A DNA stretch of 64,000 bases from contig CAZPAV010000009.1 in assembly GCA_964584755.1 (NCBI GenBank), positions 358 to 64,357 on the forward strand, read 5' to 3'. Below are positions 1 through 64,000 of the stretch, one piece after another. Both the position numbers and the translations under genes were made by a program. This stretch comes from an uncultured Acidimicrobiaceae bacterium (GTDB lineage Bacteria; Actinomycetota; Acidimicrobiia; Spongiisociales; UBA5794). Below the pieces are notes generated by a model that was not told where the DNA came from, did no database searches, and saw nothing but the letters and a program-made list of their open reading frames with translations. Position 1 is the stretch's first letter, and each line of letters begins with the position of its first letter.

Positions 1-393
1 CTCCCGGAGCCGGCGATCCTCCGGGAAAGGGCGGCGCCGGCCCTCCTCACCCCCCATGCCGGGGAGTTCCGGCGTCTCACCGGTCGGGACGCCGCCCCGG
101 ACGCCGCCGCGGACCTCGCCGCGACGACCGGCGCCGCCGTCCTCCTCAAGGGCAACCCCACCTTCGTCGTGGGCCGGGAACGGTGGATCGTCACCTCCGG
201 GGGACCCGAGCTCGCCACGATCGGGACCGGCGACGTCCTCGCCGGGATGATCGGCGCCCTCGCCGCCGGCGGGATCGATCTCGAAGTGGCGGCCCGCTCC
301 GGGGCCTACCACCACGGCGTCGCGGGACGGAGACTGGCGGCTCGTCGAACCGTCACCGCCGAGGCGCTCGTCGCCGAGGTGGCCCGCCGCTGA
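1..393 (+). CDS. nnr: NAD(P)H-hydrate dehydratase (YjeF C-terminal carbohydrate-kinase domain), 5'-partial
   Basis: Frame 1 reads LLTPHAGEFRRL...VLLKG...ELATIGTGDVLAGMIGAL, i.e. the TPHxGEF and GTGDVLAG motifs; typical position upstream of alr. Confidence 0.9.
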   Translation, partial: LPEPAILRERAAPALLTPHAGEFRRLTGRDAAPDAAADLAATTGAAVLLKGNPTFVVGRERWIVTSGGPELATIGTGDVLAGMIGALAAGGIDLEVAARSGAYHHGVAGRRLAARRTVTAEALVAEVARR

Positions 394-430
394 GCGAGGT
401 GGATTCCGTCGCGGCGTGCCCCCACGGACG

Positions 431-460
431 CGCAGCGACCGCCCGAAGGCGGTCGCTGCG
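431..460. terminator. Perfect 13-bp GC-rich hairpin after nnr, probable terminator
   Basis: CGCAGCGACCGCC-CGAA-GGCGGTCGCTGCG; no U-tract, which is common in actinobacteria. Confidence 0.6.
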
Positions 461-483
461 TCGACCGGTCGTTCCCGTCCCGG

Positions 484-607
484 GGAGGGGGACTGCTACA
501 GGATGCGGAGATAGGCGACGATGCCCTGCAGCTCCTGATCCGATGGGAACCGGATCCAACGCGGGACGACCGGTCACGACTGTCTCGGTGCGAGTGCGGT
601 TGCCTCC
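484..607 (+). ncRNA. Candidate structured RNA (rod-like), family unknown
   Basis: Nested pairings 484-488/603-607, 492-496/596-600, 508-514/580-586, 525-529/561-565, 537-542/551-556; three G-U pairs favour the + strand. Confidence 0.3.
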
Positions 608-746
608 TCCTGATCCGCGACGATCCCCGGTAGGGTACGTCGCCGTCGCCGTCCCCCCTAGGGCCTTCCGGCCCTACCGAGGCGCCCTTCGGTCATCGGA
701 GGAGGCGGACCTCGTCGCCGCCGTGCGGGGCGGGTACCCTGCCGCC

Positions 747-1871
747 ATGCGCCCGTCGTGGATCGAGGTGGACGTCGCGGCGATCGCGGCGAACGTGGCG
801 GCGATCGCCGCCACGGTGGCGCCGGCTCGACTGTGCGCCGTCGTGAAGGCCGACGCCTACGGGCACGGCGACGTTCCCGTGGCCGACGTGGCCCTGGCGA
901 ACGGCGCCGACCGGCTGGCCGTGGCCCTCGTGGAGGAGGGGGCCCGCCTGCGGGACGCCGGCATTCGGGCACCGATCCTCCTCCTCTCGGAGCCGATCCT
1001 CGAGGATCTCGACGCCGTCGTCGAGCTCGACCTCACCCCCACGCTCTCCCGACGCGACTCCTGCGAGACGCTGGCGCGGAGCGCCGCCCGGCGGCGGCGG
1101 ACCCCCTACGCCGTGCACGTCAAGCTCGACACCGGGATGCATCGGGCCGGCGTCGCCGAGGAGGAGGCGCTCACCCTCGCCCGGATCGTCCACGACGACC
1201 CCCGGCTCACCCTCGAGGGCGTCTGGACGCACTTCCCGGTCGCGGAGGAGGATCCTGCCTTCACCGCCGGCCAGACGCGGGCCCTCCTCGCCTTCCGGGA
1301 ACGCCTGACGCGGGCGGGGATCGCGGTCCCGCTGCTGCATGCCGCCAACACCGCGGCCGCCCTCGGCGACCCGGCGACCCGTCTCGACATGGTGCGGGTC
1401 GGACTCGGCCTGTACGGGCTCCGGCCGGCCCCGGGGATCGCCGCCGACCTTTCGCTGCGCCCCGCCATGCGGGTCGTGTCCCACGTCTCGCACCTGCGGC
1501 GCCTCCCCGCGGGGGCCCGGCCCTCCTACGGGCGGCGCCGGCCGCTGCCGCGGCCGAGCACGGTCGCCACCGTGCCGATCGGGTACGCCGACGGCATGAC
1601 CCGGCGACTCTCGGCGGTCGGTGGCGAGGTCCTCATCGGGGGGCGGCGCCGGCCGCTGGCCGGGACCGTGACCATGGATCAGATCGTCGTCGACGTCGGC
1701 GACGATCCCGTCGGCCTCGGTGACGAGGTCGTCGTCCTCGGGACCCAGGGCGAGGGCCGCATCGACGCCGAGGAGTGGGCGCGCCGGCTCGACACGATCA
1801 CCTACGAGGTCGTGTGTCGCTTCGGCGCGCGGCTCCCGCGACGGCACCTCCCCGGTACGGACGATGGCTGA
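747..1871 (+). CDS. alr: Alanine racemase
   Basis: AVVKADAYGHG PLP-lysine motif, KLDTGMHR, PIGYADG, GTVTMDQ; ATG 6 nt after a TACCCT -10-like hexamer (leaderless start). Confidence 0.97.
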   Translation: MRPSWIEVDVAAIAANVAAIAATVAPARLCAVVKADAYGHGDVPVADVALANGADRLAVALVEEGARLRDAGIRAPILLLSEPILEDLDAVVELDLTPTLSRRDSCETLARSAARRRRTPYAVHVKLDTGMHRAGVAEEEALTLARIVHDDPRLTLEGVWTHFPVAEEDPAFTAGQTRALLAFRERLTRAGIAVPLLHAANTAAALGDPATRLDMVRVGLGLYGLRPAPGIAADLSLRPAMRVVSHVSHLRRLPAGARPSYGRRRPLPRPSTVATVPIGYADGMTRRLSAVGGEVLIGGRRRPLAGTVTMDQIVVDVGDDPVGLGDEVVVLGTQGEGRIDAEEWARRLDTITYEVVCRFGARLPRRHLPGTDDG

Positions 1872-2757
1872 GGGGACGATCACCGACGTCGCCGGCGTCG
1901 CCGTCGGACACCGCACGCTCGCGGCGGGCCGTACCGGGGTGACCGTGATCACGTTCCCGGTCCCCAACCGGGCCGTCGCCGACGTGCGCGGCGGCGCGCC
2001 GGGGACGCGAGAGCTCGGACTCCTCGGCGACGCGGCGCGCGGCGTTCCCGTCGACGCCGTCGTCTTCGCCGGAGGGTCGGCCTTCGGGCTCGCCGCCGCC
2101 GACGGCGTCGTCGCCGCGCTCGCCGCCGAGGGACGCGGCGTTCCCACGCCGGCCGGTCCGGTGCCGATCGTCCCGGCCGCGATCGTGTTCGACCTCGCCA
2201 CGGGGGAGGCGGCACGTCCCGGACCCGACGACGGGGCGGCGGCGTACCGGGCGCGCTCGCGGGAGGCGGTCCCGCTCGGCGCGGTCGGCGCCGGCACCGG
2301 CGCCACCGTGGGGAACTGGCGGGGCCCGGCCGCGGTGCGGTCCGGCGGCGTCGGGTCCGCCGCGCTCCGGGTGGGCGAGGCCACGGTGGGCGCCCTCGTC
2401 GTCGTGAACGCCGCCGGTGACGTCTTCACCCTCGAGGGAGCGTCCCTGAGCGGCGGCGCGCCGGCCGCCCTGGCGCCGTTCGGCGGGGAGCGGGCCGCCG
2501 GGAACACGACCCTCGTGTGCGTCGCCACGGACGGGACCGTGGCCGACCGCAACGAGCTGCGGCGGGCCGCGATCCGCGCCCACGACGCCATCGGCGCGTG
2601 CATCCGCCCCGCCCACACCCGCTACGACGGCGACACCGTCCTTGTCGTCTCCTGCGGGACCCGGGACCTCGACCCCGATCTCCTCCAGCAGGCGGCGTTC
2701 CTCGTGGTGGGACGGGCCATCGAACGGGCGCTCCGCGCCGGGGAGGAGGTGGGGTGA
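1864..2757 (+). CDS. P1/S58 family peptidase (DmpA-like L-aminopeptidase/D-esterase)
   Basis: ITDVAGVAVGH, GGAPGTRE, GGSAFGL, GAGTGA, NTTL, PAHTRYDGD motifs. Confidence 0.88.
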   Translation: MAEGTITDVAGVAVGHRTLAAGRTGVTVITFPVPNRAVADVRGGAPGTRELGLLGDAARGVPVDAVVFAGGSAFGLAAADGVVAALAAEGRGVPTPAGPVPIVPAAIVFDLATGEAARPGPDDGAAAYRARSREAVPLGAVGAGTGATVGNWRGPAAVRSGGVGSAALRVGEATVGALVVVNAAGDVFTLEGASLSGGAPAALAPFGGERAAGNTTLVCVATDGTVADRNELRRAAIRAHDAIGACIRPAHTRYDGDTVLVVSCGTRDLDPDLLQQAAFLVVGRAIERALRAGEEVG

Positions 2758-3425
2758 GCGGGGACCGGGACCGGGCGACGGGGGCGGAGGCGCTCGCCGC
2801 CCTCGAACGCGAGGCCCTGGCGTGTACCGCCTGCCGGCTCGCCGAGCATCGCACCCAGGTCGTCTTCGGCAGCGGCTCCCCCGACGCGGACGTCATGTTC
2901 GTGGGCGAGGGTCCCGGGCTCCGCGAGGACGAGCAGGGCCTGCCGTTCGTGGGCCCGTCGGGTCGACTCCTCGATCGGCTCCTCGGCGAGATCGGGCTGC
3001 GGCGGGCGGAGGTGTACATCGCCAACGTCGTCAAGTGCCGGCCGCCCCGCAACCGTGATCCGCGGCCCGACGAGATCGACGCTTGCAAGGGGTACCTCCG
3101 CGAGCAGATCCGGCTCGTCGATCCGCAGGTCGTCGTCACGTTGGGGAACTTCGCCAGCAAGCTCCTGCTGCGGACCGAGCTGGGGATCACCCGACTCCGG
3201 GGCCGCGTCTACGAGTGGTGGGGGCGGTATCTCGTGCCGACGTTCCACCCCGCCGCGGCGCTGCGGGGAGGGGAGCGGGTCCTCGGTGAGCTGCGTACCG
3301 ATCTCGCGCTCGTGCGGGCCGTCCTCGACGGTAACCTCGGTACGTCCCCGCCGGAGGAGGATCCGGCGCCGCCCACCGATCCCGTCGCGCCGTCCGATCC
3401 GGAACAGCTCGATCTCTTCCGATGA
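2754..3425 (+). CDS. Uracil-DNA glycosylase, family 4 (Fe-S)
   Basis: CTACRL, MFVGEGPG, FVGPSG, NVVKCRPPRNRDP, TFHPAA; GTGA overlap with upstream stop. Confidence 0.93.
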   Translation: MSGDRDRATGAEALAALEREALACTACRLAEHRTQVVFGSGSPDADVMFVGEGPGLREDEQGLPFVGPSGRLLDRLLGEIGLRRAEVYIANVVKCRPPRNRDPRPDEIDACKGYLREQIRLVDPQVVVTLGNFASKLLLRTELGITRLRGRVYEWWGRYLVPTFHPAAALRGGERVLGELRTDLALVRAVLDGNLGTSPPEEDPAPPTDPVAPSDPEQLDLFR

Positions 3426-3886
3426 CCTGCTCGTCGCTCACCGTCACCACCCACGCCCCCGCCGAGACGCTCGCGCTGGGGCGCCGCTTCGCGTCGCTCC
3501 TCACCGCAGGCGACGTCGTGCTCCTCGGGGGGCGCCTCGGGGCCGGGAAGACCCTCTTCGTCGGCGGCGTGGCCGAGGGACTCGGGATCTCCACGCCGGT
3601 CACGAGCCCCACCTTCGTCCTCGTCCGCCGTTACGAGGACGGCTTCCTGCCCCTCGTCCACGCCGACGTCTACCGGCTCGGGACGGTGACCGAGTTCGCC
3701 GATCTCGAGCTCGTCGACGCCGCCGTCGACGGCGTCCTCGTCGTGGAGTGGGGGGAGGCGGTCGCCGACGCGCTGCCGCGGGACCGTATCGTGGTCCGCA
3801 TTGAGATCGTCGACGAACGGACCCGCCGTTTCCGCTTCACCCCCTCGGGCGGCTGGTGCGACCGGTCCCTGGAGGTCGTGGCGTGA
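3422..3886 (+). CDS. tsaE: t6A biosynthesis ATPase TsaE
   Basis: LGAGKT Walker A, VTSPTF, HADVYRL, VVEWG. Confidence 0.96.
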   Translation: MTCSSLTVTTHAPAETLALGRRFASLLTAGDVVLLGGRLGAGKTLFVGGVAEGLGISTPVTSPTFVLVRRYEDGFLPLVHADVYRLGTVTEFADLELVDAAVDGVLVVEWGEAVADALPRDRIVVRIEIVDERTRRFRFTPSGGWCDRSLEVVA

Positions 3887-4587
3887 GGATCCTCGCCGTG
3901 GAGACCGCCACCGCCGCCTCCTCGGTGGCGCTGGGGGAGGGGGCCGCGCTCCGGGCCATGGCGGTGAACGTCCATTCCCGGGGGCACGTCGGTTTCCTCC
4001 TGCCCGCGATCGCCTTCTGCTTCGAACGGACGGGCTGGCGTCGCGAGGACGTGGACGTCGTCGCGGTCGACGTGGGTCCCGGACCCTTCACCGGCATCCG
4101 GGCCGGGATCGCCACCGCCCAGGCCTTCGCCGCGGCGGTGGGCGCCCCGATCGTCGTCGTCGGCTCCCTCACGGTGCTCGCCGTCCGGGCCGCCACGGGG
4201 CGACGTCGCATCTGGCCGGTCGTCGACGTGCGGCGCGGCCAGGTGGTGACCGCGCCCTTCCGGCCCCTCCCCGGCGGTGTCGCCCCCGACGGGGAGGCCG
4301 AGGTCGTGGGACCCGATGAGTTCCACGGGCTCATCGAGTGCGACCCCACCGACACGCTCGTCGTGGGCGACTGGCAGGTCCTGCCCGAGGGCGTCTGGAC
4401 CGGTCTCCATCGGGTCCGCCGCGGCCGGCCCCGTTACCCGTCGGCGGACACCATCCTCGAGATCGCCACGATGAAGGCCGACCAGGGGGAGTTCCGCCGT
4501 CCCGAGGACGTCCGGCCGGAGTACCTGCGGGAGCCCGACGCCCGCATCAACTGGCAGGCGTTCCGCTCCGAGGGGCTGTGGCCGTGA
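3883..4587 (+). CDS. tsaB: t6A biosynthesis protein TsaB
   Basis: ILAVETAT, VDVGPGPFTGIRAG, C-terminal PEYLREPDA. Confidence 0.95.
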   Translation: MRILAVETATAASSVALGEGAALRAMAVNVHSRGHVGFLLPAIAFCFERTGWRREDVDVVAVDVGPGPFTGIRAGIATAQAFAAAVGAPIVVVGSLTVLAVRAATGRRRIWPVVDVRRGQVVTAPFRPLPGGVAPDGEAEVVGPDEFHGLIECDPTDTLVVGDWQVLPEGVWTGLHRVRRGRPRYPSADTILEIATMKADQGEFRRPEDVRPEYLREPDARINWQAFRSEGLWP

Positions 4588-5087
4588 TCACCGTGCGCGC
4601 CATGCGTCGCTCCGACATCCCCGCGGTGGCGGCGCTCGAGCGGATCGTGTACCCCAAGCCGTGGTCGGCTCGGGTCTTCTTCGACGAGCTCGCCCAAGGA
4701 AACCGGACGTACCTCCTCCTCGAGGACGCCGGCGGCGCGCTCGTCGGGTACGGCGGGTTCCTCCTCGTGGAGGAGGACGCCCACATCACCACCCTGGCCG
4801 TGGCTCCCGAGGCCCGGCGACGGCACCTCGGCACGCGGCTGCTCCTCGCGCTCGTGGAACGGGCCGTCGCCCGCGGTGCGCGTCACCTCACCCTCGAGGT
4901 CCGGGCGTCGAACGTCAACGCCCAGCAGCTCTATGAGCGCTTCGGTTTCCAGCGGGTGGGGCGACGGAAGGGGTACTACGAGGACGAGGACGCGTTCGTC
5001 ATGTGGGCGCTCGACGTCGACACCGAGCCCTACGCGGCCCGGCTCGCCGCGATCCGGGCCGGCCTCGAGGCGGAGGACGGCGCGTGA
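4584..5087 (+). CDS. rimI: Ribosomal protein S18 alanine N-acetyltransferase
   Basis: PWS, AHITTLAV, TLEVRASN, LYERFGF, RRKGYY; position between tsaB and tsaD. Confidence 0.93.
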   Translation: MITVRAMRRSDIPAVAALERIVYPKPWSARVFFDELAQGNRTYLLLEDAGGALVGYGGFLLVEEDAHITTLAVAPEARRRHLGTRLLLALVERAVARGARHLTLEVRASNVNAQQLYERFGFQRVGRRKGYYEDEDAFVMWALDVDTEPYAARLAAIRAGLEAEDGA

Positions 5088-6097
5088 GCGGCCCCCTCGT
5101 CCTCGGCATCGAGACGAGCTGTGACGAGACGGGCGTCGGCGTGGTCGCCGGCACCACGGTGCGCAGCAGCCTGCTCGCCTCCCAGGTCGAGCTCCACGCG
5201 CGTTTCGGCGGCGTCGTGCCCGAGGTCGCGGCCCGTGCCCACGTGGAGGCGATCCGGCCGCTCGTCCACGAGGCGTTGCGGGAGGCGGGAGTCCACCCCG
5301 GTGAGCTGGACGCGGTGGCCGCCACCCGGGGGCCCGGACTCGCCGGAGCCCTCATGGTCGGCTTCGCCTTCGGGAAGACCCTCGCCTGGAGCCTGGGGCG
5401 ACCGTTCTACGGGATCGACCACATGGAAGGTCACCTCTTCGCCCCCCGCCTCGAGTTCCCCGAGTTCACGCCGCCCGCCGTCGTGCTCCTCGCCTCGGGG
5501 GGACACAGCCAGGTCGTCCACCTCCGGGCGTGGGGGACGTACGCGACGTTGGGGGGCACCATCGACGACGCCGCCGGCGAGGCGTTCGACAAGCTGGCCC
5601 GGTTCCTCGGACTCGGGTACCCGGGCGGTCCCGCCATCGATCGGGAGTCTGCGGGGGGTGATCCGGAGGCGATCCGATTCCCGCGAGCGCTGCGTGACCG
5701 GCGCTACGACCTCTCTTTCTCGGGGCTGAAGACCGCGGTCGTCACCTACCTCGAGCAGGCCCGATCCCGGGGCGAGCTGCCCTCCCGGGCCGACGTCGCC
5801 GCCTCGGTCCAGGAGGCCATCGTCGACGTCCTCGTCGAGAAGACGTTCCACGCCGTCGACGATCTCGTGGTTGGCGCGGTGGCCGGCGGTGGGGGTGTCC
5901 TGGCGAACCGCCGCCTGCGCAGCCGGTTCCGGGAGGAGGCGGAACGCCGCGGGGTGCGTTGCTTCCTCCCCTCCGCGACCTTGTGTACCGACAACGGGGC
6001 GATGGTCGCCGCGGTGGGCGCGGCGCGGCTCGCCGCCGGCGAGCCGGCCGACCCGTGGGACGGCGACGTCGATCCCGGCCTCGTCCTCGGGACATGA
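5084..6097 (+). CDS. tsaD: t6A transferase TsaD
   Basis: LGIETSCDETG, GGVVPEVAARAH, DHMEGH, DDAAGEAFDK, LGYPGG, CTDNGAM. Confidence 0.97.
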   Translation: MSGPLVLGIETSCDETGVGVVAGTTVRSSLLASQVELHARFGGVVPEVAARAHVEAIRPLVHEALREAGVHPGELDAVAATRGPGLAGALMVGFAFGKTLAWSLGRPFYGIDHMEGHLFAPRLEFPEFTPPAVVLLASGGHSQVVHLRAWGTYATLGGTIDDAAGEAFDKLARFLGLGYPGGPAIDRESAGGDPEAIRFPRALRDRRYDLSFSGLKTAVVTYLEQARSRGELPSRADVAASVQEAIVDVLVEKTFHAVDDLVVGAVAGGGGVLANRRLRSRFREEAERRGVRCFLPSATLCTDNGAMVAAVGAARLAAGEPADPWDGDVDPGLVLGT

Positions 6098-7224
6098 GGG
6101 CCGGGATCCGGATCGCCCGGATCGCGGGAATCGACGTGGTCGTGGACGTCTCGGTCGTCCTGTTGGCGGCGGCGCTCGCCTGGGCGCTGGACCTCGACGT
6201 CTCCCTCGCCCTCCCCGGGGTGTCGCCGACCCGGGCGCTCGCCGTGGGGATCATCGGAGGCCTCCTCTTCCTCGGTGGCGTCCTCGTCCACGAGCTCAGC
6301 CACTCCCTCGTGGCCCTCCGGCACGGCCTCGTGGTACGGGGCATCCGGCTCTTCGTGTTCGGTGGATACTCGATCATCGAGCCGGAGGCGGGGCGGCCCG
6401 AGGACGAGTTCGTGGTCGCCGCCGCCGGCCCGGTCGCCTCCCTGGCGCTCGCCGCCCTCTTCTTCGCCGCCTCCCTCCTCGGGGGCACGTTCCCCGCGCT
6501 GGGTCGCGTCTTCCTCTCCCTCGCGGTGGCGAACCTCGCCATCGGCGTCTTCAACCTCCTCCCGGGGTTCCCCCTCGACGGCGGTCGCGTGCTGCGCGCC
6601 TTCCTGTGGCGCCGGAGCGGCGATCGGGTCGGGGCGACCCACCGGGCGATCCTCCTCGGGCGCGTCATCGGCGTCGTCGTGGCCGCCGTCGGCGTGTTCC
6701 TCGTGGTCGGGTTCCTCGAGGCGGCGGGACTGTGGTGGGCGGCCGTCGGGTGGTTCCTCTTCCGCGGCGCCGAGGCCGCGGGCCGGCGGGAGCGGCTCCT
6801 CGCCCGGGTCGGCGGACTGCGCGTGCGGGACGTCATGCGACCGGTGCGCGCGGCGGTTCCGGGAGCCATGGCCGTCACCCACGTGGAGGACCGGTACGGA
6901 ACGGGTTCCTCGTGGGGCCCGCTCCCGGTCGAGGTGGAGGGTCGGGTCGTGGGTCTCATCGGCGCCGAGGAGGTCGAGGACCTCTCCCCGGCCCGACGGG
7001 CCACCACGCCGGCGAGGGCGGCCATGACGCCGATCGGGCCCGAGGACGTGACGGCGGCGGAGGCCCCCCTCGACGAGGTGTTGCCGAGGTTCGCGGGGGG
7101 CAGGGAGCGCATGGTCGTCGTGTCGGGCGCTCGGGTCGTGGGCGTCCTCACCGTCGCCGACGTGGGTCGCGTGCTCGGCGCGACGGGGGATCGGGACCCC
7201 GGCGGGGACCTCGCCGGGGGTTAG
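6094..7224 (+). CDS. Site-2 (M50) zinc metalloprotease with C-terminal CBS pair
   Basis: HELSH, AAAGP, FNLLPGFPLDGGRV; CBS-like VRDVM...VVGVLTVAD. Confidence 0.9.
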   Translation: MRAGIRIARIAGIDVVVDVSVVLLAAALAWALDLDVSLALPGVSPTRALAVGIIGGLLFLGGVLVHELSHSLVALRHGLVVRGIRLFVFGGYSIIEPEAGRPEDEFVVAAAGPVASLALAALFFAASLLGGTFPALGRVFLSLAVANLAIGVFNLLPGFPLDGGRVLRAFLWRRSGDRVGATHRAILLGRVIGVVVAAVGVFLVVGFLEAAGLWWAAVGWFLFRGAEAAGRRERLLARVGGLRVRDVMRPVRAAVPGAMAVTHVEDRYGTGSSWGPLPVEVEGRVVGLIGAEEVEDLSPARRATTPARAAMTPIGPEDVTAAEAPLDEVLPRFAGGRERMVVVSGARVVGVLTVADVGRVLGATGDRDPGGDLAGG

Positions 7225-7276
7225 CAGTCACTCCGAAAGAGTGCTAATGTTGGCACTCGCAAGGACCGACTGCTAA
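7221..7276. promoter_or_regulatory. Tandem CIRCE elements (HrcA operators)
   Basis: TTAGCAGTC-N9-GAGTGCTAA at 7221-7247 and TTGGCACTC-N9-GACTGCTAA at 7250-7276, directly upstream of groES. Confidence 0.92.
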
Positions 7277-7296
7277 CCCCGAGAAGGAGGAGTCGG

Positions 7297-7584
7297 ATGA
7301 AGCTGAAGCCCCTGGGCGATCGCATCGTCGTCAAGCCCAAGGAAGAGGACGAGGTCCGGACGCCCACCGGTCTCGTGATCCCCGACACGGCGAAGGAGAA
7401 GCCCCAGTTGGGCGAGGTCATCGCCGTCGGGCCCGGCGAGTACCAGGACGGGGAGCGCATCCCCATGGACGTCAAGGTCGGCGACCTCGTGTTCTACTCG
7501 AAGTACGGGGGTACCGAGGTCAAGTACGAGGGCGAGGAGTACCTCATCCTCTCGGCCCGCGACGTGCTCGCCGTTCTCGAATAG
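7297..7584 (+). CDS. groES: Co-chaperonin GroES
   Basis: [32 protein letters not shown]. Confidence 0.98.
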
Positions 7585-9234
<1,650 letters not shown>

Positions 9235-9250
9235 CCACGCCCGAGCACGG

Positions 9251-9282
9251 ACGAGGGGCGGCCCCGGTGGGCCGCCCCTCGT
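9251..9282. terminator. 14-bp hairpin between convergent groEL and ATP-grasp genes
   Basis: ACGAGGGGCGGCCC-CGGT-GGGCCGCCCCTCGT. Confidence 0.75.
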
Positions 9283-9331
9283 CGCGTCCCGGGGGTCGCC
9301 GCCCTCGGGGCGGCGGTCGGGCCTGCGGCGG

Positions 9332-10558
9332 TCAGCAGCGAGGCGGGAGGTCGCCGGCAGGTTCGACCCGCACCGTGATGCGGCGCCACGCCTCGCGCAG
9401 GGCGGTCTCCACCGCGGCCGGGTCGGGGCCCTCGGCGAAGAGGAAGGCGAGGTAGCGGTCCCCCTCCGGGAGCGGGACGAGGGGGCGTCCGGTCGGGATC
9501 GTCGGTTCGAAGGCGGTGATCCCCCGGACCGCGAGCGCCGCGGCGACCCCGGCGAACCCGGCGAGACGTCCCGCGGCGGGGACGGGGAGCATGAGGACCC
9601 CCGAGGCGCGCCGCGCCGGACGGTGGTCCGCGCCCGGGAGTCCGAGCGCGCCGCGGAGGATCACCGACTCGAGGGTCTCCGCGAGGAGACCGAAGAGGAG
9701 GGAGCGGCCGCAGAGACCCCCGATGGGCCGGGCGGCGACCTCGATGAGGACCGGCCCCTCCGGACCCACCCGCAGCTCGGCGTGGATCGGGCCGGCGACG
9801 AGTCCGAGCGCGGCGACGGCGCGCCGGGTCACGTCCGCCAGCGCCGCCCGGACGGCCGCGGGGTGACGGGAGGGGGTCACGAGGAGCGTCTCGGGGAACG
9901 TCGGCCCCTCCATGGGATCCGGCTTGTCGAGGACGGCGAGGATCTCGAGCTCGCCGTGGACGACGAGCCCCTCGAGGACGACCTCGGCACCGGGGACGTA
10001 CTCCTCCACGACGAGGGGTCGATCCGGGTCCGCCCCTGCGGCTCGCACGACGCGACGGATGCGCGCCTCGGCGGCGGCGGCCTGCGCCGGGTCGTCGACC
10101 CGGAGCACCCCCCGACTCGCCGCGAGCATGGCGGGCTTCACGACGCAGGGGTACCCGAGCCGGCCGGCCACGGCCGCCACCGTCCCCGGCGGTGCGACCG
10201 CGAACCGCGGTTGGGGGACCCCCGCCGCCTCGAGCCGGCGGCGCAGGAGCACCTTGTCGCAGGTGGCGGCGACCGCGTCGAGCGGGTTGTGGGCGAGCCC
10301 GAGCTCGGCGGCGGCCCGGGCTGCGATCCCCACGCCCCGATCGTCGACGGCGACGACCGCCTGCGGGGTGGGCCGCAGTCGGGCGATGCGGGCTGCGGAC
10401 CACTCCGGTCGGAGGAAGTCGACGAGGACACGACGGGCCCGACCCACCTGGGCGATGGGGGCGGTGGCGTCGGAGGCCACGACGACATCGAGGCGCAGAC
10501 CAGCGGCCGCCGCGACGAAGTCGGCCAGCCGGTAGCTCTCGGCCGGTGCCACGAGCAC
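9332..10558 (-). CDS. ATP-grasp domain protein (start uncertain)
   Basis: CDKVLLRRRL, YPCVVKP...ASRGV, VEEYVPG.EV..EG, IHAELR, IEVAARPIGG. Confidence 0.85.
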   Translation of the reverse strand: MLVAPAESYRLADFVAAAAGLRLDVVVASDATAPIAQVGRARRVLVDFLRPEWSAARIARLRPTPQAVVAVDDRGVGIAARAAAELGLAHNPLDAVAATCDKVLLRRRLEAAGVPQPRFAVAPPGTVAAVAGRLGYPCVVKPAMLAASRGVLRVDDPAQAAAAEARIRRVVRAAGADPDRPLVVEEYVPGAEVVLEGLVVHGELEILAVLDKPDPMEGPTFPETLLVTPSRHPAAVRAALADVTRRAVAALGLVAGPIHAELRVGPEGPVLIEVAARPIGGLCGRSLLFGLLAETLESVILRGALGLPGADHRPARRASGVLMLPVPAAGRLAGFAGVAAALAVRGITAFEPTIPTGRPLVPLPEGDRYLAFLFAEGPDPAAVETALREAWRRITVRVEPAGDLPPRC

Positions 10559-10631
10559 GACGCGGTCGCGCCCGGAGCGACGCGGATCGTGGGAGAATGT
10601 CGTCCGTTCGATCGCCGACGAGGTGGAGCCC

Positions 10632-11264
10632 ATGCCCGAAGAGTCTCGCGTCCTGCACGTCACCGACCAAGCCCTTCGGAAGCTCCTCGACGTTCGGGCG
10701 ACCGAACCCGACGCCGAGGAGCTGGCGCTCGTCATCCAGGTGACCGGGGTCCGGGGAGCCTCCTACGCCTACGGGATGCACCTCGTGCGTCTCGACGCCG
10801 TCACCGACGGCGACCACCTCGAGCGTCACGGCGACCTCCCGGTCGTCGTCCCGGCGGGGAGCGTCTCCCAGCTCCGTGGGGCCACGCTCCGGATGTCCCG
10901 GGACCTCCTCAACCCCGGTCTCGAGATCGACAACCCCAACTCCCCCTCCCCGACGATCCTCGGGGACGGGCCCCGGCCGCAGCTCGAGGGCCCGGTGGCG
11001 CAGCGTGTGGAGCAGGTCATCACCGGACAGATCAACCCGGCGATCGCCTCCCACGGCGGATGGGTGGAGCTCGTCGCGGTCGAGGACGACGTCGTCTACG
11101 TCCGCCTCGGCGGCGGGTGCCAGGGATGCGGTCTGGCGCCGGTGACGCTCTCGCAGGGGATCGAGACGACCATCCTCGCCATGGTGCCGGAGGTGTCCCG
11201 GGTGATGGACGTCACCGACCACGCCGCGGGGACGAATCCCTACTACGAGCAGGCGAAGAAGTAG
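10632..11264 (+). CDS. nfuA: Fe-S cluster carrier NfuA (degenerate A-type domain plus Nfu domain)
   Basis: INPAIASHGGWVEL, GGGCQGC CxxC motif; HesB-like N-terminus. Confidence 0.9.
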   Translation: MPEESRVLHVTDQALRKLLDVRATEPDAEELALVIQVTGVRGASYAYGMHLVRLDAVTDGDHLERHGDLPVVVPAGSVSQLRGATLRMSRDLLNPGLEIDNPNSPSPTILGDGPRPQLEGPVAQRVEQVITGQINPAIASHGGWVELVAVEDDVVYVRLGGGCQGCGLAPVTLSQGIETTILAMVPEVSRVMDVTDHAAGTNPYYEQAKK

Positions 11265-11273
11265 GGACGCGGC

Positions 11274-12188
11274 TCACCCCGCCGTGAGGAGCCGGATCAC
11301 CACCGGGAGGGTCACGACCGAGGCGAGCGTTCCGGTGAGGACGGTGGTGGTGACGAGGTCGGGGACCAGGTCGTGCTCGAGGGCGATGAGCGCGGTGAAG
11401 ACCGCCGGAGGCATGGCGAGCTGAAGGACGACGACGCCGAAGGGGATCCCGGTGAGTCCGACCACTCCGGCGGTCGCGGCGGCGAGCAGCGGGGCGACGA
11501 GGAGCTTGGCGAGCAACGCCGGTGCCACGCGGAGGTCGGGTCGACGACGGCGCATGCCGGCGAGCTGGATCCCGAGGGTGAGGAGCATCATGGGGATGAG
11601 GGCCGCGGCGACGAGGTCGACGGGACGGGCCAGCCACAGCGGCAGGGTGACGTTCCCGGCGTTGACGACCAGCGCGGGGAGGACCGCCAGGGTCAGGGGC
11701 GCGGTGACGGCGCGCCGCAGCGCCGCGGCGGCGCCGTGTTCGTTCCAGCGGGCCGCCGCCACGCCGACGACGATGCCGGTGAGGTTGACCGAGACGAGGA
11801 CGATCCCGGCGAGGGGGAGGGCGTCCGCGCCGAAGGTGAAGGCCACGATGGCGAGACCGAAGTTGCCCACGTTGCCGTACACCGACGTGCTCAGGGTGGC
11901 GGCGACGACCTGCGGCTCCCGGCCGCTCGCTCGGGCGATGAGCCAACCGACGAGACCGGCGCCGGCGACGGCGAGCAGGGTGGCGAGGACGAGACGTCCC
12001 ACGAGGCCGGCGGCGAGGTCGGCGCGGGCCAGGATGTCGAAGACGAAGACGGGGCCGAGGATCCAGTAGGCGACCCGGGAGAGGGTCCTGGCGTCGAGGT
12101 CGAGCCGGCGACCGGCGACGATGCCGATCCCCACGACGAGGAACACCGGGAGGAGGATGTCGGCGAAGATCCGGAGGAGCGCGGCCAC
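11274..12188 (-). CDS. AEC (auxin efflux carrier) family transporter
   Basis: Many hydrophobic segments, YGNVGNFGL, AALIPMMLLTLG, LAMPPAV. Confidence 0.88.
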   Translation of the reverse strand: MAALLRIFADILLPVFLVVGIGIVAGRRLDLDARTLSRVAYWILGPVFVFDILARADLAAGLVGRLVLATLLAVAGAGLVGWLIARASGREPQVVAATLSTSVYGNVGNFGLAIVAFTFGADALPLAGIVLVSVNLTGIVVGVAAARWNEHGAAAALRRAVTAPLTLAVLPALVVNAGNVTLPLWLARPVDLVAAALIPMMLLTLGIQLAGMRRRRPDLRVAPALLAKLLVAPLLAAATAGVVGLTGIPFGVVVLQLAMPPAVFTALIALEHDLVPDLVTTTVLTGTLASVVTLPVVIRLLTAG

Positions 12189-12221
12189 GGCCGGCGGCAG
12201 GCTAGTGGTCGACCCGCGGGA

Positions 12222-12845
12222 TCAGATCGGTCCCGGGGGCGAGATCCGCCCCTCCGCCTCGAGGCGTCGCCGCTCGACCCGCCACTCGCGTTCGAGGATG
12301 CTCCAGATCGTGTGATCGAGCCACGTCGAGCCGACACGGACCTCGTCGCGCAGGATGCCCTCGTGGAGGAAGCCGAGCTTGCGCGCCACGTGCTCGGAGG
12401 CGACGTTGCCGACGGCGATGCGGAGCACGATCTTGTGCGCGGCGAGCTCCTCGAACCCGATCTCGACGACCCGGGCCGCGGCCTCGGTGGCGATCCCCGC
12501 CCCGGCCGCGTCGGAGCGGACCCAGTACCCGATCTCGGCGACGAGGTTCTGTCGGGAGACCCACCAGATGGAGACGTTCCCGAGGTGCCGGTCGGGATCG
12601 TCGTGGGCGCGGATGGCGAAGTCGAAGGCTCGTCCCTCGGCCCAGGCCGCCGCCGACTCCCGGATGAAGCGCTGCGCCACGCCACGGTCGTACCCGTTCG
12701 CCCAGGGGAGCCACGGCTGGAGGTCGGCGAGGGAGCTGCGCACGGCCTCGTCGAGCGCCGCCGCGTCGCGACGGCGGAACGGCCGGAGGAGGAGTCGCGG
12801 GGTGGCCCGGGGACGGGTGGGGAGGTGACGCGCCATGCCGGTCAT
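12222..12845 (-). CDS. RimJ/RimL-type GNAT N-acetyltransferase
   Basis: TPRLLLRP, LQPWLPW, AEIGYW, GNVASEHVARKLGF. Confidence 0.9.
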   Translation of the reverse strand: MTGMARHLPTRPRATPRLLLRPFRRRDAAALDEAVRSSLADLQPWLPWANGYDRGVAQRFIRESAAAWAEGRAFDFAIRAHDDPDRHLGNVSIWWVSRQNLVAEIGYWVRSDAAGAGIATEAAARVVEIGFEELAAHKIVLRIAVGNVASEHVARKLGFLHEGILRDEVRVGSTWLDHTIWSILEREWRVERRRLEAEGRISPPGPI

Positions 12846-12866
12846 GGTACGGCGTATCATCGGCCG

Positions 12867-13400
12867 GTGGACCCCTGGACCCGTCTCGCCGCCCTCCCGC
12901 CGGTCGTCGACCCCGAGGAGGGGAAGGCCGCGGTCCTCGTTCCCCTGTACGGGGACGGCGCAGGGAGCGTCCGGCTCATCCTCACGAAACGACCCGAGGC
13001 GATGCGGACGCACCCCGGGGACGTCGTGTTCCCCGGCGGCGCCATCGAGGACGGCGAGGGGCCCATCGAGGCCGCGCTCCGGGAGGCGGGCGAGGAGATC
13101 GCCCTCCCGCCCACCGCGGTGGAGGCGATCCTCGGCGGGCTCACCCCGGTGACGACCCGGGAACGCACCCGGCTCATCGTCCCGGTGGTGGCGCGGATCC
13201 GTCGCCCGGCCCGCCTCGTGCCGGATCCCGCCGAGGTGGCGGCCATCATCGAGCCGACCCTCGACGAGCTGCTCGACGAGTCGCGGTGGCGACGATCGAC
13301 GTGGCGGGGCCGGGAGCTGTGGTTCTACGAGTTCGCCGAGGGGACCCTGTGGGGGGCGACGGCGTTCGTCGTGCGCGAGCTGTTGGGGTATCTGCGGTGA
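12867..13400 (+). CDS. NUDIX hydrolase (CoA pyrophosphatase-like)
   Basis: AAVLVPL, HPGDVVFPGG, AALREAGEEIAL, LWGATA; GTG 6 nt after TATCAT (leaderless). Confidence 0.88.
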   Translation: MDPWTRLAALPPVVDPEEGKAAVLVPLYGDGAGSVRLILTKRPEAMRTHPGDVVFPGGAIEDGEGPIEAALREAGEEIALPPTAVEAILGGLTPVTTRERTRLIVPVVARIRRPARLVPDPAEVAAIIEPTLDELLDESRWRRSTWRGRELWFYEFAEGTLWGATAFVVRELLGYLR

Positions 13401-13408
13401 CGCTGGGG

Positions 13409-14794
13409 ATGACCCCCGAGGAGTTCCGACGGCACGGCCACGCGCTCGTGGACTGGGTGGCCCACTACCTCGAGCACGTCGAGGAGGAGCCGATCCTCGC
13501 CCGCGTCCCCCCCGGCGAGATCCGCTCCCGGCTCCCCGCCACCGCCCCCGAGGAGCCGGAGCCGTTCGCCGCGGTCCTGCGCGACCTCGACGAGATCATC
13601 ATGCCGGGCATCAGCCACTGGCAGCACCCGGGGTGGTTCGCGTACTTCCCCGCCAACGCCGCCCCGGCGGCGATCCTCGGGGAGCTCGCCGCGGCGGGCC
13701 TCGGGGTCCAGGGCATGTTGTGGTCGACGAGTCCGGCCTGCACCGAGCTCGAGTCGCACGTGCTCGACTGGCTGGTGGACCTGCTCGGCCTGCCCGGCTC
13801 CTGGAAGACGACCGGCCCCGGCGGCGGCGTCATCCAGATGAGCGCGTCCGACTCGACCCACACCGCCCTCGTCGTGGCCCGGCGCCTCGCCGAGGAGCGG
13901 AGGGAGGGCGCGCCGGTCGTGTACGCCTCGGAGCAGTCCCACTCCTCGGTGGAGAAGGGCGCCCGAGTGGCGGGGTACCGCCACGTGCGGGTGATCCCGG
14001 TCGACGGCTCCTTCGCCCTCCGACCCGACGCGCTCGCCACGGCGGTGACCGCGGACGTGGCCGCGGGGCGGGTCCCGGCCGTGGTGGTGAGCACGGTCGG
14101 CACGACCGGAACCACCGCCGTGGACCCGGTGCGGGCCGTCGGCGAGATCGCCCGGGAGCGGGGGATGTGGCACCACGTGGACGCCGCGTACGCCGGCACC
14201 GCCATGATCTGTCCCGAGTTCCGACACCACCAGGACGGGCTCGAGCTCGTGGACTCCTACGTGTTCAACCCCCACAAGTGGATGGGGGCGAACTTCGACT
14301 GCTCGGTGTTCTACGTCGCCGATCGCCGACCGCTGCTCGAGACGTTGCGCATCCTCCCCCCGTACCTGCGGAACGCGGCGAGCGAGTCGGGGGAGGTGAT
14401 CGACTACCGCGACTGGCACGTCCCCTTGGGGCGGCGGTTCCGGGCCCTGAAGCTGTGGTTCCTCCTGCGCAGCGCGGGAGCTCGAGGCATTCGGGAGATG
14501 GTGCGCGAGCACGTGCGGCTCGCCCGGGAGCTCGCCGGACGTCTCGAGGCCGATCCGCGGTTCGTCCTCGTCGCCCCCGTGCCCTTCGCCCTCGTGACGT
14601 TCCGTCACGTCGGCGGGGACGAGGCGACCGAGCGGCTCGCCGCCGCGCTCAACGCGACCGGTGAGGTGGCGGTCACCCCCTCATACGGCGGGGGTCACGC
14701 CTACATCCGCGTGTCCGTCGGGCAGCTCGGTACGCGACGGCGACACGTGGAGCGGCTCTGGGAGCTCCTCGACGGGCTCGCCCCGGCCGGGTGA
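13409..14794 (+). CDS. PLP-dependent group II decarboxylase (aromatic L-amino acid decarboxylase-like)
   Basis: HWQHP, SPACTELE, HSSVEK, HVDAAYAG, NPHKW, LGRRFRALKLW. Confidence 0.92.
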   Translation: MTPEEFRRHGHALVDWVAHYLEHVEEEPILARVPPGEIRSRLPATAPEEPEPFAAVLRDLDEIIMPGISHWQHPGWFAYFPANAAPAAILGELAAAGLGVQGMLWSTSPACTELESHVLDWLVDLLGLPGSWKTTGPGGGVIQMSASDSTHTALVVARRLAEERREGAPVVYASEQSHSSVEKGARVAGYRHVRVIPVDGSFALRPDALATAVTADVAAGRVPAVVVSTVGTTGTTAVDPVRAVGEIARERGMWHHVDAAYAGTAMICPEFRHHQDGLELVDSYVFNPHKWMGANFDCSVFYVADRRPLLETLRILPPYLRNAASESGEVIDYRDWHVPLGRRFRALKLWFLLRSAGARGIREMVREHVRLARELAGRLEADPRFVLVAPVPFALVTFRHVGGDEATERLAAALNATGEVAVTPSYGGGHAYIRVSVGQLGTRRRHVERLWELLDGLAPAG

Positions 14795-14796
14795 GG

Positions 14797-15438
14797 TCAC
14801 CCGGCCGGGAGGGCGCGCAGGAAGGTGAGGACCGCCCGACGGGTCGCCTCGCGGTAGCGGGGATGGGCCGCCTTCCAGTCCGTCTCCTGGAGCCAGAGGA
14901 GGAACATCCCGTCGATGATGGCCCGCACCACGTCGGCGGTCTCCTCCACGTCCCCGTCCGGGAAGACCCCTCGCGTCATCCCGAGACGGACGACGTCCCC
15001 GTACGTCGAGTTGACGATGGAGCGGAACGTGGCGTTGAGCTCGCCGAAGCGGTCCATCCGGGAGGCGTAGTCGAGGAGATCGAGGTAGAGCAGGTAGAAA
15101 CGACGGTTCGCGTCGGCGTCGAAGAAGATGGCGTCGATCATCGCCTCCACCTGCGCCTCGGGGGAGTCGGCGGTCGCCACCGCCCGGCGGATCCGCTCCG
15201 CGGTGCGCGAGAGCGCCCAGTGCATGGTGGCGAGGATGAAGCGGTCCCGCGTGGCGAAGTGGTAGAGGATGACCCCCTTGCTCACCCCGGCGCGATCGGC
15301 GATCTCCTGCAGGGAGACGCGGTGCACCCCGTCCTCGGTGAACGCCTGGTAGGCGGTGCGGACGAGACGGACCTGCTTGGGCGTCAGCTCACCGGGGCGG
15401 GCGACGTCGGCGTTGGGTTCGGTCGTGGTCGTGGCCAT
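14797..15438 (-). CDS. TetR/AcrR family transcriptional regulator
   Basis: HTH SLQEIADRAGVSKGVILYHF; GGAGG SD before ATG 15438. Confidence 0.92.
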   Translation of the reverse strand: MATTTTEPNADVARPGELTPKQVRLVRTAYQAFTEDGVHRVSLQEIADRAGVSKGVILYHFATRDRFILATMHWALSRTAERIRRAVATADSPEAQVEAMIDAIFFDADANRRFYLLYLDLLDYASRMDRFGELNATFRSIVNSTYGDVVRLGMTRGVFPDGDVEETADVVRAIIDGMFLLWLQETDWKAAHPRYREATRRAVLTFLRALPAG

Positions 15439-15455
15439 GTCGGCCTCCAAGCTAG

Positions 15456-16199
15456 CTAGCCCATCACGAGTCCGCCGCTCACCCCGAGGGTCTGGCCCGT
15501 GATGAAGCTCGCCCGATCCGAGGCGAGGAACACCATGGCCGCGGCGACCTCCTCGGGCGTGCCGAAGCGGCGGATGGGGGTGGCGCGGACGATGGCCTCC
15601 ATGAGCTTGCCGTGCCCGGCGTCGATCATGCCCTGGAGGAGCGGGGTCTCGACGAGTCCGGGGGCGACGACGTTGACCCTGATGCCGTGGCGGGCCACCT
15701 CACGGGCGATGGCCTTGGAGAAGGCGATGACGCCACCCTTCGCCCCGGAGTAGACGGCCTCGCCGGAGGAGCCGTTCCGGCCCGCCTCGGACGCGGTGTT
15801 CACCACGACGCCGCGACCCCGCTCGATCATGTGGGGTAGGACGGCGTGACACGTGGAGAGCACGCCCTTGAGGTTGATGCCGAGCACCCGATCCCAGAAC
15901 TCGGGGGTCGTCTCGAGGAAGGGCTTGATGCGGTCCCATCCGGCGACGTTCACCAGGACGTCGATGCCACCCGTCTCGGCGATCACCTCGCTCACCCCGG
16001 CGGCGACCGCCTCCGGATCGGAGACGTCCATGGGGACGGCGAAGGCGCCGGCGTGGGCGGCCGCCGCCGCGGCGGCCCCCTCGGCGTTGAGGTCGGCGAT
16101 CGCCACCCGGGCCCCTTCGGCGGCGAAGGCGGCCACCGCGGCCCGGCCGATCCCGCTGGCGCCGCCGGTGACGAGCACGACCCGATCTGTGAACTCCAT
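15456..16199 (-). CDS. badH: SDR, BadH-like 2-hydroxycyclohexanecarboxyl-CoA dehydrogenase family
   Basis: TGGASGIG, VNVAGWD..KPFLET, GSSGEAVYSGAKGG, ITGQTLGVSGGL; last enzyme gene of the bcr operon. Confidence 0.75.
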   Translation of the reverse strand: MEFTDRVVLVTGGASGIGRAAVAAFAAEGARVAIADLNAEGAAAAAAAHAGAFAVPMDVSDPEAVAAGVSEVIAETGGIDVLVNVAGWDRIKPFLETTPEFWDRVLGINLKGVLSTCHAVLPHMIERGRGVVVNTASEAGRNGSSGEAVYSGAKGGVIAFSKAIAREVARHGIRVNVVAPGLVETPLLQGMIDAGHGKLMEAIVRATPIRRFGTPEEVAAAMVFLASDRASFITGQTLGVSGGLVMG

Positions 16200-16210
16200 C
16201 GTCGATCCTC

Positions 16211-16972
16211 CTATCGCGCGAGTGCCCCGTCGGGGTCGAGCCGGCGGAGCGTCGTGAGCTCTTCGGTGGTGGGCGGGGGTGTGGTGGGGACGTCCTCCTC
16301 GGCAGGGAGGGGGAAGCCGGTCGCCTCCCGTACCGCGGCCACGGTCACCCCGGGATGGACGCTGCGCAGGCGCATCCGGCGGGTCGCCGGGTCGAAGTCC
16401 ATCGTGGCGAGCGGGGTGACGACGAGGCTCGGTCCCTCCTTGCGGTAGGGCCGGTCCTGGGACGGATCCGCCGGGTGGCCCGGTCCGCTGACGAAGTCGA
16501 CGCGCTCGACGAACGTTCGCGGCGTGTGGGCCTCGGTGTAGATGATGGAACGGCGGGTGTTGGGGAGGAAGGGAAGGCCCACGGTGCCCGGGCCCCGCAG
16601 ACGGGGGTGCGCCCAGTCGCCCACGACGATGAGGTTGCAGTTCCCGTAGGCGTCGATCTGGAGACCCCCGGCGCAGAAGACGTCGAAGGCGTCGCCGCGG
16701 CCCTCGAGGAGCACCACGTCCGGGAGGGGGAGGGTCGTCGCCGCCGGTGCCAGTCCCGGGTCGCAGGAGGAGGTGAGGAGCGTGGGCGGCTCGGGGCTCA
16801 CCGTACCGCTCCCGCCGACGATGAACTCGAGGGAGGGGGCGTGTCGGGCCCGGGCGAGTCGACACGCCGCCATGGGGAGCGCCGGCACCGCGCCCATGAC
16901 GACGACCTCGCCGTCGCGGAACGCCCTCGCCATGACCACGGCCATGAGCTCGGCGGGGGACCAGTCGCTCAC
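16211..16972 (-). CDS. CoA-transferase-fold beta subunit (GctB/IpdB-like)
   Basis: ELMAVVMARAF, GGLQIDAYGNCN, FVERVDFVSGPG, LRSVHPGVT; GTGA overlap. Confidence 0.85.
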   Translation of the reverse strand: MSDWSPAELMAVVMARAFRDGEVVVMGAVPALPMAACRLARARHAPSLEFIVGGSGTVSPEPPTLLTSSCDPGLAPAATTLPLPDVVLLEGRGDAFDVFCAGGLQIDAYGNCNLIVVGDWAHPRLRGPGTVGLPFLPNTRRSIIYTEAHTPRTFVERVDFVSGPGHPADPSQDRPYRKEGPSLVVTPLATMDFDPATRRMRLRSVHPGVTVAAVREATGFPLPAEEDVPTTPPPTTEELTTLRRLDPDGALAR

Positions 16973-17826
16973 CTTCCACCTCCGGGGATCGCGGCACGGT
17001 ACGACGCCTCGTCGCTTCCGACGTGCGCCACGGCCCAGGCGGCGACGTCGTCGACCTGCCGGTGGGCGCCGAGGTAGCGGCGGATCGCCTTCTCGTCCCG
17101 GTCGTACCGGCCCGGGGCCGCGGTGGGATGGCACCCTCCCGGGCTGACCACCACGGCGGAGACGAGGAAGGCGGGGAGGGTCTCCGCGGGGGAGCGATCA
17201 GCGAGGCTCCCGGTGGGGACCACCTCCTCCACCTGGACGACGAGGCGCCGCGCCGCCAGGGCCATGAGCCGGTCGGTGAAGGGGAACCGGTCGAACGCCA
17301 CGTTCCCCGCCTCGTCGGCGAGCGAGCAGGCGACGAACGTCACGTCGGGACGCAGTCCCGGGATGGCCCAGCGCGTCTCGCCCGTGAAGGGGTCGGTCAC
17401 CTCGCGGTAGAGCTCCGGGTCGACCTTCGGGATGTCGGTGAGGTCGATCCCGGGAGGGCACGGCAGGAACGGGATCCCACCCGCTCCCGCGTAGAGGGCG
17501 TGGGTGAGGGACCCCTCGTCGCACTCGAGGACCCGGAGCCGGCCCTGCTCCACCGCCCGGCGGAACGCCGGGGCGAGGCCGAGATGCTCGAACCCGACGT
17601 ACGGGCTGAGGATCTCGGTGACGAGACCCGCGGCGATGGGCAGGTCCGCCTGGAGCGAGGCCGACGGGCTGGTGACGAGCCGGCCGACGCGCGCGCCCTG
17701 CCGGACGAGGGCGCGGACGAGCGCCATGGGCGCCGCCGTCATGTGCATGCCGCCGACGGCGAGCACCGCGTCGGCGGGAACGAGCTCGGCGACGGCGGTG
17801 TCCGGGTCGAGGAAGCGGGTGGTCAC
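16969..17826 (-). CDS. CoA-transferase-fold alpha subunit (GctA/IpdA-like)
   Basis: VGG.H..AAPMALVRAL, ECDEG, GIPFLP, DPFTG, ADEAGN, GGCHP. Confidence 0.85.
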   Translation of the reverse strand: MTTRFLDPDTAVAELVPADAVLAVGGMHMTAAPMALVRALVRQGARVGRLVTSPSASLQADLPIAAGLVTEILSPYVGFEHLGLAPAFRRAVEQGRLRVLECDEGSLTHALYAGAGGIPFLPCPPGIDLTDIPKVDPELYREVTDPFTGETRWAIPGLRPDVTFVACSLADEAGNVAFDRFPFTDRLMALAARRLVVQVEEVVPTGSLADRSPAETLPAFLVSAVVVSPGGCHPTAAPGRYDRDEKAIRRYLGAHRQVDDVAAWAVAHVGSDEASYRAAIPGGGR

Positions 17827-17830
17827 GGGA

Positions 17831-18796
17831 TCAGAGCGCGGCGCCGCAGTTGCCGCAGAAGCTCGTCGCCGCGGGAAGGCCCTTGGCGCCGCACGCGGCG
17901 CAGGTCTTCGCCGGGGGTCCCCAGATGAACTCGGACGAGCCGCCGTCACGCGCCCGCTCCCGGACCCCCCGGTAGTCGGGGGGACGCTTCTCGACGAAGG
18001 CCGTCATGCCCTCCCAGGGCTCGAGGGACGTGTAGTGGAGGGTCAACCAGTCCCGGGCGTGACCGATCGTCATGTGCCAGGCGAAGTCCTTCCAGAAGTT
18101 CGTCTGCTCCTTCGTGTAGCGCATGCACTCGGGGAACTTGTCGATGAGCCGCCGGCAGAGGTCGTCGACCTCGGCGTCGAGCCGGTCCCGGGGAACGACC
18201 CGGTTGACGAGTCCCCACTCGAGGGCCTGCTGGGCGGAGATGGGCTCCGAGAGGAGGAGCATCTCGCGGGCGCGACGGTCCCCCACCATGATGGGGAGGA
18301 ACTGCGTCGCGCCACCGGCGGCCACGCTCCCGACGCGGGTACCGACCTGGCGGATCGTGACGTCGTCCGCGGCGACGGCGAGATCGCAGGCCATGTTGAA
18401 CTCGTTGCCGCCGCCGGCGACGATGCCGTTGAGGCGGGCGATCGTCGGCTTCCCCATGCCGCGCAGCGCGTCGTGGCACGCGGCGAAGAGCGTCATGTAC
18501 TTCCAGTACTCGTGGGGTCGCTGGGTGTACACCGAGGCATACTCCTTGACGTCCCCGCCGGTGCAGAAGGCCTTGTCTCCGGCGCCGGTGAGGACGAGGA
18601 CGGCGACGCCGTCGTCGAACGCGGCGTCGCGGAACGCCTCGAGCATCTCGCCCAGGGTGTTCGTGCTGTAGGCGTTGTAGTTGTGGGGGCGGTTGATCGT
18701 GACCCGGGCGACCCAGTCCTGCTTCTCGTAGATGATGTCCTGGAATCCGAAGCTGTCGGGGTCGCGTCCGGTCAGGACGCTCGACTCGTCGGTCAT
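17831..18796 (-). CDS. oah: Crotonase-family ring-opening hydrolase, Oah/BamA-like, with C-terminal zinc ribbon
   Basis: AFCTGGDVKEYASVYTQRPHEYWKYMTLF and KFPECM resemble 6-oxocyclohex-1-ene-1-carbonyl-CoA hydrolase; tail CAAC...CGNC. Confidence 0.75.
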   Translation of the reverse strand: MTDESSVLTGRDPDSFGFQDIIYEKQDWVARVTINRPHNYNAYSTNTLGEMLEAFRDAAFDDGVAVLVLTGAGDKAFCTGGDVKEYASVYTQRPHEYWKYMTLFAACHDALRGMGKPTIARLNGIVAGGGNEFNMACDLAVAADDVTIRQVGTRVGSVAAGGATQFLPIMVGDRRAREMLLLSEPISAQQALEWGLVNRVVPRDRLDAEVDDLCRRLIDKFPECMRYTKEQTNFWKDFAWHMTIGHARDWLTLHYTSLEPWEGMTAFVEKRPPDYRGVRERARDGGSSEFIWGPPAKTCAACGAKGLPAATSFCGNCGAAL

Positions 18797-18880
18797 TCCT
18801 CCTCCTCGCTCGTTCCGGTCCTCTTCACGAAGCCGTGTCTCCCGGGAACGGGGCGGGTAGGCCCGGTCCGTTCCCGCGCC

Positions 18881-19696
18881 TCACACCGCGGCCGGTTGCT
18901 TGCGGTCCACCTTCTGGAGCCGCAGGTGGGCGAGGAGCGCCGCGCCGTACGCTCCCGCGTAGTTTCCCATGTCGTCGGGGGGGACGAGGAATCCGAACCC
19001 GAGCTTCTCCTCGAGCACCTCGGCGACGAGGGGCACCCGGGTGAGGCCGCCGGTGAGGGCGCACGGCGGCTCGGGCCGAACCCGCTTGACGAGCTGGGCC
19101 GCCCGCCCCGCGAGCGCGGCCACCGCCCCGGCGCAGACGTCCTCGGCGCTCTCGCCGGCGGCGAGATGGTTGATGATCTCCGACTCGGCGAAGACGGCGC
19201 AGACGCTCGAGACGGGCACCGGCTTCTGCGCGGCTCCCGAGAGCTCGGCGATGGCTCCCACCTCGTGACCCATGTACCGGACCGTCTTCTGGAGGAAGGC
19301 GCCGGCGCCGGCGGCGCACTTGTCGTTGAGACGGAAGGCCCGCACCCGGCCGGTCTCGTCGAGCCGGATGGCCTTGACCGTCTGGCCGCCGGCGTCGAGC
19401 ACCGTCCGGACCTCGGGCAGGAGTCGGTGCACCGCGTAGGCGTGACAGGTGAGCTCGGTGACCGCGAGGTCTCGTTCGGGGACGGCGTGCCTCCCGAAGC
19501 CGGTCGTCGCGACGTAGGCGATGGCGGAGCGGTCGAGACCGGCGATCTCGAGGGTCTCGCTCAGGGCCTGCTCGGCGGCGCGGGGGAAGTTGTACCCGGT
19601 GAGTCGGCTCGAGCGGGCGACGATCGTCCCGTCCTCGTCGGCGATGACGGTCTTCGTGTAGCTCGATCCGAGGTCGATCCCTGCCGTGAGTGTCAT
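18881..19696 (-). CDS. bcrD: Class I benzoyl-CoA reductase ATPase subunit (BcrD/BadG-like)
   Basis: AGIDLGSSYTK, ATTGFGR, LNDKCAAGAG, SSVCAVFAESE, AGAYGAAL; ATGA overlap. Confidence 0.8.
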   Translation of the reverse strand: MTLTAGIDLGSSYTKTVIADEDGTIVARSSRLTGYNFPRAAEQALSETLEIAGLDRSAIAYVATTGFGRHAVPERDLAVTELTCHAYAVHRLLPEVRTVLDAGGQTVKAIRLDETGRVRAFRLNDKCAAGAGAFLQKTVRYMGHEVGAIAELSGAAQKPVPVSSVCAVFAESEIINHLAAGESAEDVCAGAVAALAGRAAQLVKRVRPEPPCALTGGLTRVPLVAEVLEEKLGFGFLVPPDDMGNYAGAYGAALLAHLRLQKVDRKQPAAV

Positions 19697-20511
19697 GACG
19701 TCCTTCCCCTCTCTGCCGAGGCACCGGTGAGGACCTGGTCGAGGGCGAACAGGGCCGCTCCGATGGCGCCGCAGTGCTGCGATTCCTCGCTCGTGTTCAC
19801 CGGGGAGTCGGTGAGCTCGGCGATGAGCTCGACCATGGCCGCGTTCCTCGCCACTCCACCGGTGAAGGTGATCTCCGGCTCGATGCCGACCCGCCGCAGC
19901 AGCGAGACGCTGCGGGAGGCGATGGCCCGATGCACGCCGAGGATGACGTCCTCCTGCTTGCGGCCTCGGGCGAGCCAGCCGAGGATCTCGGACTCGGCGA
20001 AGACGGTGCAGGTGGTGCTCATACGCACCGGGTGGGTGGCGGTGAGGGCGAGGGGTCCCAGCTCGTCGAGGGGCACCTCGAGGGCGTCGGAGGCGGCGCC
20101 GAGGAAGCGTCCGGTACCGGCGGCGCACTTGTCGTTCATGCAGAAGTCGACGACGCCGCCGTTCTCGTCGACCTTGATGGCCTTCGTGTCCTGTCCTCCG
20201 ACGTCGAGGACGGTTCGGGTCCCCGGGAAGAGGTACACCGCACCGCGGGCGTGGCAGGAGATCTCGGTGACCTGGGCGTCGCCGAACTCGATCCGGTACC
20301 GGCCGTATCCGGTGCCGACGATGAACCCCACCTCCTCGGTGGTGCGGCCCGCGTCGGCGAGCGCCATCTGGAACGCCCGCTCGCCGGACTCGTCGAGCCG
20401 CACCCCGGTGTCGGTGAGGGCTCGGCCGAGCACCCGCCGACTCCCGTCCATGATCACGGCCTTCGTCTGGGTGGAGCCGACGTCGACGCCGGCGACCAAC
20501 ATCTCGCTCAT
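19693..20511 (-). CDS. bcrA: Class I benzoyl-CoA reductase ATPase subunit (BcrA/BadF-like, short form)
   Basis: GVDVGSTQTK, GTGYGR, EISCHARG, DVGGQDTK, MNDKCAAGTG, TTCTVFAESE, FTGGVARN. Confidence 0.82.
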   Translation of the reverse strand: MSEMLVAGVDVGSTQTKAVIMDGSRRVLGRALTDTGVRLDESGERAFQMALADAGRTTEEVGFIVGTGYGRYRIEFGDAQVTEISCHARGAVYLFPGTRTVLDVGGQDTKAIKVDENGGVVDFCMNDKCAAGTGRFLGAASDALEVPLDELGPLALTATHPVRMSTTCTVFAESEILGWLARGRKQEDVILGVHRAIASRSVSLLRRVGIEPEITFTGGVARNAAMVELIAELTDSPVNTSEESQHCGAIGAALFALDQVLTGASAERGRTS

Positions 20512-20518
20512 GTCGCTC

Positions 20519-21823
20519 TCACCTCCCCGCCGTCACGCGGCGGCTCTCGAGGGACTCGAAGAACGCGTCGATCCGGTTCTTGAGCTGTGCCTCGGCCCAG
20601 AGTCGCGAGTCGACGAGATCGGACTGGATGAAGAGTCCGGGGGTGTCGTCGGCGCCCATGAGCCACTCTCGGGTGTCGGGCAGGCCCGTCGAGGTCGTCC
20701 GGCAGGACTTCACCCCGTGGTAGCAGATCCCGTCGATCGACCAGTCCCGGACCGCCTCGCGCTGCCACTCCTGGGAGAAGAAGATCCCGCTGAAAGACGG
20801 CTGGGCCGTGAGCACGATCTGCTCGGCGAGGCTCTCGATGGGACGCTCGAGGTCGTAGTGGATCCCACGATCGATGCCACCACCGGCGTACGACATGTAC
20901 TCGCTGGCGACGAAGACGCCGTTCCAGTCCTCGAAGAGGCCGACGAAGTCGCGGAAGTGCGAGTAGCAGGCGGTGCCGATGAGGAGGAGGCGGAACCGCT
21001 CGTCGGGAACGGCCCCGACGCCGTGGGCCACCCGCTCATCGAGCTCGGCGAGGGCGGTCTCCATGAATCGGGTCCCGCGGGGGTCGCCGCGGTAGATGTT
21101 GGCGATGCCCTGGTAGTTGATCCCCTCGGTGAGGGCGTTGAAGGGCGCAGGCCGGTGCTGGTTCGTCTTCATGATGGCCTGGTAGAGCTCCGACATGCGG
21201 TTGACCTCGCCCATGACGGCGCGCAGCTTGTCGATGTCGAAGCGTTGGCCTGTCTGCTCCTCGCAGAAGGTGATGAGCTCCCGCATCTGCTGCTCGACGT
21301 ACGCCTTGTCCTCGGCGAAGGTCCGGGTACCGGATCCGTACGCGAACCCCGAGCCGCGCCAGCCCGGGATGTCGAGGACGAACGTGGGCGTCCCGTACAT
21401 GCGCTCCCAGATCTCCGCCCACTTGATGTACGTGTTGCACATGTTCGTGGCGACCGTGAAGGCGGGTTGCGGGTACGTGCCCATGGGGTGGGCCCGGTCG
21501 GTGACGTGGAGGCCGACGTCGACCTTCACGTAGCCGCAGATGTCGGGGGAGTAGCCGTAGTCCTCGGCGGCCTCGAGGTACTGCATGGCCTTCCCCTTCA
21601 CCGCGGTCTGGAGGGCGGCGATCTCGGGGAAGCTCATGGGGATGTCGAAGGTGCTGAGGATCTCGGCCATGGATCCCATGACGAAGACGTTGGCCACGGG
21701 CCGGCCGCTCGTGGCGGCCTCGCTGAGCTCCTTCCACCACTCCTCGATGAGCTGGCGGCTCGCCCTCCGGGTGGTCCCGGCGAGCGCCAGAGGGGGACGA
21801 ATGGCGACGCGGCGTTCTTTCAT
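20519..21823 (-). CDS. bcrB: Class I benzoyl-CoA reductase beta subunit (BcrB/BadE-like)
   Basis: YSPDICGYVKVD, NMCNTYIKW, FDIDKLR, VKSC, SDLVDSR...KNRIDAFF. Confidence 0.82.
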   Translation of the reverse strand: MKERRVAIRPPLALAGTTRRASRQLIEEWWKELSEAATSGRPVANVFVMGSMAEILSTFDIPMSFPEIAALQTAVKGKAMQYLEAAEDYGYSPDICGYVKVDVGLHVTDRAHPMGTYPQPAFTVATNMCNTYIKWAEIWERMYGTPTFVLDIPGWRGSGFAYGSGTRTFAEDKAYVEQQMRELITFCEEQTGQRFDIDKLRAVMGEVNRMSELYQAIMKTNQHRPAPFNALTEGINYQGIANIYRGDPRGTRFMETALAELDERVAHGVGAVPDERFRLLLIGTACYSHFRDFVGLFEDWNGVFVASEYMSYAGGGIDRGIHYDLERPIESLAEQIVLTAQPSFSGIFFSQEWQREAVRDWSIDGICYHGVKSCRTTSTGLPDTREWLMGADDTPGLFIQSDLVDSRLWAEAQLKNRIDAFFESLESRRVTAGR

Positions 21824-21834
21824 GGTGCTCCTCC

Positions 21835-22998
21835 TCAGGCGAACTCGAACATCAGGGACTCGGCGAAGGTCTCGACCTCCATCTGGAACTGCTCGAAGAC
21901 GGTGGTCTTCTCCTCGAACTCGAGGACGAGGTGCGGGATCCCGGCCTCGTCGAGGGCCCGGCTGTACCCGACCTGCTCCTCGAGTCCCGGTTCGCACATC
22001 TTGGCGGCGGAGACGATGGCGGCCTCGGCCCCCGACTCCTCGATACGGCGGAGGAGCATCTCCTCCTTCGGCTTGCGGGGATCGCGCTGCACCGGGCTGT
22101 AGCTGGAGGTCTCCACGTAGGCACGGGCGAGGTCGGCGACCGGGTCGCCGTCGACGGGGACGTCCTCGGTGAGCCAGCGCAGGCCGATGAGGAGGTCGTC
22201 GTCGACGACGTAGCACACGTTCTGCAGGACGGCGAGCATGTCGATGGGGGGCTGCTCGCAGAAGCCGCCCTCGATGACGACCCGGATCTTGTCCTGGGGT
22301 CTGCGGTCCCGCTCCCGGATGAGGGGGAGGGCCCGGCGCAGGATCTCGTTGTGCTCCTCGCGCGGCATGACCCCGGCGGCCCGGGTGAGCGCGTACGCCT
22401 CCACGGCGTCGATGAGCCACGGCTGCTCCCGCTTGATCTGGTACAGCTCGCGGAGGAGGCGGCGGTTCTCGTTGAACACCGCGATGCTGTGGCGGAGGTC
22501 GTCGTCGGTGACCTTCCGACCGGCGAGGTCCTCGATGATCCCGAGGATGCGGCGGTACTCGTCGGTGAGGTACGGCAGGGCCTGGCGGGAGGTCGGGTTG
22601 TGGGGGTAGTAGAGGATCTGGCACTCCATCTCGGGGAAGTTGCGTGCCCAGACGCCGAGCGAGTGGCGGGCGGCGTCGCAGATGGGGTGGGTGACGAACA
22701 TGTCGAGGAAGTCGAGGCTCCCCGAGAGGGCGAGCTCGAGCCCGGAGCGGATGATGGAGCAGACGAACGCGGCGAACCGGGCGTCGGCCTGCCGGATCTG
22801 GACGGTGCTGTCGGCCCCCATGACCTTCACCGGGAGCACGCCGGCGGCGTGGGCGAGCTCCTCGGGGAAGTACACCTGGAAGTGCCCGAGGACCTTCCCG
22901 TCGGGATGCTCCTCGAGCCAGCGCCGGGCGGCGGGGTAGCGAGGGTCCTCCACGAGCACCCGGCAGTCGTCGATGATCCTCTCGAGTTCACTGGTCAT
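21835..22998 (-). CDS. bcrC: Class I benzoyl-CoA reductase gamma subunit (BcrC/BadD-like)
   Basis: AARRW, FVCSI, PICDA, EQPW, GGFCEQPP, CYVVDDD, KMCEPGL. Confidence 0.85.
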   Translation of the reverse strand: MTSELERIIDDCRVLVEDPRYPAARRWLEEHPDGKVLGHFQVYFPEELAHAAGVLPVKVMGADSTVQIRQADARFAAFVCSIIRSGLELALSGSLDFLDMFVTHPICDAARHSLGVWARNFPEMECQILYYPHNPTSRQALPYLTDEYRRILGIIEDLAGRKVTDDDLRHSIAVFNENRRLLRELYQIKREQPWLIDAVEAYALTRAAGVMPREEHNEILRRALPLIRERDRRPQDKIRVVIEGGFCEQPPIDMLAVLQNVCYVVDDDLLIGLRWLTEDVPVDGDPVADLARAYVETSSYSPVQRDPRKPKEEMLLRRIEESGAEAAIVSAAKMCEPGLEEQVGYSRALDEAGIPHLVLEFEEKTTVFEQFQMEVETFAESLMFEFA

Positions 22999-23012
22999 GG
23001 TGCCTCGCTTCT

Positions 23013-23061
23013 TGACTAACCGGTCAGTCAGAATCATGCCACGGGCATCCGCCGGCGACAA
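23013..23061 (-). promoter_or_regulatory. bcr operon promoter with overlapping palindromic (TetR-type) operator
   Basis: Minus strand TTGTCG(23061-56)-N17-CATGAT(23038-33); near-perfect palindrome TGACTAACCGGTCAGTCA at 23013-23030 covers the predicted start site. Confidence 0.75.
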
Positions 23062-23152
23062 TGCTCCGGGCGTCTCAGTTCTCTGATGCAGACGCGTCAT
23101 TGGTGGGGAACGGTTTGGCGGCGATCCGGCGCGAGGGGCAGACTGCCCCGCC

Positions 23153-24448
23153 ATGGAGACGACCTACTTCGCGCGTGAGACGGAGACGGCACCCGTCGAG
23201 CGCCTGCGCGAGATCCAGCTCACGAAGCTCAGGACGCTGCTGGAGACGATCCTGGGACGCAACCGGTTCTACACCGGGAAGCTCGCCGGCCTGGAGCCGG
23301 GGGACGTGCGTCGCGTGGAGGACCTGCGGGACCTCCCCTTCACCACGAAGGCCGAGCTCCTCGCGGCCCAGGAGGAGGGCGGAGGCTTCTCGACGAACGC
23401 CACCTTCTCCGAGAGGGCGTACACCCGCTTCCATCAGACCTCGGGCACCACCGGACGGCCCCTCCGCGTCTACGACACCGCGGAGAGCTGGGACTGGTGG
23501 GGGCGCTGTTGGGGCTACGTGCTCGCGGGCGCGGGACTCACCGCCGCGGATCGCCTCTTCGTGCCCTTCTCCTTCGGTCCGTTCATCGGGTTCTGGGCCG
23601 CGCTCGGCGGGGCCGAGAAGATCGGGGCCCTCATGATCCCCGGCGGAGGGCGCAGCTCCGTCCAGCGACTCGCCCTCATGGCCGAGCTCGGCGCGACCGC
23701 CATGTGCTGCACCCCCACCTACGCGCTCCGGCTCGCCGAGGTGGCTCGTGAGGAGGGGTTCGACCTGGACCGCATCCCCATGCGCCTCACCGTCCATGCC
23801 GGAGAGCCGGGGGCGAACGTCCCGGCGACGAAGGCCCGCATCGAGGCCGAGTGGGGGGCGAAGTGCTACGACCACGCCGGAGCCTCCGAGGTGGGCGCCC
23901 ACAGCTTCGAGTGCGAGGCCCAGCCGGGGGGGACCCACGCCATCGACAGCGAGTTCATCGTCGAGGTCGTCGATCCGACGAGCGGGGAGGCCGTGTCGCC
24001 GGGGGAGGAGGGGGAGCTCGTCGTGACCAACCTCGGTCGGGCGGGGTTCCCGGTGATCCGCTACCGCACCGGGGACGTGGTGCGGGTCGATGCGACGCCG
24101 TGCCCCTGCGGGCGGACCTTCACCCGGTTCGCCGGGGGGGTCATCGGCCGGGCCGACGACATGGTCGTGGTGCGAGGCGTCAACGTGTATCCGGGGGCCG
24201 TCGAGAACCTCGTCCGCGAGCACGAGGGGATCGACGAGTTCCGGGTGCGGGTGGTGCGGCACCGGGAGATGGCCGAGCTCGTCGTCGAGATCGAGTGCGC
24301 CCAGGGCGTCGACGCCACGGCGTCGTGCGCCGCGGTGACCGCCGCCTTCCGGGACCGTCTCGGGCTCACCCCGCGGGTGACGGCGGTGCCGCGGGACACG
24401 CTGCCGCGCTTCGAGCTCAAGGCGAAGCGATTCATCGTCGAGGGGTGA
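23153..24448 (+). CDS. paaK: Phenylacetate-CoA ligase (PaaK) family aryl-CoA ligase
   Basis: LPFTTK, QTSGTTG, YDHAGASEVG, RYRTGD, GRADDM...RGVNVYP. Confidence 0.85.
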   Translation: METTYFARETETAPVERLREIQLTKLRTLLETILGRNRFYTGKLAGLEPGDVRRVEDLRDLPFTTKAELLAAQEEGGGFSTNATFSERAYTRFHQTSGTTGRPLRVYDTAESWDWWGRCWGYVLAGAGLTAADRLFVPFSFGPFIGFWAALGGAEKIGALMIPGGGRSSVQRLALMAELGATAMCCTPTYALRLAEVAREEGFDLDRIPMRLTVHAGEPGANVPATKARIEAEWGAKCYDHAGASEVGAHSFECEAQPGGTHAIDSEFIVEVVDPTSGEAVSPGEEGELVVTNLGRAGFPVIRYRTGDVVRVDATPCPCGRTFTRFAGGVIGRADDMVVVRGVNVYPGAVENLVREHEGIDEFRVRVVRHREMAELVVEIECAQGVDATASCAAVTAAFRDRLGLTPRVTAVPRDTLPRFELKAKRFIVEG

Positions 24449-24464
24449 CGGGGCCCTCGGGCCG

Positions 24465-24941
24465 TCACTCGAGTGGGATCTCGTCGCGGTGGCCGAAGGC
24501 GACGGTGTTGTCCACGAAGAGGACACGGGTCGGGACGAGCTCGTACCACGCCACCTTCCCCAGGGCGCGGGCGATCGCGGCCGGGCCACGGGCGGCGGCG
24601 GCGACGATGGGGAACTTGCGGGCGTAGCGCGCCATCGCCGCCGCCGCGGCGGCTCCGACGAGTCGCCGGGCGGTGCCCTCGAGTTGGATACCCTGGATGG
24701 GTCGCCAGTCGGCGTAGTCCTCGTGGATCGTCCCGGCGACGTGCGGGTTCGCGGCGAGGTTCCGGGCATGCCGGGTCGTCTCCGCCGAGAGGAAGACGAG
24801 CCGGAAGTCGTCGCTGGCGTAGAAGACGGCCGCCGCCCACGGGCCGGCGGGTCCCACGGTGGCGAGCGTCAGGACGTGGTGTGCCGCGAGGTAGGCGAGC
24901 GCCCGCGTCCGGGGATCGTGCGGTGCCGCTCCCTGCTCCAC
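24465..24941 (-). CDS. Pyridoxamine 5'-phosphate oxidase-like flavin-binding protein (YhbP-like)
   Basis: HVLTLAT, WAAAVFY, TRHARNL..NP.VAGTI, IQGIQLEG; GTG 7 nt after TACCCT. Confidence 0.8.
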   Translation of the reverse strand: MEQGAAPHDPRTRALAYLAAHHVLTLATVGPAGPWAAAVFYASDDFRLVFLSAETTRHARNLAANPHVAGTIHEDYADWRPIQGIQLEGTARRLVGAAAAAAMARYARKFPIVAAAARGPAAIARALGKVAWYELVPTRVLFVDNTVAFGHRDEIPLE

Positions 24942-24988
24942 GGGCGGCAGGGTAGCCTGCGCACGACGGCGGGGAAGGAGGCGCGGGC

Positions 24989-25552
24989 GTGGAACGCATC
25001 GTCGTGGGGATCTCGGGCGCGAGCGGCGCTGTCTACGGGATTCGGCTCCTGGAGGTCCTGCGGGACGTCCCGGAGGTGGAGACCCACCTCGTGGTCAGCG
25101 GAGGTGCCCGTCGCACCATCGAGCTCGAGACGGACCTGACCCCGGAGGCGGTGGAGGGCCTCGCCGACCACGTCTACCCGCTCCGCGACCTGGCGGCGCC
25201 CATCTCCTCGGGATCCTTCCGGACGGCGGGCATGGTGGTGGCCCCCTGCTCGATGAAGACCCTCTCCGGCATCGCCAACTCCTACACGGACACCCTCTTG
25301 ACCCGGGCCGCCGACGTGACGCTGAAGGAGCGGCGGCGGCTGGTCCTCCTGCCCCGGGAGACGCCGCTCCATCTCGGGCACGCCCGTCTCATCGTCCACG
25401 CCATCGAGCTGGGTGCCATCGTCATGCCGCCGACACCCGCCTTCTACCACCACCCCCGGAGCATCGAGGACATCGTCGATCACACGGTGAGTCGGGTCCT
25501 CGACCTCTTCGGCATCGACAACGACCTCGTGGAGCGCTGGCAGGGCGCTTGA
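24989..25552 (+). CDS. ubiX: Flavin prenyltransferase UbiX
   Basis: VGISGASG, APISSGS, APCSMKTL, RAADVTLKERR, RETP, MPPTPAFY. Confidence 0.96.
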   Translation: MERIVVGISGASGAVYGIRLLEVLRDVPEVETHLVVSGGARRTIELETDLTPEAVEGLADHVYPLRDLAAPISSGSFRTAGMVVAPCSMKTLSGIANSYTDTLLTRAADVTLKERRRLVLLPRETPLHLGHARLIVHAIELGAIVMPPTPAFYHHPRSIEDIVDHTVSRVLDLFGIDNDLVERWQGA

Positions 25553-25566
25553 CGTCCCGCGATCCG

Positions 25567-25613
25567 GTTCGCTACGGTGTTCGCTATCACGAACGAGGTT
25601 CTCTATAGCGAAA
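25567..25613. promoter_or_regulatory. IclR-type operator repeats upstream of the IclR-ubiD-HAD-pps operon
   Basis: GTTCGCTATCACGAAC (25579-94), GTTCTCTATAGCGAAA (25598-613), plus half-site GTTCGCTAC (25567-75). Confidence 0.65.
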
Positions 25614-25704
25614 CCATTGGAGGACCGTCGACGGCCCCGGTCGTCGATCCACCGGGCCCGGGGAGGGACCGGTCAGGACCCCGAGGGGAGGAGGGGAGGA
25701 GCGC

Positions 25705-26481
25705 ATGTCGGCACGGGCGTCGGCCGTGGAACGGGCCATCCAGATCCTTCGCTCCTTCGAGGAGCAGGACGAGTTCTCCCTGACCGAGCTCGTCGAGCGG
25801 CTCGACCTCAACAAGAGCACCGCCCACGGGATCCTCCGCACCCTCACCGACCACCGCTTCCTCAGCCGCGACGAGGGGACCCTGCGGTACCGGCTCGGTC
25901 CGGCGCTCATCCGGCTCGGCCACCTCGCCCACGAGCAGATCGACGTGCGCCGCGTGGCGCGACCCTTCATGGAGTCCCTCATGGAGGAGACCCGCAAGTC
26001 GGTCCTCCTCGGCACCTTCCACGACGGCCGGATCACGATCATCGACAAGGTGGACCCGGTGGGCACGCTCCACGTCTCGGCCGCCATCGGCCAGCAGATC
26101 CCACTGTCGGCCGGCTCCTTCGGACGCGTGTTCCTCGCCTGGCTCCCCGAGGAGGAGGTCGACGCCCTCCTCGAGGAGCACGGCCTCGAGGCCTTCACCC
26201 CGTCCTCGATCGTCGACCCCGAGGCGTACAAGCGCGAGCTCGAGCGGGTGCGACGCCTCGGATACGCCGTCGACGACCAGGAGGAGTACCTCCTCGGCGT
26301 GCGGGCGGTCTCGGTGCCGCTCATGGACCATCGCGAGGTGGTCGCCGCGCTGACGATCGTGGGTTTCACCTCCCGCCGCGACGATCAGCCCAGCGGCGTG
26401 ACGATCAAGGCCATCACCCGGGCGGGGTGTGAGATCTCGAAGCGGCTCGGTGCCGAGACCGACGCCCGCGAAGGACCCTGA
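25705..26481 (+). CDS. IclR family transcriptional regulator
   Basis: SAVERAIQIL, LNKSTAHGILRTL, YRLGP, GYAVDDQE, AVSVP. Confidence 0.95.
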   Translation: MSARASAVERAIQILRSFEEQDEFSLTELVERLDLNKSTAHGILRTLTDHRFLSRDEGTLRYRLGPALIRLGHLAHEQIDVRRVARPFMESLMEETRKSVLLGTFHDGRITIIDKVDPVGTLHVSAAIGQQIPLSAGSFGRVFLAWLPEEEVDALLEEHGLEAFTPSSIVDPEAYKRELERVRRLGYAVDDQEEYLLGVRAVSVPLMDHREVVAALTIVGFTSRRDDQPSGVTIKAITRAGCEISKRLGAETDAREGP

Positions 26482-26509
26482 ACGACGACCCGAGAGGAGA
26501 GGGGAGCGC

Positions 26510-27946
26510 ATGCCGTTCGACGACCTGCGGTCGTTCATCGACCGACTCGACGAGGAGGGCCAGCTGGAGCGGATCCGCCGCGAGGTGGACTGGAACCTCG
26601 AGCTGAGCCACGTCGCCAAGCTCAACGAGGAGCGCCAGGGTGGTGGCTCGGCCCTCCTGTTCGAGAACGTCAAGGAGTACCCGGGGCACCGGGTCTTCAT
26701 CAGCGCCCTCACCGCGCGGGAGCGACTCGCCCTCGCGCTCGACATGCCTCAGGACACGAGCCTCATGCACCTCTCCCAGGAGTGGGTGGAGCGCATCCAC
26801 GACAACAGGGTCCCCCCCAAGGAGGTCGCCACCGGCCCGTGCAAGGAGAACGTCCTCCGCGGCGAGGACGCGGACATCACCCGCCTGCCCAGCCCGTGGT
26901 TCTACCCGGGCGACGGGGGGCGGTACCTGGGCACCGCCGGGTACCTCATCACCCGCAACCTCGAGACGGGGCGCCTCAACCTCGGCACGTACCGCGCCAT
27001 GGTCGGCTCGGCGCACGAGCTCTGCATCTACATGATCAAGGCCAAGGACGGCGAGATCGACTTCCGGGCGTACCAGGAGGCCGGCATCCCCATGCCGGTG
27101 GCGTACGTCTCCGGGTGCGACCCGACGCTCTTCCTCTGCTCGAGCACCCTCTTCGGACTCGACGAGAGCGAGTACGACGTCGCCGGGGCGCTGCGCGGCG
27201 CCCCCGTGGAGGTCGTCCGCGCGGAGACCTCCGACCTCCTCGTCCCGGCCGCCGCGGAGTGGGTCGTGGAGGGGGAGATCGTCCCCGGCGAGACCCGCCC
27301 GGAGGGCCCCTTCGGCGAGTACACCGGCCACTACTCGGGGAAGGGCGACGAGGAGCAGTACTTCATCCGGGTGAAGGCGATCACCCACCGCGACGACCCG
27401 ATCCTCTGGTCGACGACGGTGGGCCGGCCCACGACCGACACCCATATGATCATGAGCGTCAACCGCACCGCGTCCCTGTGGAACGACCTCCGGCGCATGC
27501 AGATCCCCGGCATCAGGGCCGTCTACGGTCCGCCGGCCTCGGCGGGGAGGATGCTCGTCATCATCTCCATGAAGCCCATGTACCACGGTCACTCCACGCA
27601 GGTCGGCCTGGCGGCGTTCGCCTCCACGACGGGGAACTACGGCCTGAAGACGGTCATCCTCGTCGACGAGGACATCGACCCGGAGAACATGGATCAGGTC
27701 CTCTACGCGCTGAGCTTCAAGTACCAGCCGGAGTTCGGCACCCAGATCCTCCGCCGGGGGCGCTCCACGCCGCTCGACCCCTCCCTGCCCCGATCGGACC
27801 GGTTCATGACCTCGCGCATCATCATCGACTGCACCACGCCGTACGAGTGGGGCGAGGAGGACCGGCCGCGCAAGATCGAGCTCGACGAGGCGATGGCGGC
27901 GTACGTCCGCGAGCACTGGGACGAGTACTTCGCCGGGGGGAGGTGA
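26510..27946 (+). CDS. ubiD: UbiD-family (de)carboxylase, phenylphosphate carboxylase beta (PpcB)-like
   Basis: EVDWNLELSHVAKL, DGGRYLGT, EGPFGEYTG, GRPTTDTHM, RGRSTPLDP, TSRIIID..PYEW. Confidence 0.88.
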   Translation: MPFDDLRSFIDRLDEEGQLERIRREVDWNLELSHVAKLNEERQGGGSALLFENVKEYPGHRVFISALTARERLALALDMPQDTSLMHLSQEWVERIHDNRVPPKEVATGPCKENVLRGEDADITRLPSPWFYPGDGGRYLGTAGYLITRNLETGRLNLGTYRAMVGSAHELCIYMIKAKDGEIDFRAYQEAGIPMPVAYVSGCDPTLFLCSSTLFGLDESEYDVAGALRGAPVEVVRAETSDLLVPAAAEWVVEGEIVPGETRPEGPFGEYTGHYSGKGDEEQYFIRVKAITHRDDPILWSTTVGRPTTDTHMIMSVNRTASLWNDLRRMQIPGIRAVYGPPASAGRMLVIISMKPMYHGHSTQVGLAAFASTTGNYGLKTVILVDEDIDPENMDQVLYALSFKYQPEFGTQILRRGRSTPLDPSLPRSDRFMTSRIIIDCTTPYEWGEEDRPRKIELDEAMAAYVREHWDEYFAGGR

Positions 27947-28803
27947 GCGCCACGAGGACCGGCGGCATGGAGCGGGTCGAGGGCATCGTCTTCGACATCG
28001 ACGGAACGGTGGCCCGCGGCCGCTCCGTCCTCCCCGGCGTGCTCGAGACGCTCGCCGAGCTGCGTCGGCGCGGCATCCGCTACGCCTTCCTCACCAACGA
28101 CAACACCCACCGGGTGGGGTTCTGGGTGGAGCGCCTCGCCGCCATGGGGATCGCCGCGACCCCCGAGGAGGTCGTGACCGCCGCCCTCGTCGCCGCCGAG
28201 GCGACCGCCCAGCTCCATCCCGGCAGGAGGGTCCTCCCGGTCGGGGACGTGGGGCTCCGGGAGGCGCTCGCCGCCAAGGGTCTCGAGCTCGTGGGGTACG
28301 ACGACGCCGAGCGGGCCGAGGTCGTGGTGATGGGGAAGGACCCGGAGTTCGACCAGCGGCGGCTCGCCGTCGTCTGCCGGGCCATCTGGAACGGCGCCGA
28401 GTTCCTCGCCACCAACCGGGATCCGCGCGTCCCCACCGCGGACGGCTTCGCGCCGGGGACGGGGCCCATGGTCGAGGCGGTGGCGTACGCCACGGGTCGG
28501 GAGCCCCTCGTCACCGGCAAGCCCTCGGCGTGGGCGGGGAGGATGGCCATGGAGCTCATCGGCGTGGCACCCGAACGTGGCGCCGTGGTCGGCGACCAGC
28601 TCGCCACCGACATCGCCATGGGGCGCCACGCCGGTCTGTGGACGGTGCTCGTCCTCTCCGGCGCGACTCGGGCCGGGGAGGTGGACGCCGTCCCGGAGGA
28701 CCTCCGTCCCCACGTCGTGCTCGACGACGTGACGGGCCTCGTCCCGTTGCTCGACGGGAGCACGGCGGTGGCGGAGGGATCGCGCAGGAGAGGGAGGGAG
28801 TGA
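27943..28803 (+). CDS. HAD-IIA (NagD-like) phosphatase
   Basis: FDIDGT, FLTND, ATNRD, GKPS, VGDQLATDI; overlaps both neighbours. Confidence 0.9.
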   Translation: MSATRTGGMERVEGIVFDIDGTVARGRSVLPGVLETLAELRRRGIRYAFLTNDNTHRVGFWVERLAAMGIAATPEEVVTAALVAAEATAQLHPGRRVLPVGDVGLREALAAKGLELVGYDDAERAEVVVMGKDPEFDQRRLAVVCRAIWNGAEFLATNRDPRVPTADGFAPGTGPMVEAVAYATGREPLVTGKPSAWAGRMAMELIGVAPERGAVVGDQLATDIAMGRHAGLWTVLVLSGATRAGEVDAVPEDLRPHVVLDDVTGLVPLLDGSTAVAEGSRRRGRE

Positions 28804-29891
28804 TGGAGCGGTACATCATCGACTTCGCACGCTGCGACGACTCGTGCCTGAGCCGGGTCGGCGGCAAGAGCGTCGGTCTCGGCACCATGATCCGCGCCGG
28901 CGTACCGGTCCCGCCGGGCTTCGCGGTGACGACGAACGCGTACCTCGCCGCGATCCGCGACGCGGGGATCGAGGCGGCCATCGCCGACCTCCTCGCCGGT
29001 GTGCACCCGGAGGACGTCGACGCCCTCGAGGAGATCAGCGTCGGCATCCGGGAACGGATCGAAGCGTCGGCCATCCCCTCCGAGGTCGAGGCCGCGGTGC
29101 GCGACGCCTACGAGGAGCTCTCCGGCCGGTGTGGGTATCCCGACGGGGACCTCCCCGTAGCGGTCCGCTCCTCGGCGACCGCCGAGGATCTCCCCGGCGC
29201 GAGCTTCGCCGGCCAGCAGGACACCTACCTCTGGATCGTCGGCGCCGACGCGGTGCTGACCCACGTGCGGCGCTGCTGGTCGAGCCTGTACACGGCACGC
29301 GCCATCGCCTACCGGATCGAGCAGGGGTTCGCCCACACCCAGGTGGCGATGAGCGTCTGTGTGCAGAAGATGGTGAACGCCCGGGCCGCGGGAGTGATGT
29401 TCACCCTGAACCCCTCCAACGGCGACCGGTCCAAGGTGGCCATCGACGCCGCCTGGGGACTCGGGGAGGCGGTGGCGTCCGGTGAGGTGACGCCCGACAA
29501 CTACCTCGTCGACAAGATCGTGCTCGAGATCGTGCGCAAGACGGTCTCCCCCAAGGCCGTGGAGTACCGGCCCGACGTCGCGGAGCGGCGGATGGTCCGG
29601 CGCGAGGTGGAACCGGCGCGTCGTGAGGCGCCCTGTCTCACCGACGAGGAGGTGCTCGCCCTGGCTCGCTACGGGCGGCTCATCGAGGGCCACCACGGTC
29701 GTCCCCAGGATCTCGAGTGGGCCGTGGACGCCGACCTCGAGCCGCCCGAGAACATCGTGCTGCTCCAGGCCCGACCCGAGACGGTGTGGAGCACCCGGCA
29801 GCGGGAGAACGTGACCTCCGCGGAGGGCTCGACGCTCGATCACATCGTCGCCAACCTCCTCACCGGGGTGCGACTGCGGGGAGGCGGGTGA
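28803..29891 (+). CDS. ppsB: Phenylphosphate synthase subunit B-like (ATP-binding, PEP-synthase N-terminal domain)
   Basis: VGGKS, VPPGF, AVRSSATAEDLPGASFAGQQDTYL, GEVTPD, LQARPETVWS, C-terminal IVANLLTG; no His or PEP domain. Confidence 0.85.
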   Translation: MERYIIDFARCDDSCLSRVGGKSVGLGTMIRAGVPVPPGFAVTTNAYLAAIRDAGIEAAIADLLAGVHPEDVDALEEISVGIRERIEASAIPSEVEAAVRDAYEELSGRCGYPDGDLPVAVRSSATAEDLPGASFAGQQDTYLWIVGADAVLTHVRRCWSSLYTARAIAYRIEQGFAHTQVAMSVCVQKMVNARAAGVMFTLNPSNGDRSKVAIDAAWGLGEAVASGEVTPDNYLVDKIVLEIVRKTVSPKAVEYRPDVAERRMVRREVEPARREAPCLTDEEVLALARYGRLIEGHHGRPQDLEWAVDADLEPPENIVLLQARPETVWSTRQRENVTSAEGSTLDHIVANLLTGVRLRGGG

Positions 29892-30040
29892 CCGACCACG
29901 GCCGGGTCCCCCGGAGGACCCGAGGAGCGAAGGACGCGGCGAGAGGGAGGACGCGATGAGCTGACCGGGGGGAACGAGGAGAGGAGCGGGCCCGGAGCGC
30001 CCGCGCGGCAGACAGGAACAGCGATCGTGAGGAGAGGGCG

Positions 30041-31861
30041 ATGAGCGACACCAGGTTCCCCAGTCCCTTCGAGGTGCCGACCCCCGAGGGATGCGAGGGG
30101 TGGCAGGACCTGTATCCGTACTACTACCTGTTCAGCGAGGAGCGTCGCGAGTTCGAGGAATCGAAGTTCTGGTTCTTCGACGGCATGCACCACCCGGAGG
30201 TGCTCTACCCGTTCGACACCATCACCGCGGAGAGCTGGTGGGTGGCGCTCGGAGAGATGAACTCCCGGGTGTACATCGTGCCCCCGGCTCTCGGCATCGA
30301 CCAGCGCGTCCTCAACGGCCGGCTCTACATCAGCGCCAACGCCATCATGGACGAGGAGGTCGTCGGGGCGCGCGTCCAGCACTTCATGGAGCGCGCCGGG
30401 TACTACTACGAGCACTGGGACGAGCTGTACGAGCGCTGGCAGGAGAAGGCGCGCCAGACCGTCGAGGAGCTCAAGGCCGTCGAGGTGAGGCCCCTCCCCG
30501 AGATGGAGGACCTCGAGACGGTTCGGGCCGGACGGGGACTCACCTCGGCGTACGACCTGCTCGTGGCGTACAACCGGGTCATCGAGAACATGCACAAGAT
30601 GTGGCATCTCCACTTCGAGTTCCTCAACCTGGGGTACGCCGCCTACCTGACCTTCTTCGGGCTCTGCAAGCAGCTCTTCCCCGACATCCCCGACCAGACG
30701 GTGGCGCGGATGGTGGCGGGGATCGACGTGTTGCTCTTCCGCCCCGACGCCGAGCTGAAGAAGCTCGCGAAGAAGGCGGTCGAGCTGGGCGTCGCCGACG
30801 CCTTCAAGCAGCACACCGATCCGGCGGAGGTCATCGACGTCCTGGAGCAGAGCGAGGCGGGACGGCGGTGGATCGCCGAGCTCGAACGGGTGCGGGACCC
30901 CTGGTTCTACTTCTCGACGGGCTCCGGCTTCTACCACCACCACAAGACGTGGATCAACGACGAGACCTACCCCTTCAGCGGCATCGCCGACTACATCGGG
31001 CGCATCGAGGCCGGGGAGAGCATCGAGCGGCCGCTCGAGGAGGTGAAGGCGGAGCGGGACCGGATCTCGGCGGAGTACGCGGCGCTGCTCGACGGCGACG
31101 ACCTGAAGAACTTCGAGCAGCAGCTCGCCCTGGCCCGGACGGTGTTCCCCTTCATCGAGGACCACAACTTCTACGTGGAGCACTGGCACCACGCGGTGTT
31201 CTGGAACAAGATGCGGGAGTTCGGGCAGATCTTCGTCGACGCCGGCTTCTTCGAGGAGGTGGACGACATGTTCTACCTCCATCGCTACGAGGTGCAGGCC
31301 GCGCTGTACGACCTCATCTCCTCCTGGGGGGTGGGGACGCCGGCACGCGGCCCGGGGTACTGGCCCAAGGAGATCACCCGGCGTAAGGAGCTCTTCGAGC
31401 GCCTCTCCCGGTGGACGCCGGTCCCGGCCCTCGGGGAGCCGCCGGAGGTCGTCACCGAGCCGTTCACGATCATGCTCTGGGGGATCACCACCGACTCCAT
31501 CCAGAACTGGTTGGGGATCGGCGGCGACGAGGACGCCGAGTACGACCTGAAGGGGTTCGCCGGGTCGCCGGGGACCGTCGAGGGCCCGGCCCGGGTCATC
31601 CTCAGCGCCGACGAGCTGCACCAGGTCCAGGAGGGCGAGGTCCTCGTCTGCCCGATCACGAACCCGAGCTGGGGCCCCGCGTTCTCGAAGATCGCGGCCG
31701 CGGTCACCGACATCGGGGGCATGATGTCCCATGCCTCGATCGTCTGCCGCGAGTACGGCGTCCCCGCCGTCGTCGGGACCGGGTTCGCCACCCAGCGGAT
31801 CCAGACCGGCCGGCGGGTCCGGGTCGACGGCTCCGCGGGGACGGTGACGATCCTCGACTGA
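30041..31861 (+). CDS. ppsA: Phenylphosphate synthase subunit A-like (phospho-His)
   Basis: GWQDLYPYYY, HFEFLNLGYAAY, HNFYVEHW, EPFTIMLWG, TDIGGMMSHASIVCREYG. Confidence 0.87.
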   Translation: MSDTRFPSPFEVPTPEGCEGWQDLYPYYYLFSEERREFEESKFWFFDGMHHPEVLYPFDTITAESWWVALGEMNSRVYIVPPALGIDQRVLNGRLYISANAIMDEEVVGARVQHFMERAGYYYEHWDELYERWQEKARQTVEELKAVEVRPLPEMEDLETVRAGRGLTSAYDLLVAYNRVIENMHKMWHLHFEFLNLGYAAYLTFFGLCKQLFPDIPDQTVARMVAGIDVLLFRPDAELKKLAKKAVELGVADAFKQHTDPAEVIDVLEQSEAGRRWIAELERVRDPWFYFSTGSGFYHHHKTWINDETYPFSGIADYIGRIEAGESIERPLEEVKAERDRISAEYAALLDGDDLKNFEQQLALARTVFPFIEDHNFYVEHWHHAVFWNKMREFGQIFVDAGFFEEVDDMFYLHRYEVQAALYDLISSWGVGTPARGPGYWPKEITRRKELFERLSRWTPVPALGEPPEVVTEPFTIMLWGITTDSIQNWLGIGGDEDAEYDLKGFAGSPGTVEGPARVILSADELHQVQEGEVLVCPITNPSWGPAFSKIAAAVTDIGGMMSHASIVCREYGVPAVVGTGFATQRIQTGRRVRVDGSAGTVTILD

Positions 31862-31865
31862 GGGG

Positions 31866-32339
31866 GTGCGGCGCGTGGGCGGGATCCGGGCGCGACTCGG
31901 CGGTGTCACCGACGCGGTGCTCGAGGCCGCGCTGGCGGCGGCGGGCTGGACGCCCGGATCCCCCGCCGACGGGGTCGTCTTCGACGCCCGGCGTCCCCCG
32001 GGACCGGGTTGGAAGGAGACCGCCCCGTTCCTGCGGGAGGCCTTCCTCCTCACCCGGGACGCGCTGCGGGGCGCGGCTCCGGTGGTGTACGTCGTGGCGC
32101 TCGACGACTGCTACGGGCGGGGCTCCCGCAGCGGGGCGGTGATCGCCTGCGGCCTCCTGTCGGCGGCCCGCACCGCGGCCCTCGAGGCCCGTGACGTCCC
32201 GGTGAACGTGCTCGCCGTCGGCGCGGCGGAGGACACGGCCCGGATCGCCCGTTGGGTCGTGCGCCTCCTCGAGGGCGACGGGCTCCACGGCGAGCTCGTT
32301 CGCCTCGGCGGCGGGCACCTGGGAGACGTGCAGCCATGA
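31866..32339 (+). CDS. Hypothetical protein, degenerate SDR-like C-terminal half (start uncertain)
   Basis: GLLSAARTAALE...VNVLAVG resembles the SDR helix F/strand F; no TGxxxGxG or YxxxK; ATGA-coupled to the next SDR. Confidence 0.55.
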   Translation: MRRVGGIRARLGGVTDAVLEAALAAAGWTPGSPADGVVFDARRPPGPGWKETAPFLREAFLLTRDALRGAAPVVYVVALDDCYGRGSRSGAVIACGLLSAARTAALEARDVPVNVLAVGAAEDTARIARWVVRLLEGDGLHGELVRLGGGHLGDVQP

Positions 32340-33049
32340 CCGCGGTCGTGACCGGCGCCGCCCGCGGGATCGGGTACGCCGTCGCCCGGCGCCTCGCCCG
32401 GGAGGGACCCGTGGTGCTCGTCGACGTCGCCCCCGGCGTCGCGGAGGCGGCGGCCGAGCTGGCGGGGACGGGGGCGACGGTGCGGGCGGTCCGCGCCGAC
32501 CTCACCGAGGCCTCGGGACGCGACGCGGTGCGACGGGCCGTGGAGACGACCGGGACCGGATTGCGCACGCTGGTGAACAACGCCGGGATCACCCGGGACG
32601 CCCGGCTCGTCAAGCTCACCGAGGAGGCTTTCACCGCCGTCCTGGAGGTGAACCTCGGGGCGGCGTGGCGGCTCACCGAGCTCCTCCTGCCAGCGATGGT
32701 CGACGGCGGGGCGGTCGTGAGCCTCGCCTCCCGCACCTACCTGGGGAACTTCGGTCAGTTCAACTACACGATGTCGAAGGGCGGTCTCGTCGGGCTCACC
32801 CGGGCGCTGGCGCTCGCGCTCGCCCCCCGCATCCGGGTGAACGCGGTGGCGCCGGGTCCGATCGATACCGAGATGGTCCGGGCGATCCCCGACGAGATTC
32901 GGGGGAGGATCCTCGGCATGGTCCCGGCGGCCCGCTTCGGCGCCCCCGAGGAGGTGGCCGAGCTCGTGGCCTTCCTCGCCGACGGCGCCCGCAGCGGCTT
33001 CGTCACCGGGCAGGTGATCGTCGTCGACGGCGGCCGGACGCTGCGCTGA
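32336..33049 (+). CDS. SDR oxidoreductase (FabG-like)
   Basis: VTGAARGIG, NNAGITRD, ASRTYLGNFGQFNYTMSK, VNAVAPG. Confidence 0.9.
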   Translation: MTAVVTGAARGIGYAVARRLAREGPVVLVDVAPGVAEAAAELAGTGATVRAVRADLTEASGRDAVRRAVETTGTGLRTLVNNAGITRDARLVKLTEEAFTAVLEVNLGAAWRLTELLLPAMVDGGAVVSLASRTYLGNFGQFNYTMSKGGLVGLTRALALALAPRIRVNAVAPGPIDTEMVRAIPDEIRGRILGMVPAARFGAPEEVAELVAFLADGARSGFVTGQVIVVDGGRTLR

Positions 33050-33058
33050 GGGCGCCGC

Positions 33059-34033
33059 TCAGCGGGCCCCGGCGAGGTCGGTGAGGAGGCGGCGGACGTA
33101 GACGGGGATCATGCGCTTGCGGTACCGCGAGGTGAGGTCGGTGTTCCCCATGGGTCGCACCGCCTTGCCGGCGAGCGCTCCCGCCTCCTCCACGAGCTCC
33201 GCGGACCAGGGGTGGGCGGTGAGGAGCTCCTCGGCGGCGGTGGCCCGCACCGGGGCGGAGGCGACCGCTCCGAGGACGATCCGGGCCTCCCGACAGCGGT
33301 CCCTGGCGAAGCGCAGGGCGGCGGCGACGCCGAGGATGGGGAAGTCGATCGAGCCTCGGCGGCGGAGCTTGCGATAGCCGGCGCGACGGTCGCCGAGGGA
33401 TGGGACGACGACCTCGACGAGGATCTCCTCGGGCTCCTTGGCGAGGTGGGCCATGCCGTCGTCGCGATAGAGCTCCGCCACCGGGAGGGTCCGTGTTCCG
33501 TCGGGTCCGGCGAGCCGGACGGTCGCCTCGAGGGCGACGAGGACCGGGGCGAGATCGGAGGAGAGGACCGCCCAGCACTGCCGCTTCGCCGGCGCCACCC
33601 AGCACGTCTCGCCCCCGGCCTTCAGGCAGGGCTCCGCCGCCTGCCGCCACAGGTCGGTGACGTTGAGCCAGTGGCAGCGGGTGTCGACGCAGAGGTTCCC
33701 ACCGACCGTTCCCCGGTTGCGGAGCTGCGGGGAGGCGACGAGGGCGGCGGCCGCGGCGAGGGCCTCGGGGACGTCGGGGGAGGAGGCGACGGTCGCCAGG
33801 GTGGTGAGCGTCCCGAGACGGACCGTGCCGTCCTCCGCGGTGGTGATGCCGGCGAGCCCGGGGACCGCGGCGAGGGAGACGACGGTGCCGGCGGGGAACT
33901 GGCGGCGCTTGAGGTTGGGGTAGAGGTCGGTGCCGCCGGAGACGACGACGGCGTCGTCGTGCGCGGCGAGGAGGGCGAACACCTCGGCGAGCCCCGTCGG
34001 CCGGTGGTAGGCGAAGGCGGGGAGGCGCATCAT
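33059..34033 (-). CDS. hcrB: 4-hydroxybenzoyl-CoA reductase beta-like subunit (FAD plus [4Fe-4S] insert)
   Basis: GGTDLYPNLKR, GTVGGNLCVDTRC-x15-CLK-x5-C-x8-C four-Cys insert, SIDFP. Confidence 0.82.
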   Translation of the reverse strand: MMRLPAFAYHRPTGLAEVFALLAAHDDAVVVSGGTDLYPNLKRRQFPAGTVVSLAAVPGLAGITTAEDGTVRLGTLTTLATVASSPDVPEALAAAAALVASPQLRNRGTVGGNLCVDTRCHWLNVTDLWRQAAEPCLKAGGETCWVAPAKRQCWAVLSSDLAPVLVALEATVRLAGPDGTRTLPVAELYRDDGMAHLAKEPEEILVEVVVPSLGDRRAGYRKLRRRGSIDFPILGVAAALRFARDRCREARIVLGAVASAPVRATAAEELLTAHPWSAELVEEAGALAGKAVRPMGNTDLTSRYRKRMIPVYVRRLLTDLAGAR

Positions 34034-36423
34034 CGGGCCACGGCTCCCGGGGAGTGCTCCGGGGGCGCGACCCGCCGCACCGGCCGGAAGCGATGATCGG
34101 GGATCCCCGCCGGCCCGAAGCGGCCCGGGCCGCCGCGCGCCCGGTCACGCAGCGCGGCGACGACCTTGTCGGGGCGGATGGGGGTCTCGTCGACGCGGAT
34201 CCCCAGGGCGTCGTACACGGCGTTCGCCACCGCCGGGATGACCGGGAGGAGCGGGCCCTGGCCGACCTCCTTCGCCCCGAAGGGCCCCTCGGGGTCGATG
34301 CTCTCGACGAGGATCGACTCCACCGGGGGCATCTCGAGGATGGTCGGGATCTTGTAGTCGAGGAGCGACGGTCCGTCGTGGAGGGCGCCGCGGAAGGCCT
34401 GCTCCTCCATGAGCACCTCGCCCAGGGCCATGTGCACGCTGCCCTCGATCTGGCCGACGACGAGGAGCTCGTTGATGGCCCGGCCGATGTCGTGGGCCAG
34501 CCACACCCGTTCCACGGTCACGAACCCGGTCTCCTCGTCGCAGGAGACCTCGGCCACGCACGCCGAGTACGAGTAGGCGGGGGAGGGGCCGACACCGGCG
34601 CCCCGGTACTCCCCGGAGATGCCCTTCGGGGGACGGTACGAGCCGGAGGTCACGAGCGGGCCCCAGCGAGCCTCGGCCATCCGCACCGCCTCGGCCCAGG
34701 GGATGGCGCGGTGGGGGTCGGCGGTCACCACGACGTGGCCGTCGCGGGTCGCCAGGGCGTCGGGATCGACCCCGAGCTCCTCGGCGGCGGCGACGAGGAC
34801 GAGGTCCTGGAGCTTCAACGCGGCGTCGAGGGCGGCGTTGCCGGCCATGAAGGTCACCCGGCTCGAGTAGCTCCCGAGGTCGATGGGGGTGAGGTCGGTG
34901 TCGGCGGTCACCATCGCGAGATCGGAGGCCGCGAGGCCGAGGACCTCGCCGACGATCGTGGCGAGCATCGTCGTGGAGCCCTGGCCGACGTCGGCGGCCA
35001 TGGAGGAGACGGTGACGCCGCCGCCGCGGTCCACCTTGAGCACGACCTCGGACTGGGGCATGTCGTTGAAGTAGATGGGGAACCCGGCACCCGACATGTA
35101 CGCCCCCACGGCGAGACCCACGCCCCGGCCCCGGGGGAGCGCCCCGTGGCGGCTGCGGAAGTCGGAGGCGGTCACGACGCGCTCGAGGCACTCGGCGAGC
35201 CCGCAGCTCGTGATACGGAGGTGGTTCACGGTGGCGCTGAAGGGCTCGACGAGGTTCCGCTCCCGGATCGTCACCGGGTCGAGACCGAGGTCTTCGGCGG
35301 CCTTGTCGAGGTGGCACTCGAGGGCGAAGCGGGGCTGGGGGGTCCCGTGGCCGCGCTTGGGGCCGCAGGCGGGCTTGTTCGTGTAGCAGCGGACCCCCTC
35401 CCAGCGGTAGGCGGGGATCCGGTACGTCGTCGTCTGGAGCTGTCCCGTGTAGAGGAGGCTGGCCGCGCCGTAGCTGCCGTAGGCGCCACCGTCGAGGAAG
35501 GTCTTGAACCACATGGCGGTGATGCGCCCGTCCGCGGTGAACCCCGTCCTCACCCACATGAGGACGGGATGCCGGCCGCGGTGCGCGTAGAAGACGTCCT
35601 CGCGGGTGAGGGTGATCTTCACCGGCCGGCCGGTGACGAGCGCCAGCTTGGCGGCGACGAGCTCGTGGGAGAAGACGTCGGTCTTGGCTCCGAAGCCGCC
35701 GCCCATGGGGCTCGCCACGACCCGGATGCGGGCCTCGGGGACCTCGAGCACCCGGGCGAGGATGCGGTGGAGGTAGTGGGGGACCTGGGTGGAGGACCAG
35801 ACGGTGAGCCGGCCGTCCCCCCCGACGCGGGCCACCGCGCCGTGCTCCTCGAGCGCGGCGTGGTTCGTCCCCTGGAAGAAGAAGACGTCCTCCCGGACGT
35901 GATCCGCCCGGTCGAAGCCGTCGTCGACGTCTCCGAACTCGAGCGCCATCTCGCGGTGGACGTTGCTGCGGGGACCCTCGCCGTGGATGGGCTCCTCGGT
36001 CTCCTCGAGGGCGTCGGCGATGGTGGTGACCTCGGGGAGGGGCTCGTACGTCACCTCGATGAGCGACAGGGCCCGCTCCGCGGTCTCGGGGTCCGTCGCC
36101 GCGACCGCGGCCACCGGCTCGCCGACGTGGCGGACCTTGCCCACGGCGAGGGCGTGCTCGTCCTGGTCGACGGGGAGGAGGCCGTAGGGGACGGGGAAGT
36201 CGGCCCCGGTGAGGACGGCGTGAACGCCGGGGAGCGCCGCGGCGGCGGTCGTGTCGATGGAGACGATCCGGGCGTGGGCTCGAGTGGAGCGGAGCAGGCG
36301 GCCGGTGAGCATCCGGGGGAAGGCGAGGTCGTCGACGTAGACGGTGCCGCCGGTGGCGTGGGCGAGGGCGTCGACCCGGGGAGCGGACCCGCCGACGATG
36401 CGGTTCGTGGGCTCGATCCTCAT
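34030..36423 (-). CDS. hcrA: 4-hydroxybenzoyl-CoA reductase alpha-like subunit (molybdopterin, XDH family)
   Basis: STQVPHY, GGGFG, HRGRHP, GPKRGHG, DLGSYSSRVTFMAGNA, DPEGPFGAKE. Confidence 0.82.
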   Translation of the reverse strand: MRIEPTNRIVGGSAPRVDALAHATGGTVYVDDLAFPRMLTGRLLRSTRAHARIVSIDTTAAAALPGVHAVLTGADFPVPYGLLPVDQDEHALAVGKVRHVGEPVAAVAATDPETAERALSLIEVTYEPLPEVTTIADALEETEEPIHGEGPRSNVHREMALEFGDVDDGFDRADHVREDVFFFQGTNHAALEEHGAVARVGGDGRLTVWSSTQVPHYLHRILARVLEVPEARIRVVASPMGGGFGAKTDVFSHELVAAKLALVTGRPVKITLTREDVFYAHRGRHPVLMWVRTGFTADGRITAMWFKTFLDGGAYGSYGAASLLYTGQLQTTTYRIPAYRWEGVRCYTNKPACGPKRGHGTPQPRFALECHLDKAAEDLGLDPVTIRERNLVEPFSATVNHLRITSCGLAECLERVVTASDFRSRHGALPRGRGVGLAVGAYMSGAGFPIYFNDMPQSEVVLKVDRGGGVTVSSMAADVGQGSTTMLATIVGEVLGLAASDLAMVTADTDLTPIDLGSYSSRVTFMAGNAALDAALKLQDLVLVAAAEELGVDPDALATRDGHVVVTADPHRAIPWAEAVRMAEARWGPLVTSGSYRPPKGISGEYRGAGVGPSPAYSYSACVAEVSCDEETGFVTVERVWLAHDIGRAINELLVVGQIEGSVHMALGEVLMEEQAFRGALHDGPSLLDYKIPTILEMPPVESILVESIDPEGPFGAKEVGQGPLLPVIPAVANAVYDALGIRVDETPIRPDKVVAALRDRARGGPGRFGPAGIPDHRFRPVRRVAPPEHSPGAVAR

Positions 36424-36884
36424 GCGCCGCTCCCCGCCGCCGCCGCCACGGCGCGGACGATGCTGAGGTATCCGGTGCAGCGACACATGTTCCCGGCGAG
36501 CGCCTCCCGGATCTCCGTCTCGGACGGATGGGGGACGCGGTCGAGGAGAGCCTTGGCGGTGAGGATCATCGCCGGGGTGCAGTAGCCGCACTGGGAGGCG
36601 CCGAAGGCGGCGAAGCTCTCCTGGAGCGGGTGGGGGTGGGCGATCGTGCCGAGCCCCTCGATGGTGGTGACCTCGTGGTCGGCGGCGTCGACGGCGAGGA
36701 GGAGGCAGGAGAGCTGGGGGACGCCATCGACGAGGACGGTGCAGGCGCCGCACTCCCCGAGCTCGCAGCCGTGCTTCGTGCCGGTGAGTTCGAGGTCCTC
36801 ACGGAGCACCTCGAGGAGCGTCCGGTGGGGGGGAGCGACGAGCTCGTAGCGATCTCCGTTGACCACCAACGCCAGCGGCTCCAT
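36420..36884 (-). CDS. hcrC: 4-hydroxybenzoyl-CoA reductase gamma-like subunit (2x[2Fe-2S])
   Basis: GTKHGCELGECGACTV, SCL, QCGYCTP, GNMCRCTGY; order C-A-B. Confidence 0.82.
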   Translation of the reverse strand: MEPLALVVNGDRYELVAPPHRTLLEVLREDLELTGTKHGCELGECGACTVLVDGVPQLSCLLLAVDAADHEVTTIEGLGTIAHPHPLQESFAAFGASQCGYCTPAMILTAKALLDRVPHPSETEIREALAGNMCRCTGYLSIVRAVAAAAGSGA

Positions 36885-36909
36885 CGGGCTCCCCTCCTTC
36901 CTGCGGGCG

Positions 36910-36940
36910 ATTGTAGGCACGCGTTTCGACCGCTCGGTCA
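36910..36940 (-). promoter_or_regulatory. hcrCAB promoter (-10 TACAAT) with TetR-type operator
   Basis: Minus-strand TACAAT at 36915-36910; CGACCGCTCGGTCA at 36927-36940 overlaps the -35 zone. Confidence 0.6.
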
Positions 36941-37035
36941 GGTCAGGATCCGGTGGGCTCCCACCCTCGGGATGGGCGACCGCTCCGCGGCGCCGTGGCC
37001 TCGGCCGGCCGGGACACGGCCTCGCCGGCCACGAG

Positions 37036-38139
37036 TCACGCCGGGACGTAGGCGACGCCGGCGGCGAGGCGGCGGGCGGTTCGCAGGTAGGTGGCCTCCA
37101 CGACGATGCCCGTGGCCGGGTCGATGCGGGCGGTGGCCTCCATGATGCCGCTGGGGTGTCCGATCCGGAGCCGCCCGGAACGAGCCCCGCCGACGGCCTC
37201 GGCGACGACGCTCCCCGGGAGGGCCGCGGCGACCGCGGTCGTTGCCGACACGGTGCCCGGGTACGCCTTGTGGAGGGTCGAGGGCCGGCCGCCGATCACC
37301 CGGGCGCAGAGGTCGGCGTCGGTGATCTCCTCTCCGGCGATGGTCCGGTACGGTGCCGGAGGGGCGACGGCCACGGGCACGGGGACGAGCCCGTCGCCGG
37401 CGATGCCGACGAGGCTCGCCGCGGCGGCCTTGATCGCCTCGACGGCGGCGACGTGCTCGGGGGTGATGTCGCCGGGCCCCTCGGTGCCGGTCAGGCCGGC
37501 GGCCTGGGCCGGGAAGAACACCGAGAGGTTGGCGAGGTCGACGATCGTGGCCTCGACCGGGCCCAGGTCCGTCTCGAGGACGTCCTCGGCGCGTCCCGTC
37601 GGCAGGAGCGCCCCCGTCACCCCTCCCGCCGTGTCGTGGAAGTCGAGGGCGATCGGCGCTCCGGTCCCCGGGACCCCGTCGATGGCCAGGTCGCCCCGCA
37701 CGGCGGCGCGGCCGTCTGCGACGGGCACGCGGGCGACGAGGATCCTCCCGGTGTTCGTGTTGTGGATGCGCACCGTCGTCGCCGGCTCCGTCACCGCGAC
37801 GAGAGCCTCGTCGACGGCGTAGGAGCCCACCGCCGCGGAGATGTTCCCACAGTTGATGTCGTAGTCGACCACCGGCTCGGTGATGGACACCTGCCCGAAG
37901 GTGTAGTCGAGGTCGGCGTCCTCCCGGGAGGCGGGGTCGATGATGGCGAGCTTGCTCGTGAGCAGGTCGGCCCCACCCAGCCCGTCGATCTGGCGGGGGT
38001 CGGGGCTGCCGAACAGCGCCAGGACGAGACGGTCCCGGCGGGGTCCGGGCGGGGGGAGGTCGGCGCCGCGCAGGAACACGGCCTTGCTCGTGCCCCCCCG
38101 CATGAGCACGAAGGGGATGCCGACCTGCTCGGTCGTCAA
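37036..38139 (-). CDS. PrpF/Mii family delta-isomerase
   Basis: MRGGTSKA, QIDGLGGA..LTSK, NCGNISAA, RIHNTNT, RIGHPSG, RTARRL; TTGA overlap with thiolase stop. Confidence 0.9.
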   Translation of the reverse strand: MTTEQVGIPFVLMRGGTSKAVFLRGADLPPPGPRRDRLVLALFGSPDPRQIDGLGGADLLTSKLAIIDPASREDADLDYTFGQVSITEPVVDYDINCGNISAAVGSYAVDEALVAVTEPATTVRIHNTNTGRILVARVPVADGRAAVRGDLAIDGVPGTGAPIALDFHDTAGGVTGALLPTGRAEDVLETDLGPVEATIVDLANLSVFFPAQAAGLTGTEGPGDITPEHVAAVEAIKAAAASLVGIAGDGLVPVPVAVAPPAPYRTIAGEEITDADLCARVIGGRPSTLHKAYPGTVSATTAVAAALPGSVVAEAVGGARSGRLRIGHPSGIMEATARIDPATGIVVEATYLRTARRLAAGVAYVPA

Positions 38140-39278
38140 CGGGTCAGGATCTGCACCGTGCACGCCGCTCCCTCGATCCCCGCGGCCTTGCCGCCCCGGC
38201 AGTGGGCCATCCCGACCTTGGCGTCGGGGATCTGCCGGTTGCCGGCCTCGCCGCGGAGCTGCTTGACCACCTCCACGACCTGGGCCACGCCGGTGGCGCC
38301 GAGGGGATGACCCTTGCCGAGGAGCCCCCCGCTGGGGTTCACCGGGAGGCGGCCGCCGATGTCGGCCTCGCCACGGGCGACGGCCTCGCCGTACCCGCCG
38401 CGGGGGAAGAGCCCGAGCCCCTCGACGCGCAGCGCCTCGGCGATGGTGAAGCAGTCGTGGACCTCGGTGAAGCGGATGTCCTCCGGACCCACGCCGGCTC
38501 GCTCGTACGCGTCCTGGGCGGTGTTCCAGGTGAGCGGCTCGAAGGTCATCGAGGTCGGCTCGGGGTCCACCGTCCCGCTGCGCAGGGCGGAGGCCGCCAG
38601 GCGGATGGCCCGGCCGTTGCCGTGCCGCTTGACGTACTCGCCGCTGGCGAGGATGACCGCGGCGGCCCCGTCGGAGACCGGCGAGCAGTCGAGGAGGTTG
38701 AACGGCTCCGCGATGGGCCGTGAGGAGAGGACGTCCTCGACGGTGATCTCCTTCTTGAACTGGGCGAGGGGGTTGAGGGCCGCGTTCCGCTTGTTCTTCA
38801 CCGAGATGAGCGCGAGCTGCTCGCGGGTCATCCCGAACTCCTCCATGTAGCGGCGGGCCCGCATGGCGTACACCGCGGGCATGGTGGCGCCCACCGCCGC
38901 CTCGGGGTCGTCGTCGCCGGGGGTGAAGGCCCCGCGGAACTTGCCGGTGAGGTGCTCGACGCCGACGGCGAGCGCAACGTCGAACTCGGCGGCGCGGATG
39001 CCGATGTACGCCTCACGGATGGCGGTCGCGCCGCTCGAGCAGGCGTTCTCCACGTTGGCGAGCGGGATGCCGGCGAGGCCGACCTGGGCGAGGATGCGCT
39101 GGCCCGTCACCATGGGCTGGAAGACGTGTCCGGCGTAGGCGGCCTGGATCTCGCGGGGGTCGATCTCGGCGTCGTGCATGGCGGCGCGCACCGCCTCCGA
39201 GCCGAGATCCGGTGCGTTGCGGTCGGGGTGCTTCCCGAAGGGGGTCATCCCGATCCCGATGACGTAGACGTCGGTCAT
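38136..39278 (-). CDS. bbsB: SCP2-type thiolase, benzoylsuccinyl-CoA thiolase BbsB-like
   Basis: ENACSSG, YAMRARRYM, EVHDCF, GHPLGATG, and C-terminal GGKAAGIEGAACT resembling the recalled BbsB tail. Confidence 0.72.
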   Translation of the reverse strand: MTDVYVIGIGMTPFGKHPDRNAPDLGSEAVRAAMHDAEIDPREIQAAYAGHVFQPMVTGQRILAQVGLAGIPLANVENACSSGATAIREAYIGIRAAEFDVALAVGVEHLTGKFRGAFTPGDDDPEAAVGATMPAVYAMRARRYMEEFGMTREQLALISVKNKRNAALNPLAQFKKEITVEDVLSSRPIAEPFNLLDCSPVSDGAAAVILASGEYVKRHGNGRAIRLAASALRSGTVDPEPTSMTFEPLTWNTAQDAYERAGVGPEDIRFTEVHDCFTIAEALRVEGLGLFPRGGYGEAVARGEADIGGRLPVNPSGGLLGKGHPLGATGVAQVVEVVKQLRGEAGNRQIPDAKVGMAHCRGGKAAGIEGAACTVQILTR

Positions 39279-39279
39279 G

Positions 39280-39720
39280 TCACTCCTCGTCGTCGTTCAC
39301 GGGCCGGAAGCGGTAGCCGACGAGCTGCCGTCCGGCGTCGTCCTCGCCCCAGGGCTCCAGGGAGAGCTCAACGGGCATGCCGATGTGGACGTCCTCCGGG
39401 TCGCACCCGGCGATCTGGCCCATCACCCGGAGCTTCTCGGGGAGATCGACGTACCCCAGGACGTAGGGCACCGCGAACTCCGGGGTCGACTGGCGGACGA
39501 TCGTGAAGGTGTACAGGGTGCCGCGGCGCGAGAGGGGAACGGTCTCGACGTCCTCGGTGAGACACCGGGCGCAGAGCTCGCGCTTGGGGAAGTAGTGGGC
39601 GCCGCAGGAACGGCAGCGGCTGCCGATGAGGTAGCCGGTGCCGTCGCCCTCGACGGCGAGCTCGCCGGGTCGGAAGGACACGGGGCGGGCCGCGGCGTCG
39701 ATCGTGCTGGTCTGGCTCAC
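39280..39720 (-). CDS. bbsA: Zn-ribbon/OB-fold (DUF35) thiolase partner, BbsA-like
   Basis: CRSC...CARC, VPLSRRGTLY, PYVLGYVDLPEKLRV; immediately upstream of the thiolase. Confidence 0.72.
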   Translation of the reverse strand: MSQTSTIDAAARPVSFRPGELAVEGDGTGYLIGSRCRSCGAHYFPKRELCARCLTEDVETVPLSRRGTLYTFTIVRQSTPEFAVPYVLGYVDLPEKLRVMGQIAGCDPEDVHIGMPVELSLEPWGEDDAGRQLVGYRFRPVNDDEE

Positions 39721-39809
39721 AGGGTATCGCCTCCCTCTCTCGATGCGTGGGGGAGCCGTCCGGCCGTTCGGTCGAACAGGGACATCGTCTCGCCCCCGCC
39801 CGGGCGGCG

Positions 39810-39990
39810 TCAATGAGGCAAGCGCACCATTTTACCGATGTATCGGGATCAGCGCATGGCACGATCGGAGGCGACGTCCTGCGGCACCACCGACTCCTGA
39901 TGCAATGGTACCACCGAAATGATGCCGTTCGCGGATTGACCGGACGGTGAGGGGCGACGACGCTGATAACCAACCGACCGGCCGGACGGT
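39810..39990. promoter_or_regulatory. Divergent promoter region with operator-like palindromes
   Basis: Minus-strand TAAAAT (39834-29); CCGATGTATCGG palindrome (39835-46); TGACCGGACGGTGA (39937-50). Confidence 0.5.
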
Positions 39991-40015
39991 AGAGGAGCTC
40001 ACGGGAGGTGACACC

Positions 40016-41266
40016 ATGACGGGCGAGACCGAGGCGGGCCGGGAGCGGCGCCTGCTCCACGACTGGAACGTGGTGGGCGGTGGCCCCGAGCCGGGCGTTC
40101 CCGAGGTGGAGCTCGACGACGAGACGTTGCGGGACGGCCTGCAGAGCCCGTCGGTGCGCTGTCCCAGCCTCGAGGAGAAGATCGAGATCCTCCACCGCAT
40201 GGAGGACCTCGGCATCCAGGCGGTCGACATCGGGTACGCCGGCGCCGGGGAGGCGGTCCTCGCCGACGTGGTCGGCCTCGCCGCGGAGATCGACCGCAAC
40301 GGGATGCGCATCGAGCCGAACTGCGCCGGGCGGACCCACCCCGCCGACATCGACCCCATCGCCGAGGCCCAGCAGCGCGCCGGCGTTCGCATCGAGGCGG
40401 CCCTCTTCCTCGGCTCGAGCCCCATCCGCCAGTACGCCGAGGGCTGGGACCTCGACTTCCTCCTCGAAACCACCGAGAAGGCCGTCGCCCACGCCCGGGC
40501 GCTCGACCTCGACGTCATGTACGTCACCGAGGACACGACCCGGGCCCAACCCGAGGTGCTCCGGCGTCTCTACACGACGGCCATCGAGGCGGGTGCCCGC
40601 CGCATCTGCCTCTCCGACACCGTCGGGCACGCCACCCCGTGGGGCGTGCGAAACCTCGTCCGCTTCGCCCGGGAGATCGTCGACGACACCGGCGAGCCGG
40701 TGAAGATCGACTTCCACGGTCACCGGGACCGTGGGCTCGACATCTCCAACGCGCTCGCCGCTCTCGAGGCCGGCGCCAACCGGGTCCACGGCTGCGCCCT
40801 CGGGATCGGCGAACGGGTCGGCAACGCGGCCATGGACGTCCTCCTCGTGAACCTCCGACTCCTCGGCTGGATCGACGCCGACCTCGCCGCCCTCCCCGCC
40901 TACTGCGAGGCGGTCTCCCGGGCCACCGACACCCCCATCCCCCACAACTACCCGGCGGTGGGGAAGGACGCCTTCGAGACGAGCACCGGGGTGCACGCCG
41001 CCGCGGTCCTCAAGGCCCTCCGTCGGGGCGACACGTGGCTCGCCAACCGGGTGTACAGCGGGGTTCCCGCCGACCTCCTCGGCCGCTCCCAGGTCATCAC
41101 GGTGGGTCCCATGAGCGGCCAGGCCAACGCCGAGGCCTGGCTCTTCCAACACGACATCTCCCCGGAGCCGGACCTCGTGCGGCGCATCGTCGCCGCGGCG
41201 AAGGCCTCCGACACGGTCCTCACCGAGGAGCAGATGATGGAGATCGTGGGAGGCGCCCATGCCTGA
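40016..41266 (+). CDS. DRE-TIM acyltransferase, LeuA/homocitrate-synthase-like, without regulatory domain
   Basis: DETLRDGLQ, EDTTRA, LSDTVG, HGHRDRG, GIGERVGN, GVHAAA. Confidence 0.85.
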   Translation: MTGETEAGRERRLLHDWNVVGGGPEPGVPEVELDDETLRDGLQSPSVRCPSLEEKIEILHRMEDLGIQAVDIGYAGAGEAVLADVVGLAAEIDRNGMRIEPNCAGRTHPADIDPIAEAQQRAGVRIEAALFLGSSPIRQYAEGWDLDFLLETTEKAVAHARALDLDVMYVTEDTTRAQPEVLRRLYTTAIEAGARRICLSDTVGHATPWGVRNLVRFAREIVDDTGEPVKIDFHGHRDRGLDISNALAALEAGANRVHGCALGIGERVGNAAMDVLLVNLRLLGWIDADLAALPAYCEAVSRATDTPIPHNYPAVGKDAFETSTGVHAAAVLKALRRGDTWLANRVYSGVPADLLGRSQVITVGPMSGQANAEAWLFQHDISPEPDLVRRIVAAAKASDTVLTEEQMMEIVGGAHA

Positions 41267-43070
41267 GGTCACCGAGGCGCCGACCGCCGTCACCCGGCTC
41301 CTCCTCTCCGGGAACGAAGCCATCGCCCGGGGCGCCTACGAGGCCGGGGTCCGGGTGGCCTCCGGGTACCCGGGCACGCCGAGCACCGAGATCCTCCAGA
41401 CCCTCGGCCGCGAGGAGGCGGTCGACGTCCGCTGGTCCCCCAACGAGAAGGTGGCGCTCGACGTCGCCCTCGGCGCCTCCTTCGGCGGGGCCCGCGCCCT
41501 CGCCACGATGAAGCACGTCGGCCTCAACGTGGCCGCCGACACCTTCATGACCGCGGCGTACACCGGGGTCGGGGCCGGGCTCGTGATCGTCTCCGCCGAC
41601 GACCCCGGGATGCACAGCTCCCAGAACGAGCAGGACAACCGGTACTACGCCCGCTTCGCCGGGGTGCCCCTCCTCGAGCCGTCCGACAGCGCCGAGGCGA
41701 AGGCCGCCACCAAGCTCGCCTTCGCCATCTCGGAGGAGTTCGACACCCCCGTCCTCGTGCGCACGACGACGCGGGTCTCCCACAACCGCGGCGTCGTCGC
41801 CATCGAGCCCCCCGAGGATCCCCCCGCGGGCGGCTTCCGGCGCAACCCCCAGAAGTACGTCATGCTGCCCGGGCACGCCCGCCGCCGTCACCCCGTCCTG
41901 CTCGACCGCCTCGAGCGGCTCACCCGGTACGTCGAGGAGAGCCCCCTCACCGTCGCGGTGGGCACCGACGACCGGGTCGGGGTCGTCACCGCCGGGATTC
42001 CGTACCACTACGTGCGGGAGGTGCTCCCCGACGCCCGCATCCTCAAGCTGGGGATGAGCTTCCCCCTCCCCGTGGAGCGGATCCGGGAGTTCGCCGCCTC
42101 CGTGGAGCGACTCTTCGTCGTCGAGGAGCTCGAGCCCTTCCTCGAGGACGCGATCCGGGCCGCCGGCATCGCCGTGGAGGGCAAGGCCTTCTTCCCCCGC
42201 ATCGGGGAGCTCACACCCGACATCGTCCACGACGGCTTCGCCCTCGCCGGCGTCCTCCCGCCCCGCACCGCGGTCGACCCAGGGCCGGACACGGTGGTCC
42301 GTCCGCCGCTGCTGTGTCCCGGATGTCCCCACACGGTGCCGTTCCTCGCCCTCAAGCGTCTCGAGGCCACGGTCACCGGCGACATCGGCTGCTACACGCT
42401 CGCCGCGCTCGAGCCGCTCGCCTCCATGGACACCTGTGTCGCCATGGGCGCCAGCATCGGCGCCGCCATCGGCCTCGACGCCAGTGGAGGCGTCGACGGT
42501 CCCATCGTCGCCACGATCGGAGACTCGACGTTCCTCCACGGCGGGATCCAGGGGCTCATGGACGCGGTGTACGCCGACGCCGACATCACCGTGGTCATCC
42601 TCGACAACGGGACGGTGGCGATGACCGGCGGCCAGCCCCACCCCGGGACGGGGGTGACGCTCAAGGGCGATCCGGCCCGGCCGGTCGACATCCCGGCCCT
42701 CTGCCGGGCGCTGGGGGTGGAGGACGTCCACACCGTCGATCCCTACGACGTGGCGGCGACGTTCCGGGCCCTCGAGGCGGCGATCGCCCACCCCGGTCCC
42801 TCGGTCGTCATCACGAACCGGCCCTGCGTCGAGGCGCCTCGGAAGGTGCGGGATCTCCCCTACCGGGTCGAGCTCGCCGACTGCATCGCCTGTCAGGCGT
42901 GCACGACCCTGGGATGCCCCTCCATCGTCTGGGCCGAGGAGACGTACGAGGGACGCCGCAAGGTCGTCATCGACTCGACCACCTGCACCGGCTGCACGCT
43001 CTGCGCCCAGCTCTGCGCGCCGCGGGCCATCGTCCCGGTCGAGCCCGAGGAAGGAGGAGATCGTGGCTGA
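41259..43070 (+). CDS. iorA: Indolepyruvate/arylpyruvate:ferredoxin oxidoreductase alpha
   Basis: LSGNEAIARG, YPGTPSTEI, MKHVGLNVA, SSQNEQD, LCPGCPH, GDIGCY, IGDSTF, two C-terminal 4Fe-4S motifs. Confidence 0.95.
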   Translation: MPEVTEAPTAVTRLLLSGNEAIARGAYEAGVRVASGYPGTPSTEILQTLGREEAVDVRWSPNEKVALDVALGASFGGARALATMKHVGLNVAADTFMTAAYTGVGAGLVIVSADDPGMHSSQNEQDNRYYARFAGVPLLEPSDSAEAKAATKLAFAISEEFDTPVLVRTTTRVSHNRGVVAIEPPEDPPAGGFRRNPQKYVMLPGHARRRHPVLLDRLERLTRYVEESPLTVAVGTDDRVGVVTAGIPYHYVREVLPDARILKLGMSFPLPVERIREFAASVERLFVVEELEPFLEDAIRAAGIAVEGKAFFPRIGELTPDIVHDGFALAGVLPPRTAVDPGPDTVVRPPLLCPGCPHTVPFLALKRLEATVTGDIGCYTLAALEPLASMDTCVAMGASIGAAIGLDASGGVDGPIVATIGDSTFLHGGIQGLMDAVYADADITVVILDNGTVAMTGGQPHPGTGVTLKGDPARPVDIPALCRALGVEDVHTVDPYDVAATFRALEAAIAHPGPSVVITNRPCVEAPRKVRDLPYRVELADCIACQACTTLGCPSIVWAEETYEGRRKVVIDSTTCTGCTLCAQLCAPRAIVPVEPEEGGDRG

Positions 43071-43923
43071 GGACGTGCGGGGGATCCTCCTCGCCGGCGT
43101 CGGTGGGCAGGGGGTCATCATGGCGAGCATGGTGGTCGCCGAGGCGTGCCTCCAGGCCGGCTACGACGTCAAGCAGAGCGAGGTCCACGGCATGGCCCAG
43201 CGGGGCGGATCCGTGTTCAGCCACCTGCGCTTCGGGCCCGAGGTCTCCAGCCCGCTCGTTCCCCTCGGCTCGGCCACCGTCCTGGCGGCCTTCGAGTGGG
43301 CCGAGGGGCTCCGCTGGCTCCCGTACGTCTCCCCCGAGGGGGCGGTCGTCGCCGACGTGCGACGCATCGTGCCCCCCGGCGCCTGCCGGGACCACCGCAC
43401 CTGGGTGGAGACGTACCCCGCCCGCTACGAGCAGGTCCTGCGGGAGCGAGCCGCGGCGGTGCGGCTCCTCGACGCCAGCGCCATGGCGCGTGAGCTCGGG
43501 AACGTCCGGGCGGCGAACAGCGTCGTCCTCGGTGCCGTCGCCAACTTCCTCGACCTCCCCGAGGTGTGCTGGGAGAAGGCGATCGCCCGTCGGGTCCCGC
43601 CGCACACCGTCGACGTGAACCTCGAGGCGTTCCATCTCGGCCGGGAGGCCCCCTCCCTCACGCTGCCCGAGCCGGAGCCACTCCCGCCCGTCCCCACGGG
43701 CTCGCCCCGGATCCATCTCGACCGGTCCTGGTGCAAGGACTGCGGGATCTGCCCCCGGGTCTGCCCCGAGTACTGCCTCGCCATGGACGAGCACGGGCGC
43801 CTGGCGATCGTGGCGCCGGAGGCCTGCACCGGCTGCCGGCTCTGCGAGCTGCTGTGTCCCGACTTCGCCATCACCATCGATCGGGACCCCGTCCCGGTCC
43901 CTGCCGGGAAAGGGGAGCGATGA
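43063..43923 (+). CDS. iorB: IOR beta subunit fused to a C-terminal 2x[4Fe-4S] ferredoxin (KorD-like)
   Basis: GVGGQG, SEVHGMAQRGGSV, NSVVLG, NLEAF..G; then CKDCGICPRVCP and CTGCRLCELLCP. Confidence 0.9.
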   Translation: MAEDVRGILLAGVGGQGVIMASMVVAEACLQAGYDVKQSEVHGMAQRGGSVFSHLRFGPEVSSPLVPLGSATVLAAFEWAEGLRWLPYVSPEGAVVADVRRIVPPGACRDHRTWVETYPARYEQVLRERAAAVRLLDASAMARELGNVRAANSVVLGAVANFLDLPEVCWEKAIARRVPPHTVDVNLEAFHLGREAPSLTLPEPEPLPPVPTGSPRIHLDRSWCKDCGICPRVCPEYCLAMDEHGRLAIVAPEACTGCRLCELLCPDFAITIDRDPVPVPAGKGER

Positions 43924-45068
43924 GCACACCACGGCTCGTTCAGGGCAACGAGGCCTGCGTCCTCGGGGCGCTCGCCGCCGGGTGCCGCTTCTTCGCGGGG
44001 TACCCGATCACCCCCTCGTCGGAGATCGCCGAGCTCATGTCCCGCGAGCTGCCCCGTCGCGGCGGCGCGTTCATCCAGATGGAGGACGAGATCGGATCGC
44101 TCGCCGCCGTCCTCGGCGCCTCTCTCGCCGGGACCAAGGCGATGACCGCCACCAGCGGGCCCGGCTTCTCCCTCATGCAGGAGCACATCGGGTTCGGCGC
44201 CATCGCCGAGATCCCCTGCGTGGTCGTCGACGTCATGCGCGGCGGGCCCAGCACGGGACGGCCCACCTCCCCCTCCCAGGGCGACGTCATGCAGGCCCGG
44301 TGGGGGACGCACGGCGACCACCCCGCCATCGTGCTCGCCCCCGCGACGGTGCGCGAGGTCTTCGACCTGACGGTGCGCGCCTTCGACCTCGCCGAGCGGT
44401 TCCGGATGCCGATCATCCTCCTCTACGACGAGATCCTCGGCCACACCCGGGAGGGGGTGACCCTCCCGAGCGAGGTCGAGACCGTCGAGCGGGTCCGGCC
44501 CACGGTGCCTCCCGAGGAGTTCTGGCCGAAGGCGGCGCCACCCGACGGCGTCCCGCCCCTGCCCGCCTTCGGCGACGGGTACCGCTTCCACGTCACGGGC
44601 CTCACCCACGACGAGCGGGGCTTCCCGACGAACGACGCCGCCGAGGCGGGCGCGCTCATGGAGCGGCTCCGGCGCAAGGTCGAGGACCACCTCGACGAGG
44701 TCCGCGACGTCGAGACCTTCCACACCGAGGACGCCGACGTGGTGGTCTTCGCCTACGGCACGGTGGGCCGGGCGGCACGGGAGGCGGTGGTGCGAGCCCG
44801 GGCCCGCGGCGTGCGGGCCGGGCTGCTGCGGCCCCGCACCCTCTGGCCCTTCCCCGAGGAGGAGGTGGCCGCGCTCGCGGCGCGGACCGGCGCCATCCTC
44901 GTGGCGGAGATGAACCAGGGTCAGCTCCTCCGCGAGGTGGAACGGGCGGCGGGCGGTCGGTGCGAGATCGCCACCCACCTGCGCGCCGACGGGGAGGCCA
45001 TCGTGCCCGCCGAGCTGCTCGAGGTGCTGTCGGCGCGGATCCCGGTCTCGGGAGGAGGTGGCGCATGA
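43920..45068 (+). CDS. korA: 2-oxoacid:ferredoxin oxidoreductase alpha (KorA-like)
   Basis: QGNEAC, FAGYPITPSSEIAE, QMEDEIGS, TATSGPGFSLMQE, RGGPSTG, EMNQGQ. Confidence 0.93.
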   Translation: MSTPRLVQGNEACVLGALAAGCRFFAGYPITPSSEIAELMSRELPRRGGAFIQMEDEIGSLAAVLGASLAGTKAMTATSGPGFSLMQEHIGFGAIAEIPCVVVDVMRGGPSTGRPTSPSQGDVMQARWGTHGDHPAIVLAPATVREVFDLTVRAFDLAERFRMPIILLYDEILGHTREGVTLPSEVETVERVRPTVPPEEFWPKAAPPDGVPPLPAFGDGYRFHVTGLTHDERGFPTNDAAEAGALMERLRRKVEDHLDEVRDVETFHTEDADVVVFAYGTVGRAAREAVVRARARGVRAGLLRPRTLWPFPEEEVAALAARTGAILVAEMNQGQLLREVERAAGGRCEIATHLRADGEAIVPAELLEVLSARIPVSGGGGA

Positions 45069-45886
45069 TCGACGTTCGAACCTACCTGCGCGAGTGGGCG
45101 ATGCCTCACGTCCTCTGTCCCGGGTGCGCCCACGGCATCGTCCTCCACGGGCTCCTCGAGGCCATCGACCGACGCGGGCTCGACCGCGACGAGGTGGCGA
45201 TGGTCGCCGGGATCGGGTGCAGCAGCCGGCTCGTCGGCTACGTCGACTTCTGCACGCTGCACACCACCCACGGGCGGGCTCCCGCGTTCGCCACCGGCCT
45301 GAAGCTCGCCCGTCCCGAGCTCACCGTCATCGTCATCTCCGGGGACGGGGACGGGCTCGCCATCGGGGGCAACCACCTCATCCACGCCGCGCGCCGCAAC
45401 GTGGACATCACGGTCCTCCTCTTCAACAACGCCATCTACGGGATGACCGGAGGGCAGGTGGCGCCGACGACCCCCCGCGGCGCCATCGCCACCACGGCCC
45501 GCGCCGGCAACACCGAGCCACCCTTCGACCCCTGCCGGCTCCTCGTGGGTGCCGGTGCCTCCTTCGTGGCTCGCGCCATGGCCGCCGAGCCCCTGAAGAT
45601 GGCCGACATCGTGGAGCAGGCCCTCGCCCACCGTGGGTTCTCCTTCATCGAGGTCGTCAGCGACTGCCCCGAGTACTTCGGTCGCTACAACAAGCTGGGT
45701 CGCGGCGCGGAGCTCCTCTCCCTCATGACCCGGCGCGACGAGCGGATCGCCGGACCGCTCGCCGCCAAGGCGTCGGTGCCGCACGTGCCGGCGCCCGAGC
45801 TCCTCGACGGCCTCGAGCTGGGGATCCTCCATCGGGAGGAACGGCCGGTCTTCACCGGGCGAGGGGCGGGAGGAGGCGGACGATGA
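45065..45886 (+). CDS. korB: 2-oxoacid:ferredoxin oxidoreductase beta (KorB-like)
   Basis: CPGCAHG, GIGCSSR, HGRAPAFATG, GDGDGLAIGGNH, NNAIYGMTGGQ. Confidence 0.93.
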   Translation: MIDVRTYLREWAMPHVLCPGCAHGIVLHGLLEAIDRRGLDRDEVAMVAGIGCSSRLVGYVDFCTLHTTHGRAPAFATGLKLARPELTVIVISGDGDGLAIGGNHLIHAARRNVDITVLLFNNAIYGMTGGQVAPTTPRGAIATTARAGNTEPPFDPCRLLVGAGASFVARAMAAEPLKMADIVEQALAHRGFSFIEVVSDCPEYFGRYNKLGRGAELLSLMTRRDERIAGPLAAKASVPHVPAPELLDGLELGILHREERPVFTGRGAGGGGR

Positions 45887-46425
45887 GCCGCCGCCTCGAC
45901 CTGCGTCTCGCCGGGGCCGGCGGCCAGGGCGTCGCCCTCGCCGGCCGCATCCTCGCCGAGGCGGCGTTGCGCTCAGGGCGCGAGGCCGCCTACTCGCAGG
46001 CGTACGGGCCCGCCTCCCGGGGCGGGGCCAGCCACGCCGACGTCGTGATCGCCGCAGGCGAGATCGGCTGGCCCCTCGCCGAGTCCATCGGCGTGCTCGT
46101 CGCGGTTTCGGGGGCGGCGTACGCGAAGTACGCTCCCGGGGTGGAAGCCGGGACGACGGTCGTCGCCGACACCGAGGCGATCGACCCCGAGACCCCCACC
46201 GCGGGGACCCTCCGCTCCTTCCCGATCGTGGCCACGGCCCGGCGGATCGGCGGGGGGCCGATCCTCAGCGGCGTGGTCGCCCTCGGGGTCCTCCAGGGCC
46301 TCGTCGGCCTCGTCGACGAGGCCGCCCTCGAGGAGGCGCTCGCCTCTCGGGTCCCGTCCGACCGGCGCGAGATGAACCTGCGCGCCCTGGCCGAGGGGCG
46401 CCTGCTGGCGAACGGAGGTCGATGA
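45883..46425 (+). CDS. korC: 2-oxoacid:ferredoxin oxidoreductase gamma (KorC-like)
   Basis: AGAGGQGV, SQAYGPASRGG, MNLRALAEG. Confidence 0.88.
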   Translation: MSRRLDLRLAGAGGQGVALAGRILAEAALRSGREAAYSQAYGPASRGGASHADVVIAAGEIGWPLAESIGVLVAVSGAAYAKYAPGVEAGTTVVADTEAIDPETPTAGTLRSFPIVATARRIGGGPILSGVVALGVLQGLVGLVDEAALEEALASRVPSDRREMNLRALAEGRLLANGGR

Positions 46426-47036
46426 TGACCGTCGAGGCGACCGAGGCCACCGCGGACGTCGGGACGGGCGAGCGCATCCGGCGTGCCGCCGCCGCGCTCT
46501 TCCGGGAGAAGGGCTTCAACGGGACGAGCATGGCCGACCTCGCCGCCGCGGTCGGCATCACGAAGTCGAGCCTGTACCACCACTTCTCCTCGAAGCAGGC
46601 GCTGCTCCTCGAGATCCTCGAGCTCACCGTCGACCGGGTGACCCCGGCGTTGCGGGCCGTAGCCGAATCGGAACGACCCGCCACCGAGCGGCTCCGCCGG
46701 GCGGTCGTCATGCACGTCGTCGAAGGGCTCCGCGACCGGGACAACCTCGCCTGCTTCGTCGAGGAGGGCCGGTACCTCGAACCGGCGTACATGGAGGCGT
46801 ACGTCGCCAAGCGCGACCGCTACGAGCACTACGTGCGCCGCATCATCCGCGACGGCATCGCCTCGGGCGAGTTCCGTCCCGTCGATCCCCGCCTCACCGC
46901 GATGGCCATTCTCGGCATGGCGAACTCGGCGGTTCGCTGGTACCGGCCGGAGGGCGACTACACGCCGGAGGAGATCGGGGCGTCGTTCGCCGAGCTCGTC
47001 GTCGACGGGCTCCTCGCCGGAGGCGCCCCCACATGA
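46422..47036 (+). CDS. TetR/AcrR family transcriptional regulator
   Basis: [33 protein letters not shown]; C-terminal WYRP. Confidence 0.93.
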
Positions 47037-48256
47037 GCGGCGCGCTGGCGGGCATCCGGATCCTGGATCTCTCCCAGGGCGCGGCCGGGCCCATCGCCAC
47101 CATGTTCCTCGGCGACCTCGGTGCCGAGGTCGTCAAGGTGGAACCACCGGGAGGGGAGTGGGGCCGGGGACTCGGTCCGCCCTTCCTCGGGGGGACCGCG
47201 GCGGCCTTCGTGGGGATGAACCGCAACAAGCGGGGCATCGTCGTCGACCTGAAGCGCCCCGGTGGCAGCGAGGTGGTGGCCCGCCTCGCCGAGGGGTGCG
47301 ACGCCATGCTGGAGAGCTTCCGTCCCGGCGTCGCCGACCGGCTCGGCGTCGGGTACGCCGCGCTCTCCCCGCGCAACCCTCGCCTCGTCTACGCGACGAT
47401 CTCGGCCTTCGGTCAGGAGGGCCCGTGGCGGAACCGCCCCGGGGTCGACGGCATCGTGCAGGCGGTCGGGGGGATCATGAGCGTCACCGGGACCGAGGAC
47501 GGGACCCCCGTCAAGGTGGGGGTGCCCGCCGCCGACATGGTCGCCGGGATCTTCGCCTCCCAGGCGATCGTCGCCGCCCTCTACGCCCGGGAGCGGACCG
47601 GCGCCGGCCAGCGCGTCGACCTCTCCCTCCTCGAGTCGCTCCTCGCCTTCCAGGTCGTGCCCCTCTCCATGTACCTCGCCTCGGGACGGCCGCCTCGTCG
47701 CATGGGGAGCGCCGCGCCGTACTCGGCGCCCAACGAGGCCTTCCGCACCGCCGACGGGTGGATCCAGGTCGCCGCCTACACGCCCCGTCGCTGGCCGGCC
47801 CTGTGCGCCGTCCTGGGGCGTCCCGAGCTCGCCACCGATCCCCGCTTCGACACGAACGCCGGGCGCGTCGAGCGACGGGGGGAGCTCCACGCCGAGCTGG
47901 AGGCGGCGTTCGCGACCCGCACGACGAAGGAGTGGCTCGCCGAGCTCGAGGCGGTCGACGTCCTCTGCGGGCCGATCCTCTCCTACCCGGAGCTCCTCGC
48001 CGAGGACCACCTCGCCCGGATCGACGCCCTCCCGACCTTCACCCAGCCCGGCGTGGGGGAGCTGCGGGCGGTGCGGAACCCGGCCCGCTTCTCCGATACC
48101 GGGGCGGTGCACCGGCGGCCCGCGCCGTTGCGTCCCGGGGAGGACACCCGCGAGGTGCTCGCCGCCGCCGGGTTCGCCGCCGACGAGATCGCCGAGCTCG
48201 TGGCCCGGGGCGTCGTCTCCGCGCCCGAGGAACCGAACGGAAAGGAGGAGCCGTGA
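47033..48256 (+). CDS. Family III CoA-transferase (CaiB/BaiF)
   Basis: [39 protein letters not shown] with catalytic Asp, APNEAFRT. Confidence 0.93.
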
Positions 48257-49068
48257 CGACCGCCGGCACCAGCTCGAACGCCCCCGAGGCGCCGGTCCTG
48301 TGGGAACGGGACGGCGCGGTGGGGATCATCACCCTCAATCGTCCGCAGGCGCTCAACGCCCTCACCGTCGAGATGCTCGAGACGATGGAGCGGATCGTCG
48401 CCGACGCGGAGGGGGACCCCGACCTGCGGGTGCTCGTGCTCACCGCCTCGGGCGAGAAGGCGTTCTGCGTCGGCGCCGACCTCAAGGCCCGCGCCGCCGA
48501 GTACGAGGCGGGTACGGTGCACGACCCGCTCGGGGACCTCATCCGCCGGGTCCAGCGACGGTTCGAGACGAGCGACAAGCCGATCATCGCCGCCCTCTTC
48601 GGCTACGTCCTCGGCGGGGGCCTCGAGATGGCCCTCGCCTGTGACCTGCGAGTGGCCACCGAGGGGGCCCAGCTCGGCTTCCCGGAGGCGCGGGTGGGGA
48701 GCATGCCGGGGGTGGGGGGCACTCAGCGGACGACGCGACTCGTCGGCGCGTCCCGGGCGAAGGAGCTCATGTTCACCGGGGAGCGGATCCGCGCCGAGCA
48801 GGCCCTGCAGTGGGGGCTCGTCAACCGGGTCGTGCCCGAGGGCACGCTCATGGAGGCGACCCGGGAGCTCGCCGGGAAGGTCGCGGCGAACGCGCCGCTG
48901 TCGCTGGGGCGCATCAAGGCGGCGGTGAACCGGGCGGCGGACGTCGATCTCGACACCGGGCTCGCGTTCGAGGCGATGTGTCACGCCGTGCTCAGGCACA
49001 GCGAGGACCGCAAGGAGGGTATCCAGGCCTTCGTGGACAAGCGGAAGCCCGTGTTCAAGGGTCGTTGA
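48253..49068 (+). CDS. Enoyl-CoA hydratase (two catalytic Glu)
   Basis: [40 protein letters not shown]. Confidence 0.92.
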
Positions 49069-49081
49069 GGAGGTCGAGAAG

Positions 49082-49816
49082 GTGAACGTCAGCAATCGGG
49101 TCGCGATCGTGACCGGGGCCGGCCAGGGGATCGGCGAGGGGATCGCGCGCGCCTTCGCGGCGCGCGGGGCGAAGGTCGTCGTCAACGACGTGGTCGCCGA
49201 CCGTGCCGCGGCGGTGGCCGAGGACCTCGGGGGGAACGGGGTGGCGATCCCCGCCGACATCTCGGTGGCGGAGGGGGCGAACGAGCTCGTGGCGAAGGCC
49301 ACCGAGGCCTTCGGCCAGGTGGACGTGCTCGTGAACAACGCCGGGATCTCCCGCCCCGGGTACGTGGCGAAGATGAGCGACGAGGACTGGGAGAGCGTCC
49401 TCAAGGTGAACCTCACCGCCCAGTTCCTCACCTGCCGGGCCGTCATCCCCCAGATGATGGAGCGGAAGTGGGGCCGGATCGTCAACATCTCCTCCCGGGC
49501 GTGGCTCGGGGGGGCGGGACAGGCGAACTACTCGGCGTCGAAGGGCGGCGTCGTCAGCCTCACCCGCAGCCTCGCGCTCGAGCTCGCCCGCTTCGGGATC
49601 ACGGTGAACGCCGTCGCCCCCGCGCTCGTCGACACCCCGCTCTTCCAGGGCCTCAAGGACGAGATCAAGGAGAAGCTGGTGAAGACGATCCCGATGCGCC
49701 GGGTGGGGACGCCAGACGACATCGCCAACGCGGTGCTCTTCTTCGCGGCCGAGGAGTCGGCGTACGTCACCGGCCAGCTCCTGTACGTCTGCGGCGGCCG
49801 TAGCCTCGGGGCGTGA
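49082..49816 (+). CDS. SDR, resembling BbsD (2-[hydroxy(phenyl)methyl]succinyl-CoA dehydrogenase)
   Basis: NRVAIVTG, GRIVNISSRAWLGGAGQANYS, PDDIAN, VTGQLLYVCGGRSL. Confidence 0.85.
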   Translation: MNVSNRVAIVTGAGQGIGEGIARAFAARGAKVVVNDVVADRAAAVAEDLGGNGVAIPADISVAEGANELVAKATEAFGQVDVLVNNAGISRPGYVAKMSDEDWESVLKVNLTAQFLTCRAVIPQMMERKWGRIVNISSRAWLGGAGQANYSASKGGVVSLTRSLALELARFGITVNAVAPALVDTPLFQGLKDEIKEKLVKTIPMRRVGTPDDIANAVLFFAAEESAYVTGQLLYVCGGRSLGA

Positions 49817-49832
49817 CCACGGGGACGACGCC

Positions 49833-51092
49833 ATGGGCATGACCGTCGCGGAGAAGATCCTCGCCCGGGCCTCGGGCCGGGCGTCCGTGCGCGCCGGGGA
49901 GTTCGTCGTCGCCGAGATCGATCTGGCGATGACCCACGACATCTTCGCGGCGACGGTCTTCGACGCCCTGCTCGACCTCGGCCGGGAGAAGGTGTTCGAC
50001 CCGGCGAAGGTCGCGGTCGTCATCGACCACCTCGTCCCCGCGCCGTCCGCCCAGGCGGCGGCGATCCACCATCGCATCCGGGAGCACGTCGAGCGGTTCG
50101 GGATCGGGATCTTCTACGACGCCGGGGAGGGCATCTCGCACCAGCTCCTCCCGGAGCGGGGCCACATCCGACCCGGGATGCTCGTGGTCGGAACGGACTC
50201 CCACACCACCACCTACGGTGCGCTCGGTGCCGCGGGGACGGGCGTGGGCACGTCCGACATGGTGTACGCGCTCGCCACCGGGCGGCTCTGGTTCCGGGTT
50301 CCCGAGACCATCCGCTTCGAGCTCGCCGGCGCCCTCGAGCCGCTCGTCTCCTGGAAGGACGTCGTGCTCGCCATCGCGGGGCGGATCGGGAGCGACGGTG
50401 CCCAGTACCGGGCCCTCGAGTTCGGTGGGCCCGGCGTGGCGTCGGCGCCGGTCTCGGGCCGTCTCACGGTGGCGAACATGGCCGTCGAGCTGGGGGCGAA
50501 GTTCGGGATCTTCCCCGCCGACGAGTGCACCTTCGCGTACCTCGGGGAGGAGACCCCGGGGGCGCCACGGCCCGATCCGGACGCGGCGTACCTCACCGTC
50601 GAGGAGCTCGAACTCGCCACGCTCGGACCGCAGGTGGCGCTCCCCTCCGACGTCGACCGGGTGACGGCGGTGCGGGACGCGGAGCCGGTACGGATCGACC
50701 AGGCGTTCCTCGGGTCCTGCACCAACGGGCGGCTCGACGACCTCCAGGCCGCCGCCGCCATCCTCCGGGGGCGGAAGGTCGCCCCGGGGGTGCGACTCCT
50801 CGTGGCCCCGGCGTCCCGCCGCGTCCTCGAGGCGGCGCTCGCCGACGGGACCGTCGCCACGCTCGTCGCGGCGGGCGCCACGCTCCTCGCCGCGGGGTGC
50901 GGGCCCTGCTTCGGCGGCCACGGCGGGCTCCTCGCTCCCGGCGAGCGATGCGTCTCGACGAGCAATCGGAACTTCGTGGGACGCATGGGATCCCCCGCGG
51001 CCGAGATCTACCTCGCCTCGCCCGCCACCGTGGCCGCCTCGGCGGTGGCGGGGCGGCTCGTCGACCCCAGGGAGGTGCAGGATGGCCGCTGA
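49833..51092 (+). CDS. leuC: LeuC/HacA-family hydro-lyase large subunit
   Basis: DHLVP, GTDSHT, FLGSCTNGR, GCGPCFG, STSNRNFVGRMG. Confidence 0.92.
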   Translation: MGMTVAEKILARASGRASVRAGEFVVAEIDLAMTHDIFAATVFDALLDLGREKVFDPAKVAVVIDHLVPAPSAQAAAIHHRIREHVERFGIGIFYDAGEGISHQLLPERGHIRPGMLVVGTDSHTTTYGALGAAGTGVGTSDMVYALATGRLWFRVPETIRFELAGALEPLVSWKDVVLAIAGRIGSDGAQYRALEFGGPGVASAPVSGRLTVANMAVELGAKFGIFPADECTFAYLGEETPGAPRPDPDAAYLTVEELELATLGPQVALPSDVDRVTAVRDAEPVRIDQAFLGSCTNGRLDDLQAAAAILRGRKVAPGVRLLVAPASRRVLEAALADGTVATLVAAGATLLAAGCGPCFGGHGGLLAPGERCVSTSNRNFVGRMGSPAAEIYLASPATVAASAVAGRLVDPREVQDGR

Positions 51093-51579
51093 CGTCGTGC
51101 GGGGCCGGGCCTGGTGCTTCGGTGACGACATCAGCACCGACCTGCTCTCGCCGGGGGCGTACGCGGTCGATCCCGTCGAGGTCCGGAAGCTCCACGTCCT
51201 CGAGTCGGTGAACCCGTCCTTCGCCGCCGAGGTCCGACCCGGGGACGTGGTGGTGGCCGGGAGGAACTTCGGCTGTGGCTCGAGCCGGGAGACGGCGCCG
51301 GAGAACCTCGCCGCGCTCGGCGTCTCGTGCGTGGTCGCCTCGTCGCTGGCCCGCATCTTCCTGCGCAACGCCGTGGCGATCGGTCTCCCCGTGCTCATCT
51401 GCCCCGGCGTCGACGCCGCGGTCCACGACGGAGACGAGGTGGAGGTCGACCTGGGCGCGGGGACCGTCCGGGTGCTGCCCGACGGCCCGACGCTCCGAGG
51501 GGAGGGTCTCCCCGAGGCGATGCGGGAGATCCTCGCCGCCGGCGGCATCCTCGCCGTGCTCCGCTCCGGAGAGGGGTGA
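51082..51579 (+). CDS. leuD: LeuD/HacB-family hydro-lyase small subunit
   Basis: FGDDISTD, AGRNFGCGSSRE, ARIFLRNAVAIGLP. Confidence 0.92.
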   Translation: MAADVVRGRAWCFGDDISTDLLSPGAYAVDPVEVRKLHVLESVNPSFAAEVRPGDVVVAGRNFGCGSSRETAPENLAALGVSCVVASSLARIFLRNAVAIGLPVLICPGVDAAVHDGDEVEVDLGAGTVRVLPDGPTLRGEGLPEAMREILAAGGILAVLRSGEG

Positions 51580-51603
51580 GGGCGGGTCGCGTCGCGAAAG
51601 GGG

Positions 51604-51637
51604 TTGACGCGCGAGTATTCTGACCGTATGGTCAGAA
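51604..51637 (+). promoter_or_regulatory. Sigma70-type promoter with overlapping palindromic operator
   Basis: TTGACG(51604-09)-N17-TATGGT(51627-32); palindrome TTCTGACC-GTAT-GGTCAGAA (51618-37). Confidence 0.8.
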
Positions 51638-51677
51638 CGAGCGCCTCACCCGAGGCCGTGGCGAAGCGGAGTCGTGC

Positions 51678-52349
51678 ATGGCGGTGACCCTCCCCGGGGA
51701 CGGGACCCTGACGGATCTCCTCGAGGTCCTCGGTCGCACCGCGGACGCGATGATCGCCGTCGACGGCGATCTGCGCATCGTGGCCTGGAACGACGCGGCG
51801 ACCGAGCTGCTCGGGTTCAGGCCCGAGGAGGCGCTCGGCCGGCCCTGCCACGAGGTCCTCGCCTGGGTCGACCGGTGCGGGGATCCGGTCTGCGACGCCG
51901 ACTGTCCCGCCTCCTGCCCCGGCGAGCCCGACGAGCTGGTGCGGACCCGCGACGTCATGGGTCGTTCCCGGACGGGCCGGCGTCTCTGGCTGAGCGCCAC
52001 GACGATCGTGCCCCCGCCGGAGCTCCGGGACCGGTGCCGCCTCATCCACCTCGTCCGTGAGGTGGGCCTCCCCCCCGAGCTCGAGCGGCTCCTCGCCGAG
52101 CGGCTCGGTGGTCTCCTGGAGCCGCCGGAGCGTCCCCGCGACGAGTTCGCCGAACGGCTCGCCCGCCTCACGCCACGTGAGCGGGAGGTGCTCGGCCTCC
52201 TCACCGAGGGCCTCGACGGTGCCACGATCGCCGAGCGCCTCTATCTGTCACGCACCACGGTGCGCAACCACGTCCAGCACATCCTCAACAAGCTCGAGGT
52301 CCACAGCCGGGTCGAGGCGGTCGCGCTCGCCCTCCGCTCCACCTCCTGA
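51678..52349 (+). CDS. PAS-domain plus LuxR-HTH transcriptional regulator, Cys-rich PAS
   Basis: AMIAVD...WNDAATELLG PAS start; LTPREREVL...TTVRNHVQHILNKL. Confidence 0.9.
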   Translation: MAVTLPGDGTLTDLLEVLGRTADAMIAVDGDLRIVAWNDAATELLGFRPEEALGRPCHEVLAWVDRCGDPVCDADCPASCPGEPDELVRTRDVMGRSRTGRRLWLSATTIVPPPELRDRCRLIHLVREVGLPPELERLLAERLGGLLEPPERPRDEFAERLARLTPREREVLGLLTEGLDGATIAERLYLSRTTVRNHVQHILNKLEVHSRVEAVALALRSTS

Positions 52350-52368
52350 GCGGGCCCGTCTCCCGGCC

Positions 52369-52395
52369 GTAATCCGCCCGTAACACGCCGGAAAC
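52369..52395 (+). promoter_or_regulatory. GlnR-box-like repeat upstream of amtB
   Basis: GTAAT-N6-GTAAC-N6-GAAAC, matching the actinobacterial gTnAc-N6-GaAAc pattern. Confidence 0.7.
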
Positions 52396-52439
52396 ACTCG
52401 GCGGCGACCATGGGCGCTCGTCGAGCGAGGAGGGGATCG

Positions 52440-53636
52440 GTGAGCGCCGGAGACATCGCCTGGGTGCTCGTGAGCTGCGCCCTCGTGCTCTTCATGACCC
52501 CGGGTCTCGCCCTCTTCTACGGGGGCATGGTCCGTTCGAAGAACGTCCTCGGCATGCTCCTCAAGAACTTCTTCACGATCTCCATCGTGACGGTGATCTG
52601 GGTGCTCGTGGGGTTCACCCTCGCCTTCGGACCGGACTGGGGCGGGATCGTCGGCGGGCTCCAGTACGCGGGTCTCGTCGGTCTGGAGCCTCGACTCCTC
52701 CTCTTCGCGCTCTTCCAGATGATGTTCGCCATCATCACGCCGGCGCTCATCACCGGCGCCGTGGCGGAGCGCATGCGGTTCTCGGCGTGGGTCCTCTTCA
52801 CCACGCTCTGGGCGATCCTCGTCTACCCGCTCGTGGCCCACTGGGCGTTCTCCGCCGACGGCTGGCTCTACGCCTGGGGGGTCCGGGACTTCGCCGGCGG
52901 TCTCGTCGTGCACGTCAACGCGGGCATCGCCGCGCTCGCCCTCGTCTTCGTCCTCGGGCCGCGCCGAGGATTCCGACGGGAGGCGATCCGTCCCCACTCC
53001 CTCCCCCTCACCCTCCTGGGCACCGGCATCCTCTGGTTCGGATGGTTCGGGTTCAACGCCGGCTCGGCCTTCGCCGCCGACGCCGGGGCCATCACCGCCT
53101 TCGCCTCGACCCAGATCGCGGCCGCGGTGGCGGCCTTGGGATGGGTCGTCGTCGAGTGGTGGCGCACCGGGAAGCCCACCACCCTCGGCGCCGCCTCCGG
53201 GGCGGTGGCCGGGCTCGTCGCCATCACCCCCGGAGCGGGGTACGTGGATCCCCTCTCGGCCATGGCGATCGGCTTCATCGCCGGGGTGGTGTGCTTCTGG
53301 GCGGTGAGCCTGAAGTTCCGCTTCGGCTACGACGACTCCCTCGACGTCGTCGGCGTGCACCTCGTGGGTGGGATCGTCGGCTCGGTCCTCGTCGGCGTCT
53401 TCGCCCGCACCGCGGTCTCCGGCGCCGTACCCGACGGACTGCTGTTCGGCGGGGTGGCGTTCTTCGGGAAGCAGGTCGCCGCGGTCGCGGTCGTCCTCGT
53501 CTTCGGCTTCGTCGCCTCGTACGTGCTCGCTCGGGTCGTGAAGGCGATCACCGGACTTCGGGTCGAGGAGCGGGAGGAGATCGACGGGCTCGACATCTCG
53601 CTCCACGAGGAACGGGCATATGTGCTCGCCGAGTAG
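52440..53636 (+). CDS. amtB: Ammonium transporter
   Basis: FMTPGLALFYGG, DFAGGLVVH, LWFGWFGFNAGS, AITPGAG, DDSLDVVGVH. Confidence 0.97.
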   Translation: MSAGDIAWVLVSCALVLFMTPGLALFYGGMVRSKNVLGMLLKNFFTISIVTVIWVLVGFTLAFGPDWGGIVGGLQYAGLVGLEPRLLLFALFQMMFAIITPALITGAVAERMRFSAWVLFTTLWAILVYPLVAHWAFSADGWLYAWGVRDFAGGLVVHVNAGIAALALVFVLGPRRGFRREAIRPHSLPLTLLGTGILWFGWFGFNAGSAFAADAGAITAFASTQIAAAVAALGWVVVEWWRTGKPTTLGAASGAVAGLVAITPGAGYVDPLSAMAIGFIAGVVCFWAVSLKFRFGYDDSLDVVGVHLVGGIVGSVLVGVFARTAVSGAVPDGLLFGGVAFFGKQVAAVAVVLVFGFVASYVLARVVKAITGLRVEEREEIDGLDISLHEERAYVLAE

Positions 53637-53660
53637 GGTCGGCGGGAGGAGGGAGCAACG

Positions 53661-53999
53661 GTGAAGCTCGTCGTCGCGTTCATCAAGCCGTTCAAGCTCG
53701 AGGAGGTCAAGGCCGGACTCAAGGAGGTCGGCGTCTCCGGGATGTCGGTCACGGAGGTGCGGGGCTTCGGTCGCCAGGCCGGCCAGACCGAGATCTACCG
53801 GGGCGCCGAGTATCAGGTGGAGTTCCTCCCCAAGGTGCGTGTCGAGGTGGCGGTCCCGGCGGCGCTCGTCGACGACGCGGTGGCGACCATCGAACGGGCG
53901 GCGCGCAGCGGCGAGATCGGGGACGGGAAGATCCTCGTCCTGCCCCTCGAGGAGGTCGTGCGGATCCGAACCGGAGAGCGCGGCGAGGGGGCGATCTGA
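53661..53999 (+). CDS. glnB: PII nitrogen regulatory protein (GlnB/GlnK)
   Basis: IKPFKLEEV, GFGRQ, YRGAEY, FLPKV, GEIGDGKI. Confidence 0.97.
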   Translation: MKLVVAFIKPFKLEEVKAGLKEVGVSGMSVTEVRGFGRQAGQTEIYRGAEYQVEFLPKVRVEVAVPAALVDDAVATIERAARSGEIGDGKILVLPLEEVVRIRTGERGEGAI

Positions 54000-56344
54000 C
54001 GGGCGCGCCGGACCGGCCGCTCGCCCGCGTCCTGGCCACCCTGGCGCGTTGGCGGGAGGGTCCACCCGCCGGGCGCGACCCCGACGACCTGGGGGACGAG
54101 CTCGCCACGATGCTCGACACGGAGCTGGCCGGGTGCTTCGCCCCGTTGCGCGAGCACGGCTGTCTCGTCGCGGTCGGGGGGTACGGGCGTCGCGATCTCT
54201 CCCTCGCCTCCGACGTCGACCTCGTCCTCCTCCACGACGGATCCATCGCCGGGGAGGCCGTCCACGCCGTCCTCTACCCGCTGTGGGACGCGGGCCTTCG
54301 GGTGGGGCACGCCACCGGGACCCCCCGCGAGGTGATCGGGATGGCTCGCGACCATCTCGACCGGTGCTGCGCCCTCCTCACGGCCCGTCCCGTGACGGGC
54401 CGTGAGGCGCTCTGGCACGACCTGGAGGGCCGGCTCGTGAAGCTCCTGCGGCGGGAGCGGGCCGGACTGGGCGACCTCCTCGCCGCGGAGCAGGAGACGG
54501 TGTGGGAGGAGGAGCCGTTCGCCCGGCAGGAGCTCGACCTCAAGGCCGGTCGCGGTGGTCTGCGGACCCTCCACCGGATCTGGTGGGATCGGCGCCGGGC
54601 GGAGCTCGCGGGGGAGCCGGCCGCCGCGCCGCCGCCGGAGGTCCTCGCCGCGGCCGCGACGTTGCGACGGGTCCGCACCGCCCTCCACGCCGTGGCCGGT
54701 CGTCCGCTCGACCGGTACGTCATCGACCTGCGGGGACCGGTGGCACGCTGGCTGCGACGGGATCCGCTCGCAGTCGCCGCCGACGTGTACGGTGCGGCCC
54801 GGCGACTCGACGCCTACGCGGTGGCGTGGTGGGAGGGCCGGCGGCGCGCGACGGACCCGGTGGGCGCCGCGGGGCGGGCGCTGCGGCGGCGCCTCGGCCG
54901 CTGGCGGGGTCGCGGTGATCCCCCTGCGGACCCGACCCCGGGGTGCGACCGGCCCCCGGCGCGGGGATCGGTCGCACCGGCGTGGAGCGCCGCGGACCGG
55001 GCGGCGTTCGTGGAGGCGCTCGCCGCCGGCCGTGCCGGATGGGAGCGTCTCCTGCGTCGCGGCTACGGCGGATGGTTCCACGAGTGGCTCCCGGAGCTCG
55101 ACCACGTGTGGGGTCGACCCCAGGCGGCCCCGTTCCACGAGCATCCGGTGGGTGCCCATCTGGGGCGGACGGCCGTCGAGATGGTCCGGTTCACCGAGCG
55201 CGAGACCTTCGGCCGGGAGCTCGCCGCGGGCGTCGGCTCCCCGGCGACGCTCCTCCTCGCCGCCTTCCTCCACGACGTCGGCAAGGGACGACCCGGGGAC
55301 CACGCCGTCGCCGGCGCCCGGATCGCCGCGGCGCTGCTCCACCGGATCGGGTTCGTCGCGCCGGCTCCGGTGGTGACGCGTGCCGTCCGGGACCACCTCC
55401 TCCTCCCCGAGGTCGCCTTCCGGCGGGACCTCACCGACCGGGCCGTCGTCGCCCAGGTGGCCGCCGCGGTGGAGGACCGGGCCATGCTCGACCTGCTCAC
55501 CGCCCTCGCCGTCGCCGACGGTCGCGCCACCGGGGACCTGTCCTGGTCGAGCTGGAAGGAGGCGCTGCTCCGCGAGCTCCACGCCAAGGTGGCGGCGCAC
55601 CTCGCCGGACGTCCCGCCGGCGTCGCCCGGGAGCGTTTCGCCGCGGTGGTGGCCCTGGTGGGGCGCCACGCCGCCGACGAGCTCGCCGGTCACGTCCTCT
55701 CCATGCCCGCCGGTTACCTCGACCGGTACTCCGCCGACGAGGTCGCCACGCACCTGCGACTGGCCACCGTCGTCTCGGGTTCCGGCGGGGTGCGTCTGGC
55801 GTCACGCCGCGACGGTCCGCTCGACGTCATCGTCCTCGTCGCCGTCGACCGTCCCGGGCTACTGGCGACGATCTCGGGGGTGCTCGCCGTCCATCGGATC
55901 TCCGTGGTGGACGCCCGCATCGCCACCCGCGCCGACGGCGTCGCCATCGACACCTTCCGCGTCGTCGCCGAGCACGGCGGGCACCTCGACGAGGAGCGGA
56001 TCGGCCGTCTCCGCCGCGACCTCGACGCCGCCATCGGGGGGATCCTCGACGTGGCGGCCCGGCTGGCCGCGCTCCGCGCCGGTCCGGTCCCCACGTCGGC
56101 CGCCGGCGGGGACGTCCGCCTCCGCGACGAGCACGGCGCCCTCGTCGTCGAGGTGCGAGGCGCCGACCGACCGAGGTTCCTCCACGACTGTGCCGCGGCG
56201 CTCGCCGCGGCGGGCGCCGAGATCCGGGTGGCGAAGATCGACACCCGCCGGGGTCGGGCACTTGACGTGTTCGTCCTCGACGGCGACCTACCGCCCGAGG
56301 GACGGGATCGCCTGCGTCGGGAGCTCCTCGCCGTGCTCGGGTGA
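53996..56344 (+). CDS. glnD: PII nucleotidyltransferase GlnD (start uncertain)
   Basis: VAVGGYGR...SDVDL, LYPLWD, DLKAGRGGLR, HD domain LHDVGKG, ACT domains DRPGLL and DRPRFL; amtB-glnB-glnD order. Confidence 0.9.
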   Translation: MTGAPDRPLARVLATLARWREGPPAGRDPDDLGDELATMLDTELAGCFAPLREHGCLVAVGGYGRRDLSLASDVDLVLLHDGSIAGEAVHAVLYPLWDAGLRVGHATGTPREVIGMARDHLDRCCALLTARPVTGREALWHDLEGRLVKLLRRERAGLGDLLAAEQETVWEEEPFARQELDLKAGRGGLRTLHRIWWDRRRAELAGEPAAAPPPEVLAAAATLRRVRTALHAVAGRPLDRYVIDLRGPVARWLRRDPLAVAADVYGAARRLDAYAVAWWEGRRRATDPVGAAGRALRRRLGRWRGRGDPPADPTPGCDRPPARGSVAPAWSAADRAAFVEALAAGRAGWERLLRRGYGGWFHEWLPELDHVWGRPQAAPFHEHPVGAHLGRTAVEMVRFTERETFGRELAAGVGSPATLLLAAFLHDVGKGRPGDHAVAGARIAAALLHRIGFVAPAPVVTRAVRDHLLLPEVAFRRDLTDRAVVAQVAAAVEDRAMLDLLTALAVADGRATGDLSWSSWKEALLRELHAKVAAHLAGRPAGVARERFAAVVALVGRHAADELAGHVLSMPAGYLDRYSADEVATHLRLATVVSGSGGVRLASRRDGPLDVIVLVAVDRPGLLATISGVLAVHRISVVDARIATRADGVAIDTFRVVAEHGGHLDEERIGRLRRDLDAAIGGILDVAARLAALRAGPVPTSAAGGDVRLRDEHGALVVEVRGADRPRFLHDCAAALAAAGAEIRVAKIDTRRGRALDVFVLDGDLPPEGRDRLRRELLAVLG

Positions 56345-56349
56345 GCCGG

Positions 56350-57963
56350 TCAGGCCGGTCGTACCCCAGGGAGGGGGGTGACGCATCGTCCCGCCCGCTC
56401 CGGCACGCCGGCGCGCAGGAGCCCGACGACGAGCCCGTCGCTCACGGCCTTCCACGAGGCGTCGATGATGTTCTGGTGGACACCGATCGTTCCCCAGCCA
56501 TGCACGCCGTCCGCGTGCCGGCAGAGGACCCGCACCCGGGCGCTCGTACCGTCCGAGGAGTCGAGGTCCCGCACCCGGTAGGCGGTGAGGCGGATCCGGT
56601 CGAGCTCGGGGTACGCGTCGCGGAGGGCGGCACGCAGGGCGCGGTCGAGCGCGCTGACGGGTCCGTCCCCCTCGCGGGTGGCGACGACCCGGCTCCCGTC
56701 GACGTGGACCTTCACGGTGGCCTCGGCGACGACGGCGTCGTCGCGGCGCTCGACGAAGATGCGGTACGACTCGAGGGCGAAGAACGCCTGCTCCCAGCCC
56801 CGGGCCCGCCGGACGAGGAGCTCGAAGCTCCCGTCGGCCGCCTCGAACTGGTACCCCTCGTGCTCCAGCTCCTTGATGCGATCCACCACCACCTGGGCCT
56901 CCTCGCCGCTGAGCTCGAGGCCCGACTCCCGGGCCTTGGCGAGCACCGTGGAGCGTCCGGCGAGCTCGGAGACGACGACCCGGGTGGCGTTCCCCACCCT
57001 GGCCGGGGGAAGGTGCTCGTAGGCGTCGGAGCGCCGGGCGAGGGCCGAGGTGTGGAGGCCGGCCTTGTGGGTGAACGCCGAGGCCCCCACGTAGGGGAGG
57101 TGCGGGTCGAGGGTGAGGTTCACCACCTCGGCGACGTGATGGGACACCGTGGTCAGTCGGGGGAGACGCTCCTCGGGGATGGTTGCCACCCCCATCTTCA
57201 GGGAGAGGTTGGGGATGATCGAGCAGAGGTCGGCGTTGCCGGTGCGCTCGCCGTACCCGTTCACGCACCCCTGGACCTGGGTGACGCCCAGGCGGACGGC
57301 GACGAGGGAGTTCCCCACCGCCAGCCCGGAGTCGTTGTGGAAGTGGCATCCGAACACGGCCTCGGGCAGGGCGTCGGTGACGGCGCCGACGATGCGCTCC
57401 ACGTCGTGGGGGAGGAAACCGCCGTTCGTGTCGCAGAGGACGAGCCGCTCGGCGCCGCTCTCGTGGGCGGCCCGGAGGACGGCGAGGGCGAACGCCGGGT
57501 TCGAGCGGTAGCCGTCGAAGAAGTGCTCGGCGTCGAAGAAGACCCGGCGGCCCAGGGAGCGGAGGTGGGCGACGGAGTCGGCGACCATCGCCACCGCCTC
57601 CTCGGGCGTGGTGCGGAGGGCGTGCTCGACGTGGTAGTCCCACGCCTTCCCCACCAGGCACACCACCTCGGTCCCGGCGGCGGCGAGCGCGGCGAGCTGC
57701 TCGTCCTCCGCGGCGGGTCGGTGGGCGCGGCGGGTCGCGCCGAACGCGACGAGCGTCGCCGTCTCGAGGTGGAGCTCGTCGCGGGCCCGGGCGAAGAACT
57801 CGTCGTCCTTGGGGTTGGCCCCGGGCCAGCCGCCCTCCACGAACGGGACCCCGAGGTCGTCGAGGAGACGGCACACCGTCAGCTTCTCGGCGACGGTGAG
57901 GGAGATGCCCTCCTGCTGGGTGCCGTCGCGCAGGGTGGTGTCGTAGATCTCGACGCTCGTCAT
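56350..57963 (-). CDS. cimA: Citramalate synthase
   Basis: YDTTLRDGTQQEG, GGWPGANPKD, FFDAEHFFDG, CDTNGG, GERTGNA, HKAGLH, SELAGRS. Confidence 0.93.
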   Translation of the reverse strand: MTSVEIYDTTLRDGTQQEGISLTVAEKLTVCRLLDDLGVPFVEGGWPGANPKDDEFFARARDELHLETATLVAFGATRRAHRPAAEDEQLAALAAAGTEVVCLVGKAWDYHVEHALRTTPEEAVAMVADSVAHLRSLGRRVFFDAEHFFDGYRSNPAFALAVLRAAHESGAERLVLCDTNGGFLPHDVERIVGAVTDALPEAVFGCHFHNDSGLAVGNSLVAVRLGVTQVQGCVNGYGERTGNADLCSIIPNLSLKMGVATIPEERLPRLTTVSHHVAEVVNLTLDPHLPYVGASAFTHKAGLHTSALARRSDAYEHLPPARVGNATRVVVSELAGRSTVLAKARESGLELSGEEAQVVVDRIKELEHEGYQFEAADGSFELLVRRARGWEQAFFALESYRIFVERRDDAVVAEATVKVHVDGSRVVATREGDGPVSALDRALRAALRDAYPELDRIRLTAYRVRDLDSSDGTSARVRVLCRHADGVHGWGTIGVHQNIIDASWKAVSDGLVVGLLRAGVPERAGRCVTPLPGVRPA

Positions 57964-57987
57964 GGTTGGGATCCTCCCCGGGATAGG

Positions 57988-58043
57988 AAAGACCCCCCGC
58001 TGGGCGGAGGGTCGTCAGCGCACACGCCGGGCGGCGTGTGCGC
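57988..58043 (-). terminator. Attenuator hairpins upstream of cimA
   Basis: Minus strand GCGCACACGCC-GCCC-GGCGTGTGCGC, then GACCCTCCGC-CCA-GCGGGGGGTC-TTT. Confidence 0.8.
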
Positions 58044-58079
58044 CTAGGTGATGATGATCGTCGTGGCGAGGTGGGCCAT
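58044..58079 (-). CDS. Ile/Thr-rich leader peptide MAHLATTIIIT
   Basis: ATG GCC CAC CTC GCC ACG ACG ATC ATC ATC ACC TAG immediately before the hairpins and cimA. Confidence 0.8.
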   Translation of the reverse strand: MAHLATTIIIT

Positions 58080-58186
58080 GGGAGGCGAGTATCCCCGGGG
58101 GGCCGGGCGGTGTCAAGCCGGGGCCCGTGGCGGGGCGTCGCGCCGCGGGCCTTGCCGGGGGTGGGGGTTCCCGGTAACCTCGGCCC

Positions 58187-58228
58187 ATGCGCACGGGACG
58201 CTCCTGGTGGTGGTCGCGGGAGAGTTGA
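58187..58228 (+). CDS. Trp-rich leader peptide MRTGRSWWWSRES
   Basis: ATG 6 nt after TAACCT (leaderless); three tandem TGG codons; upstream of trpS. Confidence 0.85.
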   Translation: MRTGRSWWWSRES

Positions 58229-58254
58229 GGCCGCGGCGCGCCAGGAACGAGACG

Positions 58255-58284
58255 AACGCCGGTGGCCTCCCGCCCCGGCGTTTT
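58255..58284 (+). terminator. trpS attenuator terminator
   Basis: AACGCCGG-TGGCCTCCCGCC-CCGGCGTT-TT; antiterminator GAGGCCGC(58227-34)/GTGGCCTC(58262-69) overlaps it. Confidence 0.8.
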
Positions 58285-58307
58285 CCCTTGGACGAAGGAG
58301 CATCGAC

Positions 58308-59297
58308 GTGGACGGACGCAAGAAGGTGTTCTCGGGGGTCCAGCCCACCGGGAGCGTGCATCTGGGCAACTACCTGGGCGCGTTCCGCAACTGGGTGGCC
58401 CTCCAGGATCGGTACGACCCCATCTACTGCATCGTCGACCTCCACGGGATGACCGTGCCCTACGACCCCGTCGAGTACCGCCGGGCGCGCCTGGCGACCG
58501 CCAAGGTGCTCCTCGCCGTGGGGATCGACCCGGAGCGGTCCTTGTTCTACATGCAGTCCCAGGTCCCCCAGCACGCCGAGCTGGCGTGGATCCTCGGGAC
58601 GCTCACCCCCACCGGCGTCCTCAACCGGATGACCCAGTACAAGGACAAGCTCGCCACCGGCGCCCCGGCCAACCTCGGCCTGTACTCGTACCCGGTCCTC
58701 ATGGCCGCCGACATCCTCCTCTTCCGGGCCCACCTCGTTCCGGTGGGGGAGGACCAGAAGCAGCACCTCGAGATGACGCGGGACCTCGCCGAGCGGTTCA
58801 ATCGCCGGTACGGCGACGTGTTCCCGATCCCGGAGCCCCTCATCCCCGAGACGGCGGCCCGCGTCATGTCCCTCACCGAGCCCACCGCGAAGATGTCCAA
58901 GAGCGACCCCGCCGAACGCTCCCGCATCCTCGTGCTCGACTCCCCCGACGCGATCCGCAAGAAGATCCGCAGCGCCGTGACCGACTCGGAGCCGACGGTG
59001 CGCTACGACCTCGAGGAGAAGCCGGGCATCTCGAACCTCCTCGAGATCATGGCGGCGTGCACCGGCCGTACGATCGACGACCTCGTGGCCGAGTACCACG
59101 ACGGCGGGTACGGTCGGTTCAAGGAGGCCGTCGCCGAGGCGGTGACCACGACGCTGGCCCCGGTTCGGGCCGCCTACCGGGAGCTCGAGGACGGCGACGT
59201 CGCCCGCATCCTCCAGAAGGGGGCCCTCGACGCCCGCACCCAGGCGGAGGGGTTTCAGGCCGAGGTGCGCCGGGCGGTGGGGCTCGACCGTTTCTGA
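58308..59297 (+). CDS. trpS: Tryptophan-tRNA ligase
   Basis: FSGVQPTG, HLGNY, YPVLMAADIL, VPVGEDQKQH, KMSKS. Confidence 0.98.
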   Translation: MDGRKKVFSGVQPTGSVHLGNYLGAFRNWVALQDRYDPIYCIVDLHGMTVPYDPVEYRRARLATAKVLLAVGIDPERSLFYMQSQVPQHAELAWILGTLTPTGVLNRMTQYKDKLATGAPANLGLYSYPVLMAADILLFRAHLVPVGEDQKQHLEMTRDLAERFNRRYGDVFPIPEPLIPETAARVMSLTEPTAKMSKSDPAERSRILVLDSPDAIRKKIRSAVTDSEPTVRYDLEEKPGISNLLEIMAACTGRTIDDLVAEYHDGGYGRFKEAVAEAVTTTLAPVRAAYRELEDGDVARILQKGALDARTQAEGFQAEVRRAVGLDRF

Positions 59298-59397
59298 GGT
59301 CGTGACGTCCGCCGGGTCGCCGGTCGCCCGAGCGGGCGGGGGGCGGCGCGCCGTCACCGGGACGGTGCGCCGGGCGCGACTCCCTATCCTCCCGGAG

Positions 59398-60600
59398 ATG
59401 GAGCTCGGAGGCGTACCGCGTCAGGGGGGAGCGATCCTCGTTCGGGTCTCCGGCGCCGACCGTCCCGGCATCACCGCCGGTCTCCTGGAGATCATCGCCG
59501 ACGCCGGCGGCATGGTCCTCGACATGGAGCAGGTCCGGATTCGGAACCGCCTCACCCTCGGGGTCCTCGTCGAGCTCGACGAGGCGGACCGGGCGCTCAA
59601 GGAGCTCCTCTACTACGGGTGGGCGCGGGGACTCGCCGTCGACTTCGAGGTCGTCGAGGAGGAGCCTCTGCCGCTGCGTCGCCGTTGGGTGGCGACGATC
59701 ATCGGCAAGGAGCTCCCCGCGGCGGCCCTCGCCGCCGCGGCGGGGGCCATCGCCGCCGCGGGGACGAACATCGACCGCATCGTGCGGCTCTCCACCTACC
59801 CCGTCGTGTCCTTCCAGCTCGAGGTGTCGGGCGGCGACGGGGAACGGCTCCGTGCCGGGCTCATGGGGGTGGCGGCCGATCACGGGATCGACGTCGCCCT
59901 GCAACGGGAGGGACTGCAACGTCGCGCCAAGCGACTCGTCGTCCTCGACGTGGACTCCACCCTCGTCCAGGACGAGATCATCGACCTCCTCGCCGACGAG
60001 GTCGGGGTGCGGGCCGAGGTCGAGGCCCTCACCGCCGCCGCGATGCGCGGCGACGCCGACTTCGGAGAGACGCTGCGGGCCCGGGTGCGTCTCCTCGCCG
60101 GAACCGCGGAGGAGGTGCTGGAGCGGGTGGCGGGACGGATCCGCCTCACCCCCGGAGCGCGCACCTTCGTCCGCACCCTGCAGCGACTCGGGTACGAGGT
60201 CGCCATCGTCTCGGGCGGGTTCTCGTTCTTCACCGACCGTCTCGCCGCCCAGCTCGGCATCGCCCACGCCTACGCCAACCGGCTCGAGACCGACGCCACG
60301 GGCCGGCTCACCGGCGCGGTCGTCGAGCCGCTCGTCGACCGGGCGGCGAAGGCGGCGCTGCTGCGACGGATCGCCGCCGAGGTGGGCGTGCCCCTCGAGC
60401 AGGTCGTCGCGGTCGGCGACGGGGCGAACGACCTCGACATGCTCGCCGCGGCCGGGCTGGGCATCGCCTTCAACGCCAAGCCGTCGGTGCGGGCGGCGGC
60501 CGACACCGCCCTGTCGGTCCCCTACCTCGACGCGGTCCTCTTCGTGCTCGGGATCCGGCGCGAGGACGTGGAGGTGGCCGATCTCGAGAGCGGCATCTGA
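59398..60600 (+). CDS. serB: Phosphoserine phosphatase with N-terminal ACT domains
   Basis: [34 protein letters not shown]; ATG 7 nt after TATCCT. Confidence 0.95.
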
Positions 60601-60683
60601 GCCGGGAGGCGGCAGGGCCGGAACGCACCCCCGGACGACTACCCTCGGGGCATCGCCGGCGCCGAAGCGGAGGTGGTCGCCTC

Positions 60684-61841
60684 GTGGAGATCGAGATCGG
60701 AATGGCGAAGACCGGGCGCAGGGCCTGGGGCTTCGACGACATCGCCATCGTCCCCTCCCGACGGACCCGCGATCCCGACGACATCGACCTGACCTGGGAG
60801 ATCGACGCCTTCACCTTCGCCCTGCCGATGATGGCCTCGGCCATGGACTCGGCGGTGAGCCCGGCCACCGCCGTCGCCATCGGGCGACTCGGTGGACTGG
60901 GGGTCCTCAACCTCGAGGGTCTGTGGACCCGGTACGAGGATCCCACGCCGGTGTACGAGGAGATCGCCGCCCTCCCCAAGGAGAAGGCCACCCGGCGCAT
61001 GCAGGAGCTGTACCGGGAGCCGGTGAAGCCCGAGCTGGTGGGCCGGCGCGTCGAGGAGATGAAGCAGGGGGGTGTCGTCGCCGCCGGGAGCCTCACTCCC
61101 CAGCACGTCGCCGAGTACGTCGGTCACGCCAAGGCGGCCGGCCTCGACGTGCTCGTCATCCAGGGAACGGTCGTCTCCGCCGAGCACGTCTCGAGCCGCG
61201 CCGAGCCCCTGGACCTCTTCCGCTTCATCCGGGACATCGAGATGCCGGTCATCGTGGGCGGCTGTGCCTCGTACCCGGGCGCGCTCCACCTCATGCGCAC
61301 CGGCGCGGTCGGCGTGCTCGTCGGCGTCGGTCCCGGGGCGGCGTGCACCACCCGGGGCGTCCTCGGCGTCGGGGTGCCGCAGGCCACCGCCATCGCCGAC
61401 GCGGCCGGGGCCCGCACCCGGTATCTCGAGGAGACGGGCCGGTACGTGCACGTCATCGCCGACGGCGGCATGCGCACCGGCGGCGACGTGGCCAAGGCCA
61501 TCGCCTGCGGCGCGGACGCGGTGATGCTCGGGTCGCCGATCGCGGCGGCGGAGGAGGCGCCGGCGGGCGGGTACCACTGGGGGATGGCGACGTTCCATCC
61601 GACCCTCCCCCGAGGCTCCCGGGTGCACGTCGGGACGCTGGGCACCCTCGAGGAGATCCTCGTCGGTCCCGCCCACGAGAACGACGGCCGGCGCAACCTC
61701 TTCGGCGGGTTGCGTGGCGCCATGGCCCTGACGGGGTACGCCTCGGTGAAGGAGTTCCAGAAGGCCGAGGTGATGGTGGCCCCCTCCCTCCAGACGGAGG
61801 GGAAGGCGCTGCAGCGCTCCCAGGGCGTGGGGATGGGGTGA
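60684..61841 (+). CDS. GuaB3-family IMP dehydrogenase-related protein
   Basis: EIEIG...[46 protein letters not shown]. Confidence 0.92.
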
Positions 61842-63409
61842 TGCCGGCGGCGGGACCGGGGGGGCAGGCGTCCTCGAGGGAGTTCGACCGGGTCCTCGTC
61901 GTCGATCTCGGTGCCCAGTACGCGCAGCTCATCGCCCGGCGGATCCGGGAGGCCCACGTCCTCTCGGAGATCGTCCCCCGGGACGTCACGGCCGCCGCGG
62001 CGGCGGCGCGCCGTCCGGTGGGGATCGTGCTCTCGGGTGGTCCCGCCTCGGTGTACGCCGACGGCGCCTACGACGTCGATCCCGGGCTCCTCGCCCTCGA
62101 CGTGCCGATCCTCGGGATCTGCTACGGACACCAGCTCCTCGCCCGGGACCTGGGCGGGACGGTTCGGCGCAACGACGTCGCCGAGTACGGCGGCACCGAC
62201 CTGACGGTGGCGGGTCCGTCGGTCCTCTTCCGGGACCTGCCGGAGCGGCAACGCGTCTGGATGAGTCATCGCGACGCGGTCACGACCCCGCCGCCCGGCT
62301 TCCGGGTCACGGCGGGGACGGAGGCGGTACCGGTGGCGGCCATGGAGGATCCCGAGCGGCGTCGCTACGGCGTCCAGTTTCATCCCGAGGTGGCCCACAC
62401 GGCGTGGGGCCGGGAGGTGCTCAAGCGGTTCCTCCTCGACGTCTGCGGCGCCCGACCCACGTGGACGCCGGTGAACGTCATCGAGCGGTCGGTGGAGGCG
62501 ATCCGGGAGGCCGTCGGACCCGGGACGGTCCTCTGCGGTCTCTCCGGGGGCGTCGACTCGGCGGTGGCGGCCGCGCTGGTGCACCGCGCCGTGGGGGACC
62601 AGCTCGTGTGCGTCTTCGTCGACCACGGGCTGCTGCGGGCGGGCGAGGCGGAGCAGGTCGACGAGACCTTCCGCCGGATCTTCGACGTTCGCCTCGTGCA
62701 CGTGAAGGCCCAGGACCGCTTCCTCGACGCCCTCGCCGGGGTCACCGATCCCGAGGAGAAGCGGAAGATCATCGGCGAGACGTTCATCCGGGTCTTCGAG
62801 GAGGTCGCCGCCGGCGTGGCCGACGCCCGGTACCTCGTCCAGGGAACGCTGTACCCCGACGTCATCGAGTCGGGCACGAAGGACGCGGCGAGGATCAAGT
62901 CACACCACAACGTGGGCGGGTTGCCCGACGACATGGCGTTCGATCTCGTGGAGCCCCTCCGCGACCTCTTCAAGGACGAGGTGCGGGCCATCGGCGAGGA
63001 GCTCGGGCTCCCCGAGGAGATCGTGTGGCGCCAGCCGTTCCCGGGTCCGGGCCTGGCGGTGCGGATCATCGGGGAGGTGACCCGGGAGCGCCTCGAGATC
63101 CTGCGCCGGGCCGACGCCATCGTCCTGGAGGAGATCCGCCGGGCCGGTCTCGCCCGGGAGTTGTGGCAGTACTTCGGGGTGCTGCCGGCGATCCGCAGCG
63201 TCGGCGTGCAGGGCGACGGCCGTACCTACGCCCATCCGCTGATCGTTCGGGCGGTCACCTCCGACGACGCCATGACCGCCGACTGGGCCCGGCTCCCCTA
63301 CGAGGTGCTCGAGCGGATCTCGTCGCGGGTGATCAACGAGGTTCCCGGCATCAACCGGGTGGCGTACGACGTCTCGTCGAAGCCCCCGGCGACGATCGAG
63401 TGGGAGTGA
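61841..63409 (+). CDS. guaA: GMP synthase (glutamine-hydrolysing)
   Basis: [47 protein letters not shown]. Confidence 0.98.
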
Positions 63410-63465
63410 CGGCCGCGACGACGGCGACCTCGTCCCCACCGTGCTCCGAGGCGGAGGCGGACCGC

Positions 63466-64000
63466 TCAACCCACGGCGTGGCGGAGGCCGGCAGCGGCCG
63501 CGGCGTCGAAGCGGCGCCGCCACGTCGAGCGGCGCGCCATCCGGGCCACATAGGCGTGGCGGGCCCGTTTCCCGGGGAGATGGTCGGGAACGGCCGGTAC
63601 GTCGTCGTAGATGGCGGCGAACCAGGCCCGGATGGCGTTGAGGGCTTCGGTGCGGATCTGGGACACCCGAGCCTCGGTGACCCCCAGCTCCGCGGCGATG
63701 TCCTGGAGGAGCTCCCCGGCGAAGTACGAGCGCCGGATGACCTCGCCGTGCACCCCCGGGAGGTTCGCCACCGCCTCCTGCAGGGTGCCGAGCAGCTCAC
63801 GCTCCTCGACGGCGAGGTCGGGGCGGGTGTCGGTCGCCTCGTCGGGGATCGAGTCGCGCAGGGCCGGCCCCTCCCCCTCGTGGTCGAGGGAGAGGACCGT
63901 GCCGCGCTGCGATCCGGCGCGGATCTCCTCGAGGGCGGCGACGGTGACCCCGAGGCGGCCGGCGAGCTCGGCGTCGGTGGGTCCCCGTCCCGTCGCCTCG
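63466..64000 (-). CDS. FliA/WhiG-family sigma factor, 5'-partial, with C-terminal extension
   Basis: Region 3 GRGPTDAELAGRLG...VLSLD; region 4 LQDIAAELGVTEARVSQIR. Confidence 0.85.
   Translation of the reverse strand, partial: EATGRGPTDAELAGRLGVTVAALEEIRAGSQRGTVLSLDHEGEGPALRDSIPDEATDTRPDLAVEERELLGTLQEAVANLPGVHGEVIRRSYFAGELLQDIAAELGVTEARVSQIRTEALNAIRAWFAAIYDDVPAVPDHLPGKRARHAYVARMARRSTWRRRFDAAAAAGLRHAVG

Follow-up and report, generated by a model that had tools for sequence, protein, structure and literature searches.

A conserved LeuA/LeuCD-containing cassette of uncultured bacteria, proposed to convert aromatic keto acids to benzoyl-CoA and succinate without oxygen

The LeuA and LeuCD families are classically biosynthetic, and Re-citrate synthases are among the short LeuA-like proteins that have no regulatory domain. 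E. barkeri uses Mii and DmdAB in the direction from itaconate through maleate to malate. The RDGLQ motif occurs in HMG-CoA lyases too, and in Chloroflexus HMGL-family lyases are paired with class III CoA-transferases. We now report that a LeuA-like gene, LeuCD, and seven neighboring genes form a previously undescribed conserved cassette of uncultured bacteria, presented here from a 64-kb window (the whole stretch of DNA analysed). Most likely the cassette converts aromatic keto acids to benzoyl-CoA and succinate without oxygen; we found no account of such an arylpyruvate route in the searchable literature.

Gene arrangement and conservation

Because the G+C content of the window is ~73%, gene limits were set by third-position G+C frame plots (Table 1). 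Twelve plus-strand genes (40016-51579) are translationally coupled, with junctions of -8, -8, -4 (six times), +13, +16, and -11 bp; since all overlap or have gaps of ≤16 bp, we treat them as one operon. As the first-pass annotation had stated, a synthase gene opens this operon, LeuCD close it, and PrpF lies in the divergent operon. Its claim that no beta-decarboxylating dehydrogenase is present can be extended to the whole window: no Iso_dh Pfam match was obtained among the called genes scanned, and a six-frame scan for an Iso_dh PROSITE-type motif gave none in the window and one true match among 86 related loci (L080). Between the two operons, positions 39835-39846 form the palindrome CCGATGTATCGG, and a GGTACC site occurs at 39907. 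The DUF35 gene has a probable GTG start at 39720, although its longest ORF extends to 39813. The TetR-family regulator keeps its position within the operon in related loci.

The synthase, LeuCD, Mii-like protein, CoA-transferase, crotonase, SDR, and thiolase/DUF35 pair occur together in ~60 of the 86 related loci, at 45-85% identity and in four gene orders; LeuCD lie immediately upstream of the synthase in some (L054, L065-68, L071-74, L077, and L086). All carriers are uncultured Acidimicrobiia, Thermoleophilia, Armatimonadota, and Chloroflexota, and the cassette is usually found within benzoyl-CoA-pathway clusters. With the same gene set in dozens of independent metagenome-assembled genomes, the arrangement is no chance juxtaposition. 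IorAB and the OorDABC-like KorABC, missing from some versions (L030, L034, L042, L044, L055, L060, and L069), are an optional add-on. The conserved unit that holds the LeuA-like and LeuCD genes also includes the Bbs-like thiolase/DUF35 pair, SDR, crotonase, and CoA-transferase, a point beyond the first-pass annotation.

Table 1. Features of the locus, with window coordinates and supporting matches
Feature	Coordinates	Strand	Basis
HcrB-like FAD subunit	33059..34033	-	TIGR03195, 277 bits (cut-off 405)
HcrA-like molybdopterin subunit	34030..36423	-	TIGR03194, 862 bits (cut-off 995); ATG start at 36423
HcrC-like [2Fe-2S] subunit, 4-hydroxybenzoyl-CoA-reductase-type molybdoenzyme	36420..36920	-	TIGR03193, 168 bits (cut-off 258)
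PrpF-family Delta-isomerase, Mii-like, 375 aa	37036..38163	-	PrpF family, E 9e-103; divergent operon
SCP2-type thiolase, BbsB-like, 380 aa	38136..39278	-	closest solved: BbsB 7PXP_C
DUF35/OB-fold zinc-ribbon protein, BbsA-like	39280..39720	-	zf-ChsH2 + OB_ChsH2_C
Putative promoter/operator region	39721..40015	.	limits are the gene starts of the divergent operons
LeuA-family 2-alkylmalate synthase, no regulatory domain, 416 aa	40016..41266	+	HMGL-like
IorA, indolepyruvate(arylpyruvate):ferredoxin oxidoreductase alpha, 603 aa	41259..43070	+	TIGR03336 IOR_alpha
IorB with C-terminal 2x[4Fe-4S] ferredoxin domain resembling OorD/KorD, 286 aa	43063..43923	+	POR + Fer4
KorA/OorA-type 2-oxoacid:ferredoxin oxidoreductase alpha, 382 aa	43920..45068	+	NF006412, 555 bits (cut-off 411)
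KorB/OorB beta (TPP) subunit, 273 aa	45065..45886	+	TPP_enzyme_C
KorC/OorC gamma subunit, 180 aa	45883..46425	+	POR; 2-oxoacid:ferredoxin oxidoreductase gamma and OorC models
TetR-family regulator, 204 aa	46422..47036	+	TetR_N + TetR_C_24
Class III CoA-transferase, 407 aa	47033..48256	+	CoA_transf_3, E 5.6e-128
Crotonase-family enoyl-CoA hydratase, 271 aa	48253..49068	+	ECH_1, E 6.5e-67
SDR, 244 aa	49082..49816	+	closest solved: BbsD 7PCS_B; YxxxK motif
LeuC-type hydro-lyase large subunit, 419 aa	49833..51092	+	aconitase family
LeuD/DmdB-type small subunit, 165 aa	51082..51579	+	TIGR02087, 165 bits (cut-off 109)
Canonical CimA	56350-57963		659 bits (cut-off 450); LeuA_dimer present

Proposed pathway and its front-half enzymes

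From homology and gene linkage, the basis of every step, we propose that the cassette shortens R-CH2-CO-COOH to R-CO-CoA, the other carbons going to succinate and R most likely being aryl; we give this reading about an even chance. The substrate would most likely be 4-hydroxyphenylpyruvate or phenylpyruvate, drawn from tyrosine, phenylalanine, or the matching arylacetates. The synthase would condense acetyl-CoA with the arylpyruvate to 2-(4-hydroxy)benzylmalate, and LeuCD would dehydrate this to benzylmaleate, with no need for the full isomerisation that LeuB pulls. The Mii-like isomerase would then move the double bond, yielding benzylidenesuccinate (phenylitaconate), which the class III CoA-transferase would convert to its CoA thioester with succinyl-CoA as donor. 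Crotonase would hydrate the thioester, the BbsD-like SDR would oxidise the resulting alcohol, and the BbsAB-like thiolase/DUF35 pair would cleave the product to (4-hydroxy)benzoyl-CoA and succinyl-CoA, for a net reaction of arylpyruvate + acetyl-CoA + NAD+ + H2O -> aroyl-CoA + succinate + NADH. LeuB and a BbsG-type acyl-CoA dehydrogenase would be absent because dehydration and isomerisation, not dehydrogenation, create the double bond. The co-transcribed 4-hydroxybenzoyl-CoA-reductase-type enzyme could remove the phenolic hydroxyl, and the neighboring benzoyl-CoA reductase and ring-hydrolysing genes could degrade the ring. The scheme fits the nearest characterised relatives, each of which performs the reaction type that its step needs: the IPMS/HCS/HphA family for the synthase, IPM/citramalate isomerase for LeuCD, Mii for the isomerase, SUGCT-type succinyl-CoA:dicarboxylate CoA-transferases for the CoA-transferase, and BbsD, BbsB, and BbsA for the SDR, thiolase, and DUF35 protein.

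The LeuA-like protein, the proposed (4-hydroxy)benzylmalate synthase, has HMGL-like as its sole Pfam domain (residues 31-285, E 4.5e-43), and no LeuA_dimer domain was found by Pfam, in agreement with the first reading of a synthase without its regulatory part. It scores far under every NCBIfam cut-off for LeuA, NifV, CimA, and homocitrate synthase (187 bits at best versus 517). Its identity with the solved structures of IPMS and HCS is ~30%, and R39-D40, H234/H236, and H327 are conserved. A canonical, regulated CimA, not noted by the first-pass annotation, lies 5 kb from the operon and is only 29% identical to the LeuA-like protein, which, together with the missing regulatory domain, supports the earlier view of a catabolic rather than leucine-biosynthetic role; this CimA also answers in part, in the affirmative, whether a separate biosynthetic synthase exists. 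At five specificity positions the LeuA-like protein has A104/M168/V170/C198/H258, compared to A/D/A/M/S in HphA, H/R/T/S/H in HCS, and L/E/S/N/E in IPMS, so that it agrees with HphA at just one of the five. That one is the position of HphA A73, decisive for selecting aromatic 2-oxo acids (PMC12961565), where IPMS has Leu and HCS has His. The Leu-to-Ala and His-to-Ala replacements (A104 and A129) enlarge the pocket, and Ala/Met/Val replace the His/Arg/Thr of homocitrate synthase to which selection of the 2-oxoglutarate side chain is attributed.

The LeuC-type subunit passes the hacA/IPMI subfamily cut-offs, carries the cluster-cysteine motifs GSCTNG and GCGPC, and matches the M. jannaschii isopropylmalate/citramalate isomerase (415 bits) better than homoaconitase (355). 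The specificity loop of its LeuD-type partner is unusual and short, Y-A-V-(2-residue deletion)-D-P, and is kept in all 22 homologues examined; aligned small subunits read YLVY (3VBA) and YLRT (2PKP), with 1V7L likewise aligned. The loop is shortened and hydrophobic and lacks the homoaconitase Arg. The Mii-like protein, our candidate benzylmaleate <-> benzylidenesuccinate isomerase, has Mii (3-methylitaconate isomerase, 3G7K; 321 bits, 49% identity) as closest solved relative, ahead of PrpF (221 bits) and LigU (207 bits), and keeps the catalytic Lys (TSKLA) and Cys (NCGN). The first-pass suggestion of maleate/itaconate chemistry by a PrpF-family isomerase and a LeuCD-type hydro-lyase is thus supported.

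The first 2-oxoacid oxidoreductase of the operon is an indolepyruvate-type enzyme, likewise not noted by the first-pass annotation: IorA exceeds the TIGR03336 equivalog cut-off (683 versus 651 bits) and has POR_N, TPP_enzyme_C, and Fer4 domains. IorB joins POR (residues 14-195) to Fer4 (217-272), the latter matching OorD (1.4e-11) and OGOR_delta (4.4e-10); of 54 homologues, 46 keep both Cys motifs. KorA reaches 416 bits on the 2-oxoglutarate synthase alpha model (cut-off 579), and the best NCBIfam match of KorB is 2-oxoglutarate:ferredoxin oxidoreductase beta (274 bits, cut-off 364). IorAB and KorABC may carboxylate arylacetyl-CoA reductively to arylpyruvate with electrons from 2-oxoglutarate oxidation, and the conserved OorD-like domain on IorB hints at such coupling; alternatively, they may supply reduced ferredoxin to aryl-CoA reductases, the part played in Thauera by 2-oxoglutarate:ferredoxin oxidoreductase. 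Counting against our preferred pathway, an oxidative IorAB would compete for arylpyruvate.

Substrate, direction, and alternative readings

An aromatic substrate is most likely, favored by IorA, the Hcr link, Had/Oah/Dch-like neighbors, synthase A104, and the LeuD loop. The thiolase, Mii-like, and Hcr genes share one operon here and in ~25 loci. TIGR03194 is the best match of the HcrA-like subunit by a wide margin, and the HcrB-like subunit has a Cys-rich insertion (Cys120, 136, 144, and 153; ~40 additional residues within FAD_binding_5). In related loci, the most frequent additional neighbors encode Had and Oah, which both exceed their equivalog cut-offs, and a Dch-like protein; the window also holds genes for a PaaK-like ligase and for proteins resembling BcrABCD and phenylphosphate synthase/carboxylase. 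Upstream of LeuC, several type IV loci have an ABC transporter and a PaaK-like ligase, the ligase directly adjoining LeuC in L065 and L074. Hcr in the window could, however, equally serve the adjacent phenol/4-hydroxybenzoate genes.

The same chemistry is valid for any R-CH2-CO-COOH, and an aliphatic 2-oxo acid is an unlikely alternative. For example, 2-oxobutyrate, made from propionyl-CoA by an oxidoreductase, could pass with acetyl-CoA through ethylmalate and ethylidenesuccinate to acetyl-CoA and succinyl-CoA, which if true would be a B12-independent route from propionate to succinate; 2-oxoadipate, from the benzoyl-CoA pathway's glutaryl-CoA, could give two succinyl-CoA. In favor of this reading, the CoA-transferase is most like succinate-glutarate and SUGCT-type enzymes, glutaryl-CoA dehydrogenase is missing from the window, and proteobacterial back-half modules (see below) adjoin TTT-type carboxylate-binding proteins rather than aromatic genes. 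Yet tricarboxylate intermediates (from 2-oxoadipate or 2-oxoglutarate) are improbable with the Arg-less LeuD loop and with Met/Val for the HCS Arg/Thr, and a small substrate would leave the A104/A129 enlargement, the IOR-type oxidoreductase, and the Hcr operon link unexplained.

A reversed pathway, which we consider improbable, would have a substituted itaconate or maleate isomerised by the Mii-like protein, hydrated by LeuCD to an alkylmalate, activated by the CoA-transferase, and split by the LeuA-like protein, in the manner of R-citramalyl-CoA or HMG-CoA lyase, to acetyl-CoA and a 2-oxo acid for IorAB/KorABC to oxidise. The E. barkeri direction, the RDGLQ motif of lyases, and the Chloroflexus pairings count for it, as does the position of both oxidoreductases immediately after the LeuA-like gene. 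So do Acidobacteriota homologues (57-59% identity, same signature) that occur without the rest of the cassette, near leucine-catabolism-like genes (3-hydroxyacyl-CoA dehydrogenase, crotonase, and biotin carboxylase in three loci), surroundings in which an HMG-CoA-lyase-like enzyme would be expected. However, the LeuA-like protein aligns over its full length with Claisen-condensing IPMS/HCS, including the post-barrel subdomains and the GxH catalytic His, whereas its match to HMG-CoA lyase is marginal and spans 85 residues (E 4e-8). Among cultured organisms, its closest homologue (Streptomyces sp. KN37, 44% identity, same A104/V170/C198/H258 signature) belongs to a PKS/NRPS cluster, where its neighbors are a LeuB-type dehydrogenase and a LeuCD fusion, a chain-elongation context that favors a synthase over a lyase. 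Reversal would also leave the crotonase, BbsD-like SDR, and BbsAB-like thiolase, equally conserved, without a role.

Two further readings are very improbable. Nicotinate fermentation, in which Mii and DmdAB-type enzymes act on methylitaconate and dimethylmaleate, was the context offered by the first-pass annotation, and the PrpF homologue is nearest Mii while the small subunit matches the 'LeuD/DmdB family' model; but the window and related loci lack 2-methyleneglutarate mutase, enamidase, hydroxymethylglutarate enzymes, and dimethylmalate lyase, the molybdoenzyme resembles 4-hydroxybenzoyl-CoA reductase, not nicotinate dehydrogenase, and the genes all around belong to the anaerobic benzoyl-CoA pathway. 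Biosynthetic 2-oxo-acid elongation (leucine, isoleucine, or Hph-like homo-amino-acid) with the SDR replacing LeuB would suit the classical role of these families and the Streptomyces biosynthetic homologue, but a regulated CimA is nearby, the operon lies among catabolic genes and contains a CoA-transferase, crotonase, and thiolase, there is no aminotransferase, and 85 of 86 loci have no beta-decarboxylating dehydrogenase. Finally, the Re-citrate synthase/LeuCD-type aconitase alternative, making 2-oxoglutarate for KorABC, draws on the short LeuA-like architecture and the 2-oxoglutarate-like KorABC, but is hardly credible: isocitrate dehydrogenase is absent, neither the Ala/Met/Val pocket nor the LeuD loop offers a basic residue for the distal carboxylate, LeuCD are nearer IPM/citramalate isomerase than homoaconitase or aconitase, and KorABC is missing from the cassette in several lineages while six further conserved enzymes go unexplained.

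Comparison with benzylsuccinate beta-oxidation

The back half of the proposed arylpyruvate pathway resembles benzylsuccinate beta-oxidation, whose BbsB, BbsA, and BbsD are the closest solved relatives of the thiolase, DUF35 protein, and SDR. The thiolase, a proposed aroylsuccinyl-CoA thiolase, matches BbsB at 298 bits (SCP2 thiolases, 247), and the DUF35 protein matches BbsA (7PXP_A) at 82.7 bits; both fall far under the NCBIfam BbsB and BbsA equivalog cut-offs (314 versus 750 and 95 versus 250). The SDR, a putative 2-(alpha-hydroxybenzyl)succinyl-CoA dehydrogenase, matches BbsD at 245 bits compared to ~201 for FabG, and the crotonase has both catalytic Glu motifs (GGGLEMA and FPEAR). The systems differ in the CoA-transferase, here a proposed succinyl-CoA:(aryl/alkyl)idenesuccinate CoA-transferase, which is much nearer SUGCT-type enzymes than BbsEF (152 and 135 bits); its closest solved relatives are a formyl-CoA transferase and SUGCT, at 256 bits. 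Clusters with the order DUF35-thiolase-SDR-CoA-transferase-crotonase-(TTT-type binding protein)-Mii-like occur in two cultured bacteria, Cupriavidus necator N-1 (pBB2) and Variovorax paradoxus. Their products share 41-53% identity with those of the window (47% for the pBB2 CoA-transferase), and synthase and LeuCD are absent, which fits a module that takes a ready-made substituted maleate or itaconate.

Layout of the operon and its surroundings

Because the window has a G+C content of ~73%, gene limits were set by third-position G+C and frame plots. The flagged region is a single operon on the plus strand; its 12 reading frames overlap or follow one another with gaps of no more than 16 bp, and every element that the first-pass annotation had listed is found in place (see table below). 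Two starts are overcalled by the longest ORF: the DUF35 gene (39280-39813) most likely begins at the GTG at 39720, which has a GGGAGG ribosome-binding site and gives a product of homologue-like length (146 aa), and HcrA (34030-36753), of the 4-hydroxybenzoyl-CoA-reductase-type (Hcr) molybdoenzyme, most likely begins at the ATG at 36423, overlapping the HcrC stop codon. The A+T-richer part of the divergent intergenic region holds a perfect palindrome, CCGATGTATCGG (39835-39846), which may serve as operator for the TetR regulator encoded in the operon. Scans for terminators and promoters, like those for palindromes in this region, produced no decisive signal.

Coordinates, strands and assignments of the operon genes, the divergent operon and the neighboring aromatic-metabolism genes
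Feature	Position	Strand	Remark
BetI/TetR-type regulator			benzoyl-CoA module 14797-24448
BadH-like SDR	15456-16199		benzoyl-CoA module
Two family I CoA-transferase-like genes	16211-17949		benzoyl-CoA module
Oah/BadI-like crotonase	17831-18796		benzoyl-CoA module
Four BcrA/D and BcrB/C-like genes	18881-23154		all under equivalog cut-offs
PaaK-type ligase	23153-24448		benzoyl-CoA module
UbiX	24989-25552	+	phenol-type carboxylation genes 24989-31861
IclR regulator	25705-26481	+	
UbiD	26429-27946	+	closest to phenylphosphate carboxylase beta, 425 bits versus 469
HAD phosphatase	27847-28803	+	
PEP-synthase-like PpsB/PpsA homologues	28800-29891, 30041-31861	+	phenylphosphate-synthase-like
4-Hydroxybenzoyl-CoA-reductase-type molybdoenzyme, three subunits	33059-36920	-	divergent operon
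PrpF-family isomerase	37036-38163	-	divergent operon
SCP2-type thiolase	38136-39278	-	divergent operon
DUF35 protein	39280-39720	-	divergent operon
LeuA-like synthase	40016-41266	+	
IorA	41259-43070	+	
IorB fused to ferredoxin domain	43063-43923	+	
KorA	43920-45068	+	
KorB	45065-45886	+	
KorC	45883-46425	+	
TetR regulator	46422-47036	+	
Class III CoA-transferase	47033-48256	+	
Crotonase	48253-49068	+	
SDR	49082-49816	+	
LeuC	49833-51092	+	
LeuD	51082-51579	+	

A PAS-LuxR regulator (51678-52349, plus strand), preceded by a promoter-like site (51604-51632), lies directly 3' of LeuD and is followed by amtB-glnK-glnD (52410-56344, plus strand), a conserved actinobacterial nitrogen operon. The opposite flank (543-14794) is of housekeeping character, with alanine racemase, an S58 peptidase, a UDG-family glycosylase, tsaE, tsaB, tsaD, an M50 peptidase and groES-groEL; it also holds an ATP-grasp L-amino-acid-ligase-like gene (9332-10735), NifU-like and GNAT genes, and a PLP-dependent decarboxylase (13286-14794). 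Metagenomes containing the window sequence come from hydrothermal vents and microbial mats. Both the gene order tsaE-tsaB-tsaD-groES-groEL and the closest relatives indicate an origin in the Actinomycetota, in an Acidimicrobiia-like bacterium. The only metatranscriptome from a sample holding the window sequence (X6) gave spurious matches of ~20 nt only.

The synthase, hydro-lyase, isomerase and Bbs-like enzymes

The synthase retains a complete DRE-TIM barrel, with R39-D40, H234/H236 and the post-barrel H327 aligning with 3RMJ. Its lack of a regulatory domain, noted at first pass, is borne out: the sole Pfam match in its 416 aa is HMGL-like, and the allosteric, leucine-binding LeuA_dimer domain is absent. 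It falls far under all curated LeuA, NifV, CimA and homocitrate-synthase cut-offs (best NCBIfam LeuA score 187 bits versus 517; 19/19 family matches below cut-off). For IPMS, homocitrate synthase (HCS) and the benzylmalate synthase HphA, the residues at five positions believed to govern 2-oxo-acid choice have been tabulated (PMC12961565, Table 1); they are Leu/Glu/Ser/Asn/Glu in IPMS, His/Arg/Thr(Ser)/Ser/His in HCS, forming a pocket for the 2-oxoglutarate side chain, and Ala73/Asp157/Ala159/Met186/Ser242 in HphA, where Ala73 is decisive for specificity (PMC12961565). A literature search gave no confirmation of the roles of HCS His72 and Arg133, and this table was used. Mapped through alignments to 3RMJ, 6KTQ and 3A9I, the window synthase has the signature Ala104/Met168/Val170/Cys198/His258, which is essentially invariant across 86 related loci, Ala104 being present in 86/86. 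The selecting residues of IPMS are not found. Ala104 takes the place of the Leu of IPMS and the His of HCS and corresponds to Ala73 of HphA; the other four HphA positions, compared by published residues, are Met/Val/Cys/His instead. From HCS only the fifth residue (His258) is matched, with Met for Arg and Ala for His, a comparison by which Re-citrate synthase is judged only indirectly. The IHTF-strand His of IPMS is Ala129 here, and Ser, Cys or Gly in most homologues. Because Ala104 is small, the HCS His/Arg/Thr are absent, and the IPMS His is replaced by Ala129, the pocket is, as read from these residues, enlarged and hydrophobic, which counts against the use of oxaloacetate, 2-oxoglutarate or 2-oxoadipate by the enzyme, and hence against the Re-citrate-synthase alternative raised at first pass.

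CimA (56350-57963, minus strand, 537 aa), 5 kb downstream, is a canonical citramalate synthase in which an HMGL-like, an HCS_D2 and a LeuA_dimer domain are combined; its score of 659 bits lies above the equivalog cut-off (TIGR00977, 450), and it shares only 29% identity with the operon synthase. Apart from the operon synthase, then, the genome encodes a regulated enzyme of this family that is biosynthetic, implying a pyruvate route to isoleucine and thus LeuCD/LeuB-type enzymes somewhere in the genome. The operon synthase is a divergent paralogue amid catabolic genes. As the first-pass annotation had it, no LeuB-type (isocitrate/isopropylmalate-dehydrogenase) gene occurs in the operon, nor is there one in the 64-kb window. 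Its reading of the operon as catabolic rather than leucine-biosynthetic is sustained by the catabolic genes around it and the separate CimA, and we consider it highly likely that the cassette is catabolic.

LeuC and LeuD exceed the cut-offs of NF001614 (544 bits versus 385) and TIGR02087 (165 versus 109) respectively, and miss the LEU2 and leuD equivalog cut-offs. They form an aconitase-family large subunit with three cluster cysteines (GSCTNG and GCGPC motifs) and a separate small subunit; in a search of all solved structures, homoaconitase is for both a more distant relative than the Methanocaldococcus jannaschii isopropylmalate/citramalate isomerase. Where IPMI has YLVY and homoaconitase YLRT as the specificity loop of the small subunit, LeuD has Y-A-V and then lacks two residues, and the Arg is absent in 22/22 homologues examined. 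The PrpF-family isomerase, rightly placed in the divergent operon at first pass, has Mii as its closest solved relative (321 bits; PrpF 221, LigU 207), with 49% identity over 359 aligned residues and the catalytic Lys62/Cys96 pair kept (TSKLA, NCGN). On the Yersinia ruckeri IncFII plasmid p17Y0159.1 (5635-8093), neighboring genes likewise match the window LeuC, LeuD and isomerase at 39-47% identity; they are an aconitase-family fragment, one LeuD-like and one of the PrpF family.

The remaining enzymes resemble the benzylsuccinate beta-oxidation (Bbs) proteins. The thiolase and the Zn-ribbon/OB-fold DUF35 protein are encoded by adjacent genes, as in BbsAB, and have BbsB (7PXP chain C, 298 bits) and BbsA (7PXP chain A, 83 bits) as their closest solved relatives; the NCBIfam BbsA and BbsB equivalog cut-offs are not reached (95 bits versus 250, and 314 versus 750). 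The closest solved relative of the SDR is BbsD (245 bits; FabG ~200), and the CoA-transferase is closest to SUGCT-type succinyl-CoA:dicarboxylate enzymes (256 bits; BbsEF 152 and 135). No benzylsuccinate synthase, which is a glycyl-radical enzyme, and no acyl-CoA dehydrogenase (BbsG) was found among the scanned window genes or the recurrent neighbor clusters.

Conservation and genomic setting of the cassette

Well over 100 homologues of the synthase share 67-79% identity with it, all carrying nonspecific labels ('LeuA family protein' and the like). When one genome per GTDB species was scanned, at least 238 genomes had a synthase relative; the best 80 of the 238 are all metagenome-assembled, mainly from Acidimicrobiia, plus Thermoleophilia/Gaiellales, Armatimonadota, Chloroflexota and Acidobacteriota. 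We mapped 18 window proteins onto the 86 related loci, and the full enzyme set accompanies the synthase in ~60 of those read. Type I loci have the window arrangement, type II lack IorAB-KorABC, type III (Thermoleophilia) have the two halves swapped, and type IV (Armatimonadota/Chloroflexota) have LeuC-LeuD directly before the synthase and DUF35-thiolase after the SDR. Across these arrangements the synthase, LeuCD, PrpF-like isomerase, CoA-transferase, crotonase, SDR and thiolase/DUF35 are constant; the oxidoreductases and the Hcr-type enzyme often accompany them but are dispensable. A six-frame motif scan found an isocitrate/isopropylmalate-dehydrogenase gene in just one of the 86 loci. That content is retained despite rearrangement is strong evidence that the seven activities cooperate, and we hold with good confidence that the cassette is one functional unit.

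Relatives outside the cassette bear on the direction of the synthase reaction. The closest cultured homologue, a short LeuA-family protein on a Streptomyces sp. KN37 plasmid (401904-406172; 44% identity), shares the Ala/Val/Cys/His signature and adjoins a fused LeuCD and a LeuB-type dehydrogenase, all within a PKS/NRPS cluster with two crotonyl-CoA carboxylase/reductases; the locus probably serves to elongate a 2-oxo acid toward an unusual extender unit. Such a chain-elongation context favors a condensing synthase over a reverse, lyase-type role, which is weakly suggested by the oxidoreductase genes immediately after the synthase gene and by the type V loci of Acidobacteriota/Thermoanaerobaculia MAGs (L075-L085). 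There, a synthase of 57-59% identity and the same signature occurs with no LeuCD, Mii-like or Bbs-like genes, in L076, L078 and L079 among genes for a 3-hydroxyacyl-CoA dehydrogenase, two crotonases and a biotin carboxylase. Since type V contexts vary, this clue is kept only as a rival to condensation.

Homologous clusters are also found in the cultured aerobes Cupriavidus necator N-1 (pBB2, 122539-129283, CNE_RS37265-37300) and Variovorax paradoxus (CP063167, ~822900-828595), in the order DUF35-thiolase-SDR-CoA-transferase-crotonase-TTT binding protein-Mii-like and with 41-53% identity to the window proteins. These clusters are like the cassette's back half with a Mii-like gene adjacent, but lack the synthase, LeuCD, the oxidoreductases and Hcr, and, judging from their TTT-type substrate-binding protein, may take up a dicarboxylate from outside. 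With neither synthase nor LeuCD present, the module therefore appears to take a ready-made substituted maleate or itaconate, and the two clusters provide a tractable model for the back half.

The genomic setting favors an aromatic substrate over an aliphatic 2-oxo acid on several grounds. The best NCBIfam matches of the three xanthine-oxidase-family subunits are Hcr models, although all miss the equivalog cut-offs (862 versus 995, 277 versus 405, 168 versus 258), and the HcrB-like FAD subunit carries an insertion of ~40 residues with Cys120/136/144/153, which we take to be the [4Fe-4S] insertion typical of 4-hydroxybenzoyl-CoA reductase (Thauera structure). Thiolase, isomerase and Hcr-type reductase share one operon in the window and in ~25 other loci; in those loci Hcr follows the Mii-like gene, and we therefore rejected the idea that the Hcr link is due solely to the window's phenol genes. 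Beyond these, the neighbors met most often are a Dch-like hydratase and, with scores above their equivalog cut-offs, Had and Oah. Several type IV loci have a PaaK-type ligase and an ABC transporter upstream of LeuC, the ligase adjoining LeuC in L065 and L074. IorA and the window's own BcrABCD-like, Oah/BadI-like, BadH-like, PaaK-type, UbiX/UbiD and phenylphosphate-synthase-like genes point the same way. The phenol-type carboxylation genes are unusual for an actinobacterial genome.

IorA (POR_N, TPP and 2x[4Fe-4S]) is above the equivalog cut-off for indolepyruvate(arylpyruvate):ferredoxin oxidoreductase (683 bits versus 651), and the adjacent IorB, with its extra ferredoxin domain, is just below (216 versus 237). 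This C-terminal 2x[4Fe-4S] domain of IorB matches OorD/KorD; the fusion lies directly upstream of KorA and is conserved among homologues in the related loci, while KorABC has the OorABC subunit pattern without a delta subunit of its own. The IorB::OorD fusion may thus be a physical link between the two 2-oxoacid:ferredoxin oxidoreductases. Their absence from type II cassettes indicates that they are not core chemistry. They could couple 2-oxoglutarate oxidation to reductive carboxylation of arylacetyl-CoA, so that arylacetates would feed the cassette, or the role of IorAB and KorABC could be limited to providing Hcr and Bcr enzymes with reduced ferredoxin. Reductive carboxylation by IOR is established in methanogens and rumen bacteria, and the 2-oxoglutarate:ferredoxin oxidoreductase of Thauera provides reduced ferredoxin.

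Proposed pathway and relation to known systems

From homology and linkage at each step, we propose that the synthase would condense R-CH2-CO-COOH with acetyl-CoA to 2-(R-CH2)-malate, which LeuCD would dehydrate to (R-CH2)-maleate. A Mii-type allylic shift, like that between dimethylmaleate and methylitaconate, would give (R-CH=)succinate; the class III transferase would form its CoA thioester with succinyl-CoA as donor; and crotonase hydration, oxidation by the BbsD-like SDR and BbsAB-like thiolysis would yield R-CO-CoA and succinyl-CoA. Placed in this order, the seven activities would cover the route from end to end, leaving no step unfilled and no enzyme without a task. LeuB would be missing because the pathway exits the leucine-type sequence at the maleate stage, and the absence of an acyl-CoA dehydrogenase like BbsG would follow from dehydration and isomerization creating the double bond. 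If R is 4-hydroxyphenyl, the product, 4-hydroxybenzoyl-CoA, would be the substrate of the co-transcribed reductase. We count against the model that the CoA-transferase is not BbsEF-like and that the Bbs-like proteins are under their equivalog cut-offs, and in our judgement the full aromatic version stands at even chances.

An extended version, which we think unlikely, is an anaerobic 'de-homologation' of aromatic amino acids and arylacetates, in which an IorAB-OorDABC supercomplex would provide arylpyruvate for a route via benzylmalate, benzylmaleate and benzylidenesuccinate to (4-hydroxy)benzoyl-CoA and succinyl-CoA, the IorB::OorD fusion channeling electrons directly from 2-oxoglutarate oxidation to arylacetyl-CoA carboxylation. 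If true, it would replace Mo-dependent alpha-oxidation (PadBCD/PadEFGHI) and bypass the Bbs acyl-CoA dehydrogenase step, with all side-chain carbon kept as succinate; carriers of the cassette would number hundreds of uncultured lineages from sediments and vents.

Full-text literature searches found no description of the cassette or of a catabolic benzylmalate/benzylidenesuccinate route, no such route for benzylmalate, benzylmaleate or phenylitaconate in an anaerobic or benzoyl-CoA context, and nothing relevant on methylitaconate with thiolase/CoA-transferase or on isopropylmalate synthase with 4-hydroxybenzoyl-CoA reductase. The sole mention found is a paper on UBA5794 Acidimicrobiia that lists bbsA and bcrBC as 'toluene degradation'. 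To our knowledge, anaerobic conversion of C6-C3/C6-C2 aromatic acids (tyrosine, phenylalanine, phenylacetates) to benzoyl-CoA is known only in a few denitrifiers, in which a membrane molybdoenzyme is employed and the side chain ends up as CO2. A pathway put together from enzymes of leucine, nicotinate and toluene type would solve the problem in a new manner; if true, it needs no high-potential electron acceptor and retains the carbon as succinate. It would alter the reading of automatic annotations in sediment metagenomes, such as 'bbsA/bbsB = toluene degradation' and 'leuA/leuCD = leucine synthesis', and would give new enzymes to make or degrade benzylmalate, benzylidenesuccinate and related dicarboxylates. 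We rate the cassette as built from known kinds of enzyme in a new combination.

LeuABCD and the homophenylalanine/homotyrosine system HphA/HphCD/HphB share with the cassette a Claisen-condensing LeuA-family synthase and a LeuCD isomerase, and HphA has the same Ala at the Ala73 position. The cassette differs in lacking LeuB/HphB and the regulatory domain of the synthase, in four of the five HphA specificity positions, and in its output, which would be an acyl-CoA of reduced length where those systems yield a lengthened 2-oxo acid. In the nicotinate fermentation of Eubacterium barkeri, likewise, a PrpF-family Delta-isomerase and a LeuCD-type hydro-lyase interconvert itaconate-, maleate- and malate-type dicarboxylates. 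The first-pass comparison with this Mii/DmdAB system stands insofar as a Mii-like isomerase is paired with a LeuCD-type enzyme, whereas the remaining nicotinate genes are absent from the cassette context; moreover, the proposed direction is reversed (malate to maleate to itaconate type), the substituent is another, and the cassette begins with a synthase and finishes with a thiolase, with no dimethylmalate lyase.

The PadBCD (phenylacetyl-CoA:acceptor oxidoreductase)/PadEFGHI (phenylglyoxylate oxidoreductase) route has the same start and end, from arylpyruvate/arylacetyl-CoA to benzoyl-CoA, and an enzyme of the 2-oxoacid:ferredoxin-oxidoreductase family takes part in both. The cassette has no membrane molybdoenzyme of PadBCD type, PadE, PadG and PadI find only weak matches in its oxidoreductases, and its carbon would be kept as succinate instead of lost as CO2. 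The benzylsuccinate beta-oxidation of toluene degraders (BbsEF, G, H, CD, AB) shares the DUF35 and SCP2-type thiolase, SDR, crotonase and class III CoA-transferase, supplies the nearest solved relatives of three cassette proteins (BbsA, BbsB and BbsD), and has the same predicted products, aroyl-CoA and succinyl-CoA. Yet the cassette has neither benzylsuccinate synthase nor the BbsG acyl-CoA dehydrogenase, and has a single SDR in place of BbsC and BbsD and a single CoA-transferase nearer SUGCT than BbsE/F; its benzylidenesuccinate is proposed to arise from a 2-oxo acid via LeuA-like, LeuCD and Mii-like enzymes.
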